From the IMG/VR virus record IMGVR_UViG_3300025617_000013, positions 1 through 64,000 of that record: a stretch of DNA of 64,000 nucleotides; one strand, 5' to 3'. A model generated the notes under the pieces. The model was not told the origin of the DNA. It searched no databases and was given only the letters and a program-made list of their open reading frames with translations. The DNA comes from a virus. Each line of letters begins with the position of its first letter. Positions within the stretch are counted from its first letter, which is position 1. The position numbers and the translations under genes were made by a program. Below, one piece after another: positions 1 through 64,000 of the stretch.

Positions 1-55
1 AAATAGGGGTTACCTATAGTGGTAATTTATACTGAGTATAGATAACGTTGGATAG

Positions 56-86
56 TTGCCTATATGAATTATATTTCTTATATTTA
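56..86 (+). promoter_or_regulatory. Bacteroidota-type host-RNAP (early) promoter TTG-N20-TATATTTA
   Basis: TTG at 56-58, 20-nt spacer, TATATTTA at 79-86; same spacing recurs at 7 other sites. Confidence 0.7.
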
Positions 87-114
87 GGTATATTAATAAT
101 TAAAAGGTTATACT

Positions 115-258
115 ATGAATCAAACAACAATCATCTCCTCTCACTCAACCCTTCACACTATCATCTACAATCTATTAGACTCCGGATATATCACTCCGGA
201 AACAACCGACGATCTTATCTCGGCCGTAAACAACTCCCCTTCCCAAAATATTTACTAG
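115..258 (+). CDS. small early hypothetical protein, 47 aa (MNQTTIISSHSTLHTIIYNLLDSGYITPETTDDLISAVNNSPSQNIY)
   Basis: Translated by hand; lies just downstream of promoter 56-86 and an AAAGGTT motif; preferred over the track ORF 48..266. Confidence 0.55.
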   Translation: MNQTTIISSHSTLHTIIYNLLDSGYITPETTDDLISAVNNSPSQNIY

Positions 259-311
259 GGGGGTAATTAACCATAGAGATATAAACAAAGATAAATTAAA
301 CAATAAAGGTT

Positions 312-473
312 ATGAACAAATCAAACAAGTACCCAAACGGTTATCTACCAAAGATCAATTTCTGGCAAGAGAGATATGAACAGGCTAAGAGTGATAACGA
401 TCTCAGTACAATGGAGTATTGTCTGGATAAGTTAATCTATTTTGTTAAACGTCAACAAGTGGTATATGCTTAA
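312..473 (+). CDS. small early hypothetical protein, 53 aa (MNKSNKYPNGYLPKINFWQERYEQAK...)
   Basis: Translated by hand; AAAGGTT immediately precedes the ATG; stop overlaps start of next gene. Confidence 0.65.
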   Translation: MNKSNKYPNGYLPKINFWQERYEQAKSDNDLSTMEYCLDKLIYFVKRQQVVYA

Positions 474-672
474 TAAAGATAAACTAATTGATATATCTAT
501 AGTGGCTGGTATAGTATCAGCATTTATATTAATAGCTTTGATGGTAGGTCCGGCTATTAAGTTCTTCTTTAGAGGACTATTAGCTATGATGAACCATCCA
601 TTAGAGGCTCTATGCTTCTTTGGCCTACTAACAATTTTATGGTCGGCTGCGGTATGGGTGAGTGAAAAGTGA
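466..672 (+). CDS. small membrane protein (2 predicted TM segments)
   Basis: ATG at 466 overlaps the end of the previous ORF; two hydrophobic stretches. Confidence 0.6.
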   Translation: MLNKDKLIDISIVAGIVSAFILIALMVGPAIKFFFRGLLAMMNHPLEALCFFGLLTILWSAAVWVSEK

Positions 673-807
673 GATAAGCTAGACATCACCTTGATATAAC
701 ACTGACAGTAAAGTTCCCTAAAGGGTTGGTAATCTGCAGGCTGCTGCCATACGTATTCGCATAATTCCTATAACTTTCACTATATAGTAATATATATTTA
801 TATATTG

Positions 808-993
808 TTATGAGGTATCCTCTTCCTTAACATCGTCTATATATGTGTTCGAAGGGTTAAGTACGTATAAAACCATTAGTATAGACCATAATACAGGTAT
901 AATAGCTAATATAGGCTTATATACTATGATATAATACCATATTGAAGCAGTAATTAATGCTATTAATGTATATGTCAGTGCTTTTATATTCAT
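808..993 (-). CDS. small membrane protein (2 TM, acidic tail)
   Basis: ORF track; two hydrophobic helices; directly downstream of minus-strand ORF 995-1147. Confidence 0.6.
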   Translation of the reverse strand: MNIKALTYTLIALITASIWYYIIVYKPILAIIPVLWSILMVLYVLNPSNTYIDDVKEEDTS

Positions 994-994
994 A

Positions 995-1147
995 TTATGT
1001 ATTCATTACCTCGGTATATGCTTTATCATATATGTCCTCTAGTTTCATCCTGGGATGATTTTCTCTTAGTTCTCCTACTCTTTGGAGTAAAACTGTTCTC
1101 TTTCCGTGTTCTTCGGCAGAATATAACATTTCTTCTAATCTAGACAT
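995..1147 (-). CDS. small hypothetical protein, 50 aa (MSRLEEMLYSAEEHGKRTVLLQRVGELRENHPRMKLEDIYDKAYTEVMNT)
   Basis: Translated by hand; sits directly after the minus-strand promoter at 1169-1199. Confidence 0.65.
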   Translation of the reverse strand: MSRLEEMLYSAEEHGKRTVLLQRVGELRENHPRMKLEDIYDKAYTEVMNT

Positions 1148-1168
1148 ATCTCAATTAATACTATTGTA

Positions 1169-1199
1169 ATAATATAAGAACTTTTTGGGTAAAAAGCAA
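1169..1199 (-). promoter_or_regulatory. Bacteroidota-type early promoter on minus strand (divergent pair with 1231-1261)
   Basis: Reverse complement reads TTG-N20-TATATTAT. Confidence 0.65.
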
Positions 1200-1230
1200 G
1201 AAAACCCGGGGAAATTTTTCGGAAACTTTT

Positions 1231-1261
1231 TTGTATATAGGGAATATATTCCGTATATTTA
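1231..1261 (+). promoter_or_regulatory. Bacteroidota-type early promoter TTG-N20-TATATTTA
   Basis: TTG 1231-1233, TATATTTA 1254-1261. Confidence 0.7.
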
Positions 1262-1275
1262 TTATAAATGTAAAT

Positions 1276-1710
1276 ATGCATAAGTTAGACCCACATACTC
1301 TCTTTAGTATCTTTGAGCAAGGAGATGAAGAAGTATATAAAGAGCATGGCCAAGAGGAGGTTCTAAAGAATCCTTTTGTTCTAATGCAAATGGTAATGAG
1401 AGGTCTTGAAAACTACCAGCTTATGTGTATGATGTACTATAAGAACTACCCTAAGGAATTTGAAAAGGTAGAACATACTATTAAAAAGAAGTATTACACC
1501 AATCTTTACGGTTATTTACTACGTATAAACCTAAAATCCATTGAGACTATATTTACTATTGGGGATTCTTATGAAAAGAAACAAGTAGGTGAAGCTTTAA
1601 ATACGTTACTTTCTTATTTTGAAAATATAGAGGAATATGAAAAATGTGCTCAAATAGTACCTTATATTCAAATGCTTGTATTAGAAGAGGTTAAGAATCT
1701 TATTAAATAA
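1276..1710 (+). CDS. hypothetical protein with C-terminal UVR-like 'EEYEKCA' motif
   Basis: ORF track 1231..1710; start moved to ATG 1276 because the upstream part overlaps the promoter. Confidence 0.7.
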   Translation: MHKLDPHTLFSIFEQGDEEVYKEHGQEEVLKNPFVLMQMVMRGLENYQLMCMMYYKNYPKEFEKVEHTIKKKYYTNLYGYLLRINLKSIETIFTIGDSYEKKQVGEALNTLLSYFENIEEYEKCAQIVPYIQMLVLEEVKNLIK

Positions 1711-1724
1711 AGTTACTTAATTAG

Positions 1725-1755
1725 TTGCCTAACTAACTTTTTTTTCGTATATTTA
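1725..1755 (+). promoter_or_regulatory. Bacteroidota-type early promoter TTG-N20-TATATTTA
   Basis: TTG 1725-1727, TATATTTA 1748-1755. Confidence 0.75.
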
Positions 1756-1773
1756 AGTATAAATAAAAAGGTT

Positions 1774-2172
1774 ATGGCAGATTCAAATTCAAACATTCAT
1801 TCAATCAACAATCAAGAGCAATTCGAAGATACCCTTATGTGGGTTTCGGATTTATATAAAGACGTTAATGGTTTTAGACCTAGAGGTTATAACTTCCATA
1901 AATGGACTTTTCAAGAATTAGCTGATTTCGTTACTGATCTTATGGCTTTAAGTGCTGAACAGGCAGAGGAAGAGAGGGTATACGTTAATAAAGCTATAGA
2001 TGATGTGGTATCAGTAGGAGCTGGTGATAAAGAAACGGCATTAAGATGGTTAGATCAAGCTGATGCTTACTTCATGTATGGAGATGATGAGTTCTATGAA
2101 GATAGTATAGAGAAGTATGGATGGGTAGCTAGTCATATGGAGAAGAATACTAATTTAAAATCTGTAGCGTAA
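1774..2172 (+). CDS. phage early hypothetical protein (SDLYKDVNGFRPR motif)
   Basis: ORF track; follows promoter and AAAGGTT-ATG. Confidence 0.8.
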   Translation: MADSNSNIHSINNQEQFEDTLMWVSDLYKDVNGFRPRGYNFHKWTFQELADFVTDLMALSAEQAEEERVYVNKAIDDVVSVGAGDKETALRWLDQADAYFMYGDDEFYEDSIEKYGWVASHMEKNTNLKSVA

Positions 2173-2657
2173 TGAGTATAGGGAGAATAACAATAGAAGA
2201 AGCTGAAGGTCTAATCAAAATCACTAACGACTTAGACAATGCTAAGTACTTTACAATAACACCATCTATAGATCCTCAGCAAGCATCCGAAGGATGGGAA
2301 TCAGTAACTTACTATAGTGATAAGAAACGTACGTACCAGATACCGACTAACGTTCCTAACGCTCAATGGGTATATGTACTTTCTAATCCTTCAATGCCTG
2401 GAATGGTTAAGATAGGGTATACTAATAATGAACCTGATGTACGTGTAAAGGAAATAAATCGTGCTACGGGTATACCTACTGATTTTATAGTAGAGTTTGC
2501 TCTACCGTGTGTTAATGGATATGAGGTTGAACAATTAGTTCATGAAGAGTTAGAGGACTTACGAGTAAATAATAGAAAAGAGTTTTTTAAAATAAGTGTC
2601 GAAGATGCAGTATACCTAATTCAAGAGATAGGAGAAGATTATGAAATCAAAGAATAA
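2172..2657 (+). CDS. T5orf172 / GIY-YIG-like domain protein
   Basis: VYVLSNPSMPGMVKIGYT...ATGIPTDF...E..VH...RKEFF signature. Confidence 0.8.
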   Translation: MSIGRITIEEAEGLIKITNDLDNAKYFTITPSIDPQQASEGWESVTYYSDKKRTYQIPTNVPNAQWVYVLSNPSMPGMVKIGYTNNEPDVRVKEINRATGIPTDFIVEFALPCVNGYEVEQLVHEELEDLRVNNRKEFFKISVEDAVYLIQEIGEDYEIKE

Positions 2658-3027
2658 TTCGCGATGCAACTTGCGCGCGTTTCGCGCGGCGGCCTTCGGC
2701 TTAGTTGTTTTTATTAATTTATTATATGTTGCACCTGTTGCTGCTCAAAGTTTATATGTAGTTGAGTCTTTTTTTAAAGCGGATTTAGTAATTCATGAAG
2801 TTAAATATGCTAGCCAAGCAGATGTATTGGTGTGTAGAGTTAAGTATCCTTACAGAGCTAAGGGGAATATAGGACATTGGCACTTTACAGATAATATATT
2901 TTTAGCATCTAAATCGATTTTTTTCACTAAATATAGTTATCGAGCAGATATAAACGTGTATTATGTTAAATATCCAAGTCAGTCAAAGTGGATTACTAAA
3001 GAAAAAAAGAAATTATTTGAATATTAG
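2641..3027 (+). CDS. DUF6150-like secreted protein (Bacteroidota-type); start uncertain
   Basis: Signal-peptide-like segment ending VAAQ; repeated AD-x-x-V-x-x-VKY motifs; G-x-W-x-F. Confidence 0.6.
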   Translation: MKSKNNSRCNLRAFRAAAFGLVVFINLLYVAPVAAQSLYVVESFFKADLVIHEVKYASQADVLVCRVKYPYRAKGNIGHWHFTDNIFLASKSIFFTKYSYRADINVYYVKYPSQSKWITKEKKKLFEY

Positions 3028-3058
3028 TTGTTATTCTGCAAAATTTTTAATATCTTCG
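3028..3058 (+). promoter_or_regulatory. probable early promoter TTG-N20-TATCTTCG
   Basis: Same spacing as the other promoters, weaker -7 element. Confidence 0.5.
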
Positions 3059-3168
3059 ATATATGTTATATAAGATAATTAATAAGATATAATAAAAAAT
3101 ATATTTTAAATAAATATAAATAAGTAATTAATAATATAGATATAATATCTTAATAAATAATAAAGTAT

Positions 3169-3903
3169 ATGTCATTAACAGCCGAGCTTATAGCTAAAAA
3201 TTACGAAAAACACTTAAAGATTATAGAAACTTACATAGGAGAGCGTAAAGATTCTATATTTAATATGTTAAAACATATGGAGGAAGTTTATATGATGGCG
3301 CCTGCAAGTGGGAAAACTTGGTACCATAATGCTTTTCCTGGTGGATATGTAGATCATGTTAATAGAGTGGTTCAATATGCTATAGAACAACATAGATTAT
3401 ATATTAAGATGGGAGGGATTGCTGATTATACTGAGGAACAGTTAGTGTTTTCTGCTCTTTTCCATGATTTAGGTAAGATAGGTGATGGAGATAAACCAAA
3501 TTATATACCTCAGACTGATAAATGGCGTCAAGATAAGTTATCAGAAATGTATACATATAATCCAGAATTAGATTTTATGTTAATACCGGATAGATCTTTA
3601 TTCATTCTACAAAAATTTCAAATACCGGTAGATCAGAAGGAGTTTTTAGGTATTAGATGTCATGATGGAGTGTTCGATAAAGCAAATGAAGCATATTTTT
3701 TTAGTAATGTAGAGTCTTCTAGACAAAAAACAGCATTAATTTCAGTTCTACACAGTGCAGACTTCTTAGCTTCAAAGGTTGAGTACGATATATGGAAAAC
3801 TAACGGTGGAACCACTATTCAAAAGACTAAAAAAACAGAAACCTCAACTGGTAAACGAGTAAATGCCTCAGAAGGCTTAACAAATATGTTAAAAAACCTA
3901 TAA
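3169..3903 (+). CDS. HD-domain phosphohydrolase (YhaM-like)
   Basis: APAS...HNAFPGGYVDH, HDLGK, HDG, HSAD motifs. Confidence 0.85.
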   Translation: MSLTAELIAKNYEKHLKIIETYIGERKDSIFNMLKHMEEVYMMAPASGKTWYHNAFPGGYVDHVNRVVQYAIEQHRLYIKMGGIADYTEEQLVFSALFHDLGKIGDGDKPNYIPQTDKWRQDKLSEMYTYNPELDFMLIPDRSLFILQKFQIPVDQKEFLGIRCHDGVFDKANEAYFFSNVESSRQKTALISVLHSADFLASKVEYDIWKTNGGTTIQKTKKTETSTGKRVNASEGLTNMLKNL

Positions 3904-3907
3904 AATC

Positions 3908-4222
3908 ATGAATACTATTACTTTTTACATTATTTCCGGAATTTTAGTTGGAGTTTTAGTTATTTTATCGTATATTATTAGAAACCTACTAATGAAGGTA
4001 GAGAAATACGAAGATGTAACTATTAACCAAACACAGTACCTTCAAAATATCTCTGATTTAATAGGTAGATCACAAAAGCACCTTGCCAAACTAGATGAAA
4101 GAGGGGTCTTTCAATCAGACGATGAGGTCGGTTATTTTTTTGAACAAATGAAACTAGTACAAAAAGAGCTAGACCGATATATGCTCCCTGAAAATTATGG
4201 CAAGAAAGAAAAGCAAAGCTAA
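3908..4222 (+). CDS. membrane-anchored hypothetical protein
   Basis: N-terminal TM helix followed by coiled coil. Confidence 0.7.
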   Translation: MNTITFYIISGILVGVLVILSYIIRNLLMKVEKYEDVTINQTQYLQNISDLIGRSQKHLAKLDERGVFQSDDEVGYFFEQMKLVQKELDRYMLPENYGKKEKQS

Positions 4223-4901
4223 TTACTTTACAGCAGAGACAGAAGACTTTATTAACAAGTATAACTCCTCTACCGACAACGAGTATAGGAATAAAGTATT
4301 TACCGAACATATATACCTCCCTTTTTATAAGTTAGCAGAGAATATTATTCATACTTTTAAATTCTACTATACAGATGTAGATAAAATAGAAGATTTAAAG
4401 CATGAGATAGTCTCTATGTTATTAGAAGAGAAGATTATGAAGTTTGACGCCAATAATGGTGCAAAAGCTTATTCCTATTTTGGTACTATAGTTAAAAGGT
4501 GGTTGATTAACTACAACAATAAGAATTATAAAAAGCTTAAAAAGATAGGTACGTTCGATGAAATGTACGATAGCTACGAAACTGATTTTAATGTAGACGA
4601 TGAAAATGCTATTACCCTAGGTAAATTCTTAGATAATTATGTAGAGGAGATGTATACAGATCTTGATGAACTGTTTCCCAAAGATAGTGAAAGAAAGATA
4701 GCTGATGCGATTCTTACTATATTTAAAACGAGACAAGATTTAGACATATTTAAGAAAAAAGCACTCTACATATATATACGCGAAATGACAGATTGTGAAA
4801 CTCCACACCTTACTAAAGTAGTAAACAGACTTAAAGAAGAGTTTTATGCACTGTATAGTGAATATAATAATATAGGACTAATTAAAACAAAGTTAGTTTA
4901 A
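4197..4901 (+). CDS. late-transcription sigma factor (T4 gp55-like)
   Basis: Sigma region-2-like 'EDLKHE...KFD...KAYSYFGTIVKRWL'; placed directly before the late gene block. Confidence 0.7.
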   Translation: MARKKSKANYFTAETEDFINKYNSSTDNEYRNKVFTEHIYLPFYKLAENIIHTFKFYYTDVDKIEDLKHEIVSMLLEEKIMKFDANNGAKAYSYFGTIVKRWLINYNNKNYKKLKKIGTFDEMYDSYETDFNVDDENAITLGKFLDNYVEEMYTDLDELFPKDSERKIADAILTIFKTRQDLDIFKKKALYIYIREMTDCETPHLTKVVNRLKEEFYALYSEYNNIGLIKTKLV

Positions 4902-4904
4902 AAC

Positions 4905-4912
4905 TATTTATA
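4905..4912 (+). promoter_or_regulatory. putative late promoter TATTTATA
   Basis: Motif recurs upstream of about 17 late genes (see findings). Confidence 0.7.
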
Positions 4913-4927
4913 AGAAAAAGATCTACC

Positions 4928-5293
4928 ATGGACAGTAGTAAAGAAATATTTAAGGGTAAATCTCTTTCTGATCTATTCGGTGAAATATACGATAACTCTA
5001 AAGAAACGAAATCACAAGTAAAAGCATTAATTGGTGAATTAAAACCATTAATTGAAAATATAGGAGACGCTACTTTGATAGTACCTATGATTAAAGAGTA
5101 TATGGAGATAGGTGTAAAAAATGATGAACACCTAATTAAACTAGCCACAGTAATACAACGTATTGAAGCGATTCAAGCTAAAGGGAGTGATAGTGAAATG
5201 TTTGATTTTGAATCGTTACAAGACCTTCTAGAAGAATCTCAAGAGATACAAGAAGAAGTAAAAAACGTTTCTGAAGAAGAAAACGAAGAATGA
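4928..5293 (+). CDS. helical hypothetical protein (possibly small terminase-like)
   Basis: ORF track; helical with acidic tail; function not recognisable. Confidence 0.6.
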   Translation: MDSSKEIFKGKSLSDLFGEIYDNSKETKSQVKALIGELKPLIENIGDATLIVPMIKEYMEIGVKNDEHLIKLATVIQRIEAIQAKGSDSEMFDFESLQDLLEESQEIQEEVKNVSEEENEE

Positions 5294-6474
5294 GCTTTAT
5301 AGACTATAACTTTCGTACCAGATCTACACCTTCTAGTGTTAAAGACATCCAAAAGGACTTCCTAGGCCCAGCTAGAGTTATCGATATTATTATGGACGAT
5401 ACTCACCCTGACTATAGTAAATACGACGGTCCTAGTAGTATAGGTATGATTTTTTATAGACTAATCTCCGAAACCGGTCTCGATACGACAGAAGACGGTG
5501 AACAGGAATTTACAGGTCAAGCATACCCTATAAGTAGTTATCAAAAACTTTTACCTCTTAAAAATGAAATAGTGTTCTTAACCAAAGGACCAGACCCACT
5601 AGTAGACGAAGGATCAGGAGAAGGTAGATTTTACTATATAACACCGTACGCTATTTGGAACCACCCTCATCATAACGCTATACCTGTACGTACAGAAGAT
5701 AAACCTGAGAACGTTAATATAGGTAAAGGTATAGAAGCTAATAATAAAATAGCTCCCCTTCTACCATTTCCCGGTGATATGTTACTAGAAGGCAGGCTAG
5801 GACAGTCAATAAGGTTTACAGGTAATGCAGCAGGAAAATCGCCTTTTACAGATAGTTCTAATACTAATAAACCGTTACTAATTATAAGCAATGGACAGAA
5901 AGAAACAAGTAATGGATTTGAACACATAGTAGAGGATATAAACGAAGACCCTTCTTCCATATATTTTACCTCAGATAATACTATTCAATTAAATTTAGCA
6001 AATAATAAAAGAGACTCATATAATGAACTCCCTGATAATCCATCTAACTATAAAGGATCCCAATTACTTTTTAATAGCGATAGGTTAACTTTAAATGCAA
6101 GAGAGAGCGACATTTTATTATCAAGTGCTATATCTATAGGTTTAAACTCTAACACAGTAAATATAGATGGAAATGAATACATGTGTATTGATGCAGATAA
6201 AATCTATCTAGGAGTTAAAGCTAGAACTAATCAAGGAGCTAATAAACAACCAGCTGTCTTAGGACATAGAATGGAAGCATTTATGCAAGATGTGCTAGAT
6301 CAACTTATAGGATTAGCAAAATCAATGGGTAAAGCAAAAACAGTTAAAGGCGATCCTATCCCTACTATTAACCTAAGAGGTAACTCTGCTCAAATAGTAT
6401 TAAATCAACTTAAAAGACAATTAAATCCAAAAGGAAATAGTAATCTTAAGTCTAAAAAATTATATATTGAATAA
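5290..6474 (+). CDS. baseplate central spike/hub protein (gp5/gpV-like)
   Basis: OB-fold-like N-terminus (LPLKNEIVFL), GDMLLEGRLGQSIRF, beta-helix-like repeats, QPAVLG; position before gp25. Confidence 0.65.
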   Translation: MSFIDYNFRTRSTPSSVKDIQKDFLGPARVIDIIMDDTHPDYSKYDGPSSIGMIFYRLISETGLDTTEDGEQEFTGQAYPISSYQKLLPLKNEIVFLTKGPDPLVDEGSGEGRFYYITPYAIWNHPHHNAIPVRTEDKPENVNIGKGIEANNKIAPLLPFPGDMLLEGRLGQSIRFTGNAAGKSPFTDSSNTNKPLLIISNGQKETSNGFEHIVEDINEDPSSIYFTSDNTIQLNLANNKRDSYNELPDNPSNYKGSQLLFNSDRLTLNARESDILLSSAISIGLNSNTVNIDGNEYMCIDADKIYLGVKARTNQGANKQPAVLGHRMEAFMQDVLDQLIGLAKSMGKAKTVKGDPIPTINLRGNSAQIVLNQLKRQLNPKGNSNLKSKKLYIE

Positions 6475-7295
6475 TGCCGTGTAGTATACCTCCATCGAAT
6501 CTTGCGGCGTTTATAGCCAAATATTTAGCAAAGCTAGAAGCTTACGTTATAGCTAAAGTTTACGAAGAAGTAAATAAAATAATAGAACAGCTCCTAGGAC
6601 AAGTATGTCCACCTGTAGAAGAACTTAAAAGGTTAGTAGCAGTTAGAGATAACCTACTTAATATGATAAACGGGCTAGAAAAAAAAATAGAACCCGTAAA
6701 AAAATTTGCTAATGCTCTTAACCCGCCCATACAGGCAGCAAAAGCTACCGTACTGGTATTAGAACAGATGCCCCTACCTACCACCATAGGTACCCCACCA
6801 GGCCCAGCAGGTGGTGTTATATTTTCCATCACAACTGGTGCACAGAATAGATTTGCTCAATTGCTTAACTTAGCATGTCAGATAGTAGACCTGTTAGAAA
6901 AAGATGTTAAGGCAATAAAAGATTTAACTGAGATTAGTTTTGACGGTCTTGAACCAGTAAAACAAAAGCTGCAGAGTATAGATCTACAACTTTTTGAATG
7001 TATAGATAAATTACCGCAAATCCAAAAAGACGAGATACTAAGCTTAATAAAAAACTTACCGTCTAACGCAGGGATTGGATTAGGTGATACCGACGGTAAA
7101 GGCAAATATTTTTATAAAAACTATACCATAACAATTCAGGAAGATAAAAACTCACCTGGTTTTGCAAAAAGAAGGTACGCTCAAGTAGAAAATGAAAACG
7201 GAGTTGTATTAATGAGAGGACCTTCATCGTTTAGTTCATCAACTAAAGTGTTGATAGACGAAATAAAATTTAGAATTAATAATCAACTTCCATAA
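6474..7295 (+). CDS. virion-associated hypothetical protein
   Basis: ORF track; translationally coupled within the baseplate operon. Confidence 0.7.
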   Translation: MPCSIPPSNLAAFIAKYLAKLEAYVIAKVYEEVNKIIEQLLGQVCPPVEELKRLVAVRDNLLNMINGLEKKIEPVKKFANALNPPIQAAKATVLVLEQMPLPTTIGTPPGPAGGVIFSITTGAQNRFAQLLNLACQIVDLLEKDVKAIKDLTEISFDGLEPVKQKLQSIDLQLFECIDKLPQIQKDEILSLIKNLPSNAGIGLGDTDGKGKYFYKNYTITIQEDKNSPGFAKRRYAQVENENGVVLMRGPSSFSSSTKVLIDEIKFRINNQLP

Positions 7296-7312
7296 CTTAA
7301 CTATTTATTAAT

Positions 7313-7753
7313 ATGAAACTAGATCAATTACGTAAAATTATACGAGAAGAAGTAAGATCAGCCGTTAAGGAAGAGTTACAGGATATCCTTAACGAAGCGG
7401 TTAAACACGCTAGTACACCAAGTGTTCAAAAAGTAGCCGAACATAAGCAAGTAAACCCTACAGTACCAAAACCCTCTCCTACTAATCCGGTAGCGAGCAT
7501 TAAAACCGGTACTAAAAGCTTAGATGAAATGCTAAGACAAACTCAAGCTAGTATGACTAATGAGGAATACAAAAACGTATTTGCAGGCACATCAGACATG
7601 GTACAGGGAATGCCAAATATGGCATCTACTATGATGAATCAAATGAGTATGAATGCAGGAAGACAGTCTGGATTAGATATTTCTAATTTAGACTTTGTAA
7701 GTAAAGCTAAAGCAGTATTAGACGCTTCTAATAAAAAACAACAATTAGTATAA
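7313..7753 (+). CDS. hypothetical protein with CTS-like leader MKLDQLRKIIREE
   Basis: ORF track; TATTTATT at 7302-7309. Confidence 0.75.
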   Translation: MKLDQLRKIIREEVRSAVKEELQDILNEAVKHASTPSVQKVAEHKQVNPTVPKPSPTNPVASIKTGTKSLDEMLRQTQASMTNEEYKNVFAGTSDMVQGMPNMASTMMNQMSMNAGRQSGLDISNLDFVSKAKAVLDASNKKQQLV

Positions 7754-7754
7754 A

Positions 7755-8165
7755 ATGGCATTTGAAGCGAAGAAAATAAACCCACTAGACCTACAACCAA
7801 GAAAAGCTGTAGGAGTATCTATACCTTTTTCGGGTAAAGCTGTGTTTAATTCTACGTATCAAACTAAGGATGCTATAAAAGCTAATTTAATTAATTATAT
7901 TTTAACAGGTAAAGGAGAAAGGTATTTTAACCCTACATTTGGATCCGGTTTAAGAAATTTAATCTTTGAAAATATTAATCGAGATAATCTAACTGAACTC
8001 GAATTCTTAATAAGAGACGCTTTACAGAAATATTTTCCTAAATTAGAGATTTTAAACTTAAACGTACAAGGAGCACCAGACTCTAACTTAGTAAGTTTTA
8101 CTCTTAATTTCAGAGTTGTAGATACTCAAGTAGAGGACGAAATAACAATAAACTTTGAACAATAA
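7755..8165 (+). CDS. baseplate wedge subunit, gp25/GPW family
   Basis: IKANLINYILTGKGERYFNPTFGSGL signature. Confidence 0.9.
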   Translation: MAFEAKKINPLDLQPRKAVGVSIPFSGKAVFNSTYQTKDAIKANLINYILTGKGERYFNPTFGSGLRNLIFENINRDNLTELEFLIRDALQKYFPKLEILNLNVQGAPDSNLVSFTLNFRVVDTQVEDEITINFEQ

Positions 8166-9967
8166 TGGCTCAAGATATTAAAATACAGTATACAGACAAG
8201 AATTTTTCTAATCTACGTAATCAATTAGTAGAACTAGCAAAAAATTACTTTCCTGATACCTATAACGATTTTTCACCAACATCACCAGGGATGATGTTTA
8301 TGGAAATGTCTGCATACGTTGGGGACATTCTTTCTTTCTACCAAGATAGCCAGCTACAGGAAACTTTTTTACAGTACGCACAAGACCCAGGAAACTTATA
8401 CGCAATGGCGTATATGATGGGATATAAACCTCGAGTTACTACAGCTGCTGCTGTTGATGTAGAAATAACACAAAGAGTAGCCTCAACCGGCGCCTCCTTT
8501 GTTCCTAATTTTAACCAGGCAATAACCGTAAATGAAAACGGAGTACTATCAGCAGGAGAACAGAAGTTTATATTACAAGATAGGGTTGACTTTTCTTTCT
8601 CAAGTTCTTATTCTCCTACCCTTGCCACAATATACAGTATAGATGCTAACGGTAATCCCACAGAGTACGAATTAAAAAAATCAGTAAAAGCACAATCTGG
8701 TGAGATTATTACAAAATCTTTTAATATTGATACTGCGAGTAAGTTCTTAACCTTGACTGTAGACGATTCGGATATTATAGGAGTTTTAGATATTAAAGAC
8801 GGAGACGACAATACATGGTATGAAGTACCGTATTTAGGACAAGATACAGTCTTTACAGAAGCCATAAATACTGGGAATAATTCAGACTCAGTACCCTATC
8901 TACTTACATCTATTAGAACCCCTAATAGGTTCGTTACTAGGTTTAATTCTACAGGACAACTGCAAATTCAATTTGGAGCAGGTATGTCAACTTCCGACGA
9001 CGATGTATTTTTACCAAACCCGACTATAGTAGGATCCGGAACTAACCAAGGGGTAAAAAGAGCAGATCATGCATACGATCCCTCTAACTTTTTATTTAGC
9101 GCAGCTTACGGTAATGCTCCTTCCAACACAACCTTGACGGTAAGGTATATTAAAGGTGGCGGTATTGCATCGAATATAGAAGCAAATACTTTAATTGGAC
9201 AGGAAGCAATTTCTATATCAGCAACAGATAACACGTATGTAAGCACTGTAACATTTAACAATCCTCAACCAGCCGTAGGAGGTAAAGACGGAGATACAGT
9301 AGAAGAAATTAGACAGAACTCTTTAAGATCTTTTAACGAACAGGGTAGAATTGTAACTAAGCAGGATTACGCATTTAGAGCAATGACACTCCCCACCACA
9401 TTAGGTTCTATCGCTAAAACATATGTAACAACAGACGCTGATATTCCAACTGCTGATACAAATGTATATAACCCGCTTGGAGTATGTATATACGTGTTAG
9501 CATACGATAATAATAAAAAAGTAGTAAAAGCAACACCTGAACTAAAAACTAACCTTAAAACATACATCTCAGAATTCAAACCTTTAACAGATGGATGTAC
9601 CATAAAAGACGCATATATAATTAATTTTGGCGTGAAGTTTGATATTGTAACTCTACCTAGTTATAATTCAAGAGAAGTAATATTTAACTGTACCAATGCT
9701 TTAAAAGATCATTTTAATATTGATAAATGGTCTATTAATCAACCTGTAAATTTATCTTCGATTTATACTCTGTTAGATAGGGTAAAAGGAGTACAAACAG
9801 TTCAAAGTGTGAAACTAGAAACTAAAGTTGGCGGTAATTATTCTAGTTTTGATTACGACATAGAAGGGGCAACCAGGAGTAATATAGTATACCCGTCATT
9901 AGACCCAATGATATTTGAATTAAAATACCCGAACATCGATATACAGGGTAGAGTAACAACATTATAA
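8165..9967 (+). CDS. baseplate wedge protein gp6 / baseplate J-like
   Basis: YFPDTYNDF..SPGMMFMEMSAYVGDILSFY; GG.DGDTVEEIR..RIVTKQDY. Confidence 0.9.
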   Translation: MAQDIKIQYTDKNFSNLRNQLVELAKNYFPDTYNDFSPTSPGMMFMEMSAYVGDILSFYQDSQLQETFLQYAQDPGNLYAMAYMMGYKPRVTTAAAVDVEITQRVASTGASFVPNFNQAITVNENGVLSAGEQKFILQDRVDFSFSSSYSPTLATIYSIDANGNPTEYELKKSVKAQSGEIITKSFNIDTASKFLTLTVDDSDIIGVLDIKDGDDNTWYEVPYLGQDTVFTEAINTGNNSDSVPYLLTSIRTPNRFVTRFNSTGQLQIQFGAGMSTSDDDVFLPNPTIVGSGTNQGVKRADHAYDPSNFLFSAAYGNAPSNTTLTVRYIKGGGIASNIEANTLIGQEAISISATDNTYVSTVTFNNPQPAVGGKDGDTVEEIRQNSLRSFNEQGRIVTKQDYAFRAMTLPTTLGSIAKTYVTTDADIPTADTNVYNPLGVCIYVLAYDNNKKVVKATPELKTNLKTYISEFKPLTDGCTIKDAYIINFGVKFDIVTLPSYNSREVIFNCTNALKDHFNIDKWSINQPVNLSSIYTLLDRVKGVQTVQSVKLETKVGGNYSSFDYDIEGATRSNIVYPSLDPMIFELKYPNIDIQGRVTTL

Positions 9968-9968
9968 G

Positions 9969-11072
9969 ATGGCAATATATAAATTATTTAGTTCAAAAGA
10001 CAGCTTTGTTTACACCGAAAAGCCTCTAGCTAATGTAGGTAGAGATGAACTACTAGAAGTAGGCGGCTATAAGACTTCTGGAGGAGGTCAAACAATTCGT
10101 ACTTTCATACAATTTGACTCTACAGAACTAGCAAATATTTTAGATAATAAGGCTAATGGACAATCGGTTAAGACAGACTTGCATCTATATCTTAGCTATG
10201 CAAACGAATTGCCAATAGAGTTTAACCTTAACTGTTATCCCTTGGCAGAAGACTGGGATGAAGGCACGGGTAAGTTCGGAGACTCACCAGATAATAAGAC
10301 AGGGTGTAGTTGGAGATACAGACTAGCCGGTACTACAGAAAGATGGAAATCAGGTAGTTTTGATGCTTATACAACAGCATCTTTCTTAGAAAGTAATAAA
10401 GGCGGAGGAACTTGGTATACAGGTTCAGCAAACGGTGACGTAGAAGTTACTCAATCGTTTAATAAAAACTCAGATCTAGACGTTAATTTAAACGTAACTC
10501 CGATAGTCCTTCAACACTATAGCGGTAGCCTTGACAACTACGGTATGGTAGTAAAACTACCGGATAATTTAGAGTTTAACACGTCTGCCTCTATAAGATT
10601 AAAGTATTACGGGAACGATACTAATACAATTTACCCACCTAGTTTAGATATTAAATGGGACGATTATACTCATTCATCTACATTGACTGAAATTACAGAC
10701 CCTGAAGTTGTAATAAGTATAAAAAATAACAAAGGAAGCTATACAGACGAAGGTAAACAGAGATTTAGAATACACTCTAGACCTAAATATCCAACAAGAA
10801 CATTTACAACTTCATCTGCCTATTTAACCAACTATACATTACCTACAGCTTCCTACTGGGGATTGAGAGATGAGAATACCGAAGAAATGGTATTTGATTT
10901 TGATACGACGTATACTAAAATTAGTGCTGATAATACTTCTAATTACTTTGATGTATATATGGAAGGATTACAGCCTGAAAGATATTATAGATTATTAATT
11001 AAGACTGAAATTGACGGATCTACGTCTATCGTAGACACAGACCAGGTTTTTAAGGTAGTAAGAAATGGCTAA
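9969..11072 (+). CDS. virion structural protein (beta-rich)
   Basis: ORF track; baseplate operon context; WDEGTG motif. Confidence 0.7.
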   Translation: MAIYKLFSSKDSFVYTEKPLANVGRDELLEVGGYKTSGGGQTIRTFIQFDSTELANILDNKANGQSVKTDLHLYLSYANELPIEFNLNCYPLAEDWDEGTGKFGDSPDNKTGCSWRYRLAGTTERWKSGSFDAYTTASFLESNKGGGTWYTGSANGDVEVTQSFNKNSDLDVNLNVTPIVLQHYSGSLDNYGMVVKLPDNLEFNTSASIRLKYYGNDTNTIYPPSLDIKWDDYTHSSTLTEITDPEVVISIKNNKGSYTDEGKQRFRIHSRPKYPTRTFTTSSAYLTNYTLPTASYWGLRDENTEEMVFDFDTTYTKISADNTSNYFDVYMEGLQPERYYRLLIKTEIDGSTSIVDTDQVFKVVRNG

Positions 11073-12069
11073 GAAAGTAGAAATAAAAAAAACCGTATTT
11101 GATCGAAAAGGATACAGAGGAGTTATCGACAGTAAGTTTAAGTTTTTCAAAGAACTTGAACCTGTTGTTGATCCTGATACTATAGAAGAGCTTTTCAGAT
11201 TATACGATAAACTCTACGCTTTAATTCCAATAGAAGGAGAAGAACAGTCTCATCAATACTTAGTAGAAAGAAGCTCAGAATTATACAAAATAGATACCCA
11301 GCTGGAAAGTATTCAACCTCTATTAGATGAAGTAGCATCTTTAAGAGGGCAGATATTGGAGAGCAACAGACGTATATTAGAGCTAGAAACTCAACTTGCA
11401 GGTGGCGGAGAACTTGATTTTGCCTCTGCTGAACAAATGGAACTATTAAGAACACAGCTTGAAACAGCTAACGCTACTATCGCAACACTCGAGCAAGCTA
11501 ATACACTAGCTAATAGGGCAACCGAACAAGCAACCGCAGCCGCAACCGCAGCCGCAACAAAAGCCGCTGAAGAAGCAAAACAAGCAGCAGCAGCAGCTTC
11601 TGCAGCAGCAGCATCTGAAGCTACAACATCAACAACCCCAACTACTCCACCAGCAGTTCAAGATATTATAAACCAGTTTAATAAGAAAAGAAGCCAATTA
11701 TACTACGCTATGAAAGCTTTAGAAAAACCGGGTTACATATCAATAAACGTATTTCAACGTGGCAGAGGGTCAACTGGCTACTACAGTAGGTACGGACGTC
11801 GATTCTTTCCATGGCTGTACGAAGATACAGGTGATGATCGATATAACGGCCAATATAGGTATAAACTATTAGCAGATAATACCTCAGAAGCAGGCTCTAT
11901 AACTATAGAATTTGTAGTAACAGAATTAGAAAAAGGTGGATATACTGCTGAAGAAATAGTGCAAGCTATAAATTTAAAAAAGAGGTTTAATGGAAACGTT
12001 AGCGTTAGAGTTATAAAGTATAAAGATGAAGATAGAGAAGATAAAGTAGGATACAGATATACTAAATAA
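11065..12069 (+). CDS. virion-associated protein with coiled coil and Ala/Thr-rich linker
   Basis: ORF track; ATAAATAAAT/AAAAASAAAA linker at about 11500-11650. Confidence 0.7.
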   Translation: MAKKVEIKKTVFDRKGYRGVIDSKFKFFKELEPVVDPDTIEELFRLYDKLYALIPIEGEEQSHQYLVERSSELYKIDTQLESIQPLLDEVASLRGQILESNRRILELETQLAGGGELDFASAEQMELLRTQLETANATIATLEQANTLANRATEQATAAATAAATKAAEEAKQAAAAASAAAASEATTSTTPTTPPAVQDIINQFNKKRSQLYYAMKALEKPGYISINVFQRGRGSTGYYSRYGRRFFPWLYEDTGDDRYNGQYRYKLLADNTSEAGSITIEFVVTELEKGGYTAEEIVQAINLKKRFNGNVSVRVIKYKDEDREDKVGYRYTK

Positions 12070-12071
12070 GT

Positions 12072-15000
12072 ATGGCAAAGATAACATATACATTATTAGA
12101 TAGAGAATTTAACTCTATACCGGAGAACGAGAACTACTCTTCGGCTGATCTTAATTTGATCGATTCTTTCGAAATAAATAAAAACTATAAACCGGAACGA
12201 CATTATATAGAAAGTCATTTCTATTCATTAAATAATAAAAAAATATTTTCGGTTTATGATTACAAGCTTAATACTTCTACAGAAACATCAGCTGAGGGAG
12301 ATATTACAAGCCTTTCATTAGAACCAGAAAAACTCTCAATTGAAAACGGTTTCACAGGTGTTGATCATAAAATAGTATTCCATTTTCTAAACGATCTATA
12401 TACATACACCTCTGATAAACAACGTTTTTATATTAATAGTATATCTCAAGATAGAACAGAAATACTTCTTTATTCTGATAAAATAGATGTTAACAGAATT
12501 ATTAACATAACAGAAGATTTAAAAGAGAAAATTTCTAATGAATCTTATTTTGAAGAATATTGGCTTAATTTAGGAGATAACGATTTATTTATCGTAACTA
12601 ATATAGATGTATTTGAATTAGACGATAAATATACCGTAGCTTTAAAACTATACGAACCTTTACCGGAACGTTTTGAACTAAAATATGAAGCACAGCTAGT
12701 AGAGAAAATAAGCGACTCTTTAGTTGTAGAAGTACAAGTTGATGTAGAAGAGGAACCGGAAGTATTCCCAAAGTTGAGACAAGCAAACTTTGACGTAGAG
12801 TTAGACTTAAATACTCCTACTCCTACTCAATACTTTAATTATGACGAGCTATTTAGTTATTCTAATTTAAATTCAAATAGAGAAATATTTTCTTACATAA
12901 ATGAGAATAGTGTAGATATAAACATTAACTATTCTAATTATGAAAACTTTATCAATTTTTCCTCAGCAAAAGAAAGATTAGAAAATTTTAAATATAAAGT
13001 ACAACTACTTCAAACATATCAAAGCAGTAAAGATCAAATCTCTAACTCTACCAACAATTCAGGGAGTTCCGCTCACTACGACAACCTTATTAAAGGTGTA
13101 GTAGATAACTTTGATCATTACGAAAAGTTTTTATACTTTGAAAGCGGCTCCAACAGTTGGCCGAAAAGCACATCAGTTAAACCCCACGTTAACCTGCACT
13201 CAACTTCAACTGAAGCTATAAGTTGGTATGCAAATCAATTAACAAGCGCCTCTAATTATGATGTATCCAATTATGATTTATTAGCTAATGCATTACCCTC
13301 TTATATAGCAGAAGATACTAACAACAGTAGTGCAGTTCTGTTTACTCACATGATAGGGCAGCATTTTGATAACTTATGGATATATACTAAAGCAGTAACA
13401 GATAAGTACAATAACGATAATAGAGTTGATGTAGGTATATCAAAGGATTTAGTAAGAGATGCTTTAACTAGCTTAGGTACTAAGTTGTATAATTCTGCCG
13501 AAGGCACTAACGACTTATTTAGGTATATAATTTCCGATACTTATGATAGCGGTAGTATAGAAGAGATAGTTAATACTTTTATAGAAGTACCGAATATACC
13601 AACAGACCGCCAACCTATTTCCAGAAAAAACTACGAAGGCGAACTTTATAAAAGGATATACCACAACCTTCCCTTTCTATTAAAAAGTAAAGGTACAGAA
13701 AGAGGCCTACGAGCACTTATAAACTGTTTTGGTATACCTTCTGACTTTTTAACTATTAAGCAATACGGAGGTCAAATAATAGGCTCAGATAAGTTTTTAG
13801 GGTATGAAGGAGAATCTACCAGCTCTATAGGTAAAGTACGATATGAAACTAGAGCTAGCGGTTCAGTAGGTAGAGTCTTAACTCAAGATAAATCTATACA
13901 GAAAACAGAGGAAGATAAAACACAGGATATTCATAGATTAGAGGTAGGCTTTTCCCCTTCCGATAATATCAATGATTATATACTATCTCAACTACCCTCT
14001 TCATTTAATATAGACGACTATATAGGAGATCCAAGAGATTTAAATAAAAACTCCTATACAGACTTATTTAAAGAAGCCCATAGAGTATTGCACGCTAGTG
14101 TAGAGCGAACTCAACTAAATGATTTCGTTAGAATATTAAAGTTTTATGATAACGTATTATTTAAGATGATCAAAGACTTTATACCCGCAAAAGCAACTTT
14201 AGATGCAGGTATAATTATTAAACCGCACATTCTTAATAGATCAAAAGTTAAATCACCTGATTTATCTGGAACTAGACCAGAATACACCGGTAGTATAGAT
14301 ACAGCATTCGTCTCTGGGTCTCAAGGAGGTGTGTACGATACAACAAGTATAACAAATACAACTGCTCATACACTAACTATCCCCACTCTTTTAGGTTCTA
14401 CAACTTTTGCAGTAGATAGAGAAGAACCTATGTTTAACGGCGAACTTAGCGGTAGCCATATAGAAATTACCGATGGCGAACTAAACTCAGGTAATAAATT
14501 TAAAACAGTTAATATTCCTAATCTAAAGTATGACATCATACCTGTTGACCAAAGTGTGGGTGCAGTCTACACATCTTTCAATGCCTCTACAGCAAACGAA
14601 TCAACAGACGAATTAGCATGTGGAATGTCGTATACCTTACAAACATACTACCATGATGGAGAATTACAGTACCCTGAATTAGGAGATCGTGTTTTCCCAA
14701 CTATAAACTCAGCAGTAGGATTAGACGGAAACGGTAGATGGTATAGAGTTCCTCAAGCAGGTATAGTAATAGCTATATCTGGTTCTGCAGACCTCGGTAA
14801 AGTCTATGCAGTTACTCCTTGTAGTAATTTCGACAGTACACCACCTTCTGGATATACAGCTGCCTGGTCTATCCCCTCTTACATAAACGCTGCTACATCA
14901 GCATCTAAAGGATTCTATATTTATGGAGCAACAGAATCTGATGCAACATATCATGCAACAGCTTCCCTAGAATCTGATCCAAGCACTAAAGTGTACGCTA

Positions 15001-16211
15001 CCGGTACTGTAGGTATGAATAGCGGAGCACCGAATTACATTGTGACAAAAACTATAAATACCACAGCACTAGCAGACGGTGAGAATGTATTTTTAGATGT
15101 TACTTTAGCAGATGCTAACGGTAATATGGGAGCATTTGCTCCTAATGTATCTAGCTTACTAACATTAACAGCTAGTTTAAAAGATACTAATATACCTACA
15201 GGTTATACTACTAGGTTCACAACATCTAATTATAACACTAACGAAACCTCTAATACAACAGGTAATTTCTATTTTGTTTTAGAGAATATACCTCCTAACA
15301 CAGTCGGTACATGGTACTTTAACCTAACCTCTACAGGTGGTGGAACTAGTTACAGTAATAGTGGAAACCTATATAATAGCTCTACAAGGATTTTTGGTAT
15401 AGGTAATAATACCCACCAACTTACTGCTGGTACAGTTACACTCACATCTTACATAGTAGATAGCGCAGGTAATCAAGGACCTAACGTAACTGATCAAATA
15501 CAGTTCTCTCCACAAAGTGGTAATTTATACGTGATAGGTAATACAAATACATCACAACTTACATCCGGTTATCAACAGTTCTCTATAGGGGTAAATGTTG
15601 AACCAAACTACTTAAATTGGAGCTTGATAAAATCCAGCTGGATTAGCATATCAGGAGCTAGTGGTACAGGTGATGATAGTTCAATCAATGTCTATATATC
15701 CGCCAATACTAGTTCAAATAATAGGTTCGGTTCTATAACATTAAGAGATTCTAACAATACTTCATTGGATGCCATTTTAATCGTACAGGCAGGAGAGAAT
15801 TGTATCGCTCCTCATACCCTTATAACGATGGGGGACGGTACATCAAAACCAGCTGGAGAATTACAAGTAGGAGATGAAATAAGAACTAAACATGAAAAAA
15901 CATTAGAGAAAACTTATGATAGAATAACCAGGAAAGAAGTTTATACCTCTCCAAGAGTTAAGGTATACATAGGTGATAAAGAAATAGTATGTTCACCTGG
16001 GCATAGATTCTATGTAGATAATGCTTCCGATTGGGTAGCAGTTACAGACTTAAAAGAAGGAGATACCTTATCAGGTAAAACATATATAAAAACAGAGGAG
16101 CATAGTGACGGAGATGTAATTAAACTTTCTGTTGCTAACTCTAAAACATATATTTCAGAAGGTATATTATCACATAATGTGAAAGGCGACGACTATTATT
16201 ATTGGAATTAA
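12072..16211 (+). CDS. baseplate wedge gp7-like protein with C-terminal BACON-like and Hint (intein-like) domains
   Basis: LLKSKGTERGLRALINCFG wedge motif; WISISGASGTG...N...R.G.I BACON-like; C(15801)...SPGHRF...SHN(16178) Hint. Confidence 0.75.
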   Translation: MAKITYTLLDREFNSIPENENYSSADLNLIDSFEINKNYKPERHYIESHFYSLNNKKIFSVYDYKLNTSTETSAEGDITSLSLEPEKLSIENGFTGVDHKIVFHFLNDLYTYTSDKQRFYINSISQDRTEILLYSDKIDVNRIINITEDLKEKISNESYFEEYWLNLGDNDLFIVTNIDVFELDDKYTVALKLYEPLPERFELKYEAQLVEKISDSLVVEVQVDVEEEPEVFPKLRQANFDVELDLNTPTPTQYFNYDELFSYSNLNSNREIFSYINENSVDININYSNYENFINFSSAKERLENFKYKVQLLQTYQSSKDQISNSTNNSGSSAHYDNLIKGVVDNFDHYEKFLYFESGSNSWPKSTSVKPHVNLHSTSTEAISWYANQLTSASNYDVSNYDLLANALPSYIAEDTNNSSAVLFTHMIGQHFDNLWIYTKAVTDKYNNDNRVDVGISKDLVRDALTSLGTKLYNSAEGTNDLFRYIISDTYDSGSIEEIVNTFIEVPNIPTDRQPISRKNYEGELYKRIYHNLPFLLKSKGTERGLRALINCFGIPSDFLTIKQYGGQIIGSDKFLGYEGESTSSIGKVRYETRASGSVGRVLTQDKSIQKTEEDKTQDIHRLEVGFSPSDNINDYILSQLPSSFNIDDYIGDPRDLNKNSYTDLFKEAHRVLHASVERTQLNDFVRILKFYDNVLFKMIKDFIPAKATLDAGIIIKPHILNRSKVKSPDLSGTRPEYTGSIDTAFVSGSQGGVYDTTSITNTTAHTLTIPTLLGSTTFAVDREEPMFNGELSGSHIEITDGELNSGNKFKTVNIPNLKYDIIPVDQSVGAVYTSFNASTANESTDELACGMSYTLQTYYHDGELQYPELGDRVFPTINSAVGLDGNGRWYRVPQAGIVIAISGSADLGKVYAVTPCSNFDSTPPSGYTAAWSIPSYINAATSASKGFYIYGATESDATYHATASLESDPSTKVYATGTVGMNSGAPNYIVTKTINTTALADGENVFLDVTLADANGNMGAFAPNVSSLLTLTASLKDTNIPTGYTTRFTTSNYNTNETSNTTGNFYFVLENIPPNTVGTWYFNLTSTGGGTSYSNSGNLYNSSTRIFGIGNNTHQLTAGTVTLTSYIVDSAGNQGPNVTDQIQFSPQSGNLYVIGNTNTSQLTSGYQQFSIGVNVEPNYLNWSLIKSSWISISGASGTGDDSSINVYISANTSSNNRFGSITLRDSNNTSLDAILIVQAGENCIAPHTLITMGDGTSKPAGELQVGDEIRTKHEKTLEKTYDRITRKEVYTSPRVKVYIGDKEIVCSPGHRFYVDNASDWVAVTDLKEGDTLSGKTYIKTEEHSDGDVIKLSVANSKTYISEGILSHNVKGDDYYYWN
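15801..16178 (+). other. Hint / BIL-type autoprocessing domain (126 aa, no endonuclease)
   Basis: Block A CIAPHTLITM, block B SPGHRFY, terminal His-Asn followed by Val. Confidence 0.85.
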
Positions 16212-16321
16212 ATATTATTATGTTTTACTATAAAGTTGAAGACCGGTATAATAAGAAAATGTATAGTGGTAATAATCATATCAAACTAGAGAAGTATCTC
16301 TATTTATAATAAAAGTATAAT

Positions 16322-17998
16322 ATGCCAACGCAAGGAGTATTTTCAAATATTGCAGTACCAAGTGGTTCTATAAATGTACTATATAGAACTATAAACGGTG
16401 AAGACCATATTAAAGCCATAACCGTTTCGGATAAAGACATATTAGATAATGACCCGGCAACCGATATCGGTGTATCACTAGAGCAGTTAGAAACTATAAG
16501 ATTACCATTATCATCATCTGGAGAACTTACAACACTAACTGTACTGTCTGTTACCAAAAAAAATGGATACCACTTCCTAGATGTGCAAGATACTGTAGTT
16601 GATAACATCAGCGGGTTTACTACTGCTAGTATCGCCATCACTCCATTTCTACAGGAATCCTTCTTCTATAACGACTTTAATGCTTTACTAAGTAACGCAT
16701 CAGAACCAGAAGAATCTAGTTTAAGGTTTGATGTAGATAGAACAGGAGGTCAAGCACACCCAAATAACTTTAACGCTTTAGCGGGTGTTGGTACCCTAAC
16801 AATGGGTGAAATGAGGTATTCATCTGTAGGTCCTGAAAGCACCCCCGAACCAGTAATAAGTTACTCAAATGGAGATTATATAGCCTCTGTAACTTCCTCT
16901 GTTAAGAGTTTCCATGTAAACAGAGACTTAGATTTAAAAGTACTTGAACCTGAAATAATTAATAACCTAGGAATACCTCAGGAATCTGTAATTAACATTA
17001 ATCCTAATTTATATAATAACCCTTTCTTCAGTTTTAACGCCACCGCAAGTTTAAGTATAGAGATAGACGATAATCCTAATTTTAATAATGTAACTAATAA
17101 CTTTATATCTGGTGCTATTGCTGAACAGCTATACTATAACGGTGTTATAAACGCTAAGTATATACCGTTTAGTACCTTTATAGAGTCTGGAAGCTTCTCA
17201 GGAGGATACGCATACGTAAGACTTAAACAGAGAAATAGAGTAGGGTATATATCTGACACAAGTACAACAATAGAAGTTACACCTTTTCTTTCAAGTAACC
17301 CACAAACCCCTAGCTTCCTTAATGTCAGTTTATTTTATTTAGATCAACAACCTTACGCTAAACCAGCACTCGTTCAAGATTCTAATTATACTAGTACAGG
17401 TTATATTAACGCTAGATATAACGGTACTAAAACCAGTGAAGCTGACTTTTCAGGAATTTCACCAGCAGTAGCAGCCAAACTTTTAGAAGTTGCTATATAT
17501 AGATCTGATGAGGATAATGGATTTATATGCTCACAGTCTTTACAAGATAGAACTGTGAGTAGTATACTATTTGAAGGTCCAACCGAATTACCAACTGTTT
17601 CCACAGTTGCTATAGGAACTGTTAATACAGCTGTAAATTCTACGGACTCTACAACAATAAATGTTAAAGGAGTTAACAATAGGATTCCTCAACCCGGTGA
17701 TATAATTAGTATACAAGCAGAACAAATGCAAATACTTACAGTAACTAAGCTACCTAGTACCGATGGTAGGCCTTTCTACGACTTATTTGTTAATAGAGGC
17801 TTTGGAGGAACTACAGCAACTACACACCCTCAATACTACAATGTATTTAGACTTTCAGGTGCAAAATTACTCACTATTGATAAAAGCCGTTTAGTGGCTG
17901 TTTCTAATAAGAAAGTATGGATTAAAGCTAATAGAAATATAATAAGAACTAATGACAGAGGTTTCGTGGTAGAAGTATCCGAAGTATGCTCTGTATAA
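16322..17998 (+). CDS. baseplate/tail structural protein
   Basis: ORF track; TATTTATA at 16301; beta-rich. Confidence 0.7.
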   Translation: MPTQGVFSNIAVPSGSINVLYRTINGEDHIKAITVSDKDILDNDPATDIGVSLEQLETIRLPLSSSGELTTLTVLSVTKKNGYHFLDVQDTVVDNISGFTTASIAITPFLQESFFYNDFNALLSNASEPEESSLRFDVDRTGGQAHPNNFNALAGVGTLTMGEMRYSSVGPESTPEPVISYSNGDYIASVTSSVKSFHVNRDLDLKVLEPEIINNLGIPQESVININPNLYNNPFFSFNATASLSIEIDDNPNFNNVTNNFISGAIAEQLYYNGVINAKYIPFSTFIESGSFSGGYAYVRLKQRNRVGYISDTSTTIEVTPFLSSNPQTPSFLNVSLFYLDQQPYAKPALVQDSNYTSTGYINARYNGTKTSEADFSGISPAVAAKLLEVAIYRSDEDNGFICSQSLQDRTVSSILFEGPTELPTVSTVAIGTVNTAVNSTDSTTINVKGVNNRIPQPGDIISIQAEQMQILTVTKLPSTDGRPFYDLFVNRGFGGTTATTHPQYYNVFRLSGAKLLTIDKSRLVAVSNKKVWIKANRNIIRTNDRGFVVEVSEVCSV

Positions 17999-18044
17999 AA
18001 AGAATAAACCAAGATATTTATATAATATAAAACAAAGTTAGAAA

Positions 18045-18704
18045 ATGGGATACTTAAATAATTCAGTCGTAACAGTCGACGCAATCTTAACCAAAAAAGG
18101 AAGAGAGTTGTTAGCTAGAGGAGATGGCTCTTTCCGTATTACACAGTTTGCTTTAGGAGATGACGAGATTGATTATACTCTTTATAATACATCACATCCA
18201 TCTGGTTCTGCTTACTATGGAGAAGCTATAGAGAATATGCCGCTTTTAGAAGCCTTTCCTGATGAAAATCAAATAATGAAGTACAAATTAACAACTCTAC
18301 CTAGAGGTACTGCTAAGCTACCTATACTAGAGGCTGGTTTTGCTTCTATTACATTAAAACAAGGTGCTTCCTTAACTATTACTCCTCAAACACTTAACTT
18401 TTTAGGTACATCACAAGCTTATGAATCAAGCGGGTATACTGCTACTATTGCAGATGTAAGACTCCTTTCTAACTTTACCGGTGTCGGCGTTAACTCAGCA
18501 GAAGCAGAAAGATTAAATCAAACTACTTCACTAGGAACTAATGTATCCAAGACAGTAATAGGAACATCAATAAACCTTACAGGAACTACAATTAACACAT
18601 TATACGGTTCTTCTAGTAGTGTTCTTACAAGCACACTAACATTAATAGGTAGAGATAGTGGAGCTAGAATTACTATTCCTATAAACATAACCAAAGTAAA
18701 CTAA
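18045..18704 (+). CDS. baseplate/tail structural protein
   Basis: DAILTKKGRELLA...FALGDDEIDY motif; TATTTATA at 18015. Confidence 0.75.
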   Translation: MGYLNNSVVTVDAILTKKGRELLARGDGSFRITQFALGDDEIDYTLYNTSHPSGSAYYGEAIENMPLLEAFPDENQIMKYKLTTLPRGTAKLPILEAGFASITLKQGASLTITPQTLNFLGTSQAYESSGYTATIADVRLLSNFTGVGVNSAEAERLNQTTSLGTNVSKTVIGTSINLTGTTINTLYGSSSSVLTSTLTLIGRDSGARITIPINITKVN

Positions 18705-18710
18705 TAAAAG

Positions 18711-19715
18711 ATGTCATTTAAACAATTTGAAAACGAAGACGTAATAGTAAGTGCAGATTCTGTATCATCCACAGTATGGTCTACTGATACTTACGAATTA
18801 ACCACATTCTTTACATCCTCTACCCAAGAAGCAGCTTCAAGTGGTGAGTACTATTTAAATGTATATCAAACAGGTTCAGATCTAGCTAATTCATCAACTC
18901 AATTTTCTATTGCATATGGTCATCAAAATGGATTAGGATCTACCGTATATAATAGTAACGTTGAGGGTAAATCACCTACTTCTACTATTTTCGGACAGTA
19001 TAGGTCTTTAGTATTAGGAGATGAAGAAAGAGATTTACTTTTTGGAGGAGTTACATCTACTAAAGGATTTTATGCTATATCAGTAGATCGAGCAAGATAT
19101 AAAGAAAAACTTTTACCAGGTACATTTAATATTACATTAGACGATGGTTCTAGTACACCACTAACACTTACAGATAACAGTGGACAAGTATCTACAGTAA
19201 CCTTTAACGATGCAGGAAGAGTTTACGATATTATTACCGGTTCAAACGGTACAGCTTATGATAGCGGAACAGGCTATACAGAAGGATCTTATGTAGCTTC
19301 TTACGGTAAATTCTTACCAGATATTGGAGTTATTATTCTAAACGGTCAAGCTCTAGATCATAGATTAACCGGTTTAAACTTTAATACTGGATCTGCAGTT
19401 ACTAATGGAGTTAATAATGCAACGCTTTTTAAAACACTAACAAGCTTTAAATTAAATTCTGAAGAAACTATTTCATCAAATTATGTTTTTGTAAGAGTGA
19501 GAAATAGTGAATTTAATTACTCTAATAACCCATCCAATATTACAGGTTCAGGAGAGCTTAGACATAATGCAATGGTGAACAATCCACAGGCTTATATTAC
19601 TTCTGTCGGTCTTTATAATGATAATAACGATTTATTAGGTGTTGCAAAATTATCTAAACCGCTATTAAAAGACTTTACAAAAGAAGCCCTAATAAGAATC
19701 AAACTTGATTATTAA
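18711..19715 (+). CDS. baseplate/fibre-attachment structural protein
   Basis: C-terminal EFNYSNNPS...YITSVGLYND..DLLGVAKLSKP domain. Confidence 0.75.
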   Translation: MSFKQFENEDVIVSADSVSSTVWSTDTYELTTFFTSSTQEAASSGEYYLNVYQTGSDLANSSTQFSIAYGHQNGLGSTVYNSNVEGKSPTSTIFGQYRSLVLGDEERDLLFGGVTSTKGFYAISVDRARYKEKLLPGTFNITLDDGSSTPLTLTDNSGQVSTVTFNDAGRVYDIITGSNGTAYDSGTGYTEGSYVASYGKFLPDIGVIILNGQALDHRLTGLNFNTGSAVTNGVNNATLFKTLTSFKLNSEETISSNYVFVRVRNSEFNYSNNPSNITGSGELRHNAMVNNPQAYITSVGLYNDNNDLLGVAKLSKPLLKDFTKEALIRIKLDY

Positions 19716-19718
19716 TGA

Positions 19719-20768
19719 ATGGCTGCCTACAAAAAATTAAAAAGAGAAGACTCATACTTAACCACGTATGTAGCTCATAAATCCTTCACAGTAAGTGGTA
19801 GTCAACACGACGATTTAGGAGTAGAAACTTATATAGGTATATCAGGTTCTGGAGCATGGCTGCCAAGTGGCAGTGATTCTAGACTAGTAGGTACAGATTT
19901 TGAACATGATACTAGATTAGTATACAACAGTATACACCACCTATACTACTCGGGGTACGACAGTACAGGTTTACCTTCTACAGGATCAGATTCAGTTTCA
20001 GGGTCTGCTTATGAAAACTACTTACAGAGTTCCTATACAGCTTATCAAAGAAGAGCTCAAGAAGATTTTACTGTCATCTCTATACCTAGAGAATTATTTG
20101 GTACATACATTAAACCAGGCAGCGTAAGACTACATCCAGCAGAGATTATATCTAGCTCAAATTATGCTTTTGACTCTAGCAACCCATCTGATGAATTTGT
20201 ATCACAGAGTTTTGTCGATACTGTTGGTACAGTTTATGGCGGTACTCAAGTACTTCAAGACGGAGATTATGTAGAAAACGAAGGTAACTATGTAAATGAA
20301 TTAGTAGAGGAATTTGTTACACCCGGCTTTGACGACTATAGCACAGTTCTAATAGATGATAAAAACGGTAACTTAATTCTCTCAGCTTCTAACCCACAAA
20401 GGATTGTCGGTAATGTTATTTACTCACATGGTATGATAGTTATAACTAACCCTCAGGTTGGTGCCTACTACTCATATTATTTCTCAGGTAGCTTATCTTG
20501 GCAATCTTCCCATCCTATTTATACATATAACTACCATTGTCCTATTAAGGAAAATGAATTTAACTTTAGTTCAAACCCGTCTTCTATAAAAAATGGTACT
20601 TCCGGAAGTATAGCAGACAATATAACAGGAAGTTACTTCAAACCTTATTTTACGACAGTAGGGTTATATAATGATGCTCATGAATTAGTTGCTGTCGGTA
20701 AATTGGCACAACCAACACCAGTATCAGATAATAATGAAACAACAGTAGTCGTAAAACTAGATATGTAA
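19719..20768 (+). CDS. baseplate/fibre-attachment protein, paralogous C-terminus to 18711..19715
   Basis: EFNFSSNPS...YFTTVGLYND..ELVAVGKLAQP. Confidence 0.75.
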   Translation: MAAYKKLKREDSYLTTYVAHKSFTVSGSQHDDLGVETYIGISGSGAWLPSGSDSRLVGTDFEHDTRLVYNSIHHLYYSGYDSTGLPSTGSDSVSGSAYENYLQSSYTAYQRRAQEDFTVISIPRELFGTYIKPGSVRLHPAEIISSSNYAFDSSNPSDEFVSQSFVDTVGTVYGGTQVLQDGDYVENEGNYVNELVEEFVTPGFDDYSTVLIDDKNGNLILSASNPQRIVGNVIYSHGMIVITNPQVGAYYSYYFSGSLSWQSSHPIYTYNYHCPIKENEFNFSSNPSSIKNGTSGSIADNITGSYFKPYFTTVGLYNDAHELVAVGKLAQPTPVSDNNETTVVVKLDM

Positions 20769-20771
20769 ACC

Positions 20772-22406
20772 ATGGCAATAACATTAAGAAATAATAAAGG
20801 AGCTTCTTTAACATATGAAGAATTAGATTTAAATTTTCATAATTTCTTCTATTCAGCTTCTGTTAGTAGCGATAGTAAGCAATTAACCTTACACTATACC
20901 GGTAGTGCACTCCAATCAGCAGGCGGTATCAATATAGCTTTAAACACATATACAGGATCTTCAGAAGTAGCAGGTAATGTAAATGAATTTCAATATAACC
21001 TAGACGGTACTAACTTTGCAGGAGCATCCGGACTAGTATATGACTCAGCTGTTAATGGAGTAGGTATCGGAACTACTTCTTTAAATACTGGAGAAAAATT
21101 TAGAATAGAGGGCGGTAATGTAGTCTTAGAAGACAGTAGCTTATATATTTCTCAAGGAAATCTTTCAGGTAGTATTTCATACGGAGGCACAACCAGAGAT
21201 ATGAGTATTAGAAACTGGCATGTTGATAACAACTCAGATATAGTATTTTTTGCAGGTGGAGAAGAAAGATTCCGTATTAAAGGAGATGGTACTTTAACTC
21301 AAAATGGAGCTGACAGTAGTTTAGGTAATACTGTATTAAGTGGAAGTATAGTTTTCGGTAAGACACATGAAGATACTTACCGTAGCAAGTTGATGACTTG
21401 GGATTCAGCTAACCTTAGAATAGAAAATAATAACACATACAACCTACTAAGAGGTAACGAAAGAGGAATTATATTAGAAGGACCACAAACAGGACAAGTC
21501 GTAGTAGGTGTACAATCAACCTCAGGTAATGAAGGATTCTCAATCATTTCAGCTCCTCCTACATCATCTGACGAACCTACCTATAATAAATTAGTAGCAA
21601 ATTTTGCAGCTAATGGAAGCGTTGGAATAGGTACTTCTGATACTCCGAATGGATATTTACTAACTGTTTCAGGTAGTATCTCTGGTTCAGCCGGAATGTA
21701 TATAGCAGGCAATACAGTTGTATCAGGATCACTAACTTCTAGATCAAACTTGTTTGTTGATCAAGCAACCACTTTATCAGGTTCTGTCACATTAAACACA
21801 GTAAACAATGCAGCAAGTGCAACTAATTATGATTTCTTAGTTAGGGAAACTAATGGAAACGTAGCTAAACAAGTTAACGCAGCTCCAATTCCTGTAGGAG
21901 GTATTATAATGTGGTCTGGTACTATAGCAACTATTCCATCAGGCTGGTCTCTTTGTGACGGGACAAATAGTACACCAGATTTAAGAAATAAATTCATAGT
22001 AGGTGCACATTCAGATTTAAGTGGAACCGCTAAATCTAATATCGAAGGAGCTTCTAACTTTAATCAAACTGGTGGTGATATTTCTCACAATCATGGAGGC
22101 AATACAGGTAATCATACATTAAGTTCTTCTCAAATACCTTCTCATAATCATACATATAAAGATTCTTACTTTATAGAATACAATAACCCAGGAGTAGGAG
22201 CTGGTGGTGCTATAGGAGGAGTAGATTACGTCGGACCTACTAAGTACAAAGGTAGTGGAGATAGTGACGGAGACAACAGATGGGTATACTGGAGATCCGG
22301 AACTACAAACAATAAAGGATCAGGACAAGGACATAATCACAGTATTTCAACCGATAATCATTTACCTCCATATTTCGCCTTAGCTTATATTATGTATACG
22401 GGCTAA
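20772..22406 (+). CDS. short tail fibre with tail-collar domain and HxH receptor-binding tip
   Basis: IPVGGIIMWSG...GWSLCDG..TPDLRNKFIVG; HNH motifs; LPPYFALAYIM. Confidence 0.85.
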   Translation: MAITLRNNKGASLTYEELDLNFHNFFYSASVSSDSKQLTLHYTGSALQSAGGINIALNTYTGSSEVAGNVNEFQYNLDGTNFAGASGLVYDSAVNGVGIGTTSLNTGEKFRIEGGNVVLEDSSLYISQGNLSGSISYGGTTRDMSIRNWHVDNNSDIVFFAGGEERFRIKGDGTLTQNGADSSLGNTVLSGSIVFGKTHEDTYRSKLMTWDSANLRIENNNTYNLLRGNERGIILEGPQTGQVVVGVQSTSGNEGFSIISAPPTSSDEPTYNKLVANFAANGSVGIGTSDTPNGYLLTVSGSISGSAGMYIAGNTVVSGSLTSRSNLFVDQATTLSGSVTLNTVNNAASATNYDFLVRETNGNVAKQVNAAPIPVGGIIMWSGTIATIPSGWSLCDGTNSTPDLRNKFIVGAHSDLSGTAKSNIEGASNFNQTGGDISHNHGGNTGNHTLSSSQIPSHNHTYKDSYFIEYNNPGVGAGGAIGGVDYVGPTKYKGSGDSDGDNRWVYWRSGTTNNKGSGQGHNHSISTDNHLPPYFALAYIMYTG

Positions 22407-22446
22407 TTAGCGAATTGGAGCGTATTTATAATAAAGGACAGACAGA

Positions 22447-25400
22447 ATGGCTATAACGTTTAGAGACGAAAAGGGTGCTCCTCTAACTCATGAGGAATTA
22501 GATGCTAATTTTAGGTCGTTTTTCTTTACTGCATCCTTTGGAGATAACAACTTAACTCTTCAAAGAAAAGACGGAGTAACAGTAAACGTACCAGTTGGTG
22601 GAGAAGCATTTGCTGACTTTCAAGCAAATGGTGGATCTATTGGTGATGTATTTATAGCTAACAGTCAAATGACTGGTAGTAGAATTATTATAGATCTACT
22701 ACAAGGTCAATTCTACGACAAAACAAAAGCAATGAACTCCGATGGAGGAGGTCTGAGCTCGGATGAATGGTATATAGATTTTGAACCGGCAGCATCTGCT
22801 CCTTACTATGTACATTTTGGTTCTAATTTTGCAATTTCTTCTAGTGGACATCTGTATGCTTCTGGAGCTGTAATAGAAGGGGATATAACTGCATCTGGCG
22901 GACTTATTGGAGGTTTCTCTGTTAATAGAGATGCAATTTCCGGTCCTCTAACACTCGGTACTCCTTCCTTCTTTATCTCAGGTTCAGCAGGTAATGATGA
23001 TCACTTTATATCAGCTTCTAACTTTAATATAAAAGGAAGCGGGGATATTACAGGTTCAGCTGTATTATTCTCCGGAGGTACTATTGCCGGTTGGGATATA
23101 ACTAACTCTCAAATACGTAAAGGGTCAAATATAGTGTTAGATGCTACGAACGAAAGTATCTACATTAATAACTCTACTTTCGGTAATGAAGGTATTCAAT
23201 TAGAATACAATAGTGGAGCACCAAGATTTTATGTTGGAGACGGTTCAAGTAGTTTTGTTAAGTATGACGGAACTAATGTCACTGTAGCAACAAGCCTGCT
23301 AGAAATCTCAGCATCTAATATAGAAATATCATCTACCGAAGCTTCTATGTCTTTAGGTAACGGAAATATTGAGCTTTTAGGTCAGGATGGTAAAATTATA
23401 GCAGGTACTACTAATAAGGTAACTCTACAAGGAAATGCTACAGATGCATTTTTAGTAGCAGGTACAAAAACAGGATTTGCAACAGATGATGCCGGTATTA
23501 TAATCGGTATGGATGCTACTGTTCCTACATTGGATCTTACGAAAGATGCAAGTAACTATGTAAGGTTCGATACAACAAGTGGTGTTGATATTAAGACAGA
23601 TACGTTTAAGTTAGATACAACTTATTTCGACATTGATACAAGTACACAAAGACTTAATATATTTGATACTGCTTCTGCAGAAATTATTAGATTAGGAGAA
23701 ATATCAGATGATGCTTCTGATCTATACGGTTTAAAAATTTATAACGGCTCTGGTACCGGTAGTGCTGATACGATAGCAATGTTCGGCCAACAGGGTAATA
23801 AAATCGGAGGTTGGGAAATAACCGACTCTCAGATAAGAACAGTACCTAGTTCTGGTTTTGGAGGTTCTTACGGAGCTGATGAAACAGGACTTATAATACA
23901 TTCAGATGGTAAGTTAGAATCTTCTAATTTTGTTACCAATGTTAAAGGGTGGAGAATAGATACCGCCGGTAATGGTTCTGCTGAATTTGAAAATATGAGA
24001 ATACGTGGTACTTTAAGAACCACAGTATTTGAAAAAGAAAGTGTAAACGTAGTCGGAGGACAATTAATGGTTGCTAATGCAACTACTATTGAACCTCTAC
24101 GAGATGCTGATGGAACTATTATAGCTGGTTCATCTTCGTATGCAGATACAGCTGTTACTTTTTCTGTAGCTAATGTTTCTGGATTTGCAGAAGGAGAAAT
24201 TATAAAAGCAAAATCAGTAGATGCAACAGGTTTTTCAGTAGAGTACTTCTACGTATCAGGTAGCTCTAGATATTCAGAACATGGTAACTTATCCTACAAT
24301 ACAGGTTCCATAGACCCTGATGGATTAGCTGGAGAGATATACGTTGAAAGATCGTTTGGAGGAGCACCAGCTGCTTCTTCATCTCTAACTACCCTATCTT
24401 CCGAAATACCAGATGATATAGTTACTACTATTGATGTAACTTCTGCTACAGGTATTACCACTCAGAATATTTTAAAAATAGGTGATGAGAGGTTAAAAGT
24501 TACCGCTATCAACGGCACTACTTTTACTGTAATAAGAGGGTACCATGACACAGCTCCTAATTCTCATATAAACGGTAGCACAGTCTTTTTAGTAAATACA
24601 GATAATGAATTTTTAGCAGGACTAGTATCCTCAGCTAAACCATACAATGAAGGTCAAGTATTAGTTTCTACCGGTGTATATAATCCTTCTGAAAATATAT
24701 CTTCTGGGTATATCCTAATGAATGCTAATCCTAGAGATGTTTCTACTCCATATATGGATATAGTAGAAAGAACAGGATCAGGAGTATATGATTTAGAATT
24801 AAGATCTAGATTAGGTGACCTATCAGGTTTATCATCAGGCTACTTATACGGTAATAACGAACCAGGATTTGGTTTATATACTGAGAATGGATTCTTTAAA
24901 GGTGCTATTACTGCTGATACAGGATCTATAGCAGGTATACTTCATGTAGCAACAGTACAAGGAGGTTTAGAAACTGGACAGAAGATATCTATCGGTAGAG
25001 ATGTTTCTGGTACCAATGATGGTATATATGTAAACAACAATAACTACTGGTACACAGACGGTGCTTGGAAAGTAGGCGGTGCAACTAATTTTATATCTCT
25101 AGATAATTTTACTGATGGTAATCTAGTAGTAAGAACTGAAACCTTTACTTTAGATACTCCTAATATGATAATTTCTAGTTCCCTTAATAACGGAACTATG
25201 ACATTAGGTGCTAATGCTGATACTATTACAGAAACAGCAGAAGCAGGTATATACATGGACGGTAACGGCAAGTTTAGAGTCGGAACCGGAACTACAGGCA
25301 ACAATTACATATATTGGGATGGTAGTACTTTAAATATTAAAGGTGCTATCGATATAACAGGAGGTACGGGTGTTAATACAGACGAACTTAATGCTGCTAC

Positions 25401-28400
25401 TAGCTCAGCCATAACTACAGCTAATGAATTTACTAATCAGTCTACAGCATCACTATCAGGTTCTATATCCGATGTAACAGATGAACTTGATGATAAAATA
25501 TTTACTGACAGTACCGGTAGAGCAGTAAAAGCACCAACAGCTAACACAGAAGGATTATATTTAGCATCTACTAATATAGGATTCTATAAAGACGGAGAAT
25601 GGAAAACCTACATGGATAATGAAGGGGATTTCTTTTTAACTGGATCGGCAGGAAATAAATTAGCATGGGATTCTTCAACAGGAGTCTTAGAAATAGCTGG
25701 TGCAATTAACATAACCGGAGGTAATGCAGCAACACAAGATTACGTAACTGGCAGTATTGACAGTATATCAGGTTCTTTAGCTAGCTCTATATCATCTTCT
25801 AATTCTGAATTATCTAGTTCTATTAGTTCTTCTAATGCTACACTAGTTAGTCAACTTAATGCAGTAGAATCTTTAGCGGAAGGAAAAACATCTATATTCA
25901 AACAAGCCACTGCTCCTGCTACTGAAAGTAGAATTAATGGAGATATGTGGATCGACTCTGACGATCAAAACAGAGTATACATTTTTGATATAGGTACTGA
26001 AACCTGGGTAACTACACCAGACGGCACTTACGATCAAACAGACCTTATAAATCAAACATCTTCTTCTTTATCTGGCTCTATAGCTTTAGATATATTCACA
26101 GATGCAACCGGTAAATTAGTCAGAACACCAGATACTTCTTCAGCAGGACTTTACTTAGGAGATACTAACTTAGGGTTTTACGATGATGGTGAGTGGAAAA
26201 CATACATGGCCAATAATGGTAATTTCTACCTAACAGGTAGTGATTCAAATTACCTATTTTGGGATGGTACTAGTTTAAATATAGCAGGTTCAATAAATAT
26301 TACTTCTGGAAATGCAGCAACAACAAGCTCAGTTTCAGATGCACAAATAGCAGCTCAGAATTTCGCAGCAACAGCTTCTGCTAATGCAGTAACAAGTGGT
26401 AGTAATGCAGCAGATGCAGCTTTAACCTCATCTATAGATTACGCTAATCAAGCTACTGCTTCTTTATCAGGCTCTATAGCAACAGATATTTCTGCTTCTA
26501 ATCTAAATGTTAATCAAATATCAGCATCACAAGCATTAATAAATGACGGAGTAACAGGATTCTTAGACGGTAAGAACTCTGTATTTAGACAACAAACAGA
26601 ACCTAGTTCAACTGGAAGAGTAGATGGTGATATTTGGATAGATACCAATAGTGATCCTGCAAATAAAGTATACGTATGGGCAACTGATACATTTGTAGCA
26701 ACACCAGACGGTACCTACGATCAATCAGGACTTATAAGTCAAACATCAGGTTCGATAGCTGCTGACATATTTACAGACTCTACTGGTAAATTAGTAAAAA
26801 CACCTAATCTATCAGGAGCAGGTTTATTCTTAGGAGATTCTAACTTAGGATTTTACGGTGACGGTAAGTGGAAAACTTACATGGCTAACAACGGTAACTT
26901 CTTCCTTACAGGTAGTGATGGCGGTTTCCTAAAATGGCAAAACGGAGCACTTGAAATCAAAGGTTCTATTAATATAGTCGGTGGAAATGCTGCAACACAA
27001 GATTTCGTAAATTCAGCAACAGGCTCAATTTCAAGTTCTTTATCAAGCTCTATAAGTGATAGTTTTATAGCTAACTCATCTTCAGCTGCAAACGCTCAAC
27101 AAACCGCTGTTATAGCATCCGGAGAAGCAGCATTAGCTGAACAAACAGCTTTAACCGCTTCTGCTTTAGCAACAACTGCTACAGAAAGAACAGTAGATGC
27201 AGATGGTAAAATAACATTTAATCCAACACCTTCAGGTACTGGATTATTTATGAGTGCTGATAACTTAGGTTATTATGATACTAATACTTGGAAAACTTAC
27301 ATGTCTGCATCAGGTGATTTTTATCTTGCTGGAGACGGAAATAACGGACTTTCATGGGATGGTTCTGATTTAAGTATTGATGGTACGATAGTAGCTAGAG
27401 ACGGTTCAATAGGAGGTATAACATTAGAAAGTAATAAACTATACAACGGAACAGGTACACACGGTAACTCTAATACAGGTTTCTATATAGATTCTTCTAG
27501 TAAGTTTTCATTAGGAGATAAATTAGTTTGGGACGGAACAACCCTTACAGTTTCAGGTAATATAACAGTTACTAATTCAAATGATTTTGCTTCTCAAGCG
27601 GAGTTAGATGCAGCAACAGGCTCATTACAAAATAGTATAGACGGTATTAATAGTTCTACTAGCTCATTAGTAAATCCATCTTCTTATGCATTTGGAGGCG
27701 GTGGGTTTAGTTTAGGTAACGTACCAAGTCCTTCTGCCGGTCTACATTTAGGAGCAGATAAATTAGGATACCACAATGGTACCTCTTGGCTAACTTACAT
27801 GGATAACTCAGGACACTTCTTACTATCAGGTTCAGGAGATGATTCATTATCTTGGAATGGAGCTACTTTAAGAATAGGTTCACCAGGTGTAGGTCCTTCA
27901 TTAGCATATCAATTTGTCGGATCTTTAGATACCAACGTATTTGATATATCTTCAAACTTAACAGTAACATCAGTAACATCACCAGTAGTTGGAGTCAAAT
28001 TACGAACTCCTTCAGACGGATGGAATAATGGATTACACTCCAAAGCTCTTTTTGACAGACAAGACGGAGGTATATTTGAATGGGATATTGTAGTAGGACC
28101 TCTTAACGCTAGAATGATGTTTGGTCTTTATAAGGAAAATCCATCATCCTTTTCTTACAGTCAGTTACCACATGCAATCTATATCGATACTTCAGGTAAT
28201 ATATCGATATACGAAAACGGAGGTAGCCCTTCAGGAATCTTAGCATCAAATGATTATACAGCAGATAACGACTATTCAGAAAATCAACAGTATAGGCTTA
28301 GAATTCAACCTCTACCGACAGGTGCAAGATATGAAATATTTAAAGATGGTGATTTCACAACACCTCATTCTACCTATGATTCATCTGCAAATGGAGTTAC

Positions 28401-31400
28401 AGAGAGATATCTAAGACCAGGTATTTCAGTATATGAATCTGATCCTAATGCCGGAGTTATAGTACAAGCTATAGCTGGAGGTTCTAGTTTAGGAATAGCA
28501 ACTAAAATATCAGGTAATACGATTCAAACAGGTGTATTAGAATCATCTAACTTATCTACTACTTTAGGTTCACAATTTAACTTAAATGACGGTACATTTA
28601 AATTAGGAGGTACTTCTTCACCTAAATTAAATTGGAACGGCAGTACATTATCAGTTGTTGGTAATATAACAGTTACAAACCCTGATAGCTTTGCAACACC
28701 TGCAGAAAAGAATAAAGAAGACTTTAAGATTATTCTTTTAGCTACAGGTAGTATAGGTTCTACCAATACAGACTCAGTAGCGTATCTAGCAAGTCAAGGA
28801 TATACAGGTGGTAACGGCAGTACTCACTTCTACGATAATAATAATGACTCAGACGGCAACACCAACCCTGCTAATATTTCAGGATACGATACTCAAGACT
28901 ACGATCTGTACATATTTGACTGTAGAAACTGGGCTATAAATGGTACAGAAATAAAGCTAGCTCTTGATTTATTTGATAACGGTAAATCGGTTCTTATAGC
29001 AGGTAATGATAACACAGTAGCAAACTATACAGGTTCTTATAATACAGAGTGGCCGATTAAAGCAACAGTAGCACGAAGCGGTACAGGCTGGATGGTAGGA
29101 CCATCAGCTTCGGGTAAAGGTTTACCTGCTTCTCATCCTATACTAGCAGGCATATCAGGTAATGTAGCAACTACAACTAGTGGTGATGGCGGTACAATAA
29201 TCACACAGTTAAAAGCATTTCCTAAAGGTGGAACAGTAGTACAGCCATTTTCTATCACAGATGAAACAACATCTGTAACAAATACAAATGATGTATTTAC
29301 AACTAGTGGAACTGGTCAAGGTATTACAAGTTTTATTGCCACTAACCCTAGAGGTGGTAGGATGGTTAATCTTAACTTATTCGCTTTAAATACCACAGGT
29401 GGGTATAGATCTCTATCAGAACAAGCAGCTAAAAACTTAACAAGTTTCTTACTTAGAACAGACCCTGCTATCGAAGCACACTATATGCAGGTTACTTCTA
29501 TTACCGGTGAAATGGTAACAACAGGTAAGATTAATTCTTCTAACTTAAATGAAGGATCTGGTACATACACTACTGCCGGTACATTATTTGATTTAGATAA
29601 TGGCGCAATAAAAAGTAAATCTTTTGCAATCGATAGTTCAGGTAATGCATTCTTCAAAGGTAATCTTTCAGGTGCTTCCGGTACATTCTCAGGAACATTG
29701 TCAGCTACAGCTGGTACTATTGGAGGTTGGACTTTAGGTAGTAATACTTTATCTAGTACTGGTATTGCTGATACTTCCGGGTATACCACAGGAGGTATTA
29801 CCTTAAATGCAAACGGTAACGGAAGTATACATAGTAAAAACTTCTATATAGATACATCAGGTGATGCATTCTTTAGAGGAAGTTTGAGCGGTGCAGATAT
29901 TACAGGAGCTACAGGTACTTTTGCCGGTCAAATAGAAGTTGGAGGTCAAAACCTAGATTCGGTAATCACTCAAACCTCTACAAATCAAAACTCATTATTC
30001 CCTAATCCTGACTTTGGAGAAATAGATCCTATATACACCTACAGACCATTTGGTGTATTTGCTACATATGGAAGTAATGTACGAGAAAATATCAGCTATT
30101 CAGGCTCTAATGCGGAATCAGGAATATTAGAACTACAAAGTGATAGTGACACCTCTATAGGTATGGCATTCTCAGCATTTACAGTAATACCTGGTCAAAC
30201 ATATAAGTTCTATATACGTATAGCTCATGAAGTTAATACGTCATCTAATGGAATGTATATTAGAGTTTATGAATCAACTAGCACATTAAGTTCAACTGAA
30301 TTTTTTGTATCACAAAATGGTGCAAGTACAACCTGGGAAACCGGAGGTAAAGCTGGAACTGCTAGACCTCTTGAGAATAGAACTATAGATGGTGTAGCAT
30401 CTTTTAGTGCTTTTGAAGACATTGCTTTCCATACTGATTATAAAATTTATCAATTTACTTATACAGCAACTTCTACTGCTAAAGCAGCATCTGTAAATAT
30501 TTTAAACTGGACTGGAGGCGGAACAAACGGACTATACGTATCTAGAATGTCTGTTATCCCGGTATCACAAGATGTTTATACCGGTATCATAGGGGGTTGG
30601 ACTATGGATAGCACAGGTATATTTGCCGGACCAAAAGATTCAAATGGATATGCAGACGCCGGCGGTATTACTCTATCGGCAGGTGGTTCTATACATGCCA
30701 AACAGTTCTACATAGATACCACAGGTGATGCATTCTTTAAAGGTACTTTAGCTATCGGTACAGGTAATAATATATTTAAAGCTACACCTGGTACAGGTAT
30801 ACAAGTTGGACATGCAACATTTGCATCTGCACCATTTAGAGTTACCGAAGCAGGATCAGTATCAGCAACCTTAGGAAATATAGGGAACTGGATTATTAGT
30901 TCTGGTGAATTGAGAGACAGTACTGGAAGAATTGAATTAGATCCTACAGATAGAGCTATTAGGATAAATGACAGTGGCGGTACTAATAGAGTAGAGATAA
31001 GCTCAGAGAATCTAAGCGCAGTATCCCCTACTAGAGCATTAGATGCAGGGTATGCTACTTTTGAAACCAGCATGTATACTAGAAGAGATTCTTCCTCTGT
31101 CGCAGCAACCGTTGCTTTTGATCAATCTAGTACAACTACTGTAAACCAGAAACTCTTCCAATTGGCTCAGTATACATCTTGGGGACCAGGTTATAGCGGT
31201 AGAGATATAAGTGCTTACAAATATACATCTGGATATACACACAGCGGTGGAGATCTACCTGTCATTCTTCCTATCGCAAGTAACCCAAGCACAGGTAGAC
31301 TAACTGTACAAGTACCAGACCTATCAGACACTGGATATCCGACTAACACTTGGTACGATAAGTTTTCTGCAGCTTTTCTCCAACCAAACCAGATGAATCT

Positions 31401-32313
31401 AAAGTACGTTCTTCAAAGAGAAGAATCAGGAGGAACAAGCGGTCCTGCCTACTGGGCAGACGTATATGGTACTTTTACTTCAGTTAAGCTAGCTGAAACA
31501 TTTACACCTAATTATGTTGGAGTAGGTAAAAATGACCTAAGACCTTTATCCCCAGGATCCTCAACATATGTAGGCTACGCATATTATTCATCAGATGAGA
31601 ATGACTGGAATTGGAATGCTACTACTATAAGCAGAACATTCACGAATTTAACTGCAGGTACGTATAGATTAGGGGTAAAGTATGAGTTAGACTATAGTTT
31701 AAACCTAAACCTTACACAAGGTAATAACACTACAGGAGCATCAACGTATTCGCCTGCAATTTCTATAGATTTAAGACTGTATGAATTTCACGCAGAAAAC
31801 ACCCCAGTAACCTTCGGAACTTTCTCTCAAAAAGTAAACGTTGGATTAAACGGAGTACAGGTATCCGGTGTTTCCGGATCTGTAGTACTAGGAGAGGTAA
31901 ATGATACCGGAGTAGCTTCAATTTACGGAGATGCATTAATTACCGGTAAACTTACTGCTAATACTACTGCATTCTCGGATGTAAGGTTAAAAGACAATAT
32001 ACAAGATATAGAGAACCCTCTAGAATTAATTGGTGGTCTACAACCTCGTTCATTCAATTGGAACCGTACTGTTAACCCATATGAAACTAGAGGTAACTCG
32101 TACGGATTTATTGCACAAGAAATAACAGGCAGTTTACCTGAATTAGTAGGTGTTGAATTAAGAGAGGTAGGGCATACACGTAACTTACTTACCTTAGATC
32201 AAATGCCAATTATAGCTCTAAATACAGCAGGAATAAAGGCTCTTTTAGAGAAAGTAGAAAGTCTAGAAACGAAAGTGCAACAGTTAGAAACTGAAGCAAG
32301 CGGCTCACAATAA
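22447..32313 (+). CDS. giant long tail fibre (3288 aa) with internal repeats and C-terminal S74 intramolecular chaperone
   Basis: N-terminus shared with 20772 (MAIT.R..KGA.LT.EELD.NF); WKTYM repeats; FSDVRLKDNI...YGFIAQEI S74 domain from 31975. Confidence 0.85.
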   Translation: MAITFRDEKGAPLTHEELDANFRSFFFTASFGDNNLTLQRKDGVTVNVPVGGEAFADFQANGGSIGDVFIANSQMTGSRIIIDLLQGQFYDKTKAMNSDGGGLSSDEWYIDFEPAASAPYYVHFGSNFAISSSGHLYASGAVIEGDITASGGLIGGFSVNRDAISGPLTLGTPSFFISGSAGNDDHFISASNFNIKGSGDITGSAVLFSGGTIAGWDITNSQIRKGSNIVLDATNESIYINNSTFGNEGIQLEYNSGAPRFYVGDGSSSFVKYDGTNVTVATSLLEISASNIEISSTEASMSLGNGNIELLGQDGKIIAGTTNKVTLQGNATDAFLVAGTKTGFATDDAGIIIGMDATVPTLDLTKDASNYVRFDTTSGVDIKTDTFKLDTTYFDIDTSTQRLNIFDTASAEIIRLGEISDDASDLYGLKIYNGSGTGSADTIAMFGQQGNKIGGWEITDSQIRTVPSSGFGGSYGADETGLIIHSDGKLESSNFVTNVKGWRIDTAGNGSAEFENMRIRGTLRTTVFEKESVNVVGGQLMVANATTIEPLRDADGTIIAGSSSYADTAVTFSVANVSGFAEGEIIKAKSVDATGFSVEYFYVSGSSRYSEHGNLSYNTGSIDPDGLAGEIYVERSFGGAPAASSSLTTLSSEIPDDIVTTIDVTSATGITTQNILKIGDERLKVTAINGTTFTVIRGYHDTAPNSHINGSTVFLVNTDNEFLAGLVSSAKPYNEGQVLVSTGVYNPSENISSGYILMNANPRDVSTPYMDIVERTGSGVYDLELRSRLGDLSGLSSGYLYGNNEPGFGLYTENGFFKGAITADTGSIAGILHVATVQGGLETGQKISIGRDVSGTNDGIYVNNNNYWYTDGAWKVGGATNFISLDNFTDGNLVVRTETFTLDTPNMIISSSLNNGTMTLGANADTITETAEAGIYMDGNGKFRVGTGTTGNNYIYWDGSTLNIKGAIDITGGTGVNTDELNAATSSAITTANEFTNQSTASLSGSISDVTDELDDKIFTDSTGRAVKAPTANTEGLYLASTNIGFYKDGEWKTYMDNEGDFFLTGSAGNKLAWDSSTGVLEIAGAINITGGNAATQDYVTGSIDSISGSLASSISSSNSELSSSISSSNATLVSQLNAVESLAEGKTSIFKQATAPATESRINGDMWIDSDDQNRVYIFDIGTETWVTTPDGTYDQTDLINQTSSSLSGSIALDIFTDATGKLVRTPDTSSAGLYLGDTNLGFYDDGEWKTYMANNGNFYLTGSDSNYLFWDGTSLNIAGSINITSGNAATTSSVSDAQIAAQNFAATASANAVTSGSNAADAALTSSIDYANQATASLSGSIATDISASNLNVNQISASQALINDGVTGFLDGKNSVFRQQTEPSSTGRVDGDIWIDTNSDPANKVYVWATDTFVATPDGTYDQSGLISQTSGSIAADIFTDSTGKLVKTPNLSGAGLFLGDSNLGFYGDGKWKTYMANNGNFFLTGSDGGFLKWQNGALEIKGSINIVGGNAATQDFVNSATGSISSSLSSSISDSFIANSSSAANAQQTAVIASGEAALAEQTALTASALATTATERTVDADGKITFNPTPSGTGLFMSADNLGYYDTNTWKTYMSASGDFYLAGDGNNGLSWDGSDLSIDGTIVARDGSIGGITLESNKLYNGTGTHGNSNTGFYIDSSSKFSLGDKLVWDGTTLTVSGNITVTNSNDFASQAELDAATGSLQNSIDGINSSTSSLVNPSSYAFGGGGFSLGNVPSPSAGLHLGADKLGYHNGTSWLTYMDNSGHFLLSGSGDDSLSWNGATLRIGSPGVGPSLAYQFVGSLDTNVFDISSNLTVTSVTSPVVGVKLRTPSDGWNNGLHSKALFDRQDGGIFEWDIVVGPLNARMMFGLYKENPSSFSYSQLPHAIYIDTSGNISIYENGGSPSGILASNDYTADNDYSENQQYRLRIQPLPTGARYEIFKDGDFTTPHSTYDSSANGVTERYLRPGISVYESDPNAGVIVQAIAGGSSLGIATKISGNTIQTGVLESSNLSTTLGSQFNLNDGTFKLGGTSSPKLNWNGSTLSVVGNITVTNPDSFATPAEKNKEDFKIILLATGSIGSTNTDSVAYLASQGYTGGNGSTHFYDNNNDSDGNTNPANISGYDTQDYDLYIFDCRNWAINGTEIKLALDLFDNGKSVLIAGNDNTVANYTGSYNTEWPIKATVARSGTGWMVGPSASGKGLPASHPILAGISGNVATTTSGDGGTIITQLKAFPKGGTVVQPFSITDETTSVTNTNDVFTTSGTGQGITSFIATNPRGGRMVNLNLFALNTTGGYRSLSEQAAKNLTSFLLRTDPAIEAHYMQVTSITGEMVTTGKINSSNLNEGSGTYTTAGTLFDLDNGAIKSKSFAIDSSGNAFFKGNLSGASGTFSGTLSATAGTIGGWTLGSNTLSSTGIADTSGYTTGGITLNANGNGSIHSKNFYIDTSGDAFFRGSLSGADITGATGTFAGQIEVGGQNLDSVITQTSTNQNSLFPNPDFGEIDPIYTYRPFGVFATYGSNVRENISYSGSNAESGILELQSDSDTSIGMAFSAFTVIPGQTYKFYIRIAHEVNTSSNGMYIRVYESTSTLSSTEFFVSQNGASTTWETGGKAGTARPLENRTIDGVASFSAFEDIAFHTDYKIYQFTYTATSTAKAASVNILNWTGGGTNGLYVSRMSVIPVSQDVYTGIIGGWTMDSTGIFAGPKDSNGYADAGGITLSAGGSIHAKQFYIDTTGDAFFKGTLAIGTGNNIFKATPGTGIQVGHATFASAPFRVTEAGSVSATLGNIGNWIISSGELRDSTGRIELDPTDRAIRINDSGGTNRVEISSENLSAVSPTRALDAGYATFETSMYTRRDSSSVAATVAFDQSSTTTVNQKLFQLAQYTSWGPGYSGRDISAYKYTSGYTHSGGDLPVILPIASNPSTGRLTVQVPDLSDTGYPTNTWYDKFSAAFLQPNQMNLKYVLQREESGGTSGPAYWADVYGTFTSVKLAETFTPNYVGVGKNDLRPLSPGSSTYVGYAYYSSDENDWNWNATTISRTFTNLTAGTYRLGVKYELDYSLNLNLTQGNNTTGASTYSPAISIDLRLYEFHAENTPVTFGTFSQKVNVGLNGVQVSGVSGSVVLGEVNDTGVASIYGDALITGKLTANTTAFSDVRLKDNIQDIENPLELIGGLQPRSFNWNRTVNPYETRGNSYGFIAQEITGSLPELVGVELREVGHTRNLLTLDQMPIIALNTAGIKALLEKVESLETKVQQLETEASGSQ
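25495..27880 (+). repeat. five roughly 75-80 aa protein repeats (IFTD.TG...GLYL...NLGFY..G.WKTYM.N.G.F.L.GS....L.W) in the long fibre
   Basis: Copies at about 25495, 26090, 26765, 27190, 27720; last two more degenerate. Confidence 0.8.
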
Positions 32314-32321
32314 TAGAGAAT

Positions 32322-33347
32322 ATGAAAATCTTACAAACATTAGCGACAGAATATTTAGAAGATACTCCCTATAGAGAGTATACTCAAAAACTACTCTACC
32401 ATTTAGTAAGTGCATTAAGTATACGTCAAGCTTACGGTAAAGACCAAGAGTTTATATTGATAACTGATACTCAAGGAAAAAGTATAATTGAAGATTTAGG
32501 TATATTTCCCTATACTACTATTACTACAGATCTAGATAATTGGCCTTATGCTAGACCATTTAGAAAGGTTGGATACAAGTTATACGGATTTGAACTTTAC
32601 CCTGATGATGATATAATACATTTTGATAATGATGTTTTCATAAAAAATACTTTACCAGAATTTACTGATGTACTAGTACAAGGACATGAAGGTAATTTCC
32701 TTGAAATGCTTTGGGACGATTCAGACTATGTCTACGAAGGATGGGTATACCCACCTGCTGCAATGTCAGGCAGTGAGCATAAATTAACCAACAACTATAA
32801 CCCTGGAGTATTAGGATTTAAAGCTAATAGTAGTATTAGAGAGCAGTTTGTTAACGACTACAACCAATATCTAAACACAAACACACTTAACCTCTTACAA
32901 TTAAAAGAAGACAATCCCGCTCAATTTAACTCAATTTCAGGAGAAGAACACCAGTGGATAAATACAGCTTTAGAAGAATCATACCTATACCATTTATGTC
33001 AGGATAATGGTGTTAATGTTGTAGAAGCCCTAAACCCAGAAGTAGTTCCAACACCTTTAAAGTACGTCCGTGAAGAACGTAAACAAGGAGAGTTTATAGT
33101 TAGGCTTACAGAAAGACACTATGACTACTGGCAAGAGTTAGGGTATATACATCCATTTAATCGTAAAAGAAAACAAAAATCATTTATGGTGGATTTATTA
33201 GGAAATATAGAGACAGACCCAGTTGCTACTTTTATTCCTAATATGACCGAAGAAATAACTACCTTCTTAAAAAAGAGATACGGTACGTCTGAAAATCCTT
33301 CTAATGAAGAAATCGCAATGTGCCTTAAGAAAATCTGCTTACAGTAA
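32322..33347 (+). CDS. DUF6734-like / GT-A glycosyltransferase-like protein
   Basis: SALSIRQAY...LITD..G...LGIFPY; IIHFDNDVF (DxD); N.GVLG. Confidence 0.55.
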   Translation: MKILQTLATEYLEDTPYREYTQKLLYHLVSALSIRQAYGKDQEFILITDTQGKSIIEDLGIFPYTTITTDLDNWPYARPFRKVGYKLYGFELYPDDDIIHFDNDVFIKNTLPEFTDVLVQGHEGNFLEMLWDDSDYVYEGWVYPPAAMSGSEHKLTNNYNPGVLGFKANSSIREQFVNDYNQYLNTNTLNLLQLKEDNPAQFNSISGEEHQWINTALEESYLYHLCQDNGVNVVEALNPEVVPTPLKYVREERKQGEFIVRLTERHYDYWQELGYIHPFNRKRKQKSFMVDLLGNIETDPVATFIPNMTEEITTFLKKRYGTSENPSNEEIAMCLKKICLQ

Positions 33348-33354
33348 GTAGTAG

Positions 33355-33385
33355 TTGCTTTTCTGGAATTAATTTCTTAAATTTA
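33355..33385 (+). promoter_or_regulatory. early promoter TTG-N20-TAAATTTA
   Basis: TTG 33355-33357, TAAATTTA 33378-33385. Confidence 0.65.
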
Positions 33386-33391
33386 TTAACT

Positions 33392-33871
33392 ATGGTAACA
33401 GTACCCGGATGGACATATAAAGGACATCTCATAACAGATATTGCCGACATGCCAGAAGGTACGTACGGCTTTATATACGAGACATTTCATAAACCTACAG
33501 GTCAAAAGTACTTAGGTAAAAAAGTACTATACTTTGAACGTAATAAAAGATTAGGTAAAAGAGCCTTAGAAGCTTTGAGAGAAGAAAGAAAAGCTAAAGG
33601 TATAGGAGGTAGAGTTCCTCTTAAACAAAAAGTAATAACAGAATCAGACTGGAAAGATTACTACGGATCTCATAAAGATATACTTAAATTAGTAAAAGAA
33701 GATGGACCTACAAATTTTCAGAGAAAAATTCTTTGCTACGTTCCTAATAAGAAGCTACTAACATATTATGAATGTAAATACCTATTTATAAATGAAGTAC
33801 TAGAAAACCGTGATAACTATATTAACGATAATATTCTAGGAAAATTTTATAGAAAAGACTTCGACTTATGA
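33392..33871 (+). CDS. GIY-YIG-like nuclease family protein
   Basis: YGFIY...KYLGKK...ESDWKDYYGS. Confidence 0.7.
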   Translation: MVTVPGWTYKGHLITDIADMPEGTYGFIYETFHKPTGQKYLGKKVLYFERNKRLGKRALEALREERKAKGIGGRVPLKQKVITESDWKDYYGSHKDILKLVKEDGPTNFQRKILCYVPNKKLLTYYECKYLFINEVLENRDNYINDNILGKFYRKDFDL

Positions 33872-34656
33872 TACAAATAAAAGAAATTATCGGATATCCG
33901 TCATTAGAATACCATTTAGATAATAATCTAACCTTATCTGAACATGTCTATCGTTATAGCTCGAAAGCGTTTATACAACTATTTAAAGAAGCAAGAGAGG
34001 CTTGGAGAGACGGTAAAATCGAATTGAATGAACAAGATACTCTTTTACTAGAGACTACCGATATAGGAGAATACGCAGAGTATAATGGAATGAGAGTTCC
34101 TTTAGACTTACCAATGGTATCTCCAAACTACAATCCAATGTTTGAAATTGGTAACTTAATCGATGAAATGATCGAAAATGAAGATACTATCGACGAAGCT
34201 ACTACAATAGAGGAGATGATTGATTTTGATATGATTAAAGAACTAGTAGAATCTATCGGCGGTCAAATTGATATGGATAAGTTTAGAAAAGCAGTATCAC
34301 TACAAAACGAAACTTTTGATTACAACGGCTTTGAAATGCTTAAAGCAGCTGTTAATTACATACCTGAAGCAGAGTATAAAGGTAAAAAAGTGCAACTTAA
34401 TAAACCAAAACGTGGTGGTTCTAAAAAATTCTACGTTTATGTTAAGAATCCAAAAACAGGGAACGTAAAGAAAGTATCTTTCGGTGATACCGGACTTTCA
34501 GTTAAATTTAAACAAAAAGGAGCTAGAGCCTCATTTGCTGCACGTCACAAATGTGCACAGAAAAAAGATAAGACTAAAGCAGGATACTGGTCATGTAACA
34601 TTGGACGTTATTGGAAGAGTCTTGGCGGTAGTTCTAACTTCTCTGGATACTGGTAG
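33868..34656 (+). CDS. acidic protein with basic C-terminal module (KKFYVYVKNPK...FG...SFAARHKC...YWSC)
   Basis: ORF track; TATTTATA at 33783. Confidence 0.75.
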   Translation: MIQIKEIIGYPSLEYHLDNNLTLSEHVYRYSSKAFIQLFKEAREAWRDGKIELNEQDTLLLETTDIGEYAEYNGMRVPLDLPMVSPNYNPMFEIGNLIDEMIENEDTIDEATTIEEMIDFDMIKELVESIGGQIDMDKFRKAVSLQNETFDYNGFEMLKAAVNYIPEAEYKGKKVQLNKPKRGGSKKFYVYVKNPKTGNVKKVSFGDTGLSVKFKQKGARASFAARHKCAQKKDKTKAGYWSCNIGRYWKSLGGSSNFSGYW

Positions 34657-34659
34657 AAA

Positions 34660-34797
34660 ATGGAATTAACTTGGCTACAGTTTAAAAATAAAGATAATAT
34701 TCGTATCTTAACAGAAAGTGAGCAGATGCGTCAATATAGATTTTATCTTGAAGCTCTGTCAAATGAACTAAGAAGACAAAACATTAAAATAGGTTAA
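34660..34797 (+). CDS. 45-aa protein MELTWLQFKNKDNIRILTESEQMRQYRFYLEALSNELRRQNIKIG, paralogue of 62037..62264
   Basis: Translated by hand; fills the gap exactly; clear similarity to the 62037 N-terminus. Confidence 0.8.
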   Translation: MELTWLQFKNKDNIRILTESEQMRQYRFYLEALSNELRRQNIKIG

Positions 34798-34798
34798 T

Positions 34799-35383
34799 AT
34801 GGGAGTATTATATTTTAATACAGCAGGGAGACCTCATAGCCTCAGTACACTAAAAACTTTTTCCGCTGCCGCATCTGCTTATTTCTTAGGCAATGGAACT
34901 GGGGAAGCAAACATCAGCTTGAGAGACATATCAATCCAAGGGTTCATGCCCAGCGTCACTACAAATGTAGGCATGGAGAGTACCTTTGCTAGAGGCACCA
35001 CAACCGTACCAGGTGCCGGTTATAGGCACTTATTAGTAGATGCATCCAATTGTCAAGTAAATATAGCTTACCCAAGCAATATGTATAGCACTCTATATAA
35101 TAGTTCTACCGATACCGCCTTATCATATTCTAGAACTTATATAACTACCTCTGAGACAACCAACGGATACGCACTTTACTGTAGAGCTGTAAGTTATACC
35201 GACTACCAATATATTCAAATTTCAGCTAATAATTTTAATTATGGATACTCTACAGGTACTTGGGTATGGTATAATTCCTCAGGTAACTTTGTTACTACAG
35301 CAGGTTTCGGATCAACCTTAACTCTATATGTTAATTCATACACAGGCACTGAGTACTACAGACTAAGACATGTAGCATCTTAA
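34799..35383 (+). CDS. Ser/Thr/Tyr-rich beta protein, possible adhesin/decoration
   Basis: ORF track; composition like fibre tips. Confidence 0.6.
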   Translation: MGVLYFNTAGRPHSLSTLKTFSAAASAYFLGNGTGEANISLRDISIQGFMPSVTTNVGMESTFARGTTTVPGAGYRHLLVDASNCQVNIAYPSNMYSTLYNSSTDTALSYSRTYITTSETTNGYALYCRAVSYTDYQYIQISANNFNYGYSTGTWVWYNSSGNFVTTAGFGSTLTLYVNSYTGTEYYRLRHVAS

Positions 35384-35386
35384 AAT

Positions 35387-35650
35387 ATGAACAAACCATA
35401 TACAGAATTCACATTACAAGATTATGTTATTAGAGAATTTTCCTCTAATACAACCGCTTTTGAGTTTGTTTGGCATAGAGATAAAGAAGATAGAATCGTA
35501 CAAGCAATGCATAACACAGATTGGAAGTTTCAATTAGACAATAAAACACCAAAGGTATTATCAGAAAACAAACTATTTATACCAAAGGAAACCTATCACC
35601 GTTTAATTAAAGGTACAGGTAATCTAAAAGTTAAAATATACAAATTATGA
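35387..35650 (+). CDS. small cupin-like protein
   Basis: WHRDKEDR...FIPKETYHRLIKG. Confidence 0.65.
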   Translation: MNKPYTEFTLQDYVIREFSSNTTAFEFVWHRDKEDRIVQAMHNTDWKFQLDNKTPKVLSENKLFIPKETYHRLIKGTGNLKVKIYKL

Positions 35651-35952
35651 AGTTAAGTCAAATCATATTAGAATCTAAACCTGATTTTAAAGTTAAAGGT
35701 ATTAACCTTGGGTATACCGACCGTGGTCGTTTCTATAGTGCTAAACTTTACCCTATAGCACAAACTGTTAACTTACCTTTAGGAACAAGAAGACATAAAC
35801 TTCCTTATCAAGAAGCTGAAAAATATATCAAGGATTTAACAGGAATGGATCTACCAGATAGATACTTACCTGATGTATTAGACGGTATTGTGTCTGCATT
35901 AAAGAAGAAAGGTATTTATGCTGATCATGATGATGCAATGGATGTAAGTTAA
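35647..35952 (+). CDS. hypothetical protein with CTS-like leader MKLSQIILE
   Basis: ORF track; TATTTATA at 35574. Confidence 0.7.
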   Translation: MKLSQIILESKPDFKVKGINLGYTDRGRFYSAKLYPIAQTVNLPLGTRRHKLPYQEAEKYIKDLTGMDLPDRYLPDVLDGIVSALKKKGIYADHDDAMDVS

Positions 35953-35957
35953 AATGT

Positions 35958-36386
35958 ATGAGACTGTCACATGTCATATTAGGAGAGATACTTTACTACG
36001 ATCCTGGTTTTGAAAGGGAAGTAGATAAAATAAAAGACCAAGGAGGTAAATACTTAGGCTCTGGAGACTATGGATCAGCCTACCTACTCAATGGTAGAGT
36101 CTATAAAGTTACTACAGACGAAATCGAATTAGAACACGCACAAATTCTTAAAGGTAAAAAGACAAATAACTTTGCTGCAATATATGATGTAGAGGTTATT
36201 AATCCTAAATTAGGAATTATACAAATGGAGGTTTTAGGAGAATACAAAGGAGAAATACCAGAAGAATGGGTTGAAGCTGTTAATAGAGAAGCAGAACAAC
36301 ACGGTATAGATCCTGACGAACTAGACATTAGACCTTCTAACATTATGGTGAATCAAAAAAATCACCTTAAATTAGTTGACATTTAG
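35958..36386 (+). CDS. minimal protein-kinase-like protein with CTS-like leader
   Basis: LGSGDYGSAY Gly loop, VYK, E helix, DIRPSNIM catalytic loop, LVDI. Confidence 0.75.
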   Translation: MRLSHVILGEILYYDPGFEREVDKIKDQGGKYLGSGDYGSAYLLNGRVYKVTTDEIELEHAQILKGKKTNNFAAIYDVEVINPKLGIIQMEVLGEYKGEIPEEWVEAVNREAEQHGIDPDELDIRPSNIMVNQKNHLKLVDI

Positions 36387-36406
36387 GAATATTTTTCTTA
36401 TATTAA
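36376..36406 (+). promoter_or_regulatory. early promoter TTG-N20-TATATTAA (primase/exonuclease)
   Basis: TTG 36376-36378, TATATTAA 36399-36406. Confidence 0.7.
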
Positions 36407-36432
36407 ACTAATAACTAGTTACAGAACATAGT

Positions 36433-37356
36433 ATGGATTATACATTCCTACTCGGCTCTATTGAGAATATATTAGGGAAGTCTCATAAAAGAGCTAGAGC
36501 AAACCACGCCTTTCATTGCCCTTTCTGCAATCACAGAAAGCCAAAGTTAGAGATCAACATGGAGACTAATGAAAAAGGTCATAATCCATGGGAATGCTGG
36601 GTTTGCCAGACTAGAGGACGAACAATCAGATCTTTACTAAAGCAGTTAAAAACTCCTAGAGAACAAGCAGCCGAAGTCCTCAAATACCTTCCTAAAGGTT
36701 CGCAAATAGAGTATAAACAGCTATCTATAGTAGAACTACCAAAGGAATACCAAGAATTATATTCTGCTTCACCAACATCAGTTATAGCTAATATAGTAAA
36801 ACAATACCTATATGAACGAGGACTTACCGACAATGATTTTATTAAATACAGTGTTGGATACTGCACAACTGGAGAATATGGAGGAAGAGTCATTATCCCA
36901 AGTTATACTTCATCCGGTACGCTCAACTTTTTTATTGCAAGAACTTTTGACGGAAGCTATTATAAGTACAAGAATCCAGAAGCTTCCAAAGACATAATAT
37001 TTTTTGAGAATCTAATTAACTGGAATGCACCTATTATACTATGTGAAGGAGTATTTGACGCTATAGCAATACGTCGAAATGCTATACCGATTTTAGGTAA
37101 AAGCATATCTAACGAACTTTATAAAAAGATTATAACAAGCAAAGTAAGAGATATCTACATTGCTTTAGATAATGATGCTAAAGATAGAGCATTACAAATA
37201 GCAGAACAATTTTTAAATAACGGTAAAAGAGTTTTTATAGTTGAGATGGAGGATAAAGATCCTTCCGAAATGGGTTTTCGAACTTTTACCAAATATATAC
37301 AATCAGCAGAAGAATTAGATTTATCTCGTCTAATGATGCATAAACTAGATCTATGA
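36433..37356 (+). CDS. DNA primase (zinc finger + TOPRIM)
   Basis: CPFC...CWVC; RVIIP; KYKNP; EGVFDA; DND; DPSE. Confidence 0.9.
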   Translation: MDYTFLLGSIENILGKSHKRARANHAFHCPFCNHRKPKLEINMETNEKGHNPWECWVCQTRGRTIRSLLKQLKTPREQAAEVLKYLPKGSQIEYKQLSIVELPKEYQELYSASPTSVIANIVKQYLYERGLTDNDFIKYSVGYCTTGEYGGRVIIPSYTSSGTLNFFIARTFDGSYYKYKNPEASKDIIFFENLINWNAPIILCEGVFDAIAIRRNAIPILGKSISNELYKKIITSKVRDIYIALDNDAKDRALQIAEQFLNNGKRVFIVEMEDKDPSEMGFRTFTKYIQSAEELDLSRLMMHKLDL

Positions 37357-38135
37357 TCAAACAAGGAATGAATATTCTCGAACAAAACGAGAAGAAAAGA
37401 TTAGACTTTCAACCACAGTTGAAACAAATTAATTTTTTAGACAGAAGAGTTTACAAAAGATCGGAAGGAGTATACTATCCCTCTGTAACTACCATACTCC
37501 AATATATGCCCAAGAATAAGTTTTTTGAGTCTTGGCTCAAAGACGTTGGGCATAATGCCGATCTTATTATGAGAAGAGCAGGTAAACAAGGTACTCAAGT
37601 ACATGAAGCTTGTGAAAAACTAATCTTAGGAGAAGAGGTTTCTTGGATGGACGATTATGGTAATGCTAAATATTCCCAAATAGTATGGGAAATGATTTTA
37701 AAGTTCCATGATTTCTGGACCACACATAAACCAGAACTTATTTCTGCCGAAGAATTTGTATGGTCAGATGAACATAAGTATGCAGGTACAGCTGATATTG
37801 TATGTAAAATGAACGGTGAGATTTGGTTATTAGATATTAAGACCTCCAACTCTATCCATAAATCTTATGATTTACAGTTAGCTTCTTATGCTAAGGCATT
37901 AGGAGAATCTAAAGGAGTTAATATTGAAAGAACTGGTATTATCTGGTTGAAAGCTCAATCTAGAGGTCCATCTAAACAGAAGAACGTTATTCAAGGTAAA
38001 GGATGGAAACTATTACAGATAGATGAAATCGATAAAAACTTTGAACTGTTTCAAATGATTTATAAGCTATACAGTTTAGAGAACCCTAATACAGAACCTA
38101 TTTATAATAGTTATCCAACTACTCTAAAACTATAA
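37353..38135 (+). CDS. PD-(D/E)XK exonuclease (Cas4/lambda-exo-like)
   Basis: YPSVTTIL, GT.VH, AGTAD, DIKTS, QLASY. Confidence 0.85.
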   Translation: MIKQGMNILEQNEKKRLDFQPQLKQINFLDRRVYKRSEGVYYPSVTTILQYMPKNKFFESWLKDVGHNADLIMRRAGKQGTQVHEACEKLILGEEVSWMDDYGNAKYSQIVWEMILKFHDFWTTHKPELISAEEFVWSDEHKYAGTADIVCKMNGEIWLLDIKTSNSIHKSYDLQLASYAKALGESKGVNIERTGIIWLKAQSRGPSKQKNVIQGKGWKLLQIDEIDKNFELFQMIYKLYSLENPNTEPIYNSYPTTLKL

Positions 38136-38187
38136 GAGCAAAGGTTAAGATTATAGAGTATAGGGAAAATTAAAATTATAAACAGAT

Positions 38188-39129
38188 ATGATAAAACTAT
38201 CAGACATAATCTTAGAACAAAACAGTAGGCCAAAAGCTGTAATTATGGCAGGAGGAGCAGGTTCAGGTAAGACCTACCTACTCAACCAGTTAGGACTAGA
38301 CAGTCTACTCAATCTCAACCCAGACAAGTACATAGAGGATCCCAACCATCCTTACTATAATAAACTAGGTCCAGCAGCCAGCCAAGTAGCCAAAGACGCA
38401 GCAGCAGCAGCAGAAGAAGGTACTAGCTTTGTATGGGATACCACTGCATCTGGTGCTAGATTTGAAAAGCAGCTAGATGACCTGCTTGCAAAAGGATACG
38501 ATGTATATATGGTAATGGTGTATGCACACCCAATGATATCTTATGTTTCTAATTTTATGGCTAGAGACAGAAATATACCTGCAGATGCTGTATTCTCTAC
38601 TTGGAGAAATATCTACCAGAAAATAGAAGATTATAATAGAAAACTTAAAGGTAACTTATCTATTTTTGTTTCTGATAGAGGAGGTAAATATAAGAAAGAA
38701 ATAGAAGGATTCGATACTGCAGCCAAAAGTGGTTTAAGTGGAGTAAAAGACTACTTAGAAAAATTTAACGAAAAAAACAGTATTGGAGGTTCGTCTTTCT
38801 TTAAACCAGTAGAAATGTCTACTGAAGAAGAAGAGGAGTTTAAAAAAGAAGTAGGAAGTATAGACTGGAATAAAGATAATAGATCTGAAGATAAAGCTAT
38901 AAAAACAGCATTCTTAAAAGCTTACCGAAAAAATGGTGTAGGACCTGGTCAAGATAAACTTAGAGATGCAGTTAAAAAGTATAGAGTAAGTAGTGAAAAA
39001 AGAAAGCAATCTGCTGATGAAGTATTAGATAATATTATCGATATGATATATAATCCTACTTTTCAAGAAAAACTTAAACACTCTACCCCTAAGGAAATAG
39101 ATCAAAAAGTACAAACATTCTTAGCATGA
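38188..39129 (+). CDS. P-loop kinase (zeta-toxin/AAA_33-like) with CTS-like leader MIKLSDIILE
   Basis: MAGGAGSGKT Walker A, NPD, FVWDTT, R.R. Confidence 0.75.
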   Translation: MIKLSDIILEQNSRPKAVIMAGGAGSGKTYLLNQLGLDSLLNLNPDKYIEDPNHPYYNKLGPAASQVAKDAAAAAEEGTSFVWDTTASGARFEKQLDDLLAKGYDVYMVMVYAHPMISYVSNFMARDRNIPADAVFSTWRNIYQKIEDYNRKLKGNLSIFVSDRGGKYKKEIEGFDTAAKSGLSGVKDYLEKFNEKNSIGGSSFFKPVEMSTEEEEEFKKEVGSIDWNKDNRSEDKAIKTAFLKAYRKNGVGPGQDKLRDAVKKYRVSSEKRKQSADEVLDNIIDMIYNPTFQEKLKHSTPKEIDQKVQTFLA

Positions 39130-40181
39130 TAGCATTATACCCAGGAGCTTACAAACCACCTCATAGAGGACATTTCAACGTAGTAAAATCTTTACTTGAC
39201 GGTTCATATAATGGTGCTGTATATAATAAAGATAATTATAAAGAAACCGGAGCTGAACTTCTTAAAGGTAAAAGAGAGAATAAACCTAAGATAAATAAAG
39301 TTATTATATTTGTAGGAGGCGGTGAGAGAAACGGTATAACTAAGGAAGAGTCGATGTCTATATGGAACATTTACGCTAAGTATTTAGGTAATGTTGAAAT
39401 TGTAGATGGACAGAAAAATCCAATGTTTGCTGCTAAGGATCACGCACAAGCAAATCCGAAAGAAGAATTTGTAGCGGTAACAGGGATTAGAGGTGAAAAA
39501 GATTTTGTAGATTTAAAAAGAGTTACCACTTTTAAGAATGCACCTAACGTTCAAGGATTAGCTTTAACAGCAGCACCGGGATCCGGAGTAAGAGCAACAG
39601 ATTTTAGGAATAATATACTCTCAGGTAATTTAGATAAAATTACCGACTTCTTTCCTGAAGAATTATCTAGAGAAGAAATACTTAATATATTAACAGATTT
39701 GAAAGACAAGATAGTAGCTGAAATTTTAGCTTCTAATATTGAAGGATTTGTAGAAGGTTATTTTAAAGAAACTGAAAGTATTGAAGAAGTTATACAAGAA
39801 CAACAGTCCGGCCCTCAATTAAAAGACTATATTACTTCTTTAACAGAGTATATGTTAGAATTAGGGATGAATATTACTCCACTACCGGAAGTTAAATTAA
39901 GAAGAGATGAAGCCAATGCTGCTAACTTTTTCGGTAGAACAGCATACTATGACCCTAATGCAAGAGAAGTAGTACTTTATATAACAGGTAGACACGATAA
40001 GGATATAGTAAGATCATATGCTCATGAAATGATTCATCATATGCAAAACCTTCAAGGTACCTTACACAATATACAAACTCAGGATACTAACGAAGATGAT
40101 AAGCTTTTAGAATTAGAAAAAGAAGCATATACGTTAGGTAATATTACTTTCCGTAACTGGGAAGATGGTTTAAAAAACTGA
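39126..40181 (+). CDS. HIGH-type nucleotidyltransferase fused to HExxH zinc-metallopeptidase-like domain
   Basis: PGAYKPPHRGH and RAT..R in the N-part; SYAHEMIHHMQ...EKEA in the C-part. Confidence 0.75.
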   Translation: MIALYPGAYKPPHRGHFNVVKSLLDGSYNGAVYNKDNYKETGAELLKGKRENKPKINKVIIFVGGGERNGITKEESMSIWNIYAKYLGNVEIVDGQKNPMFAAKDHAQANPKEEFVAVTGIRGEKDFVDLKRVTTFKNAPNVQGLALTAAPGSGVRATDFRNNILSGNLDKITDFFPEELSREEILNILTDLKDKIVAEILASNIEGFVEGYFKETESIEEVIQEQQSGPQLKDYITSLTEYMLELGMNITPLPEVKLRRDEANAANFFGRTAYYDPNAREVVLYITGRHDKDIVRSYAHEMIHHMQNLQGTLHNIQTQDTNEDDKLLELEKEAYTLGNITFRNWEDGLKN

Positions 40182-40189
40182 TAAAAAAG

Positions 40190-40220
40190 TTGGAAAATTG
40201 CATAAAAGTTCGTATATTAA
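40190..40220 (+). promoter_or_regulatory. early promoter TTG-N20-TATATTAA
   Basis: TTG 40190-40192, TATATTAA 40213-40220. Confidence 0.7.
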
Positions 40221-40250
40221 GTATGTTAATTAACGCTAAATAAAGGTTTT

Positions 40251-40841
40251 ATGAATACAAGTATTGTAGATTTATTAGAAGCTTATCCGCTTCCTGAACA
40301 AAAAGAAACTCCTCCATATAAGATTTACTGTGATATGGACGGTGTATTAACTGATTTCGAAAAAAGATTTCATGAAAAACTTAATGAAGTAGGTCCTGAT
40401 TATTATCCATTAAAAGATATTAAAAAGGTAGTTAAACCTAAAGACTTTGAAGCTATATTTGGTATTGAAGAATTTTGGAACTTTATAGACGGTATAGTAG
40501 GAATTGGTTTTTGGGTAGGTATGGATTGGATGCCTCAAGGAAAAGCACTATGGAACTTCATCTCTCCTTACAAACCAGAACTACTTACTTCTCCTTCAAG
40601 AGATAATGCTTCTAGATTAGGTAAAAATTTATGGGCTAAAAACCAACTAAGCCCTAAACCAAGAGTAATTTTCGCCTACTCTAAAGATAAACAGAGATAT
40701 GCTAATGCTAATAGTATATTAATAGACGACAAAAAATCAAATATTGAACAGTGGATAGCAAAAGGAGGAATCGCTTTTAGAGTTAAAGACGGTGACATCG
40801 GTCCTGTTATTCAAGGACTAAAAGAACTAGGTTATGAATGA
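40251..40841 (+). CDS. HAD-family 5'(3')-deoxyribonucleotidase
   Basis: IYCDMDGVLTDF, LLTSP, GK..W, ILIDD. Confidence 0.85.
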   Translation: MNTSIVDLLEAYPLPEQKETPPYKIYCDMDGVLTDFEKRFHEKLNEVGPDYYPLKDIKKVVKPKDFEAIFGIEEFWNFIDGIVGIGFWVGMDWMPQGKALWNFISPYKPELLTSPSRDNASRLGKNLWAKNQLSPKPRVIFAYSKDKQRYANANSILIDDKKSNIEQWIAKGGIAFRVKDGDIGPVIQGLKELGYE

Positions 40842-41409
40842 AAGCGCTCTTAAAAAAGAGTTTAACAGATCAGATGTAGAGAGGATAAGAAACTTAGTTA
40901 ATAAGGATTTTACGTCTGGTACTAAATCTCAATCTGGATATAAGAAAACTTCTAAAAGATATAAAGAAGGTGATGTTTGGGAAGAAGGTGGAAAACAATG
41001 GACCATTAAGAACGGCCTTAGACAGAACATTACTAAATTAGATGCAGCTAAAAAAGCAGCACAAGTACCATTAAAATGCCCTAAATGTAGCGGCTCAATG
41101 TCTTACCATCTCAGTAAAAAGATTTATAAGATAAACAAGATGTGTTTTAATTGTTTTATAGATTATGAAGCTGAATTAAGAAGAAATGGTCTTTACGAGG
41201 ATTACTTAATACACGCTAGAAAAGGTAACCTTAAATACTTTATTAAGGAACTAGAAGAAAAGTTTGCAGAAGCTTTAGAATACGACGATACTTTCGTAAC
41301 TGAACAAGGTGATATAGAGTCATGGAATACAAATAAAAGTATTAATCGAAATCAGATGACCGAAAAGTTTAAAGAATATATAAGTTACCTGAGAAGTAAG
41401 CTTGATTAG
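40834..41409 (+). CDS. zinc-finger hypothetical protein
   Basis: CPKC...CFNC. Confidence 0.7.
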   Translation: MNESALKKEFNRSDVERIRNLVNKDFTSGTKSQSGYKKTSKRYKEGDVWEEGGKQWTIKNGLRQNITKLDAAKKAAQVPLKCPKCSGSMSYHLSKKIYKINKMCFNCFIDYEAELRRNGLYEDYLIHARKGNLKYFIKELEEKFAEALEYDDTFVTEQGDIESWNTNKSINRNQMTEKFKEYISYLRSKLD

Positions 41410-41452
41410 TATATATTTATATTTATATACTACTTTATATTTTTAAAGCCTT

Positions 41453-41812
41453 ATGACACAAAAAGAACTGCTAGAATCAGTATTATCTGAGCTTGTACAT
41501 ATTAAGAAGCATATGCCAAACGGCGAGCTTAAAGCAATGCTTATAGATGTAAAAGACCTAAAAGAAGATATGTCTGACCTTAAATTTACACTACTTAACC
41601 CAGAAAATGGTGTGATAGTTAAGACAAATCAAAATACTGAATTCAGAAAATTCATGCAAGGAAACGAGAAAGAGTTTCAAGCCAAAATGATAGAGTTAGC
41701 AGAATTCAAAAGATGGAAAGAAGGAGTAAATAAAGCCCTTTGGATATTATTTACAGTACTTGCAGGTGTTGTAATTAAACTTTTATCTGAAGTCCTTAAA
41801 TCAGGAGCATAA
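41453..41812 (+). CDS. coiled-coil protein with C-terminal TM helix
   Basis: ALWILFTVLAGVVIKLL; TATTTATA at 41414/41420. Confidence 0.7.
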   Translation: MTQKELLESVLSELVHIKKHMPNGELKAMLIDVKDLKEDMSDLKFTLLNPENGVIVKTNQNTEFRKFMQGNEKEFQAKMIELAEFKRWKEGVNKALWILFTVLAGVVIKLLSEVLKSGA

Positions 41813-42366
41813 TGTCAAACACTAAAAAGAAGATACCTGCAGATATACAAGCTTTTATGAGGGAACTCATACAGGAATCTTTACGTGATTGGTTTAAAAA
41901 AGAAAAGTGGGTTAGAATATCGTCATCTGGTAATATAGCAGGTCCTTGCGGAACATCTAAAAATAAGAAGAATCCAGATAGATGCTTACCCAAAGCAAAG
42001 GCACAGAGTTTAACTAAAGGCCAAAGAGCCGCTACTGCAGCTAAGAAAAAGAAAGCAGGAGCTAAAGGTAAACAGGTAGTACCGAATACAAAAAAAGGAA
42101 AAGTAACAAAAGCATATGTTAGAGAAATGATACATCAAGTTATCATGGAAAAAGATGATAGATGTACTCGCATTGCTAAACGTAAATACGATACCTGGCC
42201 ATCAGCTTATGCTTCAGGAGCAGTAGTTAGATGTAGAAGAGGTGAAATCTGGAAAGGAGTAAAAGAAGAAACTCTTGATGAAATGAATTGCAAGTACGGT
42301 AAGTATTACTGCACAACCGATAAAAAATATAAGTGTAGAAAAGGACCTAAAAAGTCCAAAAATTAA
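41812..42366 (+). CDS. basic modular protein (three Cys/Lys-rich modules separated by (I/L)xE sites)
   Basis: SLRDWFKKEKWV...CLP; KYDTWPSAYASGAVVRCR; CKYGKYYC. Confidence 0.75.
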   Translation: MSNTKKKIPADIQAFMRELIQESLRDWFKKEKWVRISSSGNIAGPCGTSKNKKNPDRCLPKAKAQSLTKGQRAATAAKKKKAGAKGKQVVPNTKKGKVTKAYVREMIHQVIMEKDDRCTRIAKRKYDTWPSAYASGAVVRCRRGEIWKGVKEETLDEMNCKYGKYYCTTDKKYKCRKGPKKSKN

Positions 42367-42374
42367 ATAAAGAA

Positions 42375-42572
42375 ATGCCCGTAAAACTAAAACCCAGCAT
42401 TAAGCAGTACTTAAAAGATAAAAATGGTAAACAGACTAGTACCTGGGTGTGGGTACATTATACGGTGAAAAATACACCTACAGTTGAGTTGAAAAAGTAT
42501 TATGAAAATCCATCTTTTTCAAGAAAAAAACAAGTAATTAAAAGAGAATTAGAAAGAAGAAATGCCATTTAA
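42375..42572 (+). CDS. small basic hypothetical protein
   Basis: ORF track, coupled to the next gene. Confidence 0.65.
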   Translation: MPVKLKPSIKQYLKDKNGKQTSTWVWVHYTVKNTPTVELKKYYENPSFSRKKQVIKRELERRNAI

Positions 42573-42768
42573 AAAGTCACAATTAAGAGAGTTAGTATTA
42601 GAAGTTATGTACGAAGGAGTACATGACCCTGTTAAACCTGGCATTCTTAAAAAAAGACTCGGCAAACTTTCTTGCTCAAAAGTAAGATCAGCTAAATCTG
42701 GTCTCAAGAATAAAGGAACGCATTATGCTAAAGCGTTACAACGTTATTTAAATTATCATTGTCAATGA
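42562..42768 (+). CDS. small basic protein with CTS-like leader (KKSQLRELVLE)
   Basis: ORF track. Confidence 0.65.
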   Translation: MPFKKSQLRELVLEVMYEGVHDPVKPGILKKRLGKLSCSKVRSAKSGLKNKGTHYAKALQRYLNYHCQ

Positions 42769-43394
42769 AATTAACCAACAATAAGTTACACAGAAATGCA
42801 TATTTTTTAGATCCCACAGAAGAGATAGAGACTCTAAAAAATCCAAAGAGTGTAGACTTATTTGATCAAAACGGTTACCATTTGACAAAAGCAGAACAAG
42901 CTTTCTTAACTTACAACGGATATACCCCTATTGAAAGAAGACATGAAGATTGTCTAAGATACGATTGGCTAACTTGGGATAAGAGAGAAGGTGCACATAT
43001 TAATCATTCTGATTTATTCGAAAGAAAAGGATTCTACTCAACAGCTCTAGAACAAATTACAGCCATCGCTGAAGAATTTAATCCTATGTTATGGAAATTA
43101 GTTAAAATGAAACCTAAATGGGGAATAGATATTTCTATAGATTACACTTCTAAGGATGCTGTATTTGAAGTATTTCACTACGAATGGGATTCTTTTGACT
43201 TCTGTAAAGTTATGGAAAAAAAACAAGAGATCGAACAATTTGTTTTAAATCAAGATTGGGATGATGTAGCAAAAAAACTATGGAAGAAAAGAAATCAATG
43301 GTATGATTTAAATTTCTTTGAACAAACACAATGGAGAACAGATTATTTTGGATTATCCCCTGAAAAGTTTAAAAACGTTATTTGGGAAGATTAA
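42765..43394 (+). CDS. hypothetical protein (aromatic-rich)
   Basis: ORF track 42759; ATG at 42765 preferred. Confidence 0.75.
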   Translation: MKLTNNKLHRNAYFLDPTEEIETLKNPKSVDLFDQNGYHLTKAEQAFLTYNGYTPIERRHEDCLRYDWLTWDKREGAHINHSDLFERKGFYSTALEQITAIAEEFNPMLWKLVKMKPKWGIDISIDYTSKDAVFEVFHYEWDSFDFCKVMEKKQEIEQFVLNQDWDDVAKKLWKKRNQWYDLNFFEQTQWRTDYFGLSPEKFKNVIWED

Positions 43395-43433
43395 TCTATT
43401 TATTTATATAGCTATACAATAAAACACACTACG

Positions 43434-46400
43434 ATGACGTACGATGAAATTAAGCAACGGCTAGCACAGGTTGAAAACACATTGCAAACTATCAGCAATA
43501 CAGGAAAACCGGTATTAGTTAATTCATACACCGCTAAATCTTTAGAAAAACTAACTACTCTAAAAGAATCACTACAAAAACAATTAGCAGAAAAAGACGA
43601 GACTATGTTCATTTCTACCAAAGGAGGCGATACTAAAGCCGTTAAAATGGATAGAAAGACTGCCATGGATCTTAAAAAAGATCCTAACATTACAGGAATC
43701 GATACAGCAAAAGGTCAATCCTTAAAAGAAGTAGACAGATTAATTAAAAACTCAGGTGTAGAGTTTGATAAAAAGGAAGTAGCAATTGTTGCTAAATCTA
43801 CCGGTAAAGCATTAGCCATTGCATTAAAGAAAGCAGGTGATGAAATCGCTAGAATGAAAGCTATAAGATTGGATGTTAATAGTTTTGATGTAGAGGTAAC
43901 GTATAAAGGTGAAAACAGAGGCTATGATGAGTTTTCTTTTTATATTACCGATAACGAGTTACATCTAGTAGATTTTTCATTCGACAAAACACTAGTCCAA
44001 GTAGGTGTTAAGCCTTCAGGAGAACCAATCGTAAACGTGGATGTACTAGCAAATGAACTCTTAAAACACTTCAAATCTTTAAATGAGCAAGTAAACGAAG
44101 TAAACTACGATTATTACACTACCCCAAAACATTTTGATATCTGCCCAGGAGCTGAAACATTAAGAGATGAAGTTTTAGCAAGCGGTAAATCACCTGAAGA
44201 ATTAGGAGAATGGACCTTTAAACATGACGAATTATTTAGATTAGAAAAAGCAGTCTTAAAAGCAAATAAAGCTGACGAAAGACATGTTAAAGTAGCTAAA
44301 CAATTAGCAGGAGAAATTACTCACCTTTCTAGAGATTTAGGAATTGAAGCCAATAAAATAGGGTACTTAAAAGGGCACGTTAAGAAAATCGAAGATGTAG
44401 CTAACAAGACTGATGGACGTGGTGATAATATGTCATTAAGAAGCAGAGACATTTATGAAGGTGAAGGAGATGACCATCATTACATTAAAGTAAAATCACA
44501 TGATTATAAGAAGGCTATGGCTATCTTAGATCAAAACATAGATCCAACTTACGTAAAAACAGAAGTAGTTGACGACGACGGAGCAGGTAACGTAATTATT
44601 TACTTTATATTCAGACATGAATACGGATTCGACGATATGTACGATGATCCAGAAGGTAAAGAAAACCCAGAATTTTATCAAGAACCAGACGAAGATCCAA
44701 ATGCGTTTGTGTATGATGTAGTAATGGATTTACGAGCAAACGATATTGAACTAGCAGATCATTCAGCTGAAATGGATGAAGATTACGATCCAGATCAAGA
44801 GCAGAAACACGACGAAGAAGATCATGGAGTAGCATACGATGACGACGGAAGACCTCTAGGAGAGGATTTAGACGTTGGACATCAAGATGATGAGCCTAGT
44901 ATGTTAAAATCTTCTGCTTTCGAAACAGCTACCTATGCTGCTAAATTAGCAAAGAAATTAGCTCAATATGATCAAGTAGACGGAGAAGTAGATTTTCCTA
45001 ACTGGTGGCAAAAGAAATTAATATTAGCTAGAGACTATATGTCTGCAGCATATCACTACTTAGAATCAGAAGAAAAACAACCTCTTATTGATAAGTTAGC
45101 TTTAGAATCTGTTAGTGAAGTTTCTTTAAATAAGATACAAAAATCTTACGACCAGACAATTAGTATAATGAAAGATCTTGCTAAAAAATATAAGGCAGGA
45201 GACAAATCAGTAGTTGATCAATTAAAAACTTTAACTATAACAAAGAAAAAGTTAGAAAAGCAATTAGATGATAAAATATCTGGCTCAGGAAGGGATCAAG
45301 AATTAACTATTAATGAATCAGCATCTAGAGATTTAGATGAAATATTTGGAGCATTAGGATATAGACAGGGGTTTGATGAATTTATTGAAGATAACCCAGG
45401 ATGTGTAGAAGTAATAATGGAATGGATCGGAGGAATATCTGATTTTCAAGAAAAATTATCTCAAGAATACGATAATGAAGAGTTAGAAAATTTAGGATTT
45501 TACTTTGGCGATGATGATTATAACGAAGTAATTAGAGAGTCACTAAACCCAGAAGTATCCCAAGCAGTAAATCGTTTTATTAAAGCAATGGCTAAACGAT
45601 ATAGCTACAGCGAACAAGATGCTGTATTTGCTATCATGGCTGCTTTAAAACAAAGAAAATTTGATGGTTTAAATGAAGCTAATAATTTACTTAAACAAGA
45701 CGCATTATCACCTGCAGAATATCAAAAAGCTAAAAAATTAAAGGGATTTGATTCTAAAAATTATAAATGGGATAAAGATCAAGAACTTCATTTAATTAGA
45801 AAAATGAGTGAAGATTTAGATGTAGGTAAAAAACCTCTGAAAGAATTTACTGATAATAGTTTCAAAGGTTCAGAACTAATCGACGATGCTAATAGTAACG
45901 CACCTGATATGTTTGGTAAACAAATATTTGCAGATCTATTACCTAAAGGAGTAGCTAGTGAAAACGATGCAATTGAAGCTTTAAAGAAACATGATAAGAG
46001 TGGTATCAAAGCTAGAATGGGACAGTATGCTCCTATGTTTGTTCACGTTCAATACCATGAATTAGAGCATGAAGGTGAATACTATAGAATGCATCAAAGA
46101 CAATACTATAACAGTAACTTTAAAGATAGAGACCCAGACTTTAATCCTGCAGTATCTAAAATTACATTATTTAAGATTACTAAGAAAGCAGCAGATAGAC
46201 GTGATAAAGAAGAAAAAGAAGTGTTAGGAACTATACTAGTTAAAACAGATCAGTACGTACAAGATCTAAGAAACTTACCTGGATTAGGTAAGAGACATAT
46301 GGAAGAAGCTACTAGACAAGATTTAGGAATGGTATCATCTATATCTAAACGTAGAGCTAAAGCACACTTAAAGAACCCATCTAATGATGGATCTAAAGTA

Positions 46401-46784
46401 TACGGTTTAGATAAGGACGGCAAAAGAGTTCATATTAAAAATATCAACGACGTAGATAAATTTACAAAATTCGAAATTGATGCTGATTTAAAAGAAGCTA
46501 AAGGAGGTCAAATAATGCCTGGAGATTATGTTAAAAATCAACACGGTAATATTTACCAAAGAGTAGATGGAAAAGTCGGTAGACATGATGCTTATGTTAG
46601 AGTTACTAACGGCAAACCAGGTAAAAAGAAAACTGGCTTACATGACTCTTTTAAATTAACTTTAGTTAAGAAAGACGAATTAACTGAAGGAGCAACATGC
46701 TGCGGTAAATGCGGTAGAGTACATGTTAAAGGAAACTGTAAAAGACCTTTTTTAAAAGGAAAGTCTCACTGTAGAAATAAATAA
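43434..46784 (+). CDS. large acidic mosaic head-associated protein (putative polyprotein, 1116 aa)
   Basis: TATTTATA at 43401; many (I/L/M/V)xE junctions; modules shared with 46788. Confidence 0.75.
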   Translation: MTYDEIKQRLAQVENTLQTISNTGKPVLVNSYTAKSLEKLTTLKESLQKQLAEKDETMFISTKGGDTKAVKMDRKTAMDLKKDPNITGIDTAKGQSLKEVDRLIKNSGVEFDKKEVAIVAKSTGKALAIALKKAGDEIARMKAIRLDVNSFDVEVTYKGENRGYDEFSFYITDNELHLVDFSFDKTLVQVGVKPSGEPIVNVDVLANELLKHFKSLNEQVNEVNYDYYTTPKHFDICPGAETLRDEVLASGKSPEELGEWTFKHDELFRLEKAVLKANKADERHVKVAKQLAGEITHLSRDLGIEANKIGYLKGHVKKIEDVANKTDGRGDNMSLRSRDIYEGEGDDHHYIKVKSHDYKKAMAILDQNIDPTYVKTEVVDDDGAGNVIIYFIFRHEYGFDDMYDDPEGKENPEFYQEPDEDPNAFVYDVVMDLRANDIELADHSAEMDEDYDPDQEQKHDEEDHGVAYDDDGRPLGEDLDVGHQDDEPSMLKSSAFETATYAAKLAKKLAQYDQVDGEVDFPNWWQKKLILARDYMSAAYHYLESEEKQPLIDKLALESVSEVSLNKIQKSYDQTISIMKDLAKKYKAGDKSVVDQLKTLTITKKKLEKQLDDKISGSGRDQELTINESASRDLDEIFGALGYRQGFDEFIEDNPGCVEVIMEWIGGISDFQEKLSQEYDNEELENLGFYFGDDDYNEVIRESLNPEVSQAVNRFIKAMAKRYSYSEQDAVFAIMAALKQRKFDGLNEANNLLKQDALSPAEYQKAKKLKGFDSKNYKWDKDQELHLIRKMSEDLDVGKKPLKEFTDNSFKGSELIDDANSNAPDMFGKQIFADLLPKGVASENDAIEALKKHDKSGIKARMGQYAPMFVHVQYHELEHEGEYYRMHQRQYYNSNFKDRDPDFNPAVSKITLFKITKKAADRRDKEEKEVLGTILVKTDQYVQDLRNLPGLGKRHMEEATRQDLGMVSSISKRRAKAHLKNPSNDGSKVYGLDKDGKRVHIKNINDVDKFTKFEIDADLKEAKGGQIMPGDYVKNQHGNIYQRVDGKVGRHDAYVRVTNGKPGKKKTGLHDSFKLTLVKKDELTEGATCCGKCGRVHVKGNCKRPFLKGKSHCRNK

Positions 46785-46787
46785 GAT

Positions 46788-49496
46788 ATGCATAAGTTAG
46801 AAAAACTCATATTAGAGTCTTACGTCGAACTACTTAACGAAATGGATGGTGGTCGATTATTTGATTATTTTGCTAATAAAGGATACAAAGTAACAGAACG
46901 TAGACCAGATGGTTATCCACCAAAACCAGGAGTAGAAGGATATCAGGTAAATAGGGGCAGTGGTAGATATCCTCAATCAGTAATATTTCAACATAATAAG
47001 GATACTGATGAATTTACAATCAGTAGAATGAGTGGATATAGAATTGATCAAAAAAATGCTATAAAAGCAGGAATGAGAGAAGCAGGCAGTTCAGGAGCAG
47101 CCGGTATGGATTCTTATATGACAGATGGTAACTACACACCAGTAGGTATTTCAGCTGAAGGCTTAAAAGATATAGTAGACCATGTTATGACTGGTTTAGA
47201 TCGAGAAGCTAAAGCACAAGGTGACTTTTATAAAGCTAGAGGACGTACATCAGGTACTATAGATGAAATGGCTAAAGCTGATATGGAAAAAAAAGCCGGC
47301 AGTAATGTTATCCAGTGGGAAGATCTTACAGATAAACAAAGAGCCGGGATCGTTAAAAGGTACGGTGAACCAATGTTTAACGGAGAGCATGATTTCTTTA
47401 GTAAAGACATGACTACCTACTTTAAGACTAATAGTAAAAGTAAAGAAACAGGTAGTATAGGTCATTCAATCATTACATTACCTTCATTCTCCTCCCTATA
47501 TAAGAACTTCTCAGACATTATTAACGATATTAAAAAGTTAATGGGTTCTGATGATGTAAGGGGAGATGAAGCAGCTAGAGAGCTTTTTGATATCACTAAA
47601 ACTAACTTTAGAAAACTACAAAGATACCTAAGAACAGAAAGACCTGAGCAATATAGAATGCTTAAAATGCAGAGAATGATGGAGGGTATCAAATCGTCTT
47701 TTTCTAAGATAGAAGAGAAGATGGATATTAATGATCCAGTTATGCTAAAAGTAAGACGAGCTAAAATGCATTCAGATAGAATGAAAAAATTAGATGCTTA
47801 TTTAAAATCTCCTGAAGGTAAAGCTGCTGCACGAGCACAAGCTAGTGCTGAAAGAAAAGAACAAAAAGCTAGAGAGATAGTTCGTAAATTAAAGATCAAG
47901 AGAGCCCAAGTAGAAAGAGAGATGGAGAACGATCCAGACATCGAACCTCAAGGAGGCCCAGTATCTGATATGTACGGAGACCAATTAAATAAAATTGACA
48001 ATGCTATTGAAAAAGCAGCATCTGTATACAATAAACCTATGGACTACGATACAGCAGTCGGTAAAATAAATGAATTTGTAGGTGATGCTTGGGAAAAAAG
48101 AAATGGAATTCTTTATGACAAACTTGTTAAAGGTTCTGGAAAATCAGATACTGTAGAAGGAGAAATTTTGAGAGCAGTAAATAGAATTATATATAGATGG
48201 GGTAATGATGGAGATTACTTTTGGAAAGGGTACGGAACAGAAACAGTAGGTCCTGCTATATCATACTTAGTTAATAGCTCAATGATACCACAAATAATCC
48301 AAAGTAAATTTAATGCTTGGGAAAGTAATAATGAAGGTAAAAATTACGGTATAAAAGAATTAGAAGATCTTCTTGCAATAGCTTTAGAGTATATAGAAAG
48401 GAAAGACGAAAGTGAATATTCTAAGAATACAGAAGATATGTTTGATTACGAATCTGAGTATCAAGATGAAGAAGAAGATGATTACGATGATTATGATGAT
48501 TACGATGAAGAAGATGATGAATATTTTCAAGAAGGTTCTGCAACACATGATGATGGTGGAGATTTAGATGTAGGACATCAAGATGATGAGCCTGCAATGC
48601 TAAAAAATAAAATGTATAGAGCAGCCAAACTTGCAAACATGCTATATGACAAGTTAGATGCTTATGACCAAATGCCTCAAGAAGTAGACTTTCCAGATTG
48701 GTGGCAAACAAAGCTATCAAAAGCCAAAGATATGATTCAATCCTGCTATGATTACTTAGATGGAGAAGAAGGAATGGCTGAAAAAGATGCTGAGAATACA
48801 CAACCAGATATCGCAGCACTAGCTTTAGAGAATGTAAATGAAGACAAATCAGACGCTATTAGATGGTTCGGTAACTTAAAGTATTATTACCAAAAAGCCT
48901 TTACAGAACTTAAAGGTGAAGACAGAGAAACTTATAAGCAATTAACTAAAGACTTCTTTTCTAAACTAAAAATTGATAAACACGTACGCCCAGTAGGGTT
49001 ATCTGAAAGTGAAGGACAAGACTTATCAGAATTAAAACCTGGAGATAAGTTTGAATTCAACGGAAAAACATTTACCTTAATACAACATATAGAAGGAAAT
49101 ATCGCTAAAGTAATACGACCAAACGGAGATACTTCAACAGTTTCTTTTGGAGGTAAAGTAAACACTGGAAAGAAAGCCGGTATTGGACCTGATGCTTTCG
49201 GACAAGGAAAAGGCCATCACATAGATGAAGATCATTCTAAAAACCCAAACGACAAATATGTTGTACGTCCATGTAAGAATAAGAAAGAGCCTTGGGCGGT
49301 ATGGGAAGGTGAAAAGAGAGTTAAAGGATTTGCTGAAAAGAAAGATGCTCAGGCATATGCAGACAAGCAAAATAAGGAACAGGGGCTAAACGAAGAAAAA
49401 TCAACTTGTTGCGGTAAATGTGGTAGAAAACACGTTAAAGGAACAAAATGTAAAACTCCTTACTTAAAAGGAAAAGATCACTGTAGAACTAAATAG
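46788..49496 (+). CDS. large acidic mosaic head-associated protein (putative polyprotein, 902 aa)
   Basis: MHKLEKLILE leader; shares modules with 43434 and 49498. Confidence 0.75.
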   Translation: MHKLEKLILESYVELLNEMDGGRLFDYFANKGYKVTERRPDGYPPKPGVEGYQVNRGSGRYPQSVIFQHNKDTDEFTISRMSGYRIDQKNAIKAGMREAGSSGAAGMDSYMTDGNYTPVGISAEGLKDIVDHVMTGLDREAKAQGDFYKARGRTSGTIDEMAKADMEKKAGSNVIQWEDLTDKQRAGIVKRYGEPMFNGEHDFFSKDMTTYFKTNSKSKETGSIGHSIITLPSFSSLYKNFSDIINDIKKLMGSDDVRGDEAARELFDITKTNFRKLQRYLRTERPEQYRMLKMQRMMEGIKSSFSKIEEKMDINDPVMLKVRRAKMHSDRMKKLDAYLKSPEGKAAARAQASAERKEQKAREIVRKLKIKRAQVEREMENDPDIEPQGGPVSDMYGDQLNKIDNAIEKAASVYNKPMDYDTAVGKINEFVGDAWEKRNGILYDKLVKGSGKSDTVEGEILRAVNRIIYRWGNDGDYFWKGYGTETVGPAISYLVNSSMIPQIIQSKFNAWESNNEGKNYGIKELEDLLAIALEYIERKDESEYSKNTEDMFDYESEYQDEEEDDYDDYDDYDEEDDEYFQEGSATHDDGGDLDVGHQDDEPAMLKNKMYRAAKLANMLYDKLDAYDQMPQEVDFPDWWQTKLSKAKDMIQSCYDYLDGEEGMAEKDAENTQPDIAALALENVNEDKSDAIRWFGNLKYYYQKAFTELKGEDRETYKQLTKDFFSKLKIDKHVRPVGLSESEGQDLSELKPGDKFEFNGKTFTLIQHIEGNIAKVIRPNGDTSTVSFGGKVNTGKKAGIGPDAFGQGKGHHIDEDHSKNPNDKYVVRPCKNKKEPWAVWEGEKRVKGFAEKKDAQAYADKQNKEQGLNEEKSTCCGKCGRKHVKGTKCKTPYLKGKDHCRTK

Positions 49497-49497
49497 T

Positions 49498-50550
49498 ATG
49501 GATAAAATACAAAAACTTATTTTAGAAGCATATAGTAAGGTATCTGAAAGAACTGAAGGTACTAAAAAACTCAAAGAACTACCAGATGCCTTTGTAAAAG
49601 CTCTAAGTAAAAAGTACGGAGAAGTAGATATGGAAAATGATTTCGTATCTCCCAACCTAGATACATACTATAAACATACAAGTACTAATAAAAAAACCGG
49701 TAGTATCGATCATAAGATTTATGAACTACCTTCTTTTTATAAACTGTACGGTGAATTTGAATCTATTATAAGTGATATAAAAACTTTAATGGGAAACGAA
49801 GATGTACGAAACGATCAAGCAGCCCGTGAATTATTTGAACTTATCAAAACTAACTTTAGAAAACTTCAAAGCTACTTAAGAAAGGAAAGACCAGATCAAT
49901 ATGCTATCATAAGAGGTAGAGCAGAATTAAAAGAACTACATGAATCTTTTTTAAAAACCGCTTCACTTATTAACGAGTCTTTAATTGATGAGTTAGAAGA
50001 TAAACCAGAACCTGAAGAGGAACCTGATACTGATGCTCCAAAAGAAACTGTTCTTGAAGATGCTACAGATAAAATTTTAGGTAAATTTCCAACTTTAAAA
50101 GCTGCTATAACTAAACTTCAAACAGAAGACTTTAAAGAGTTTGTAGACAGTATAGATTGGATTTCACCCCGACCTACTTCTTTTCGTATTAATTTAAAAA
50201 ACGGACAAGATTACGTTTTAAAATGGACAGGTAAATCATTTCAAGCTCAAATTTTAGGTAAAAGGTATTTACTTTCTAATATAGCAGACTATCAACAAGC
50301 TCTTGATAAATTAGCCATACTCTATAAAGAAGCACCTTTAAAAGGAGCAGGAGAAGGAGAAGGCGGAGAAACAGGAGATGAATTTACCGGAGGTGGAGGA
50401 GGAGATTTTCCTGGCGAAGAAGGTGGAGCAACAGGAGGTGAAGATGACTTTGCAGCAGACGATACCGGAGGCGGTGATGAAGGTGGCGGAGAAGATTTAT
50501 CCGGTGAACCAATAGATTTTGAAGACACAGCAGAAGAACCAGAAGCATAG
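49498..50550 (+). CDS. mosaic head-associated protein with Gly/Glu-rich tail
   Basis: MDKIQKLILE leader; N-module shared with 46788. Confidence 0.75.
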   Translation: MDKIQKLILEAYSKVSERTEGTKKLKELPDAFVKALSKKYGEVDMENDFVSPNLDTYYKHTSTNKKTGSIDHKIYELPSFYKLYGEFESIISDIKTLMGNEDVRNDQAARELFELIKTNFRKLQSYLRKERPDQYAIIRGRAELKELHESFLKTASLINESLIDELEDKPEPEEEPDTDAPKETVLEDATDKILGKFPTLKAAITKLQTEDFKEFVDSIDWISPRPTSFRINLKNGQDYVLKWTGKSFQAQILGKRYLLSNIADYQQALDKLAILYKEAPLKGAGEGEGGETGDEFTGGGGGDFPGEEGGATGGEDDFAADDTGGGDEGGGEDLSGEPIDFEDTAEEPEA

Positions 50551-51630
50551 ATGGATATTATAGATAAATTATATACGGAATGGGCTTGGAGAACTAAAAA
50601 TGGTACCCCAGATATTAATAACCCTGAAGATAAAGGTATTTTAGATTCTTTAATTAAGGAATTATCCGGTAACGAAGGAGGAGTATCTAAAAAAGAAGTA
50701 CTTACAGCTATTAATCAAGGAGATTTTACACCAGAACAGTTAAAATCTATACTTAATACTGTGTCCGGTCTTGCTTATAAAGCAGATATAATTAAATATC
50801 TTAATACAAAAGGGAAAGGTGTAAGTTCTATATCTAATAGAATTTATAACATTATGGTAGAAAATGGTGATATTAAAACTTACCATGATGCAGTAACAGG
50901 AAACAAGTTACCTTCCTATAATGCTTTAGGAAGTGAAGGTAATTTAAAAAATCTTTTTTCAAAGTATTATTCCGCTGATACGATTAATTTCTTATTTGAT
51001 ATTAAACCTCAAATAGGTAACGTAGCTACCGGAAAAGGAGAAATATTACTTAGCGTATTATGTTCAGACGTCACTGGAGATACCAGAGCCGGTGATATAG
51101 AAGCTTCAGGAAAACCAGTAGAAGTAAAAAATAGAGGAGCAAAACCCTACGGACAGAAAGCACAGTATGGAACTAATAGCGATAAAACGTTTATTGATTC
51201 TAGTGTAAAAAATACTCAAAGAATTGTTGGAGAGTTAGATCAGGTAGTAACTAAAGGTAGTAGACCTTTTCATAGGTTAAATATTATTTTAAAAGCTGCT
51301 CAAGAAGTAGATAATACAAAAACAGAAGAAGTTATTAACGGATTCACCGAAGCGTTGAAGACAAGCTATCCAGGATTAGATTTAACAAACTTTGATTTAA
51401 AATCATTTAAATCTGGTACAGTATTAGATGCAGACAAGATTGAACAAGAATTCGGTAAATTAGTTATAGACCATTATAGAACTTTAGAGGATTTTGAAGA
51501 AGTTTTATTTTTAGATGATAAATCTGGTAATTATGCTAAAGTACCTACTGATAAACTAGTTAGTTTGGTTGGTACTAAAATAGCTGTAGTACAAAAAGAC
51601 GGTCTTCCTCGATGGTCTTATAAATTTTAG
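50551..51630 (+). CDS. putative PD-(D/E)XK endonuclease-like protein
   Basis: GKGEILL...GDIE...VEVK. Confidence 0.5.
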   Translation: MDIIDKLYTEWAWRTKNGTPDINNPEDKGILDSLIKELSGNEGGVSKKEVLTAINQGDFTPEQLKSILNTVSGLAYKADIIKYLNTKGKGVSSISNRIYNIMVENGDIKTYHDAVTGNKLPSYNALGSEGNLKNLFSKYYSADTINFLFDIKPQIGNVATGKGEILLSVLCSDVTGDTRAGDIEASGKPVEVKNRGAKPYGQKAQYGTNSDKTFIDSSVKNTQRIVGELDQVVTKGSRPFHRLNIILKAAQEVDNTKTEEVINGFTEALKTSYPGLDLTNFDLKSFKSGTVLDADKIEQEFGKLVIDHYRTLEDFEEVLFLDDKSGNYAKVPTDKLVSLVGTKIAVVQKDGLPRWSYKF

Positions 51631-51632
51631 TT

Positions 51633-53207
51633 ATGGCACAAGACATAAAAAAAATAATTGCACAGGAGTATATCAAATGTGCAAAGGATCCGGCGTACTT
51701 TATGAAGAAGTATTGTCACATCCAGCATCCACAAAGAGGTAGGATATTATTTAACCTATACCCATTCCAAGATAAAGTACTCCACTTATTTAGAGACGAA
51801 CAATTTATTATAACTCTTAAATCTAGACAGTTAGGTATATCAACTCTTGCTGCTGGATACTCTCTATGGTTAATGTTATTCCATAAAGATAAAAACGTAC
51901 TTGCATTAGCAACCACACAGGCTACTGCTCGTAACCTTGTAACAAAGGTTATCTTTATGTATGACGAGTTACCAAGGTGGCTAAAACTACCTTCTGTAGA
52001 AAAAAATAAACTATCACTAAGACTTAAGAACGGTTCTAAGGTACAGGCTAAATCATCTAATGCTGATGCAGCTAGATCGGAAGCGGTATCATTATTATTA
52101 ATAGATGAGGCTGCTTTTATTGATAACATTGACGAAACCTTCGCAGCAGCACAGCAAACACTAGCTACCGGGGGTCAATGTATGGCCTTATCTACACCAA
52201 ATGGTATCGGTAACTGGTTTCACCAAACATGGGAAAAAGCTGAAACAGGGGAAAATTCATTTGTACCTGTAAGATTACCTTGGACTGTACACCCGGAAAG
52301 AAATCAAGATTGGAGAGATCAACAAGATAGAGATTTAGGACCTAGAATGGCAGGACAGGAATGTGACTGTGACTTCTTAGCTTCAGGGGATACTGTATTT
52401 GAACCAACCGACCTTATATTCTATGAAGAAACTTATCAAAAAGATCCGGTAGAGAAAAGAGGCGTTGATAGTAATTTATGGATATGGGAACCTGCTGATT
52501 ACACTAAATCATATATGGTTGTAGCGGATGTCTCTAGAGGAGATTCTGCGGATTATTCAGCATTTCATATATTTGACATAGAAACTTGTACTCAAGTCGG
52601 GGAATATAAAGGTAAAATATCTCCTAAAGATTTCGGTAACGTACTTGTAGGTATAGCAACTGAATACAATGAAGCACTTTTAGTGGTAGAAAACGCTAAT
52701 ATAGGTTGGGCTACTATAGAACAGGTATTGGAAAGAGAATATAGGAATATGTACTATAGCTCTACATCTAATATGGAGACAGTAGAATCCTATATGAATA
52801 AGTATGAAAGAGATAAACTTGTTCCTGGTTTTACCATGTCAATGAAAACACGACCATTAGTAATTGCCAAGATAATAGAGTATATCAGAGAAAGATCCGT
52901 TACTATACAATCTAAAAGATTGATGGCAGAAATGAGAGTATTCGTATGGAAAAACGGTAAACCTCAAGCACAAACTAACTACAATGATGATTTACTTATG
53001 GCTTGTGCAACTGCACTATATGTTAGAGATACAGCACTAAGATTACGTCAACAAGGTATGGATTTAGCAAGAGCACAATTATCTTCTTTTAGTAGTCTTA
53101 ATGCAAAGAACCAAGCAGTTATGAAAAATGTTGGTAGCCAACTAGAAAATCCGTATCTTACTAAGACACCGTACGGAGATGAAGATATCCGTTGGTTACT
53201 TAAATAG
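51633..53207 (+). CDS. terL: terminase large subunit (gp17-like)
   Basis: LKSRQLGIST Walker A, LLIDEAAF Walker B, STPNG, ADVSRG.D.S, DDL nuclease motifs. Confidence 0.95.
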   Translation: MAQDIKKIIAQEYIKCAKDPAYFMKKYCHIQHPQRGRILFNLYPFQDKVLHLFRDEQFIITLKSRQLGISTLAAGYSLWLMLFHKDKNVLALATTQATARNLVTKVIFMYDELPRWLKLPSVEKNKLSLRLKNGSKVQAKSSNADAARSEAVSLLLIDEAAFIDNIDETFAAAQQTLATGGQCMALSTPNGIGNWFHQTWEKAETGENSFVPVRLPWTVHPERNQDWRDQQDRDLGPRMAGQECDCDFLASGDTVFEPTDLIFYEETYQKDPVEKRGVDSNLWIWEPADYTKSYMVVADVSRGDSADYSAFHIFDIETCTQVGEYKGKISPKDFGNVLVGIATEYNEALLVVENANIGWATIEQVLEREYRNMYYSSTSNMETVESYMNKYERDKLVPGFTMSMKTRPLVIAKIIEYIRERSVTIQSKRLMAEMRVFVWKNGKPQAQTNYNDDLLMACATALYVRDTALRLRQQGMDLARAQLSSFSSLNAKNQAVMKNVGSQLENPYLTKTPYGDEDIRWLLK

Positions 53208-53237
53208 AACTATTTATATATATAAAATTACACCTTA

Positions 53238-55136
53238 ATGGCGGATACTTCCTTATTTGGTAGATTAAAGAGATTGTTTTCTAACGACGTAGTAGTACGT
53301 AACGTAGGAGGTGATCAATTAAAAATCGCAGATGTTAACCAGATACAGCAAACTGGTAAATTTCAAACTAATTCTTTAGTTGATAGATTTAGTAGATTAT
53401 ACATCTACAATAATAAAAATATATTTAACCCTAACCTTAATTATCAGACATTAAGGATACAGTTATATTCTGATTATGAGGCAATGGATACCGATCCTAT
53501 TATAGCTTCAGCCTTAGATATATTAGCAGATGAGGCTACTCTTAAGAATGATCAGAATGAGATTCTTACAATTAAATCCTCAGATGAAAATATACAACGT
53601 GTACTTTATAACTTATTTTACGATGTACTTAACATAGAATTTAACTTATGGTCATGGACACGTAATATGTGTAAGTATGGAGACTTCTTCCTAAAGTTAG
53701 AGGTAGCTGAAAAATTTGGTGTATATAATGTTCTACCTTATACAGTCTACCATATGGTAAGAGAAGAAGGGTTAGATCCTGAAAATCCTTCAAAAGTAGA
53801 ATTCGTACTTGATCCTGAAGGAATAGCAGCTTCACAGAATCCTAATTACCTCCCTAAAAGAGACGGTAAATCAAGAACAGTTAGATTTGATAATTACGAA
53901 ATAGCACATTTCAGATTAATCTCTGATACCAACTACTTACCTTATGGACGTTCTTATTTAGAACCTGCTAGAAAGATATTCAAACAAGTTACTTTAATGG
54001 AGGATGCAATGTTGATTCATAGAATCATGAGAGCTCCTGAAAAGAGAATGTTTTATATTAATGTAGGTTCTATTCCACCTAATGAGGTAGAGCAGTTTAT
54101 GCAAAAGACTATCAACCAAATGAAAAAAACTCCATATATTGGAGAAGATGGTCAATATAATTTACGTTTCAATATGCAGAACATGATGGAAGATTTCTAT
54201 CTACCAGTTCGTGGGGGTGATACTTCTACTCGTATTGATACTACAAAAGGATTAGAGTACGATGGTACAAACGATGTACAGTACCTACAAGCTAAAATGT
54301 TTGCAGCTCTTAAGATTCCTAAAGCATACTTTGGGTATGAAGGAGACTTAAGTGGTAAAGCAACCTTAGCAGCAGAAGATATACGTTTTGCTAGAACTGT
54401 AGAACGTATTCAAAAGATAATGGAATCCGAGCTTACTAAAATAGCTTTAGTTCATTTATATACACAAGGCTTTACAGGAGAATCTTTAACTAACTTTGAA
54501 ATTAAATTAACATCTCCATCAGTAATATTTGAGCAAGAAAAAGTTGCCCTATTAAAAGAGAAGATTGATTTAGCAGCTCAAATGAAAGATACTAAAATGT
54601 TTTCTACAGACTACATATATGAAAATATATTTGATATGTCAGAAGACAAGTATATGGAAATGAGAGATTTAGTTAGAGAGGATATCAAACGTAACTTTAG
54701 ATTAAATCAAATTGAATCAGAAGGTAATGACCCAGCTAAATCTGGAATTACTTACGGTACACCACATGATTTAGCATCTATGTACGGTAGACGATCAGTT
54801 GCTACACCTAAAGGTGGTGCACCAGGAGATGTACCAGTAGGTTATTCTGAAACCGAACCTGAATGGGGACAGCCAGGACCAGAAGGCGGTAGACCAAAAG
54901 AAAAAGCCTCCGTGTACGGTACTAATGATGATCCTATAGGAGGTCGTGATCCGTTAGGTATTCATGGTATGAGAGGTGGATATCCTTCCGATAACGATAA
55001 TGTATCAGAAAATATAGCTACACAAGCTGTTTTCCATAAAAACAAAGAATCTTTTAAAAATATAGTTTTCCAAAAGGAAAACAAGAAAGAATCAGATCTT
55101 CTTAATGAAGATAATATAAAAGATTTAGGAAAGTAA
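53238..55136 (+). CDS. portal protein (gp20-like)
   Basis: YGRSYLEPAR...LMEDAMLIHRIMRAPEKRMFYINVG...MEDFYLPVRG. Confidence 0.95.
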   Translation: MADTSLFGRLKRLFSNDVVVRNVGGDQLKIADVNQIQQTGKFQTNSLVDRFSRLYIYNNKNIFNPNLNYQTLRIQLYSDYEAMDTDPIIASALDILADEATLKNDQNEILTIKSSDENIQRVLYNLFYDVLNIEFNLWSWTRNMCKYGDFFLKLEVAEKFGVYNVLPYTVYHMVREEGLDPENPSKVEFVLDPEGIAASQNPNYLPKRDGKSRTVRFDNYEIAHFRLISDTNYLPYGRSYLEPARKIFKQVTLMEDAMLIHRIMRAPEKRMFYINVGSIPPNEVEQFMQKTINQMKKTPYIGEDGQYNLRFNMQNMMEDFYLPVRGGDTSTRIDTTKGLEYDGTNDVQYLQAKMFAALKIPKAYFGYEGDLSGKATLAAEDIRFARTVERIQKIMESELTKIALVHLYTQGFTGESLTNFEIKLTSPSVIFEQEKVALLKEKIDLAAQMKDTKMFSTDYIYENIFDMSEDKYMEMRDLVREDIKRNFRLNQIESEGNDPAKSGITYGTPHDLASMYGRRSVATPKGGAPGDVPVGYSETEPEWGQPGPEGGRPKEKASVYGTNDDPIGGRDPLGIHGMRGGYPSDNDNVSENIATQAVFHKNKESFKNIVFQKENKKESDLLNEDNIKDLGK

Positions 55137-55164
55137 CACATATTTATAATAGTAAACGTGTATA

Positions 55165-56019
55165 ATGAAAATTAAGCATTCAAAATTCCGTAATACCGGT
55201 CTGATATTTGAACTACTAGTTAAGCAAGTAGCTTCAGATACTCTGAATAATAGAGATTCAGCAGCTGTAAGTATTATTAAAAAGTACTACGCTGGGAAGA
55301 CTAGTTTAGCGAAAGAATATAAACTTTACGAATTTATAACTAAAAATAAAAACGTATCTCAATCTAAAGCTGAAGCTATAGTTTCTACTATAACAGAGAT
55401 TTCTAGAAAACTTGATCAAAAACTTCTCAAAAAACAGAAGTATGAACTTATATCTGAAATTAAAGCTAATTACAATATAGATGAGTTTTTCAGTATACAG
55501 GTAAGGGATTACAAAGGTTTAGCTGCATTATACTGTTTACTAGAAGCACAAAATAATTCTAATTTAGTTAATCCGCAAACTTTAGTAGATAATAAGACTA
55601 CTATATTAGAGCATTTAACTGAAGAACCTCAAAAGGAAAAGAACGTTAAGGATACATTAATAGAAGATTATTCTAAATACGATAAAGACCTTAGGTTACT
55701 TACTTTTAAAATATTACTAGAGAAGTTTAACGATAACTATAAAGACTTACTCCCACAACAGAAAAGAATACTTAAAGAGTTTATAACCTCAGTTAATTCA
55801 GATACAAGATTACGTAATACTGTTAACGAAGAGTTAAGTATAATTCTTTCTGAAATTAAGTCACTAATAGGAAAAGTAGAGGATAAAGTAATAAAGATTA
55901 AATTAGACGAAATAACTAAGACTATTAAACCTTTATCTAATAAAGAAAAAGTTACAGATAGCCATTTAGTTAACCTGATGCAATATTACGACTTAATACA
56001 GGAACTAAAGAATATATGA
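55165..56019 (+). CDS. head-module protein (putative prohead core)
   Basis: KHSKFRNTGLIFELL; located between portal and protease; TATTTATA at 55141. Confidence 0.7.
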   Translation: MKIKHSKFRNTGLIFELLVKQVASDTLNNRDSAAVSIIKKYYAGKTSLAKEYKLYEFITKNKNVSQSKAEAIVSTITEISRKLDQKLLKKQKYELISEIKANYNIDEFFSIQVRDYKGLAALYCLLEAQNNSNLVNPQTLVDNKTTILEHLTEEPQKEKNVKDTLIEDYSKYDKDLRLLTFKILLEKFNDNYKDLLPQQKRILKEFITSVNSDTRLRNTVNEELSIILSEIKSLIGKVEDKVIKIKLDEITKTIKPLSNKEKVTDSHLVNLMQYYDLIQELKNI

Positions 56020-56255
56020 AACGATCTGAATTAGTTAATCTAGTTAAAGAAGTTTTAGGGGAGTTAGATGAAGCAAACGTAACCGGTGGATCAGCAACCT
56101 TTACACCAGGTACCGGAGCACAATATGCTACTCCTAACGCCTTTTCAAAAAATAAAAAAGGTAACAGAGCAACAAAATTATTAAAGAAATTAGGCTGGAA
56201 AAAGCAGGAACGCCCAAAACGGCCATCACATACTAAAATGTTTGACTACTTATGA
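56016..56255 (+). CDS. small head-module protein with CTS-like leader MKRSELVNLVKE
   Basis: ORF track; basic C-part after LDE. Confidence 0.7.
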   Translation: MKRSELVNLVKEVLGELDEANVTGGSATFTPGTGAQYATPNAFSKNKKGNRATKLLKKLGWKKQERPKRPSHTKMFDYL

Positions 56256-58354
56256 GACAGGTAACTGCAACAGAAAAATATAGAGCCGTAAACGAAGGTA
56301 AGCTCGCTGAAGGCGAATTCGTACGTCAAATGCGCTTATCTTACCCTTCAGTTATTTCGCAATGGAGTAGCTTTAAGGATACTGTAACTATACTTAAAAA
56401 TAGAGGATATATCACAGAAAAATCAGGAGTTGATACTTATGATAGTCGAGTTAATTTAAACATCTCTCCTAATTCAATAGATAGAGGAGTTCGTTATGAA
56501 TTAAGTGGACAAGATGTTGATCCTACAACTACTACAGATAAAGAACTTGTAGCTAAAATCACCGACAGAGTAGTTAAGAACCTTAAGAAAGATCCACTTC
56601 ACTATATTAACTTATTATCAAAGGAATCTAATAAAGTAGATAAACATGATAAAGAAGTTGAAACTAAAAGAGGAGCAAAAGATAAAGACGTTATAAACGG
56701 TTTGAAGAAAGCAACCTTGAAGGAAGATTCTACTCCTAAACAGAAAGACTTTTATGCAGATTATACTGACATAGGTATGTTCTATATGGAGAAACATGGA
56801 AATATCTATAAAGGTAAAGAACAGGTACTATCAGATGCACAATATGAGGATTTAGGAAAGAAGATTGTTGATCAGCTGTATGATGGAGATATAGCAAAAG
56901 CATATGATGATTTAGCAGTTCCAGGATTAGACGCTGCCGCCAAGAGGTTAGCTGATGATGGTAAGCTTATCAATCCTCAAAAAGTAGACGGTACTCCTGT
57001 AGAAGAAGAAGACGGATACAATACAGATCCTAACCTTCAAATGCATATCGATGATGAAGAGTGGGAAAGAGAAATGGGAAGAGGCCCTAAAGAAGACGTA
57101 GTTAAAGAAGCAGGTAAAGCCGCTCTTATTCAAACTATGAACAATGCAATCTCAGCTATTAAAGGTAAATACGGTAAAATATCAGGTATTTCTGGTATCA
57201 TTAGAGATTTTTTAAAGACACATTTAGATGACTTAGCAAATGGAGCAGATCCATTAGATGAGTTTGAAAACTTTGTAGATATTAACTATGATTCATTATC
57301 AGAAACAGAAATATCTGAAGAAGATATAGATACAGATGGATATGTAGAATCAATGGGACCAGAATTTGATGTAGCAGTAGAACAATTAGTCGCTGCATTT
57401 GAAGATTGGAAATCGGGTCCAATGACTGAACCGGAAATGATTCCTTATGCAGTAAAAGATGTAATCGGATACCTGCAAGGCAAATTAGGAGGAACTTTAG
57501 CTGAAGCAGCTGGACCAGATCCAGAATCTATTTGCCCGGAATGTGATGGTTCAGGATGCGACCACTGTGACGGTACAGGAGCACACAAAATAAGAGAAGA
57601 AGATTATGTTCCAAAAAGAAGAGGTGCATTAGAAGAAAGAGTAGGAGGATTACAAGAATTTATTTCGTTAATAGAAGATAGAGCAGCAGAAAACGACACT
57701 ACAGAAGCTGATGAAGCAGAAGAAGTAGTTTATGCTATAGGTGACCATTACAACTTTGGTGTAGACATTATGCATGCTCCAAACGAAGCTAAAGGAAAAG
57801 ATCATGACGGAGATGGAGACATCGATGGAGATGATTATATGGCTGCTAAAGATAAAGCTATCAAAAAAGCCATGGGTAAAGATGAAGCTTTTTTAAAGGA
57901 AAATATTAAATCAATTATTACTAAAGTTCTTGAGGAAGAAGTAATCGTAGAAGCAGCTACAGGTAATCTTGCTAAATACTCAGAAGAGTATGGAGGATTT
58001 GAAGGTCTACCAAATGCTATTAATCAACTTGAGAATATAGTTACAGATGTAGAGTCTTACTATAACAAGGTTAGAGAGAAACTTCAAAAAGTATACAACG
58101 ATATAGGTAATATTACCAATGAAGAAGGTTTAAAAGTTGGAGGATTTATCGCACCATCAATTGAATCTGCTTTCCTTAAAGATCTTAAACCAGTAATTGC
58201 TAAAGGATTTACTAAAGGATTAGAAACTCCTAAAGTAAAAACTATTTCTCAAGCCGATATCATGTCAGCAAGAATGGAACAGGGATTAGATGAGAAAGAG
58301 ATAGAAGAGAAACAAACAATGTTTACTCCGGTTCACGAAACTAAAAAGAAATAA
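56252..58354 (+). CDS. acidic mosaic prohead-core protein with CxxCxGxG zinc finger and DxDxDG Ca-binding-like loop
   Basis: CPECDGSGCDHCDGTG at about 57533; DHDGDGDIDGDDY at about 57800. Confidence 0.7.
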   Translation: MRQVTATEKYRAVNEGKLAEGEFVRQMRLSYPSVISQWSSFKDTVTILKNRGYITEKSGVDTYDSRVNLNISPNSIDRGVRYELSGQDVDPTTTTDKELVAKITDRVVKNLKKDPLHYINLLSKESNKVDKHDKEVETKRGAKDKDVINGLKKATLKEDSTPKQKDFYADYTDIGMFYMEKHGNIYKGKEQVLSDAQYEDLGKKIVDQLYDGDIAKAYDDLAVPGLDAAAKRLADDGKLINPQKVDGTPVEEEDGYNTDPNLQMHIDDEEWEREMGRGPKEDVVKEAGKAALIQTMNNAISAIKGKYGKISGISGIIRDFLKTHLDDLANGADPLDEFENFVDINYDSLSETEISEEDIDTDGYVESMGPEFDVAVEQLVAAFEDWKSGPMTEPEMIPYAVKDVIGYLQGKLGGTLAEAAGPDPESICPECDGSGCDHCDGTGAHKIREEDYVPKRRGALEERVGGLQEFISLIEDRAAENDTTEADEAEEVVYAIGDHYNFGVDIMHAPNEAKGKDHDGDGDIDGDDYMAAKDKAIKKAMGKDEAFLKENIKSIITKVLEEEVIVEAATGNLAKYSEEYGGFEGLPNAINQLENIVTDVESYYNKVREKLQKVYNDIGNITNEEGLKVGGFIAPSIESAFLKDLKPVIAKGFTKGLETPKVKTISQADIMSARMEQGLDEKEIEEKQTMFTPVHETKKK

Positions 58355-58365
58355 TAATATAAATT

Positions 58366-58944
58366 ATGTCACAACTATTAGTAGACGTTACCCCTTTTAA
58401 ACCAACTATTAGAGAATCCAAAGAAAAACCCGGAGTCTTTGAAGTAGAAGGTGTATTACAAAGAGCAGTAGCTAAAAATCAGAATGGACGTACTTATAGT
58501 AAAGACATCCTAATGAGAGAAGCTAAGAGATATGTTGAAGAGTTCGTAAAGGTAGGTAATGCCTTTGGAGAACTCGACCACCCTGAATCCCCAGTTGTCT
58601 CTTTAAAGAACGCCTCCCATATAGTAAAGGATTTATGGTGGAAAGGAGACGACCTTATGGGACGTGTTGAACTATTAAATACACCAGCCGGTAATATTGT
58701 AAAAGAGATATGTAAAGCAGGTCATACAATAGGTATCTCATCTAGAGGAACCGGTTCAGTACAACAAACAAACGAAGGTACTTTAGAAGTACAAGACGAC
58801 TTTGAATTAGTATGTTGGGACTTTGTATCTAATCCATCTACACATGGAGCATTTATGAACCCAGTATCCTTAAATGAAGGTAAAGTTAAAGTATCTAAAT
58901 ATTCTAATTTAGATTCAATTATAAACGATATTTTAAGAGCCTAA
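58366..58944 (+). CDS. prohead core protease (gp21-like)
   Basis: NQNGRTY, GELDHP, SH, TPAG, GISSRGTG, DFVSNPS. Confidence 0.95.
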   Translation: MSQLLVDVTPFKPTIRESKEKPGVFEVEGVLQRAVAKNQNGRTYSKDILMREAKRYVEEFVKVGNAFGELDHPESPVVSLKNASHIVKDLWWKGDDLMGRVELLNTPAGNIVKEICKAGHTIGISSRGTGSVQQTNEGTLEVQDDFELVCWDFVSNPSTHGAFMNPVSLNEGKVKVSKYSNLDSIINDILRA

Positions 58945-58979
58945 TAATAATTCCCTCGGACGCTACCGAAGGCAGGTGT

Positions 58980-59015
58980 AAGAGACCTTTCAGAAATGAA
59001 AGGTTTTCTTGTTTT
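58980..59015 (+). terminator. probable intrinsic terminator after protease
   Basis: ACCTTTCA-GAAA-TGAAAGGT hairpin followed by T-rich tract. Confidence 0.7.
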
Positions 59016-59128
59016 AGTAAAACATATATATTTATATACATAATATAACGTCCTATACGTTATTAATAATTTTATAACTTCACATTACAGTTTACAGTAA
59101 CTGTACGAAATCACAAAACATTATTTAA

Positions 59129-60361
59129 ATGGCAAACAAAGATTTACTTAAGCAAGCTATTGCTGAAGCCAAATCCGTACGTGAAGCCGCTATTGCTAAC
59201 GCTAAAGAAGCTTTAGAAGAGACTTTAACTCCTCACCTAAAAGATATGTTAGCTGCTAAACTTCAAGAGATGGAAGATTCATCTGTAGAAGAAGAAGTAG
59301 TAAATGAATCTATAGAAGAAGAGATTGAAGAAACTGTAGAAGTAACTGAAGAAGAAACAGTAGAGGAAGAAGTACTAGAAGAGGTACCAGCAGCAGTAAA
59401 AGAAGCTGAGGATGACTCTGAAGAATCAGAGGACGAAGCTGAGGAAGAAATCGAAGAACCCGCTGAAGAAGAGGGTGAAGAAGAAACAGTTGAAGGTGAC
59501 GAGGATCTTGGAGACTTAACAGTAGACCAGTTCAAAGATATGATCCGTGACATAATCGCTCAAGAACTTGACCACGATGGTGGTGAAGAAGAACTTGGTG
59601 CTGATATGGACGCTGGGGATATTGAAGGAATGGGAGATGAAGAGTCTATGGAAGAACCTATGGAACTTGATGCTGCTTCTGACGAAGAAGAGATCGACTT
59701 AGACGAACTTTTAAGAGAGTTAGACGAAGTAGATGAATACGGCTCTACTAGACAAAGAGACCGTGCTGATTCTGCTGCATCAGGTCTAGAGAACATTGTA
59801 AAAGGATTAACAGCTCTTTCTAAAAAAGCAGGTCCAGCCGCTAAAAAAGCATATGCTGCTTTACAAGCTTTAGGAGCAGGAGCAGGTTATGCAATGCGTA
59901 ACGAAGGAGACCAAGATGGAGACGATGAAGCTCTATCACCAGAGGAGTTAGCAAATAAACATGCTGGTTCTCCAATGAAAGAAGATAGAGATAATTCTGA
60001 ATTATCAGAAGCGTTAGAGACTGTTGAAGCTCTACGTAAAGATCTTCAAGAAGTAAACCTTCTTAATTCTAAATTACTTTATGTGAACAAAATCTTCAAG
60101 GCTAATAGTCTTTCTGAATCACAAAAAGTAAATGTAATTGCTGCTTTTGATAAAGCAGAAACAGTAAAAGAAGTAAAATTAGTATTCGAAACAGTTTCTG
60201 AAAATGTAGCTACTCCTAAAAAGGAGAATGTAACTGAAGCTAAATTAGGCATGGCGTCTAAAGCAACAGGTACTACAGCAACAAAACCAGAAATCATTGC
60301 AGAAAATTCTGCAGTACATCGTATGCAAGTTTTAGCTGGTATTAAACCAAGACAATTTTAA
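59129..60361 (+). CDS. prohead scaffolding protein (gp22-like)
   Basis: Very acidic; AIAEAK..REAAIANAK; EVNLLNSKLLY; between protease and capsid genes. Confidence 0.85.
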   Translation: MANKDLLKQAIAEAKSVREAAIANAKEALEETLTPHLKDMLAAKLQEMEDSSVEEEVVNESIEEEIEETVEVTEEETVEEEVLEEVPAAVKEAEDDSEESEDEAEEEIEEPAEEEGEEETVEGDEDLGDLTVDQFKDMIRDIIAQELDHDGGEEELGADMDAGDIEGMGDEESMEEPMELDAASDEEEIDLDELLRELDEVDEYGSTRQRDRADSAASGLENIVKGLTALSKKAGPAAKKAYAALQALGAGAGYAMRNEGDQDGDDEALSPEELANKHAGSPMKEDRDNSELSEALETVEALRKDLQEVNLLNSKLLYVNKIFKANSLSESQKVNVIAAFDKAETVKEVKLVFETVSENVATPKKENVTEAKLGMASKATGTTATKPEIIAENSAVHRMQVLAGIKPRQF

Positions 60362-60387
60362 TTTAATTTAACTTATTTATTTCAATC

Positions 60388-61971
60388 ATGGAAATTAATT
60401 CATTATTAGAAAGCTCAAACTCATATAAGAGTTTACAGGCTGACTCAGCAAAATTAGCTGACAAATGGTCTGCTTCAGGTTTACTTGAAGGTATTGAGGA
60501 TAATCGCTACAAAAACAACATGGCGATGATTCTTGAGAACCAAGCAAAACAAATCGTAGCAGAAGCAAATAGTACTAACGTAGGAGGAGGATCTTTCTCT
60601 GCTGGCTCTGGAGAGCAGTGGGCAGGAGTTGCTTTACCTTTAGTAAGAAAGGTATTCGCTCAAATCGTTGCACAAGATTTCGTATCTGTACAACCAATGA
60701 ACTTACCTTCAGGTCTAGTATTTTATCTAGATTTCAAATACGGTGATACTGCTAACGGTAGAACTGATAACGACAACATGTACGGTAACGTATCTACTGC
60801 TAACGATAAAATGGCAGTTAACGAAGCTGTAGCTGGTGGTCTTTATGGAGCTGGTCAATTTGGATACTCAATCAATGAAGTAGACGGTACTGCTGTATCT
60901 GCTTCTGTATCTAATGCAGATTCTGCTTCTGTAAACTATGAAGTAGGAATTTCTCCTGCATCTTACGATGAAGTAGCTGTACCAGTTTCTTCTATCTCTA
61001 ACTTTGACGCAGAAGGTATCCGTGCTTTCCGTTTAACATCTGCATCTGTTGCTGTAGCTACATTAAACCAGTATACGAAAGTAGAAGGTTCAAACGTAGT
61101 GTTTGTAACTGCTGATGGAGCTGTATCTACTGACGATACTGTAGTAGTAAAATACCACAAACAACCAGTTGATAACGACAGAGGAGACTTTGAAGCAACA
61201 GGAGCTAGAGCTGTAGAAAACTTAGCTATTCCAGAAATCGACGTAAAACTTGCTTCTGAAGCAATCGTTGCTAAAACTAGAAAGTTAAAAGCACAGTGGA
61301 CACCAGAGTTCGCACAAGATCTAAATGCTTACCATTCAATTGATGCTGAAGCTGAATTAACATCTTTATTATCTGAGTACATCTCTATGGAGATTGATTT
61401 AGAAATTTTAGATATGTTAATCTTAGGTGCACGTACAACTGAACACTGGTCAGCTGAGAACAACAAAGTATGGAGTGGAACTAACTGGACTACTGATACT
61501 TCTGATTTCTATAATACTCAAGGACAATGGTTCCAAACTTTAGGAACTAAAATCCAAAAAGTATCTAACAAGATTCACCAGAAAACTTTAAGAGGTGGTG
61601 CTAACTTCGTAGTAGTATCTCCAACAGTTGCTACAGTATTAGAGTCTATCCCAGGATTTGCTGCTTCTACTGACGGTGATCAAATGGACTTCAATATGGG
61701 AGTACAACGTGTAGGTTCTCTTGCAAACAGATTTAAAGTTTACAAGAATCCTTATATGACTGAGAACATTGCTCTTTTAGGATATAGAGGATCTCAATTC
61801 TTAGAAACAGGTGCAGTATATGCTCCTTACGTTCCATTAATGATGACTCCATTAGTATACGATCCGGAATCTTTCACACCAAGAAAAGGTTTGATGACTC
61901 GTTATGCTAAGAAGATGATCAGACCAGAATTCTACGGTAAAATTCATATCTCTGACTTAGATCAGATTTAA
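60388..61971 (+). CDS. major capsid protein (gp23-like)
   Basis: SVQPMNLPSGLVF, AKTRKLKAQWTPEFAQDL.AYH, EIDLEIL, YAPYVP, TRYA. Confidence 0.97.
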   Translation: MEINSLLESSNSYKSLQADSAKLADKWSASGLLEGIEDNRYKNNMAMILENQAKQIVAEANSTNVGGGSFSAGSGEQWAGVALPLVRKVFAQIVAQDFVSVQPMNLPSGLVFYLDFKYGDTANGRTDNDNMYGNVSTANDKMAVNEAVAGGLYGAGQFGYSINEVDGTAVSASVSNADSASVNYEVGISPASYDEVAVPVSSISNFDAEGIRAFRLTSASVAVATLNQYTKVEGSNVVFVTADGAVSTDDTVVVKYHKQPVDNDRGDFEATGARAVENLAIPEIDVKLASEAIVAKTRKLKAQWTPEFAQDLNAYHSIDAEAELTSLLSEYISMEIDLEILDMLILGARTTEHWSAENNKVWSGTNWTTDTSDFYNTQGQWFQTLGTKIQKVSNKIHQKTLRGGANFVVVSPTVATVLESIPGFAASTDGDQMDFNMGVQRVGSLANRFKVYKNPYMTENIALLGYRGSQFLETGAVYAPYVPLMMTPLVYDPESFTPRKGLMTRYAKKMIRPEFYGKIHISDLDQI

Positions 61972-61993
61972 GATTTACTTTAGTAATAAATTA

Positions 61994-62022
61994 AGAGAGG
62001 CCTTCGGGCCTCTTTTTTTTTT
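61994..62022 (+). terminator. intrinsic terminator with cUUCGg tetraloop
   Basis: AGAGGCC-TTCG-GGCCTCT followed by a long T run. Confidence 0.95.
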
Positions 62023-62036
62023 ACTATTTATTATAT

Positions 62037-62264
62037 ATGGAATTAACTTGGCCACAGTTTCGGAATCAAAATCATATTCGTATCTTAAATGAAAACGAAC
62101 AGATACGACAGTATAGATTTTATTTAGACACAGTTTCAAATCAAATAGTAAATCAAAATAAAGGACCGCAATCCTCTAGACCAGTAATAGTGACTGGGCT
62201 TCTACTACAAGAAAATTTATTTCTAATACAGCAGGAAAACGGATCCAGAATATATATAACATAA
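62037..62264 (+). CDS. small virion protein (MELTW family; C-terminal LLQE..LIQQENG motif)
   Basis: ORF track; TATTTATT at 62025; paralogue at 34660. Confidence 0.75.
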   Translation: MELTWPQFRNQNHIRILNENEQIRQYRFYLDTVSNQIVNQNKGPQSSRPVIVTGLLLQENLFLIQQENGSRIYIT

Positions 62265-62270
62265 TAAATT

Positions 62271-63059
62271 ATGCCGAACTTACCAATATCCTTATTACCA
62301 CAATCTACAGCTCTACAAGGAGATGAACTTTTTGTAGACGTTCAAGGAGGAGTAACTAAGTACACTACTCTAGGTAGTTTAGCAGCATTTACTACAAGTT
62401 CAATTCAAACAGAGGTAAATAATCTTACTGCAGCTACTTCTTCTTATTTAGCTTCACATCAAGATACCGGTTCACTTATGGTAACTGGATCTTTATCCGG
62501 TTCATCATTGGTATTTGAAAAAGGAGATACAACTACATTTGATATTGATTTATCTAGTACATTTATTACCCCTTCTCAAACAGGTTCTTTGGTAGAAGCA
62601 GCTCATATTTCACTTTACTCCTCAGCCTCACAGCAATTAGCTGTATCTGGAGCTGCACAGCCTGTAACATTTACATCAGTATGGACTGCAAGAGGAGTTA
62701 ACTTAGTAAGCGGTTCTCAAATTGTAATGGAGAAAGCAGGAACTTATCAATTTAATTTCGTTGCCCAAATTACAAATACTGAAAACGCGGTACATGATTC
62801 TTACTTTTGGATAAAGTATAATGGAAATAACTTTCCAAATTCAGCAACTCAAATGTCTTTACAACCAAGAAAGAACGAAAGTACTCCATCTGCTCAATTA
62901 ATGACAGTAAATATAGTTGGTGTTGCTCAAAACGATGGGGATTATATTGAATTATATTGGACAGGTGATAGTAATACTATAAAACTAAGTGAAACTCCTG
63001 GTGATGGAGTCAAACCAGAAACACCTTCGGTAATTGCAAATATAGTAAGAGTAGGATAA
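62271..63059 (+). CDS. head fibre/decoration protein with C-terminal C1q/BclA-like domain
   Basis: MPNLPISLLP N-terminus; PVTF...AGTYQFNF...GDYIELYW. Confidence 0.7.
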   Translation: MPNLPISLLPQSTALQGDELFVDVQGGVTKYTTLGSLAAFTTSSIQTEVNNLTAATSSYLASHQDTGSLMVTGSLSGSSLVFEKGDTTTFDIDLSSTFITPSQTGSLVEAAHISLYSSASQQLAVSGAAQPVTFTSVWTARGVNLVSGSQIVMEKAGTYQFNFVAQITNTENAVHDSYFWIKYNGNNFPNSATQMSLQPRKNESTPSAQLMTVNIVGVAQNDGDYIELYWTGDSNTIKLSETPGDGVKPETPSVIANIVRVG

Positions 63060-63104
63060 TGAGTGCAGCCTATTTATAGGTATAAACTTAAAGTTATTAA
63101 AATA

Positions 63105-63791
63105 ATGAGTTCAAACCATCATACGGACGATGTATTCGTTCAAAAGAGAAGACCAAAGAACCCAATTAAATTTAACGTTCAATTAAATAGCGAACAAAAA
63201 ACAGCAAAGCAATTAATTTTAGATAACCCGATTACTGTTATAAAAGGAATGGCAGGATCCGGTAAGACTTTAGTTTCTACACAAGTAGCATTAGATCTGT
63301 TATTTACAAAGCAGGTAGAAAAGATTATTATAACAAGACCTACTGTGTCTAAAGAAGATATAGGTTTCCTACCAGGAGATATAAGGGAAAAAATGGACCC
63401 TTGGTTAGCACCAATATATCATAACTTATACATGTTGTATAATAAAGAGAAGATAGATAAAGAATTAGAGAATGAAAATATAGAAATAGTACCTTTTGCT
63501 TTTATGAGAGGTAGGACTTTCTTAAATTCTTTTGTCATAGTAGATGAAGCTCAAAATGTTACCCATAATCAAATGGAAACTGTAATCGGTAGATTAGGTG
63601 TAAATTCCAAGATGGTAATATGCGGGGATATAGCACAGATAGACCTTAAAGATAAAAGAGAAACAGGATTTTCTTTTCTGTCTAGAGTAGAAGAACAAGT
63701 AGAAGGGTTTAGTACTATAGCATTAGAAAAGAATCACAGACATGATATAGTATCTCCTATACTAAAAGTATATCAAACCTTCAGAGATTAG
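63105..63791 (+). CDS. phoH: PhoH-family ATPase
   Basis: GMAGSGKT, RP, GFLPGD..EK..PW, RGRTF, DEAQN, GD..Q.D; start moved to ATG 63105 (late motif at 63071). Confidence 0.95.
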   Translation: MSSNHHTDDVFVQKRRPKNPIKFNVQLNSEQKTAKQLILDNPITVIKGMAGSGKTLVSTQVALDLLFTKQVEKIIITRPTVSKEDIGFLPGDIREKMDPWLAPIYHNLYMLYNKEKIDKELENENIEIVPFAFMRGRTFLNSFVIVDEAQNVTHNQMETVIGRLGVNSKMVICGDIAQIDLKDKRETGFSFLSRVEEQVEGFSTIALEKNHRHDIVSPILKVYQTFRD

Positions 63792-63817
63792 TCACTATTT
63801 ATATATAAACTAATACT

Positions 63818-64000
63818 ATGGCTGATATCTCTATATGGAACGGCAGTTCGACTTTTTCTCCCGGACAGACACCATTTGGTTTTTACGATACAGACTCAAC
63901 ATTTCAAGCTGAAGCCGATAAAGTAGCTCATTTTTGTGCTACTAGATTAGGTTATCCGTTAATGGATGTAGAATTACAATCAGGTTCATTCTATGCTTGC
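63818..64000 (+). CDS. neck protein (gp13-like), 5' part, truncated by window end
   Basis: MADISIWNGSS...TPFGFYD...RLGYPLMDVEL; TATTTATA at 63796. Confidence 0.65.
   Translation, partial: MADISIWNGSSTFSPGQTPFGFYDTDSTFQAEADKVAHFCATRLGYPLMDVELQSGSFYAC

Follow-up and report, generated by a model that had tools for sequence, protein, structure and literature searches.

In an uncultured, T4-type, flavobacterial phage, three neighbouring genes code for proteins that are mosaics of, together, about 22 modules of 45 to 240 aa each. The three ORFs are present in the window (the whole stretch of 64,000 nucleotides that was analysed) where the initial annotation had placed them, with products of 1,116, 902 and 350 aa (a slash after a residue marks a candidate cut):

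43434..46784, + strand: P0001, predicted 1,116-aa mosaic polyprotein of about 13 modules, leader type MTY-E-I-K-x-R-L (ORF and translation, mosaic homologues)
46788..49496, + strand: P0002, predicted 902-aa mosaic polyprotein of about 10 modules (ORF, mosaic homologues, AF2 model of residues 1-583)
49498..50550, + strand: P0003, 350 aa, beginning with leader MDKIQKLILE10/, then module B', a linker, TVLE187/, the conserved module m (aa 188-282) and, last, a tail rich in Gly, Asp and Glu that ends EPIDFEDTAEEPEA

Modules are duplicated between the genes, as had been claimed: P0001 465-636 and P0002 583-749 share 37% identity (E = 6e-24), P0002 176-307 and P0003 24-153 share 49% (E = 2e-36), the C-terminal Cys-rich peptides of P0001 and P0002 share 73%, and the leaders of P0002 (MHKLEKLILE) and P0003 (MDKIQKLILE) are nearly alike. 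Searches of Pfam, PHROG and PDB with the modules of P0001 to P0003 gave no match, and a recognised function was found for none of the modules in domain, profile and structure database searches. P0001 is built as follows:

43434..44087, + strand: module a (aa 1-218), alpha/beta, the N-terminal module conserved in P0001-type genes, C end SLNE218/
44100..44780, + strand: modules b (aa 223-342, ending DIYE/) and c (aa 343-449, GEGDDHHY start, EMDE/ end)
44865..45119, + strand: module E' (aa 478-562, DLDVGHQDDEP...WWQ), paralogue of P0002 589-685
45120..45845, + strand: modules f, g, h and i (aa 563-804), joints TINE628/, VIRE702/, GLNE748/ and PLKE804/
45846..46307, + strand: module j (aa 805-958), conserved more strongly than any other module, with His/Asp/Glu residues that are invariant (VHVQYHxLEHEG) and many invariant alignment columns
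46308..46781, + strand: modules k and l (basic), followed by a Cys-rich basic peptide at the C-terminus (aa 1086-1116, TCCGKCGRVHVKGNCKRPFLKGKSHCRNK), joints HMEE958/, DLKE1021/ and ELTE1085/

Module a is the first module in about 100 relatives, and the three-residue motif [ILMV]xE stands at its C border in 21 of 23 distinct downstream contexts; since the motif is not depleted inside it (116 observed versus 105 expected), module a may be a long propeptide. The end of the P0001-type leader differs from the canonical I/LxE. Homology breakpoints for the b/c region fall at 339 and 450, and module c follows YNE/, LSE/, IYE/, VKE/, LGE/, IKE/, VNE/ or LDE/ in different proteins. Module E' is also carried by the cultured phage immuto (gp079), which has no other module of the set. 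At the joints of f to i the motif is retained in 29 to 35 of 35 collinear homologues with the P3 and P2 residues varying, and indels in collinear homologues are located there; in the AF2 model of P0001 the linkers at sites have low pLDDT, with segments 618-657, 687-710 and 735-802 falling in the f to i stretch. Module j, found in 118 clusters among 1.84 billion representatives, is directly preceded by the motif in 55 of 55, and the genes that carry it always precede TerL in head clusters of T4 type. The motif likewise precedes the Cys-rich module in 16 of 16 distinct contexts. P0002 is divided similarly:

46788..46841, + strand: leader, MHKLEKLILE10/ then SYVELLNE18/
46842..47267, + strand: module A (aa 19-160, MDGGRLFDYF...SGTIDE/), an alpha/beta domain
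47268..48443, + strand: module B (aa 161-310), paralogous to P0003 28-160, helical module C (aa 311-429) and helical-bundle module D (aa 430-552), joints KIEE310/ and KINE429/
48444..49493, + strand: acidic low-complexity linker (aa 553-588), modules E (aa 589-685) to H and Cys-rich basic peptide (aa 870-902), joints NVNE685/, GLSE740/, HIDE814/ and GLNE869/

No N-terminus is commoner in the family than the P0002-type leader (at least 115 of 357 proteins), which resembles the capsid-targeting propeptides of T4, which are 10 to 20 aa long (PMC5694885); residues 10-21, like linker 304-324, have pLDDT below 50 (AF2). Module A occupies varied positions in proteins 186 to 1,527 aa long, with the motif at its upstream border in 23 of 23 and at its downstream border in 41 of 41 distinct contexts, and protein P0011 is without it, the gap falling exactly between LNE/M and IDE/M. 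Module D, bordered by the motif in 15 of 15 distinct contexts counted for it, is also present in the 595-kb phage record LR756511. Modules F and G together form a 186-aa stand-alone protein after the leader MKNLKKALQEIKE (P0202, P0210). Module m and the tail close the last mosaic gene in 95 non-redundant relatives, the motif precedes module m in 52 of 57 contexts, and in P0004, a near-identical relative, module m and the tail are joined directly to P0002 1-583. Some borders are without the motif: module E at either end, D and m at their C ends, and the acidic low-complexity linkers, including the linker of P0002; some interior [ILMV]xE sites also remain, in P0002 at 37, 98, 299 and 524.

More than 2,000 metagenomic relatives share these modules in differing orders, numbers and genes, and the pieces of P0001, P0002 and P0003 are combined in many orders among them. 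P0002 matches 797 relatives of about its own length and 841 that are shorter, and the C-terminal half of P0001 matches 567, with query coverage of 9 to 100%. Modules also recur, with the same borders, as stand-alone genes that consist of a 10-aa leader and a single module (e.g., MIKLKNILKE/ followed by module j). The modules are folded domains, 50 to 90% identical across many contexts and freely gained or lost. Homology breakpoints and relatives uphold the "beads on a string" mosaic build that the initial annotation had proposed. About half of the predicted pieces are basic (pI 9 to 10), and several are strongly acidic (pI 4.1).

We then looked at the placement of the motif. It had been cautioned that xxE sites may occur by chance, and this holds for the total number of [ILMV]xE sites, which is not above that in composition-preserving shuffles (P0001, 20 versus 19.4; P0002, 16 versus 14.3; P0003, 10 versus 7.8), but it does not hold for their placement. 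Breakpoints lie within 4 aa of a site at 9 of 13 positions in P0001, 6 of 11 in P0002 and 3 of 4 in P0003, where 1.9, 1.6 and 0.9 were expected (permutation inside the window, P < 2e-4, P = 0.0016 and P = 0.03, respectively). Across 1,604 clusters, BLAST breakpoints, which were called without using the motif, have [ILMV]xE within 4 aa in 41% of cases versus 16% expected (2.5-fold; decoy motifs, 0.6- to 1.5-fold). Furthermore, 26% of 222 distinct large indels in collinear homologues carry the motif at both ends, versus at most 7% for decoys. Across relatives, module borders carry the motif at 70% of 526 distinct contexts versus about 8% by chance; borders were drawn partly from sites, so this test is partly circular, a reservation that does not apply to the breakpoint and indel tests. 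Inside modules the motif is avoided (343 observed versus 644 expected; module C, 2 versus 85; module E, 1 versus 34; decoys, 0.8 to 1.7). In all these comparisons, homologous rows are not independent of one another. The expected concentration in AlphaFold low-confidence linkers was found as well: segments with pLDDT below 50 comprise 28% of residues and hold 20 of 29 sites (P = 7e-6), versus 6 to 27% of decoys and 34% of all Glu.

Among 35 collinear homologues, the joint residues vary (VNE, VSE, MNE, LDE, IKE and others) with the pattern kept. DNA microhomology at the joints was rejected as the source of the pattern because the codons vary as well. Nearly all of the junctions originally listed are homology or indel breakpoints in relatives (P0001: 218/222, 342, 477, 562, 628, 702, 748, 804, 958, 1021 and 1085; P0002: 10, 18, 160, 310, 429, 685, 740, 814 and 869). 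The exceptions are KMSE 793, conserved in 0 of 20 aligned homologues, and LALE 558, which has Ala at P3 and does not match I/L-x-E.

The mosaic genes stand next to a T4-type head gene cluster:

56252..58354, + strand: fourth module-pool gene, 700 aa, between portal and protease
58366..58944, + strand: prohead protease, MEROPS S77, gp21-like (PF03420, E = 1.3e-33; phrog_207, E = 7.7e-51), the presumed processing enzyme
59129..60361, + strand: Glu-rich scaffold-like protein in the gp22 position ([ILMV]xE, 28 versus 18 expected)
60388..61971, + strand: major capsid protein, gp23-like (BLASTP versus T4 gp23, E = 2e-31), predicted maturation site IVAE59/AN (60556-60564)

The three genes had been described as lying just upstream of terminase and portal; they are near, but a non-mosaic gene (50551-51630) separates P0003 from the terminase. 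Nor are they the only mosaics: besides the three adjacent ones, gene 56252 has modules in common with the P0001-type proteins P0008 and P0092 of relatives and has breakpoints at 159 (TLKE158/) and 547 (FLKE550/). The gp21-like protease claimed at 58366 was borne out; it is 36% identical to T4 gp21, and its His72 and Ser125 align with H85 and S140, the catalytic residues of the T4 enzyme (PMC12991175). T4 gp21 cleaves after Glu by an I/LxE rule (PMC12991175), and the specificity of the 58366 protease is extrapolated from it at this 36% identity. In the capsid protein, IVAE59/AN aligns with T4 FLTE65/AE, and two propeptide sites align too. The N-terminus of 59129 (...LLKQAIAE/A) resembles that of T4 gp22 (...QLIAE/A), and its residues 259-286 (59903-59986) are a peptide found also inside mosaic proteins of relatives (84 to 89% identical).

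We consider it probable from the sequence that P0001, P0002, P0003 and the product of gene 56252 are prohead-interior precursor polyproteins of an immuto-like T4-type phage of Flavobacteriia that are cut at their joints. The modular build, the shuffling, the placement of the motif, the location of the linkers, the stand-alone forms with the same borders and the presence of a T4-type protease and capsid site agree better with prohead-protease processing than with the rivals tested. Packaging and cleavage of the chains, and the fate and function of the pieces, are inferred; the injection and the anti-defence or takeover role that the initial annotation gave the pieces would be hypothetical. A short N-terminal leader (M-x-K-L-x-K-L-I-L-E in P0002 and P0003; for P0001, a longer N-terminal module) would bring the entire chain into the scaffold core during assembly, the task that the capsid-targeting sequence performs for T4 IPI to IPIII and Alt. 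The activated S77 protease would then cut after the Glu of [I/L/V/M]-x-E in the flexible linkers that separate independently folded modules, and the three chains would yield about 30 pieces, namely about 22 modules of 45 to 240 aa, leaders and acidic linkers. Basic pieces, like T4 internal proteins, could remain with the DNA, and strongly acidic ones would more probably be expelled.

The closest known systems share parts of this design. T4 IPI, IPII, IPIII and Alt begin with a leader of about 10 aa whose last residues are I/L-x-E (PMC3012670, PMC5694885); the head gene cluster also encodes an S77 protease, diverse, fast-evolving cargo follows the conserved leader, and the relatives' leader-plus-module genes look exactly like this layout. 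However, T4 internal proteins are single small proteins cut once, whereas here up to 13 unrelated modules follow one leader with internal sites between them; Pfam and PHROG-type searches with the mosaic proteins found no similarity to T4 internal proteins; and packaging, cutting and injection are shown for the T4 proteins and would be hypothetical for the mosaics. The polyvalent proteins of phages and conjugative elements (Iyer et al. 2017, PMC5512222) are also long, with 2 to 15 shuffled domains and extensive mosaicism, and their genes adjoin portal and terminase, their products being predicted to be packaged and delivered with DNA (PMC5512222). They differ in being defined by conflict domains that can be recognised (MPTase, ART, ParB, nucleases and others), none of which were detectable in the mosaics by domain searches, and in processing, where proposed, by a built-in peptidase (PMC5512222); the mosaic joints fit a separate prohead protease. 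Finally, in the giant phages phiKZ, 201phi2-1 and SPN3US many head-internal (inner-body and ejection) proteins, paralogous families included, are cut after Glu by a gp21-related protease, some of them at several sites (PMC5694885), but these proteases follow A/S/G-x-E and mostly remove long N-terminal propeptides, whereas the mosaic chains look cut throughout, and at mosaic borders [AGS]xE shows no enrichment (1.2-fold) and in linkers it seldom occurs (2 of 32).

It is unlikely, in our view, that the mosaics serve solely in the prohead core or scaffold, as an expanded gp22/gp67/gp68 set whose joint cuts let the pieces leave before DNA packaging, with nothing functional delivered to the host. 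T4 gp22, gp67 and gp68 are likewise single chains with several I/LxE cuts and acidic stretches, and gp21 cleaves T4 core proteins into short fragments that exit the capsid (PMC5694885). The 28-aa peptide shared with scaffold-like 59129, the modules shared with 56252 in the gp67/gp68 position, the pieces of pI 4.1 and a P0003-type terminal module and acidic tail conserved like an assembly element would all suit such a role. However, T4 core proteins are small, mostly helical and site-rich (gp22, 21 sites in 269 aa), and scaffold-like 59129 and 55165 (15 sites versus 6.7 expected) are site-enriched along their whole length, whereas the mosaics are 350 to 1,116 aa long, have sites at joints and avoid them inside folded modules, which suggests that the modules must survive intact. 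Moreover, module identity of 50 to 90% across many contexts together with free gain and loss is unexpected for essential assembly parts, and half of the pieces are basic, like retained T4 internal proteins.

Less likely again is that the chains are multidomain proteins of the usual kind and stay whole, hydrophobic-x-Glu being a favoured domain-end or linker sequence (e.g., a helix end) or a relic of old gene ends and starts. Several modules do begin with Met after Glu (MDGG..., MAKA..., KMDIN...), as from gene fusion, and the motif acts as part of the module for A (SGTIDE) and j (LKE-YTD). This would leave unexplained the approximately two-fold interior depletion, which decoys lack; in addition, the same three-residue rule bounds unrelated modules with variable P2, P1' and register, it matches the aligned maturation site of the capsid protein of the same phage, and the stand-alone forms have 10-aa leaders with the motif at the end. 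Very unlikely is a cytoplasmic role outside the virion (e.g., host takeover or replication), with the proteins either left whole or processed by the protease away from the head: genes for replication and nucleotide metabolism (primase 36433, nuclease 37353, kinase-like 38188), some with similar leaders, do flank the mosaic genes opposite the head genes, and T4 gp21 is able to cut a cytoplasmic host protein (PMC12991175), but even in relatives only 47% identical the mosaic genes always stand immediately before TerL, portal, protease and MCP, modules are swapped with 56252 and scaffold-like 59129, and a TATTTATA box about 25 nt before the P0001 ATG is shared with portal, 55165 and tail genes (a weak point, the motif count being not above chance).

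If the mosaics are indeed prohead precursors cut at their joints, each module would bring its own cut site, and recombination could add, drop, reorder and move modules between genes with the others unharmed, which would account for the extreme mosaicism of these proteins.

The three genes encoding the mosaic proteins P0001, P0002, and P0003 lie on a phage contig of 87.7 kb, of which the window is the first 64 kb. All large genes of the window are on the + strand, the GC content is ~34%, and in its terminase and portal DNA the phage shares 76% identity with Flavobacterium phage vB_FspM_immuto (immuto), a 160-kb myovirus of the genus Immutovirus. The mosaic genes are separated by gaps of 3 nt (P0001-P0002) and 1 nt (P0002-P0003) and lie upstream of the terminase gene (TerL), not between the portal and major capsid genes as gp22, gp67, and gp68 do; only one related gene, 56252, occupies that interval. 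The gene order is as follows; unnamed genes are called by their start coordinate, and a slash marks a presumed cut after Glu.

36433, + strand, primase-like gene
37353, + strand, PD-(D/E)XK nuclease, leader MIKQGMNILE/
38188, + strand, Zeta-toxin-like kinase, leader MIKLSDIILE/
between the kinase at 38188 and P0001, several small ORFs
43434-46784, + strand, P0001, 1116 aa
46788-49496, + strand, P0002, 902 aa
49498-50550, + strand, P0003, 350 aa
50551, + strand, 359 aa, between P0003 and TerL
51633, + strand, TerL
53238, + strand, T4-type portal
55165, 56016, and 56252, + strand, genes between portal and protease
58366-58944, + strand, S77 (gp21-like) prohead protease (PF03420, E = 1.3e-33)
59129, + strand, scaffold-like protein, Glu-rich
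60388, + strand, gp23-like capsid protein

A TATTTATA box lies 25 nt 5' of the P0001 ATG (43401-43408), and the same box stands 20-30 nt before the ATG of the portal gene (box at 53211), of 55165 (box at 55141), and of several tail genes (boxes at 16301, 18015, 22423, and 63796). These positions are suggestive of a late promoter; the tie to the head genes that they offer is weak, because the motif occurs 21 times in the window vs 16.2 +/- 4.1 times by chance, i.e., not above chance.

We then looked into how the modules of these proteins are distributed. The initial annotation had described modules duplicated between the three genes, and the duplications are real: module E is found in P0001 (residues 465-636) and P0002 (583-749; E = 6e-24), module B in P0002 (176-307) and P0003 (24-153; 49% identity, E = 2e-36), and the C-terminal Cys-rich basic peptides of P0001 and P0002 are 73% identical. 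For P0002, 797 relatives were about as long and 841 were shorter; for the C-terminal half of P0001 there were 567, and coverage ran from 9% up to 100%. When the hits were mapped back, pieces of the three proteins appeared in many different orders; full-length collinearity of the homologues, which would have spoken against the cargo idea, was thus not seen. P0007 and P0008, for instance, have a P0001-like start followed by P0002 modules C, D, and E and then P0001 modules, with module A near the end, while P0011 is without module A, the gap falling exactly between LNE/M and IDE/M. Many relatives do align collinearly with the C-terminal half of P0001, yet with indels at the joints. The metagenomic protein P0004 (785 aa; contig of 75.9 kb) matches residues 1-583 of P0002 with 100% identity and passes from there directly into a P0003-type end; its comparison with the P0002/P0003 pair therefore points to a very recent insertion or recombination at an acidic linker. 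Among cultured relatives, only immuto shares modules, namely one, and its gp079, 841 aa in a single chain, is built like the mosaic proteins, with the leader MKKLIRIVE/, a part resembling the N-terminal module a of P0001, module E, an internal Cys-rich peptide, module m, and the acidic tail; its junctions include ...MMNE/N, ...DMNE/S, ...ALNE/K, and ...AVLE/T. In addition, a 42%-identical copy of module D (P0002 residues 438-551, 48075-48443) was present in an unannotated 595-kb "uncultured phage" record (LR756511), and single modules therefore also move far outside the immuto-like clade.

We rejected the proposition that P0001 to P0003 hold more [ILMV]xE sites than chance: observed counts equaled those of composition-shuffled sequences (20 vs 19.4, 16 vs 14.3, and 10 vs 7.8, respectively), and the initial caveat that some sites would arise by chance was well placed. 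The high I/LxE density over the whole chain that marks gp22, gp67, and gp68 was thus absent from the mosaic proteins; the core or scaffold candidates 55165, 56252, and 59129 were enriched relative to shuffles. The question therefore shifted from how many sites there are to where they lie, the only place where a signal was found.

Placement was evaluated with three tests that were increasingly independent of our own module borders. First, 20 modules from the window proteins were searched against 195 nonredundant family members, and the motif stood at the border in 368 of 526 distinct flanking contexts (70%, vs ~8% expected), a partly circular result in that the borders had been placed at sites. 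Module A was bordered by the motif in 23/23 contexts upstream and 41/41 downstream, B in 19/19, C in 28/31, D in 15/15, and the Cys-rich peptide in 16/16; the motif was missing where an acidic low-complexity linker forms the border, at either end of E and C-terminal to D and m. Second, BLAST breakpoints were called without reference to the motif, and of 1604 breakpoint clusters 41% had [ILMV]xE no more than 4 aa away vs 16% expected (2.5-fold), while decoys ([ILMV]xD, xK, xQ, xN, [AGS]xE, [KRDE]xE, and others) reached 0.6- to 1.5-fold. Within the window proteins, a site lay ≤4 aa from a breakpoint cluster in 9/13 cases for P0001, 6/11 for P0002, and 3/4 for P0003 (permutation means of 1.9, 1.6, and 0.9; p < 2e-4, p = 0.0016, and p = 0.03). 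Third, among 222 distinct insertions of ≥25 aa between otherwise collinear homologues, 54% had the motif no more than 3 aa from their left end, 43% had it that close to the right end, and 26% had it at both, the last figure being ≤7% for every decoy.

Furthermore, the pattern at P0001 positions 562, 628, 636, 663, 702, 748, 804, 958, 1021, and 1085 was kept in 35 homologues collinear with residues 558-1116, with P3 and P2 varying (VNE, VSE, MNE, LDE, IKE, INE, and others) and indels falling at the same positions; KMSE793, initially listed as a junction, was not conserved in them. Over 304 distinct joints, the consensus was I, L, or V (more rarely M) at P3, N, D, or K at P2, E at P1, and any residue at P1'. 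The codons for P3, P2, and P1 differ between copies, and it is therefore the peptide, not the DNA, that is constrained; DNA microhomology as a recombination signal was rejected on this ground. A specificity of the A/S/G-x-E type, the rule in phiKZ-like phages, was also rejected: the mosaic joints do not use it, [AGS]xE being 1.2-fold at breakpoints (vs 2.5-fold for [ILMV]xE) and in linkers in 2/32 cases. These results confirm the junctions at hydrophobic-x-Glu and take them beyond what could be seen at first reading.

Next, we counted sites inside the modules. Across the whole family, module interiors held 343 [ILMV]xE sites vs 644 expected from shuffles (ratio, 0.53), with 2 vs 85 in module C, 1 vs 34 in E, 34 vs 103 in D, and 22 vs 80 in m, and decoy ratios were 0.8 to 1.7; because these rows share descent, the ratio is no p-value, but several modules unrelated to one another are depleted. 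Neither module A nor the P0001 N-terminal module follows this pattern. Enrichment at joints together with depletion in interiors is what selection by a protease of such specificity would give, whereas a passive preference for linkers would not yield both.

Linker location was then assessed on AlphaFold2 models built from family alignments, in which a linker was a segment with pLDDT < 50. The models of P0002 1-583 (mean pLDDT, 66.8) and P0001 (63.8) both consist of confident alpha/beta or helical domains parted by such segments, as follows.

P0002 (model of 1-583): 10-21, 147-159, and 304-324
P0001 (among others): 219-222, 326-346, 448-485, 554-561, 618-657, 687-710, 735-802, 949-967, 1019-1025, and 1083-1092

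These segments comprise 28% of residues but 20 of the 29 [ILMV]xE sites in the modeled parts (binomial p = 7e-6), and the enrichment at domain boundaries that the cargo idea predicts was thus found. The in-linker share was 17-20% for [ILMV]x[DKNQST], 6% for [AGS]xE, 27% for [KRDE]xE, and 34% for all Glu.

A leader of ~10-20 aa ending in I/L-x-E was present in P0002 (MHKLEKLILE10/S) and P0003 (MDKIQKLILE10/A), whose N-terminal decapeptides are alike; at least 115 relatives carry the same leader, as do stand-alone module genes. The P0001 leader (MTYDEIKQRLAQVE) lacks a canonical site at its end. The N termini of 357 family proteins fell into few classes regardless of what comes after them, including MHKLEKLILE (at least 115) and MTY-E-I-K-x-R-L (~100). 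A search of 1.84 billion representatives with module j of P0001 yielded 118 clusters, in which it took any position in proteins of 38-1486 aa and, where the N border was complete, was immediately preceded by [ILMV]xE in 55/55. The small stand-alone j proteins are a leader plus the module (MIKLKNILKE/LTD..., MIKLKNLLKE/YTD..., MDEKKKIIKE/YTD..., and MKKTLKE/YTD...), and F+G stands alone as a 186-aa protein with the leader MKNLKKALQEIKE. Modules thus do occur as separate genes bounded at the same sites. The build is that of T4 internal proteins, which have a 10-20-aa capsid-targeting propeptide removed by gp21 (PMC5694885, PMC3012670).

Besides the nuclease 37353 and the kinase 38188, other ORFs of the window at 35647-42768 start with 8-14-aa leaders ending in [ILMV]xE:

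35647, MKLSQIILE/
35958, MRLSHVILGE/
40251, MNTSIVDLLE/
41453, MTQKELLE/
42562, ...LRELVLE/

Gene 50551 starts with MDIIDKLYTE/, where Tyr at P3 does not strictly fit the motif, and its immuto homologue gp078 starts with MSVVDKIVIE/. By their leader sequences, these ORFs, the nuclease, the kinase, and 50551 may be further capsid-targeted cargo. A 184-aa ORF (41812-42366) starts with MSNTKKKIPADIQAFMRELIQE, resembling the N terminus of the mosaic proteins P0077 and P0089, both of which end in DUF5824, and has 6 [ILMV]xE sites where 1.4 are expected; the pool of modules may continue upstream of P0001.

The product of 58366, an S77 prohead protease, retains the catalytic His and Ser: it shares 36% identity with T4 gp21, and its His72 and Ser125 lie opposite H85 and S140, the catalytic residues of that enzyme, which cleaves after the Glu of I/LxE (PMC12991175). 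In the alignment of the capsid protein with T4 gp23, the maturation site FLTE65/AE lies opposite IVAE59/AN, and the upstream gp23 propeptide sites PLLE and KIFE lie opposite GLLE34 and MILE50; the phage therefore appears to follow the T4 rule on a bona fide substrate. A 28-aa peptide of the scaffold-like protein 59129, ending ...NQDGDDEALSPEELANKHAGSPMKE/, also occurs in mosaic proteins of relatives. The segment (residues 259-286, 59903-59986) is 84-89% identical in mosaic proteins of three relatives (L022, L046, and L054), where it is likewise followed by M-R-E. Gene 56252 is itself mosaic and contains two modules common to the P0001-type proteins of relatives. Moreover, genomic contexts of the stand-alone forms were taken from IMG/VR loci, and in the 31 further loci to which module j led, some with an identity of only 47%, the gene carrying it was always upstream of the head genes (TerL, portal, protease, scaffold, and MCP). 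The shared peptide, the modules of 56252, and the module j loci tie the mosaic genes to the head core.

Cuts predicted at the confirmed joints would give ~30 pieces. Uncut, the chains have an acidic pI of 4.6-5.5; among the pieces, modules B, C, F, H, f, h, i, k, and l as well as the Cys-rich peptide (+9) would be basic (pI 9-10), and others very acidic (pI 4.1). Pfam and PHROG gave no family match for P0001 to P0003, and 58 relatives matched only DUFs or putative families (DUF5824, a putative Zn finger, and DUF7084, in 1-2 sequences each); neither set showed homology to IPI, IPII, IPIII, or Alt. Conflict domains (MPTase, ART, ParB-like, nucleases, lysozyme, and others) were not detected by Pfam in the window proteins, the 58 relatives, or 10 distant module j proteins. 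A profile of 61 P0001-type proteins matched no PDB sequence at E ≤ 1, and Foldseek found nothing at E ≤ 0.001 with both models against PDB or with the P0002 model against BFVD. The McrB N-terminal domain, a weak repeated Foldseek match with a probability of 0.3-0.47, was not credible. A wide VIA-align search with the P0001 model returned only helical-hairpin matches over residues 559-624 (Z ~8-9, the helix background), and in the ESM Atlas module A reached only TM 0.36-0.49 to YbjN-like folds and module j matched nothing.

Module j (P0001 805-958, 45846-46307), without a family or fold match, is far more conserved than its neighbors, with invariant His853, Asp854, His871, His875, His879, Glu880, and His887 (VHVQYHxLEHEG). 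These residues look like a metal-binding or catalytic center, and from their His, Asp, and Glu module j is the best candidate enzyme among the modules. The very basic, Cys/His-rich 30-aa end of P0001 and P0002 (46689-46781 and 49395-49493; TCCGKCGRxHVKGxxCKxPxLKGKxHCRxK, net charge +9) recurs in immuto gp079 at an internal position and may be a zinc knuckle binding DNA.

The textbook example of protein injection along with phage DNA is the set of T4 internal proteins, each of them single and small and with its own leader. The mosaic proteins can be likened in mode of working to these internal proteins and their capsid-targeting sequences, joined with the multisite cutting of T4 gp22, gp67, and gp68 that is likewise known for giant-phage head proteins. 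With polyvalent proteins (Iyer et al., PMC5512222) they share a similar mosaicism, with many shuffled domains per polypeptide and genes beside packaging genes, but they are without the defining conflict domains. By sequence, the mosaic proteins are a member of none of these T4 capsid-targeted, core, polyvalent, or giant-phage families. We found no paper on site-delimited, shufflable cargo polyproteins in T4-type phages, and the literature on immuto concerns other topics.

The initial annotation had read the three genes as encoding polyproteins packaged in the prohead and cut into small effectors. The modules, their shuffling, the joint placement, and the linker location lend this reading partial support in the sequence and AlphaFold2 tests, and head-internal polyproteins processed at the joints are the best explanation and probably the correct one. 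Delivery of the pieces as effectors is possible, although we hold it only tentatively. It is similarly doubtful, if conceivable, that the joints are a universal adaptor, by which a small protein set between two I/L/V-x-E linkers would be loaded into the capsid, released by the protease, and codelivered with the DNA, one targeting leader serving any such protein. Phages of marine Flavobacteriia might then, with the same reservation, reshuffle the module set on short time scales (compare the differing C-terminal half of P0004), and the genes would be an evolvable magazine of dozens of injected anti-defense or takeover proteins.

The motif rule, made up of joint enrichment, interior avoidance, and linker location, allows a purely computational prediction of prohead-protease substrates and their products. 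If one leader carries a dozen site-delimited modules, this would explain a large and abundant class of giant ORFs, labeled "hypothetical" in marine T4-type phages and numbering thousands of proteins in the GOS, TARA, and JGI data. There would also be a mechanistic reason why those ORFs are mosaic, and their modules would be a catalogue of candidate virion-delivered proteins.
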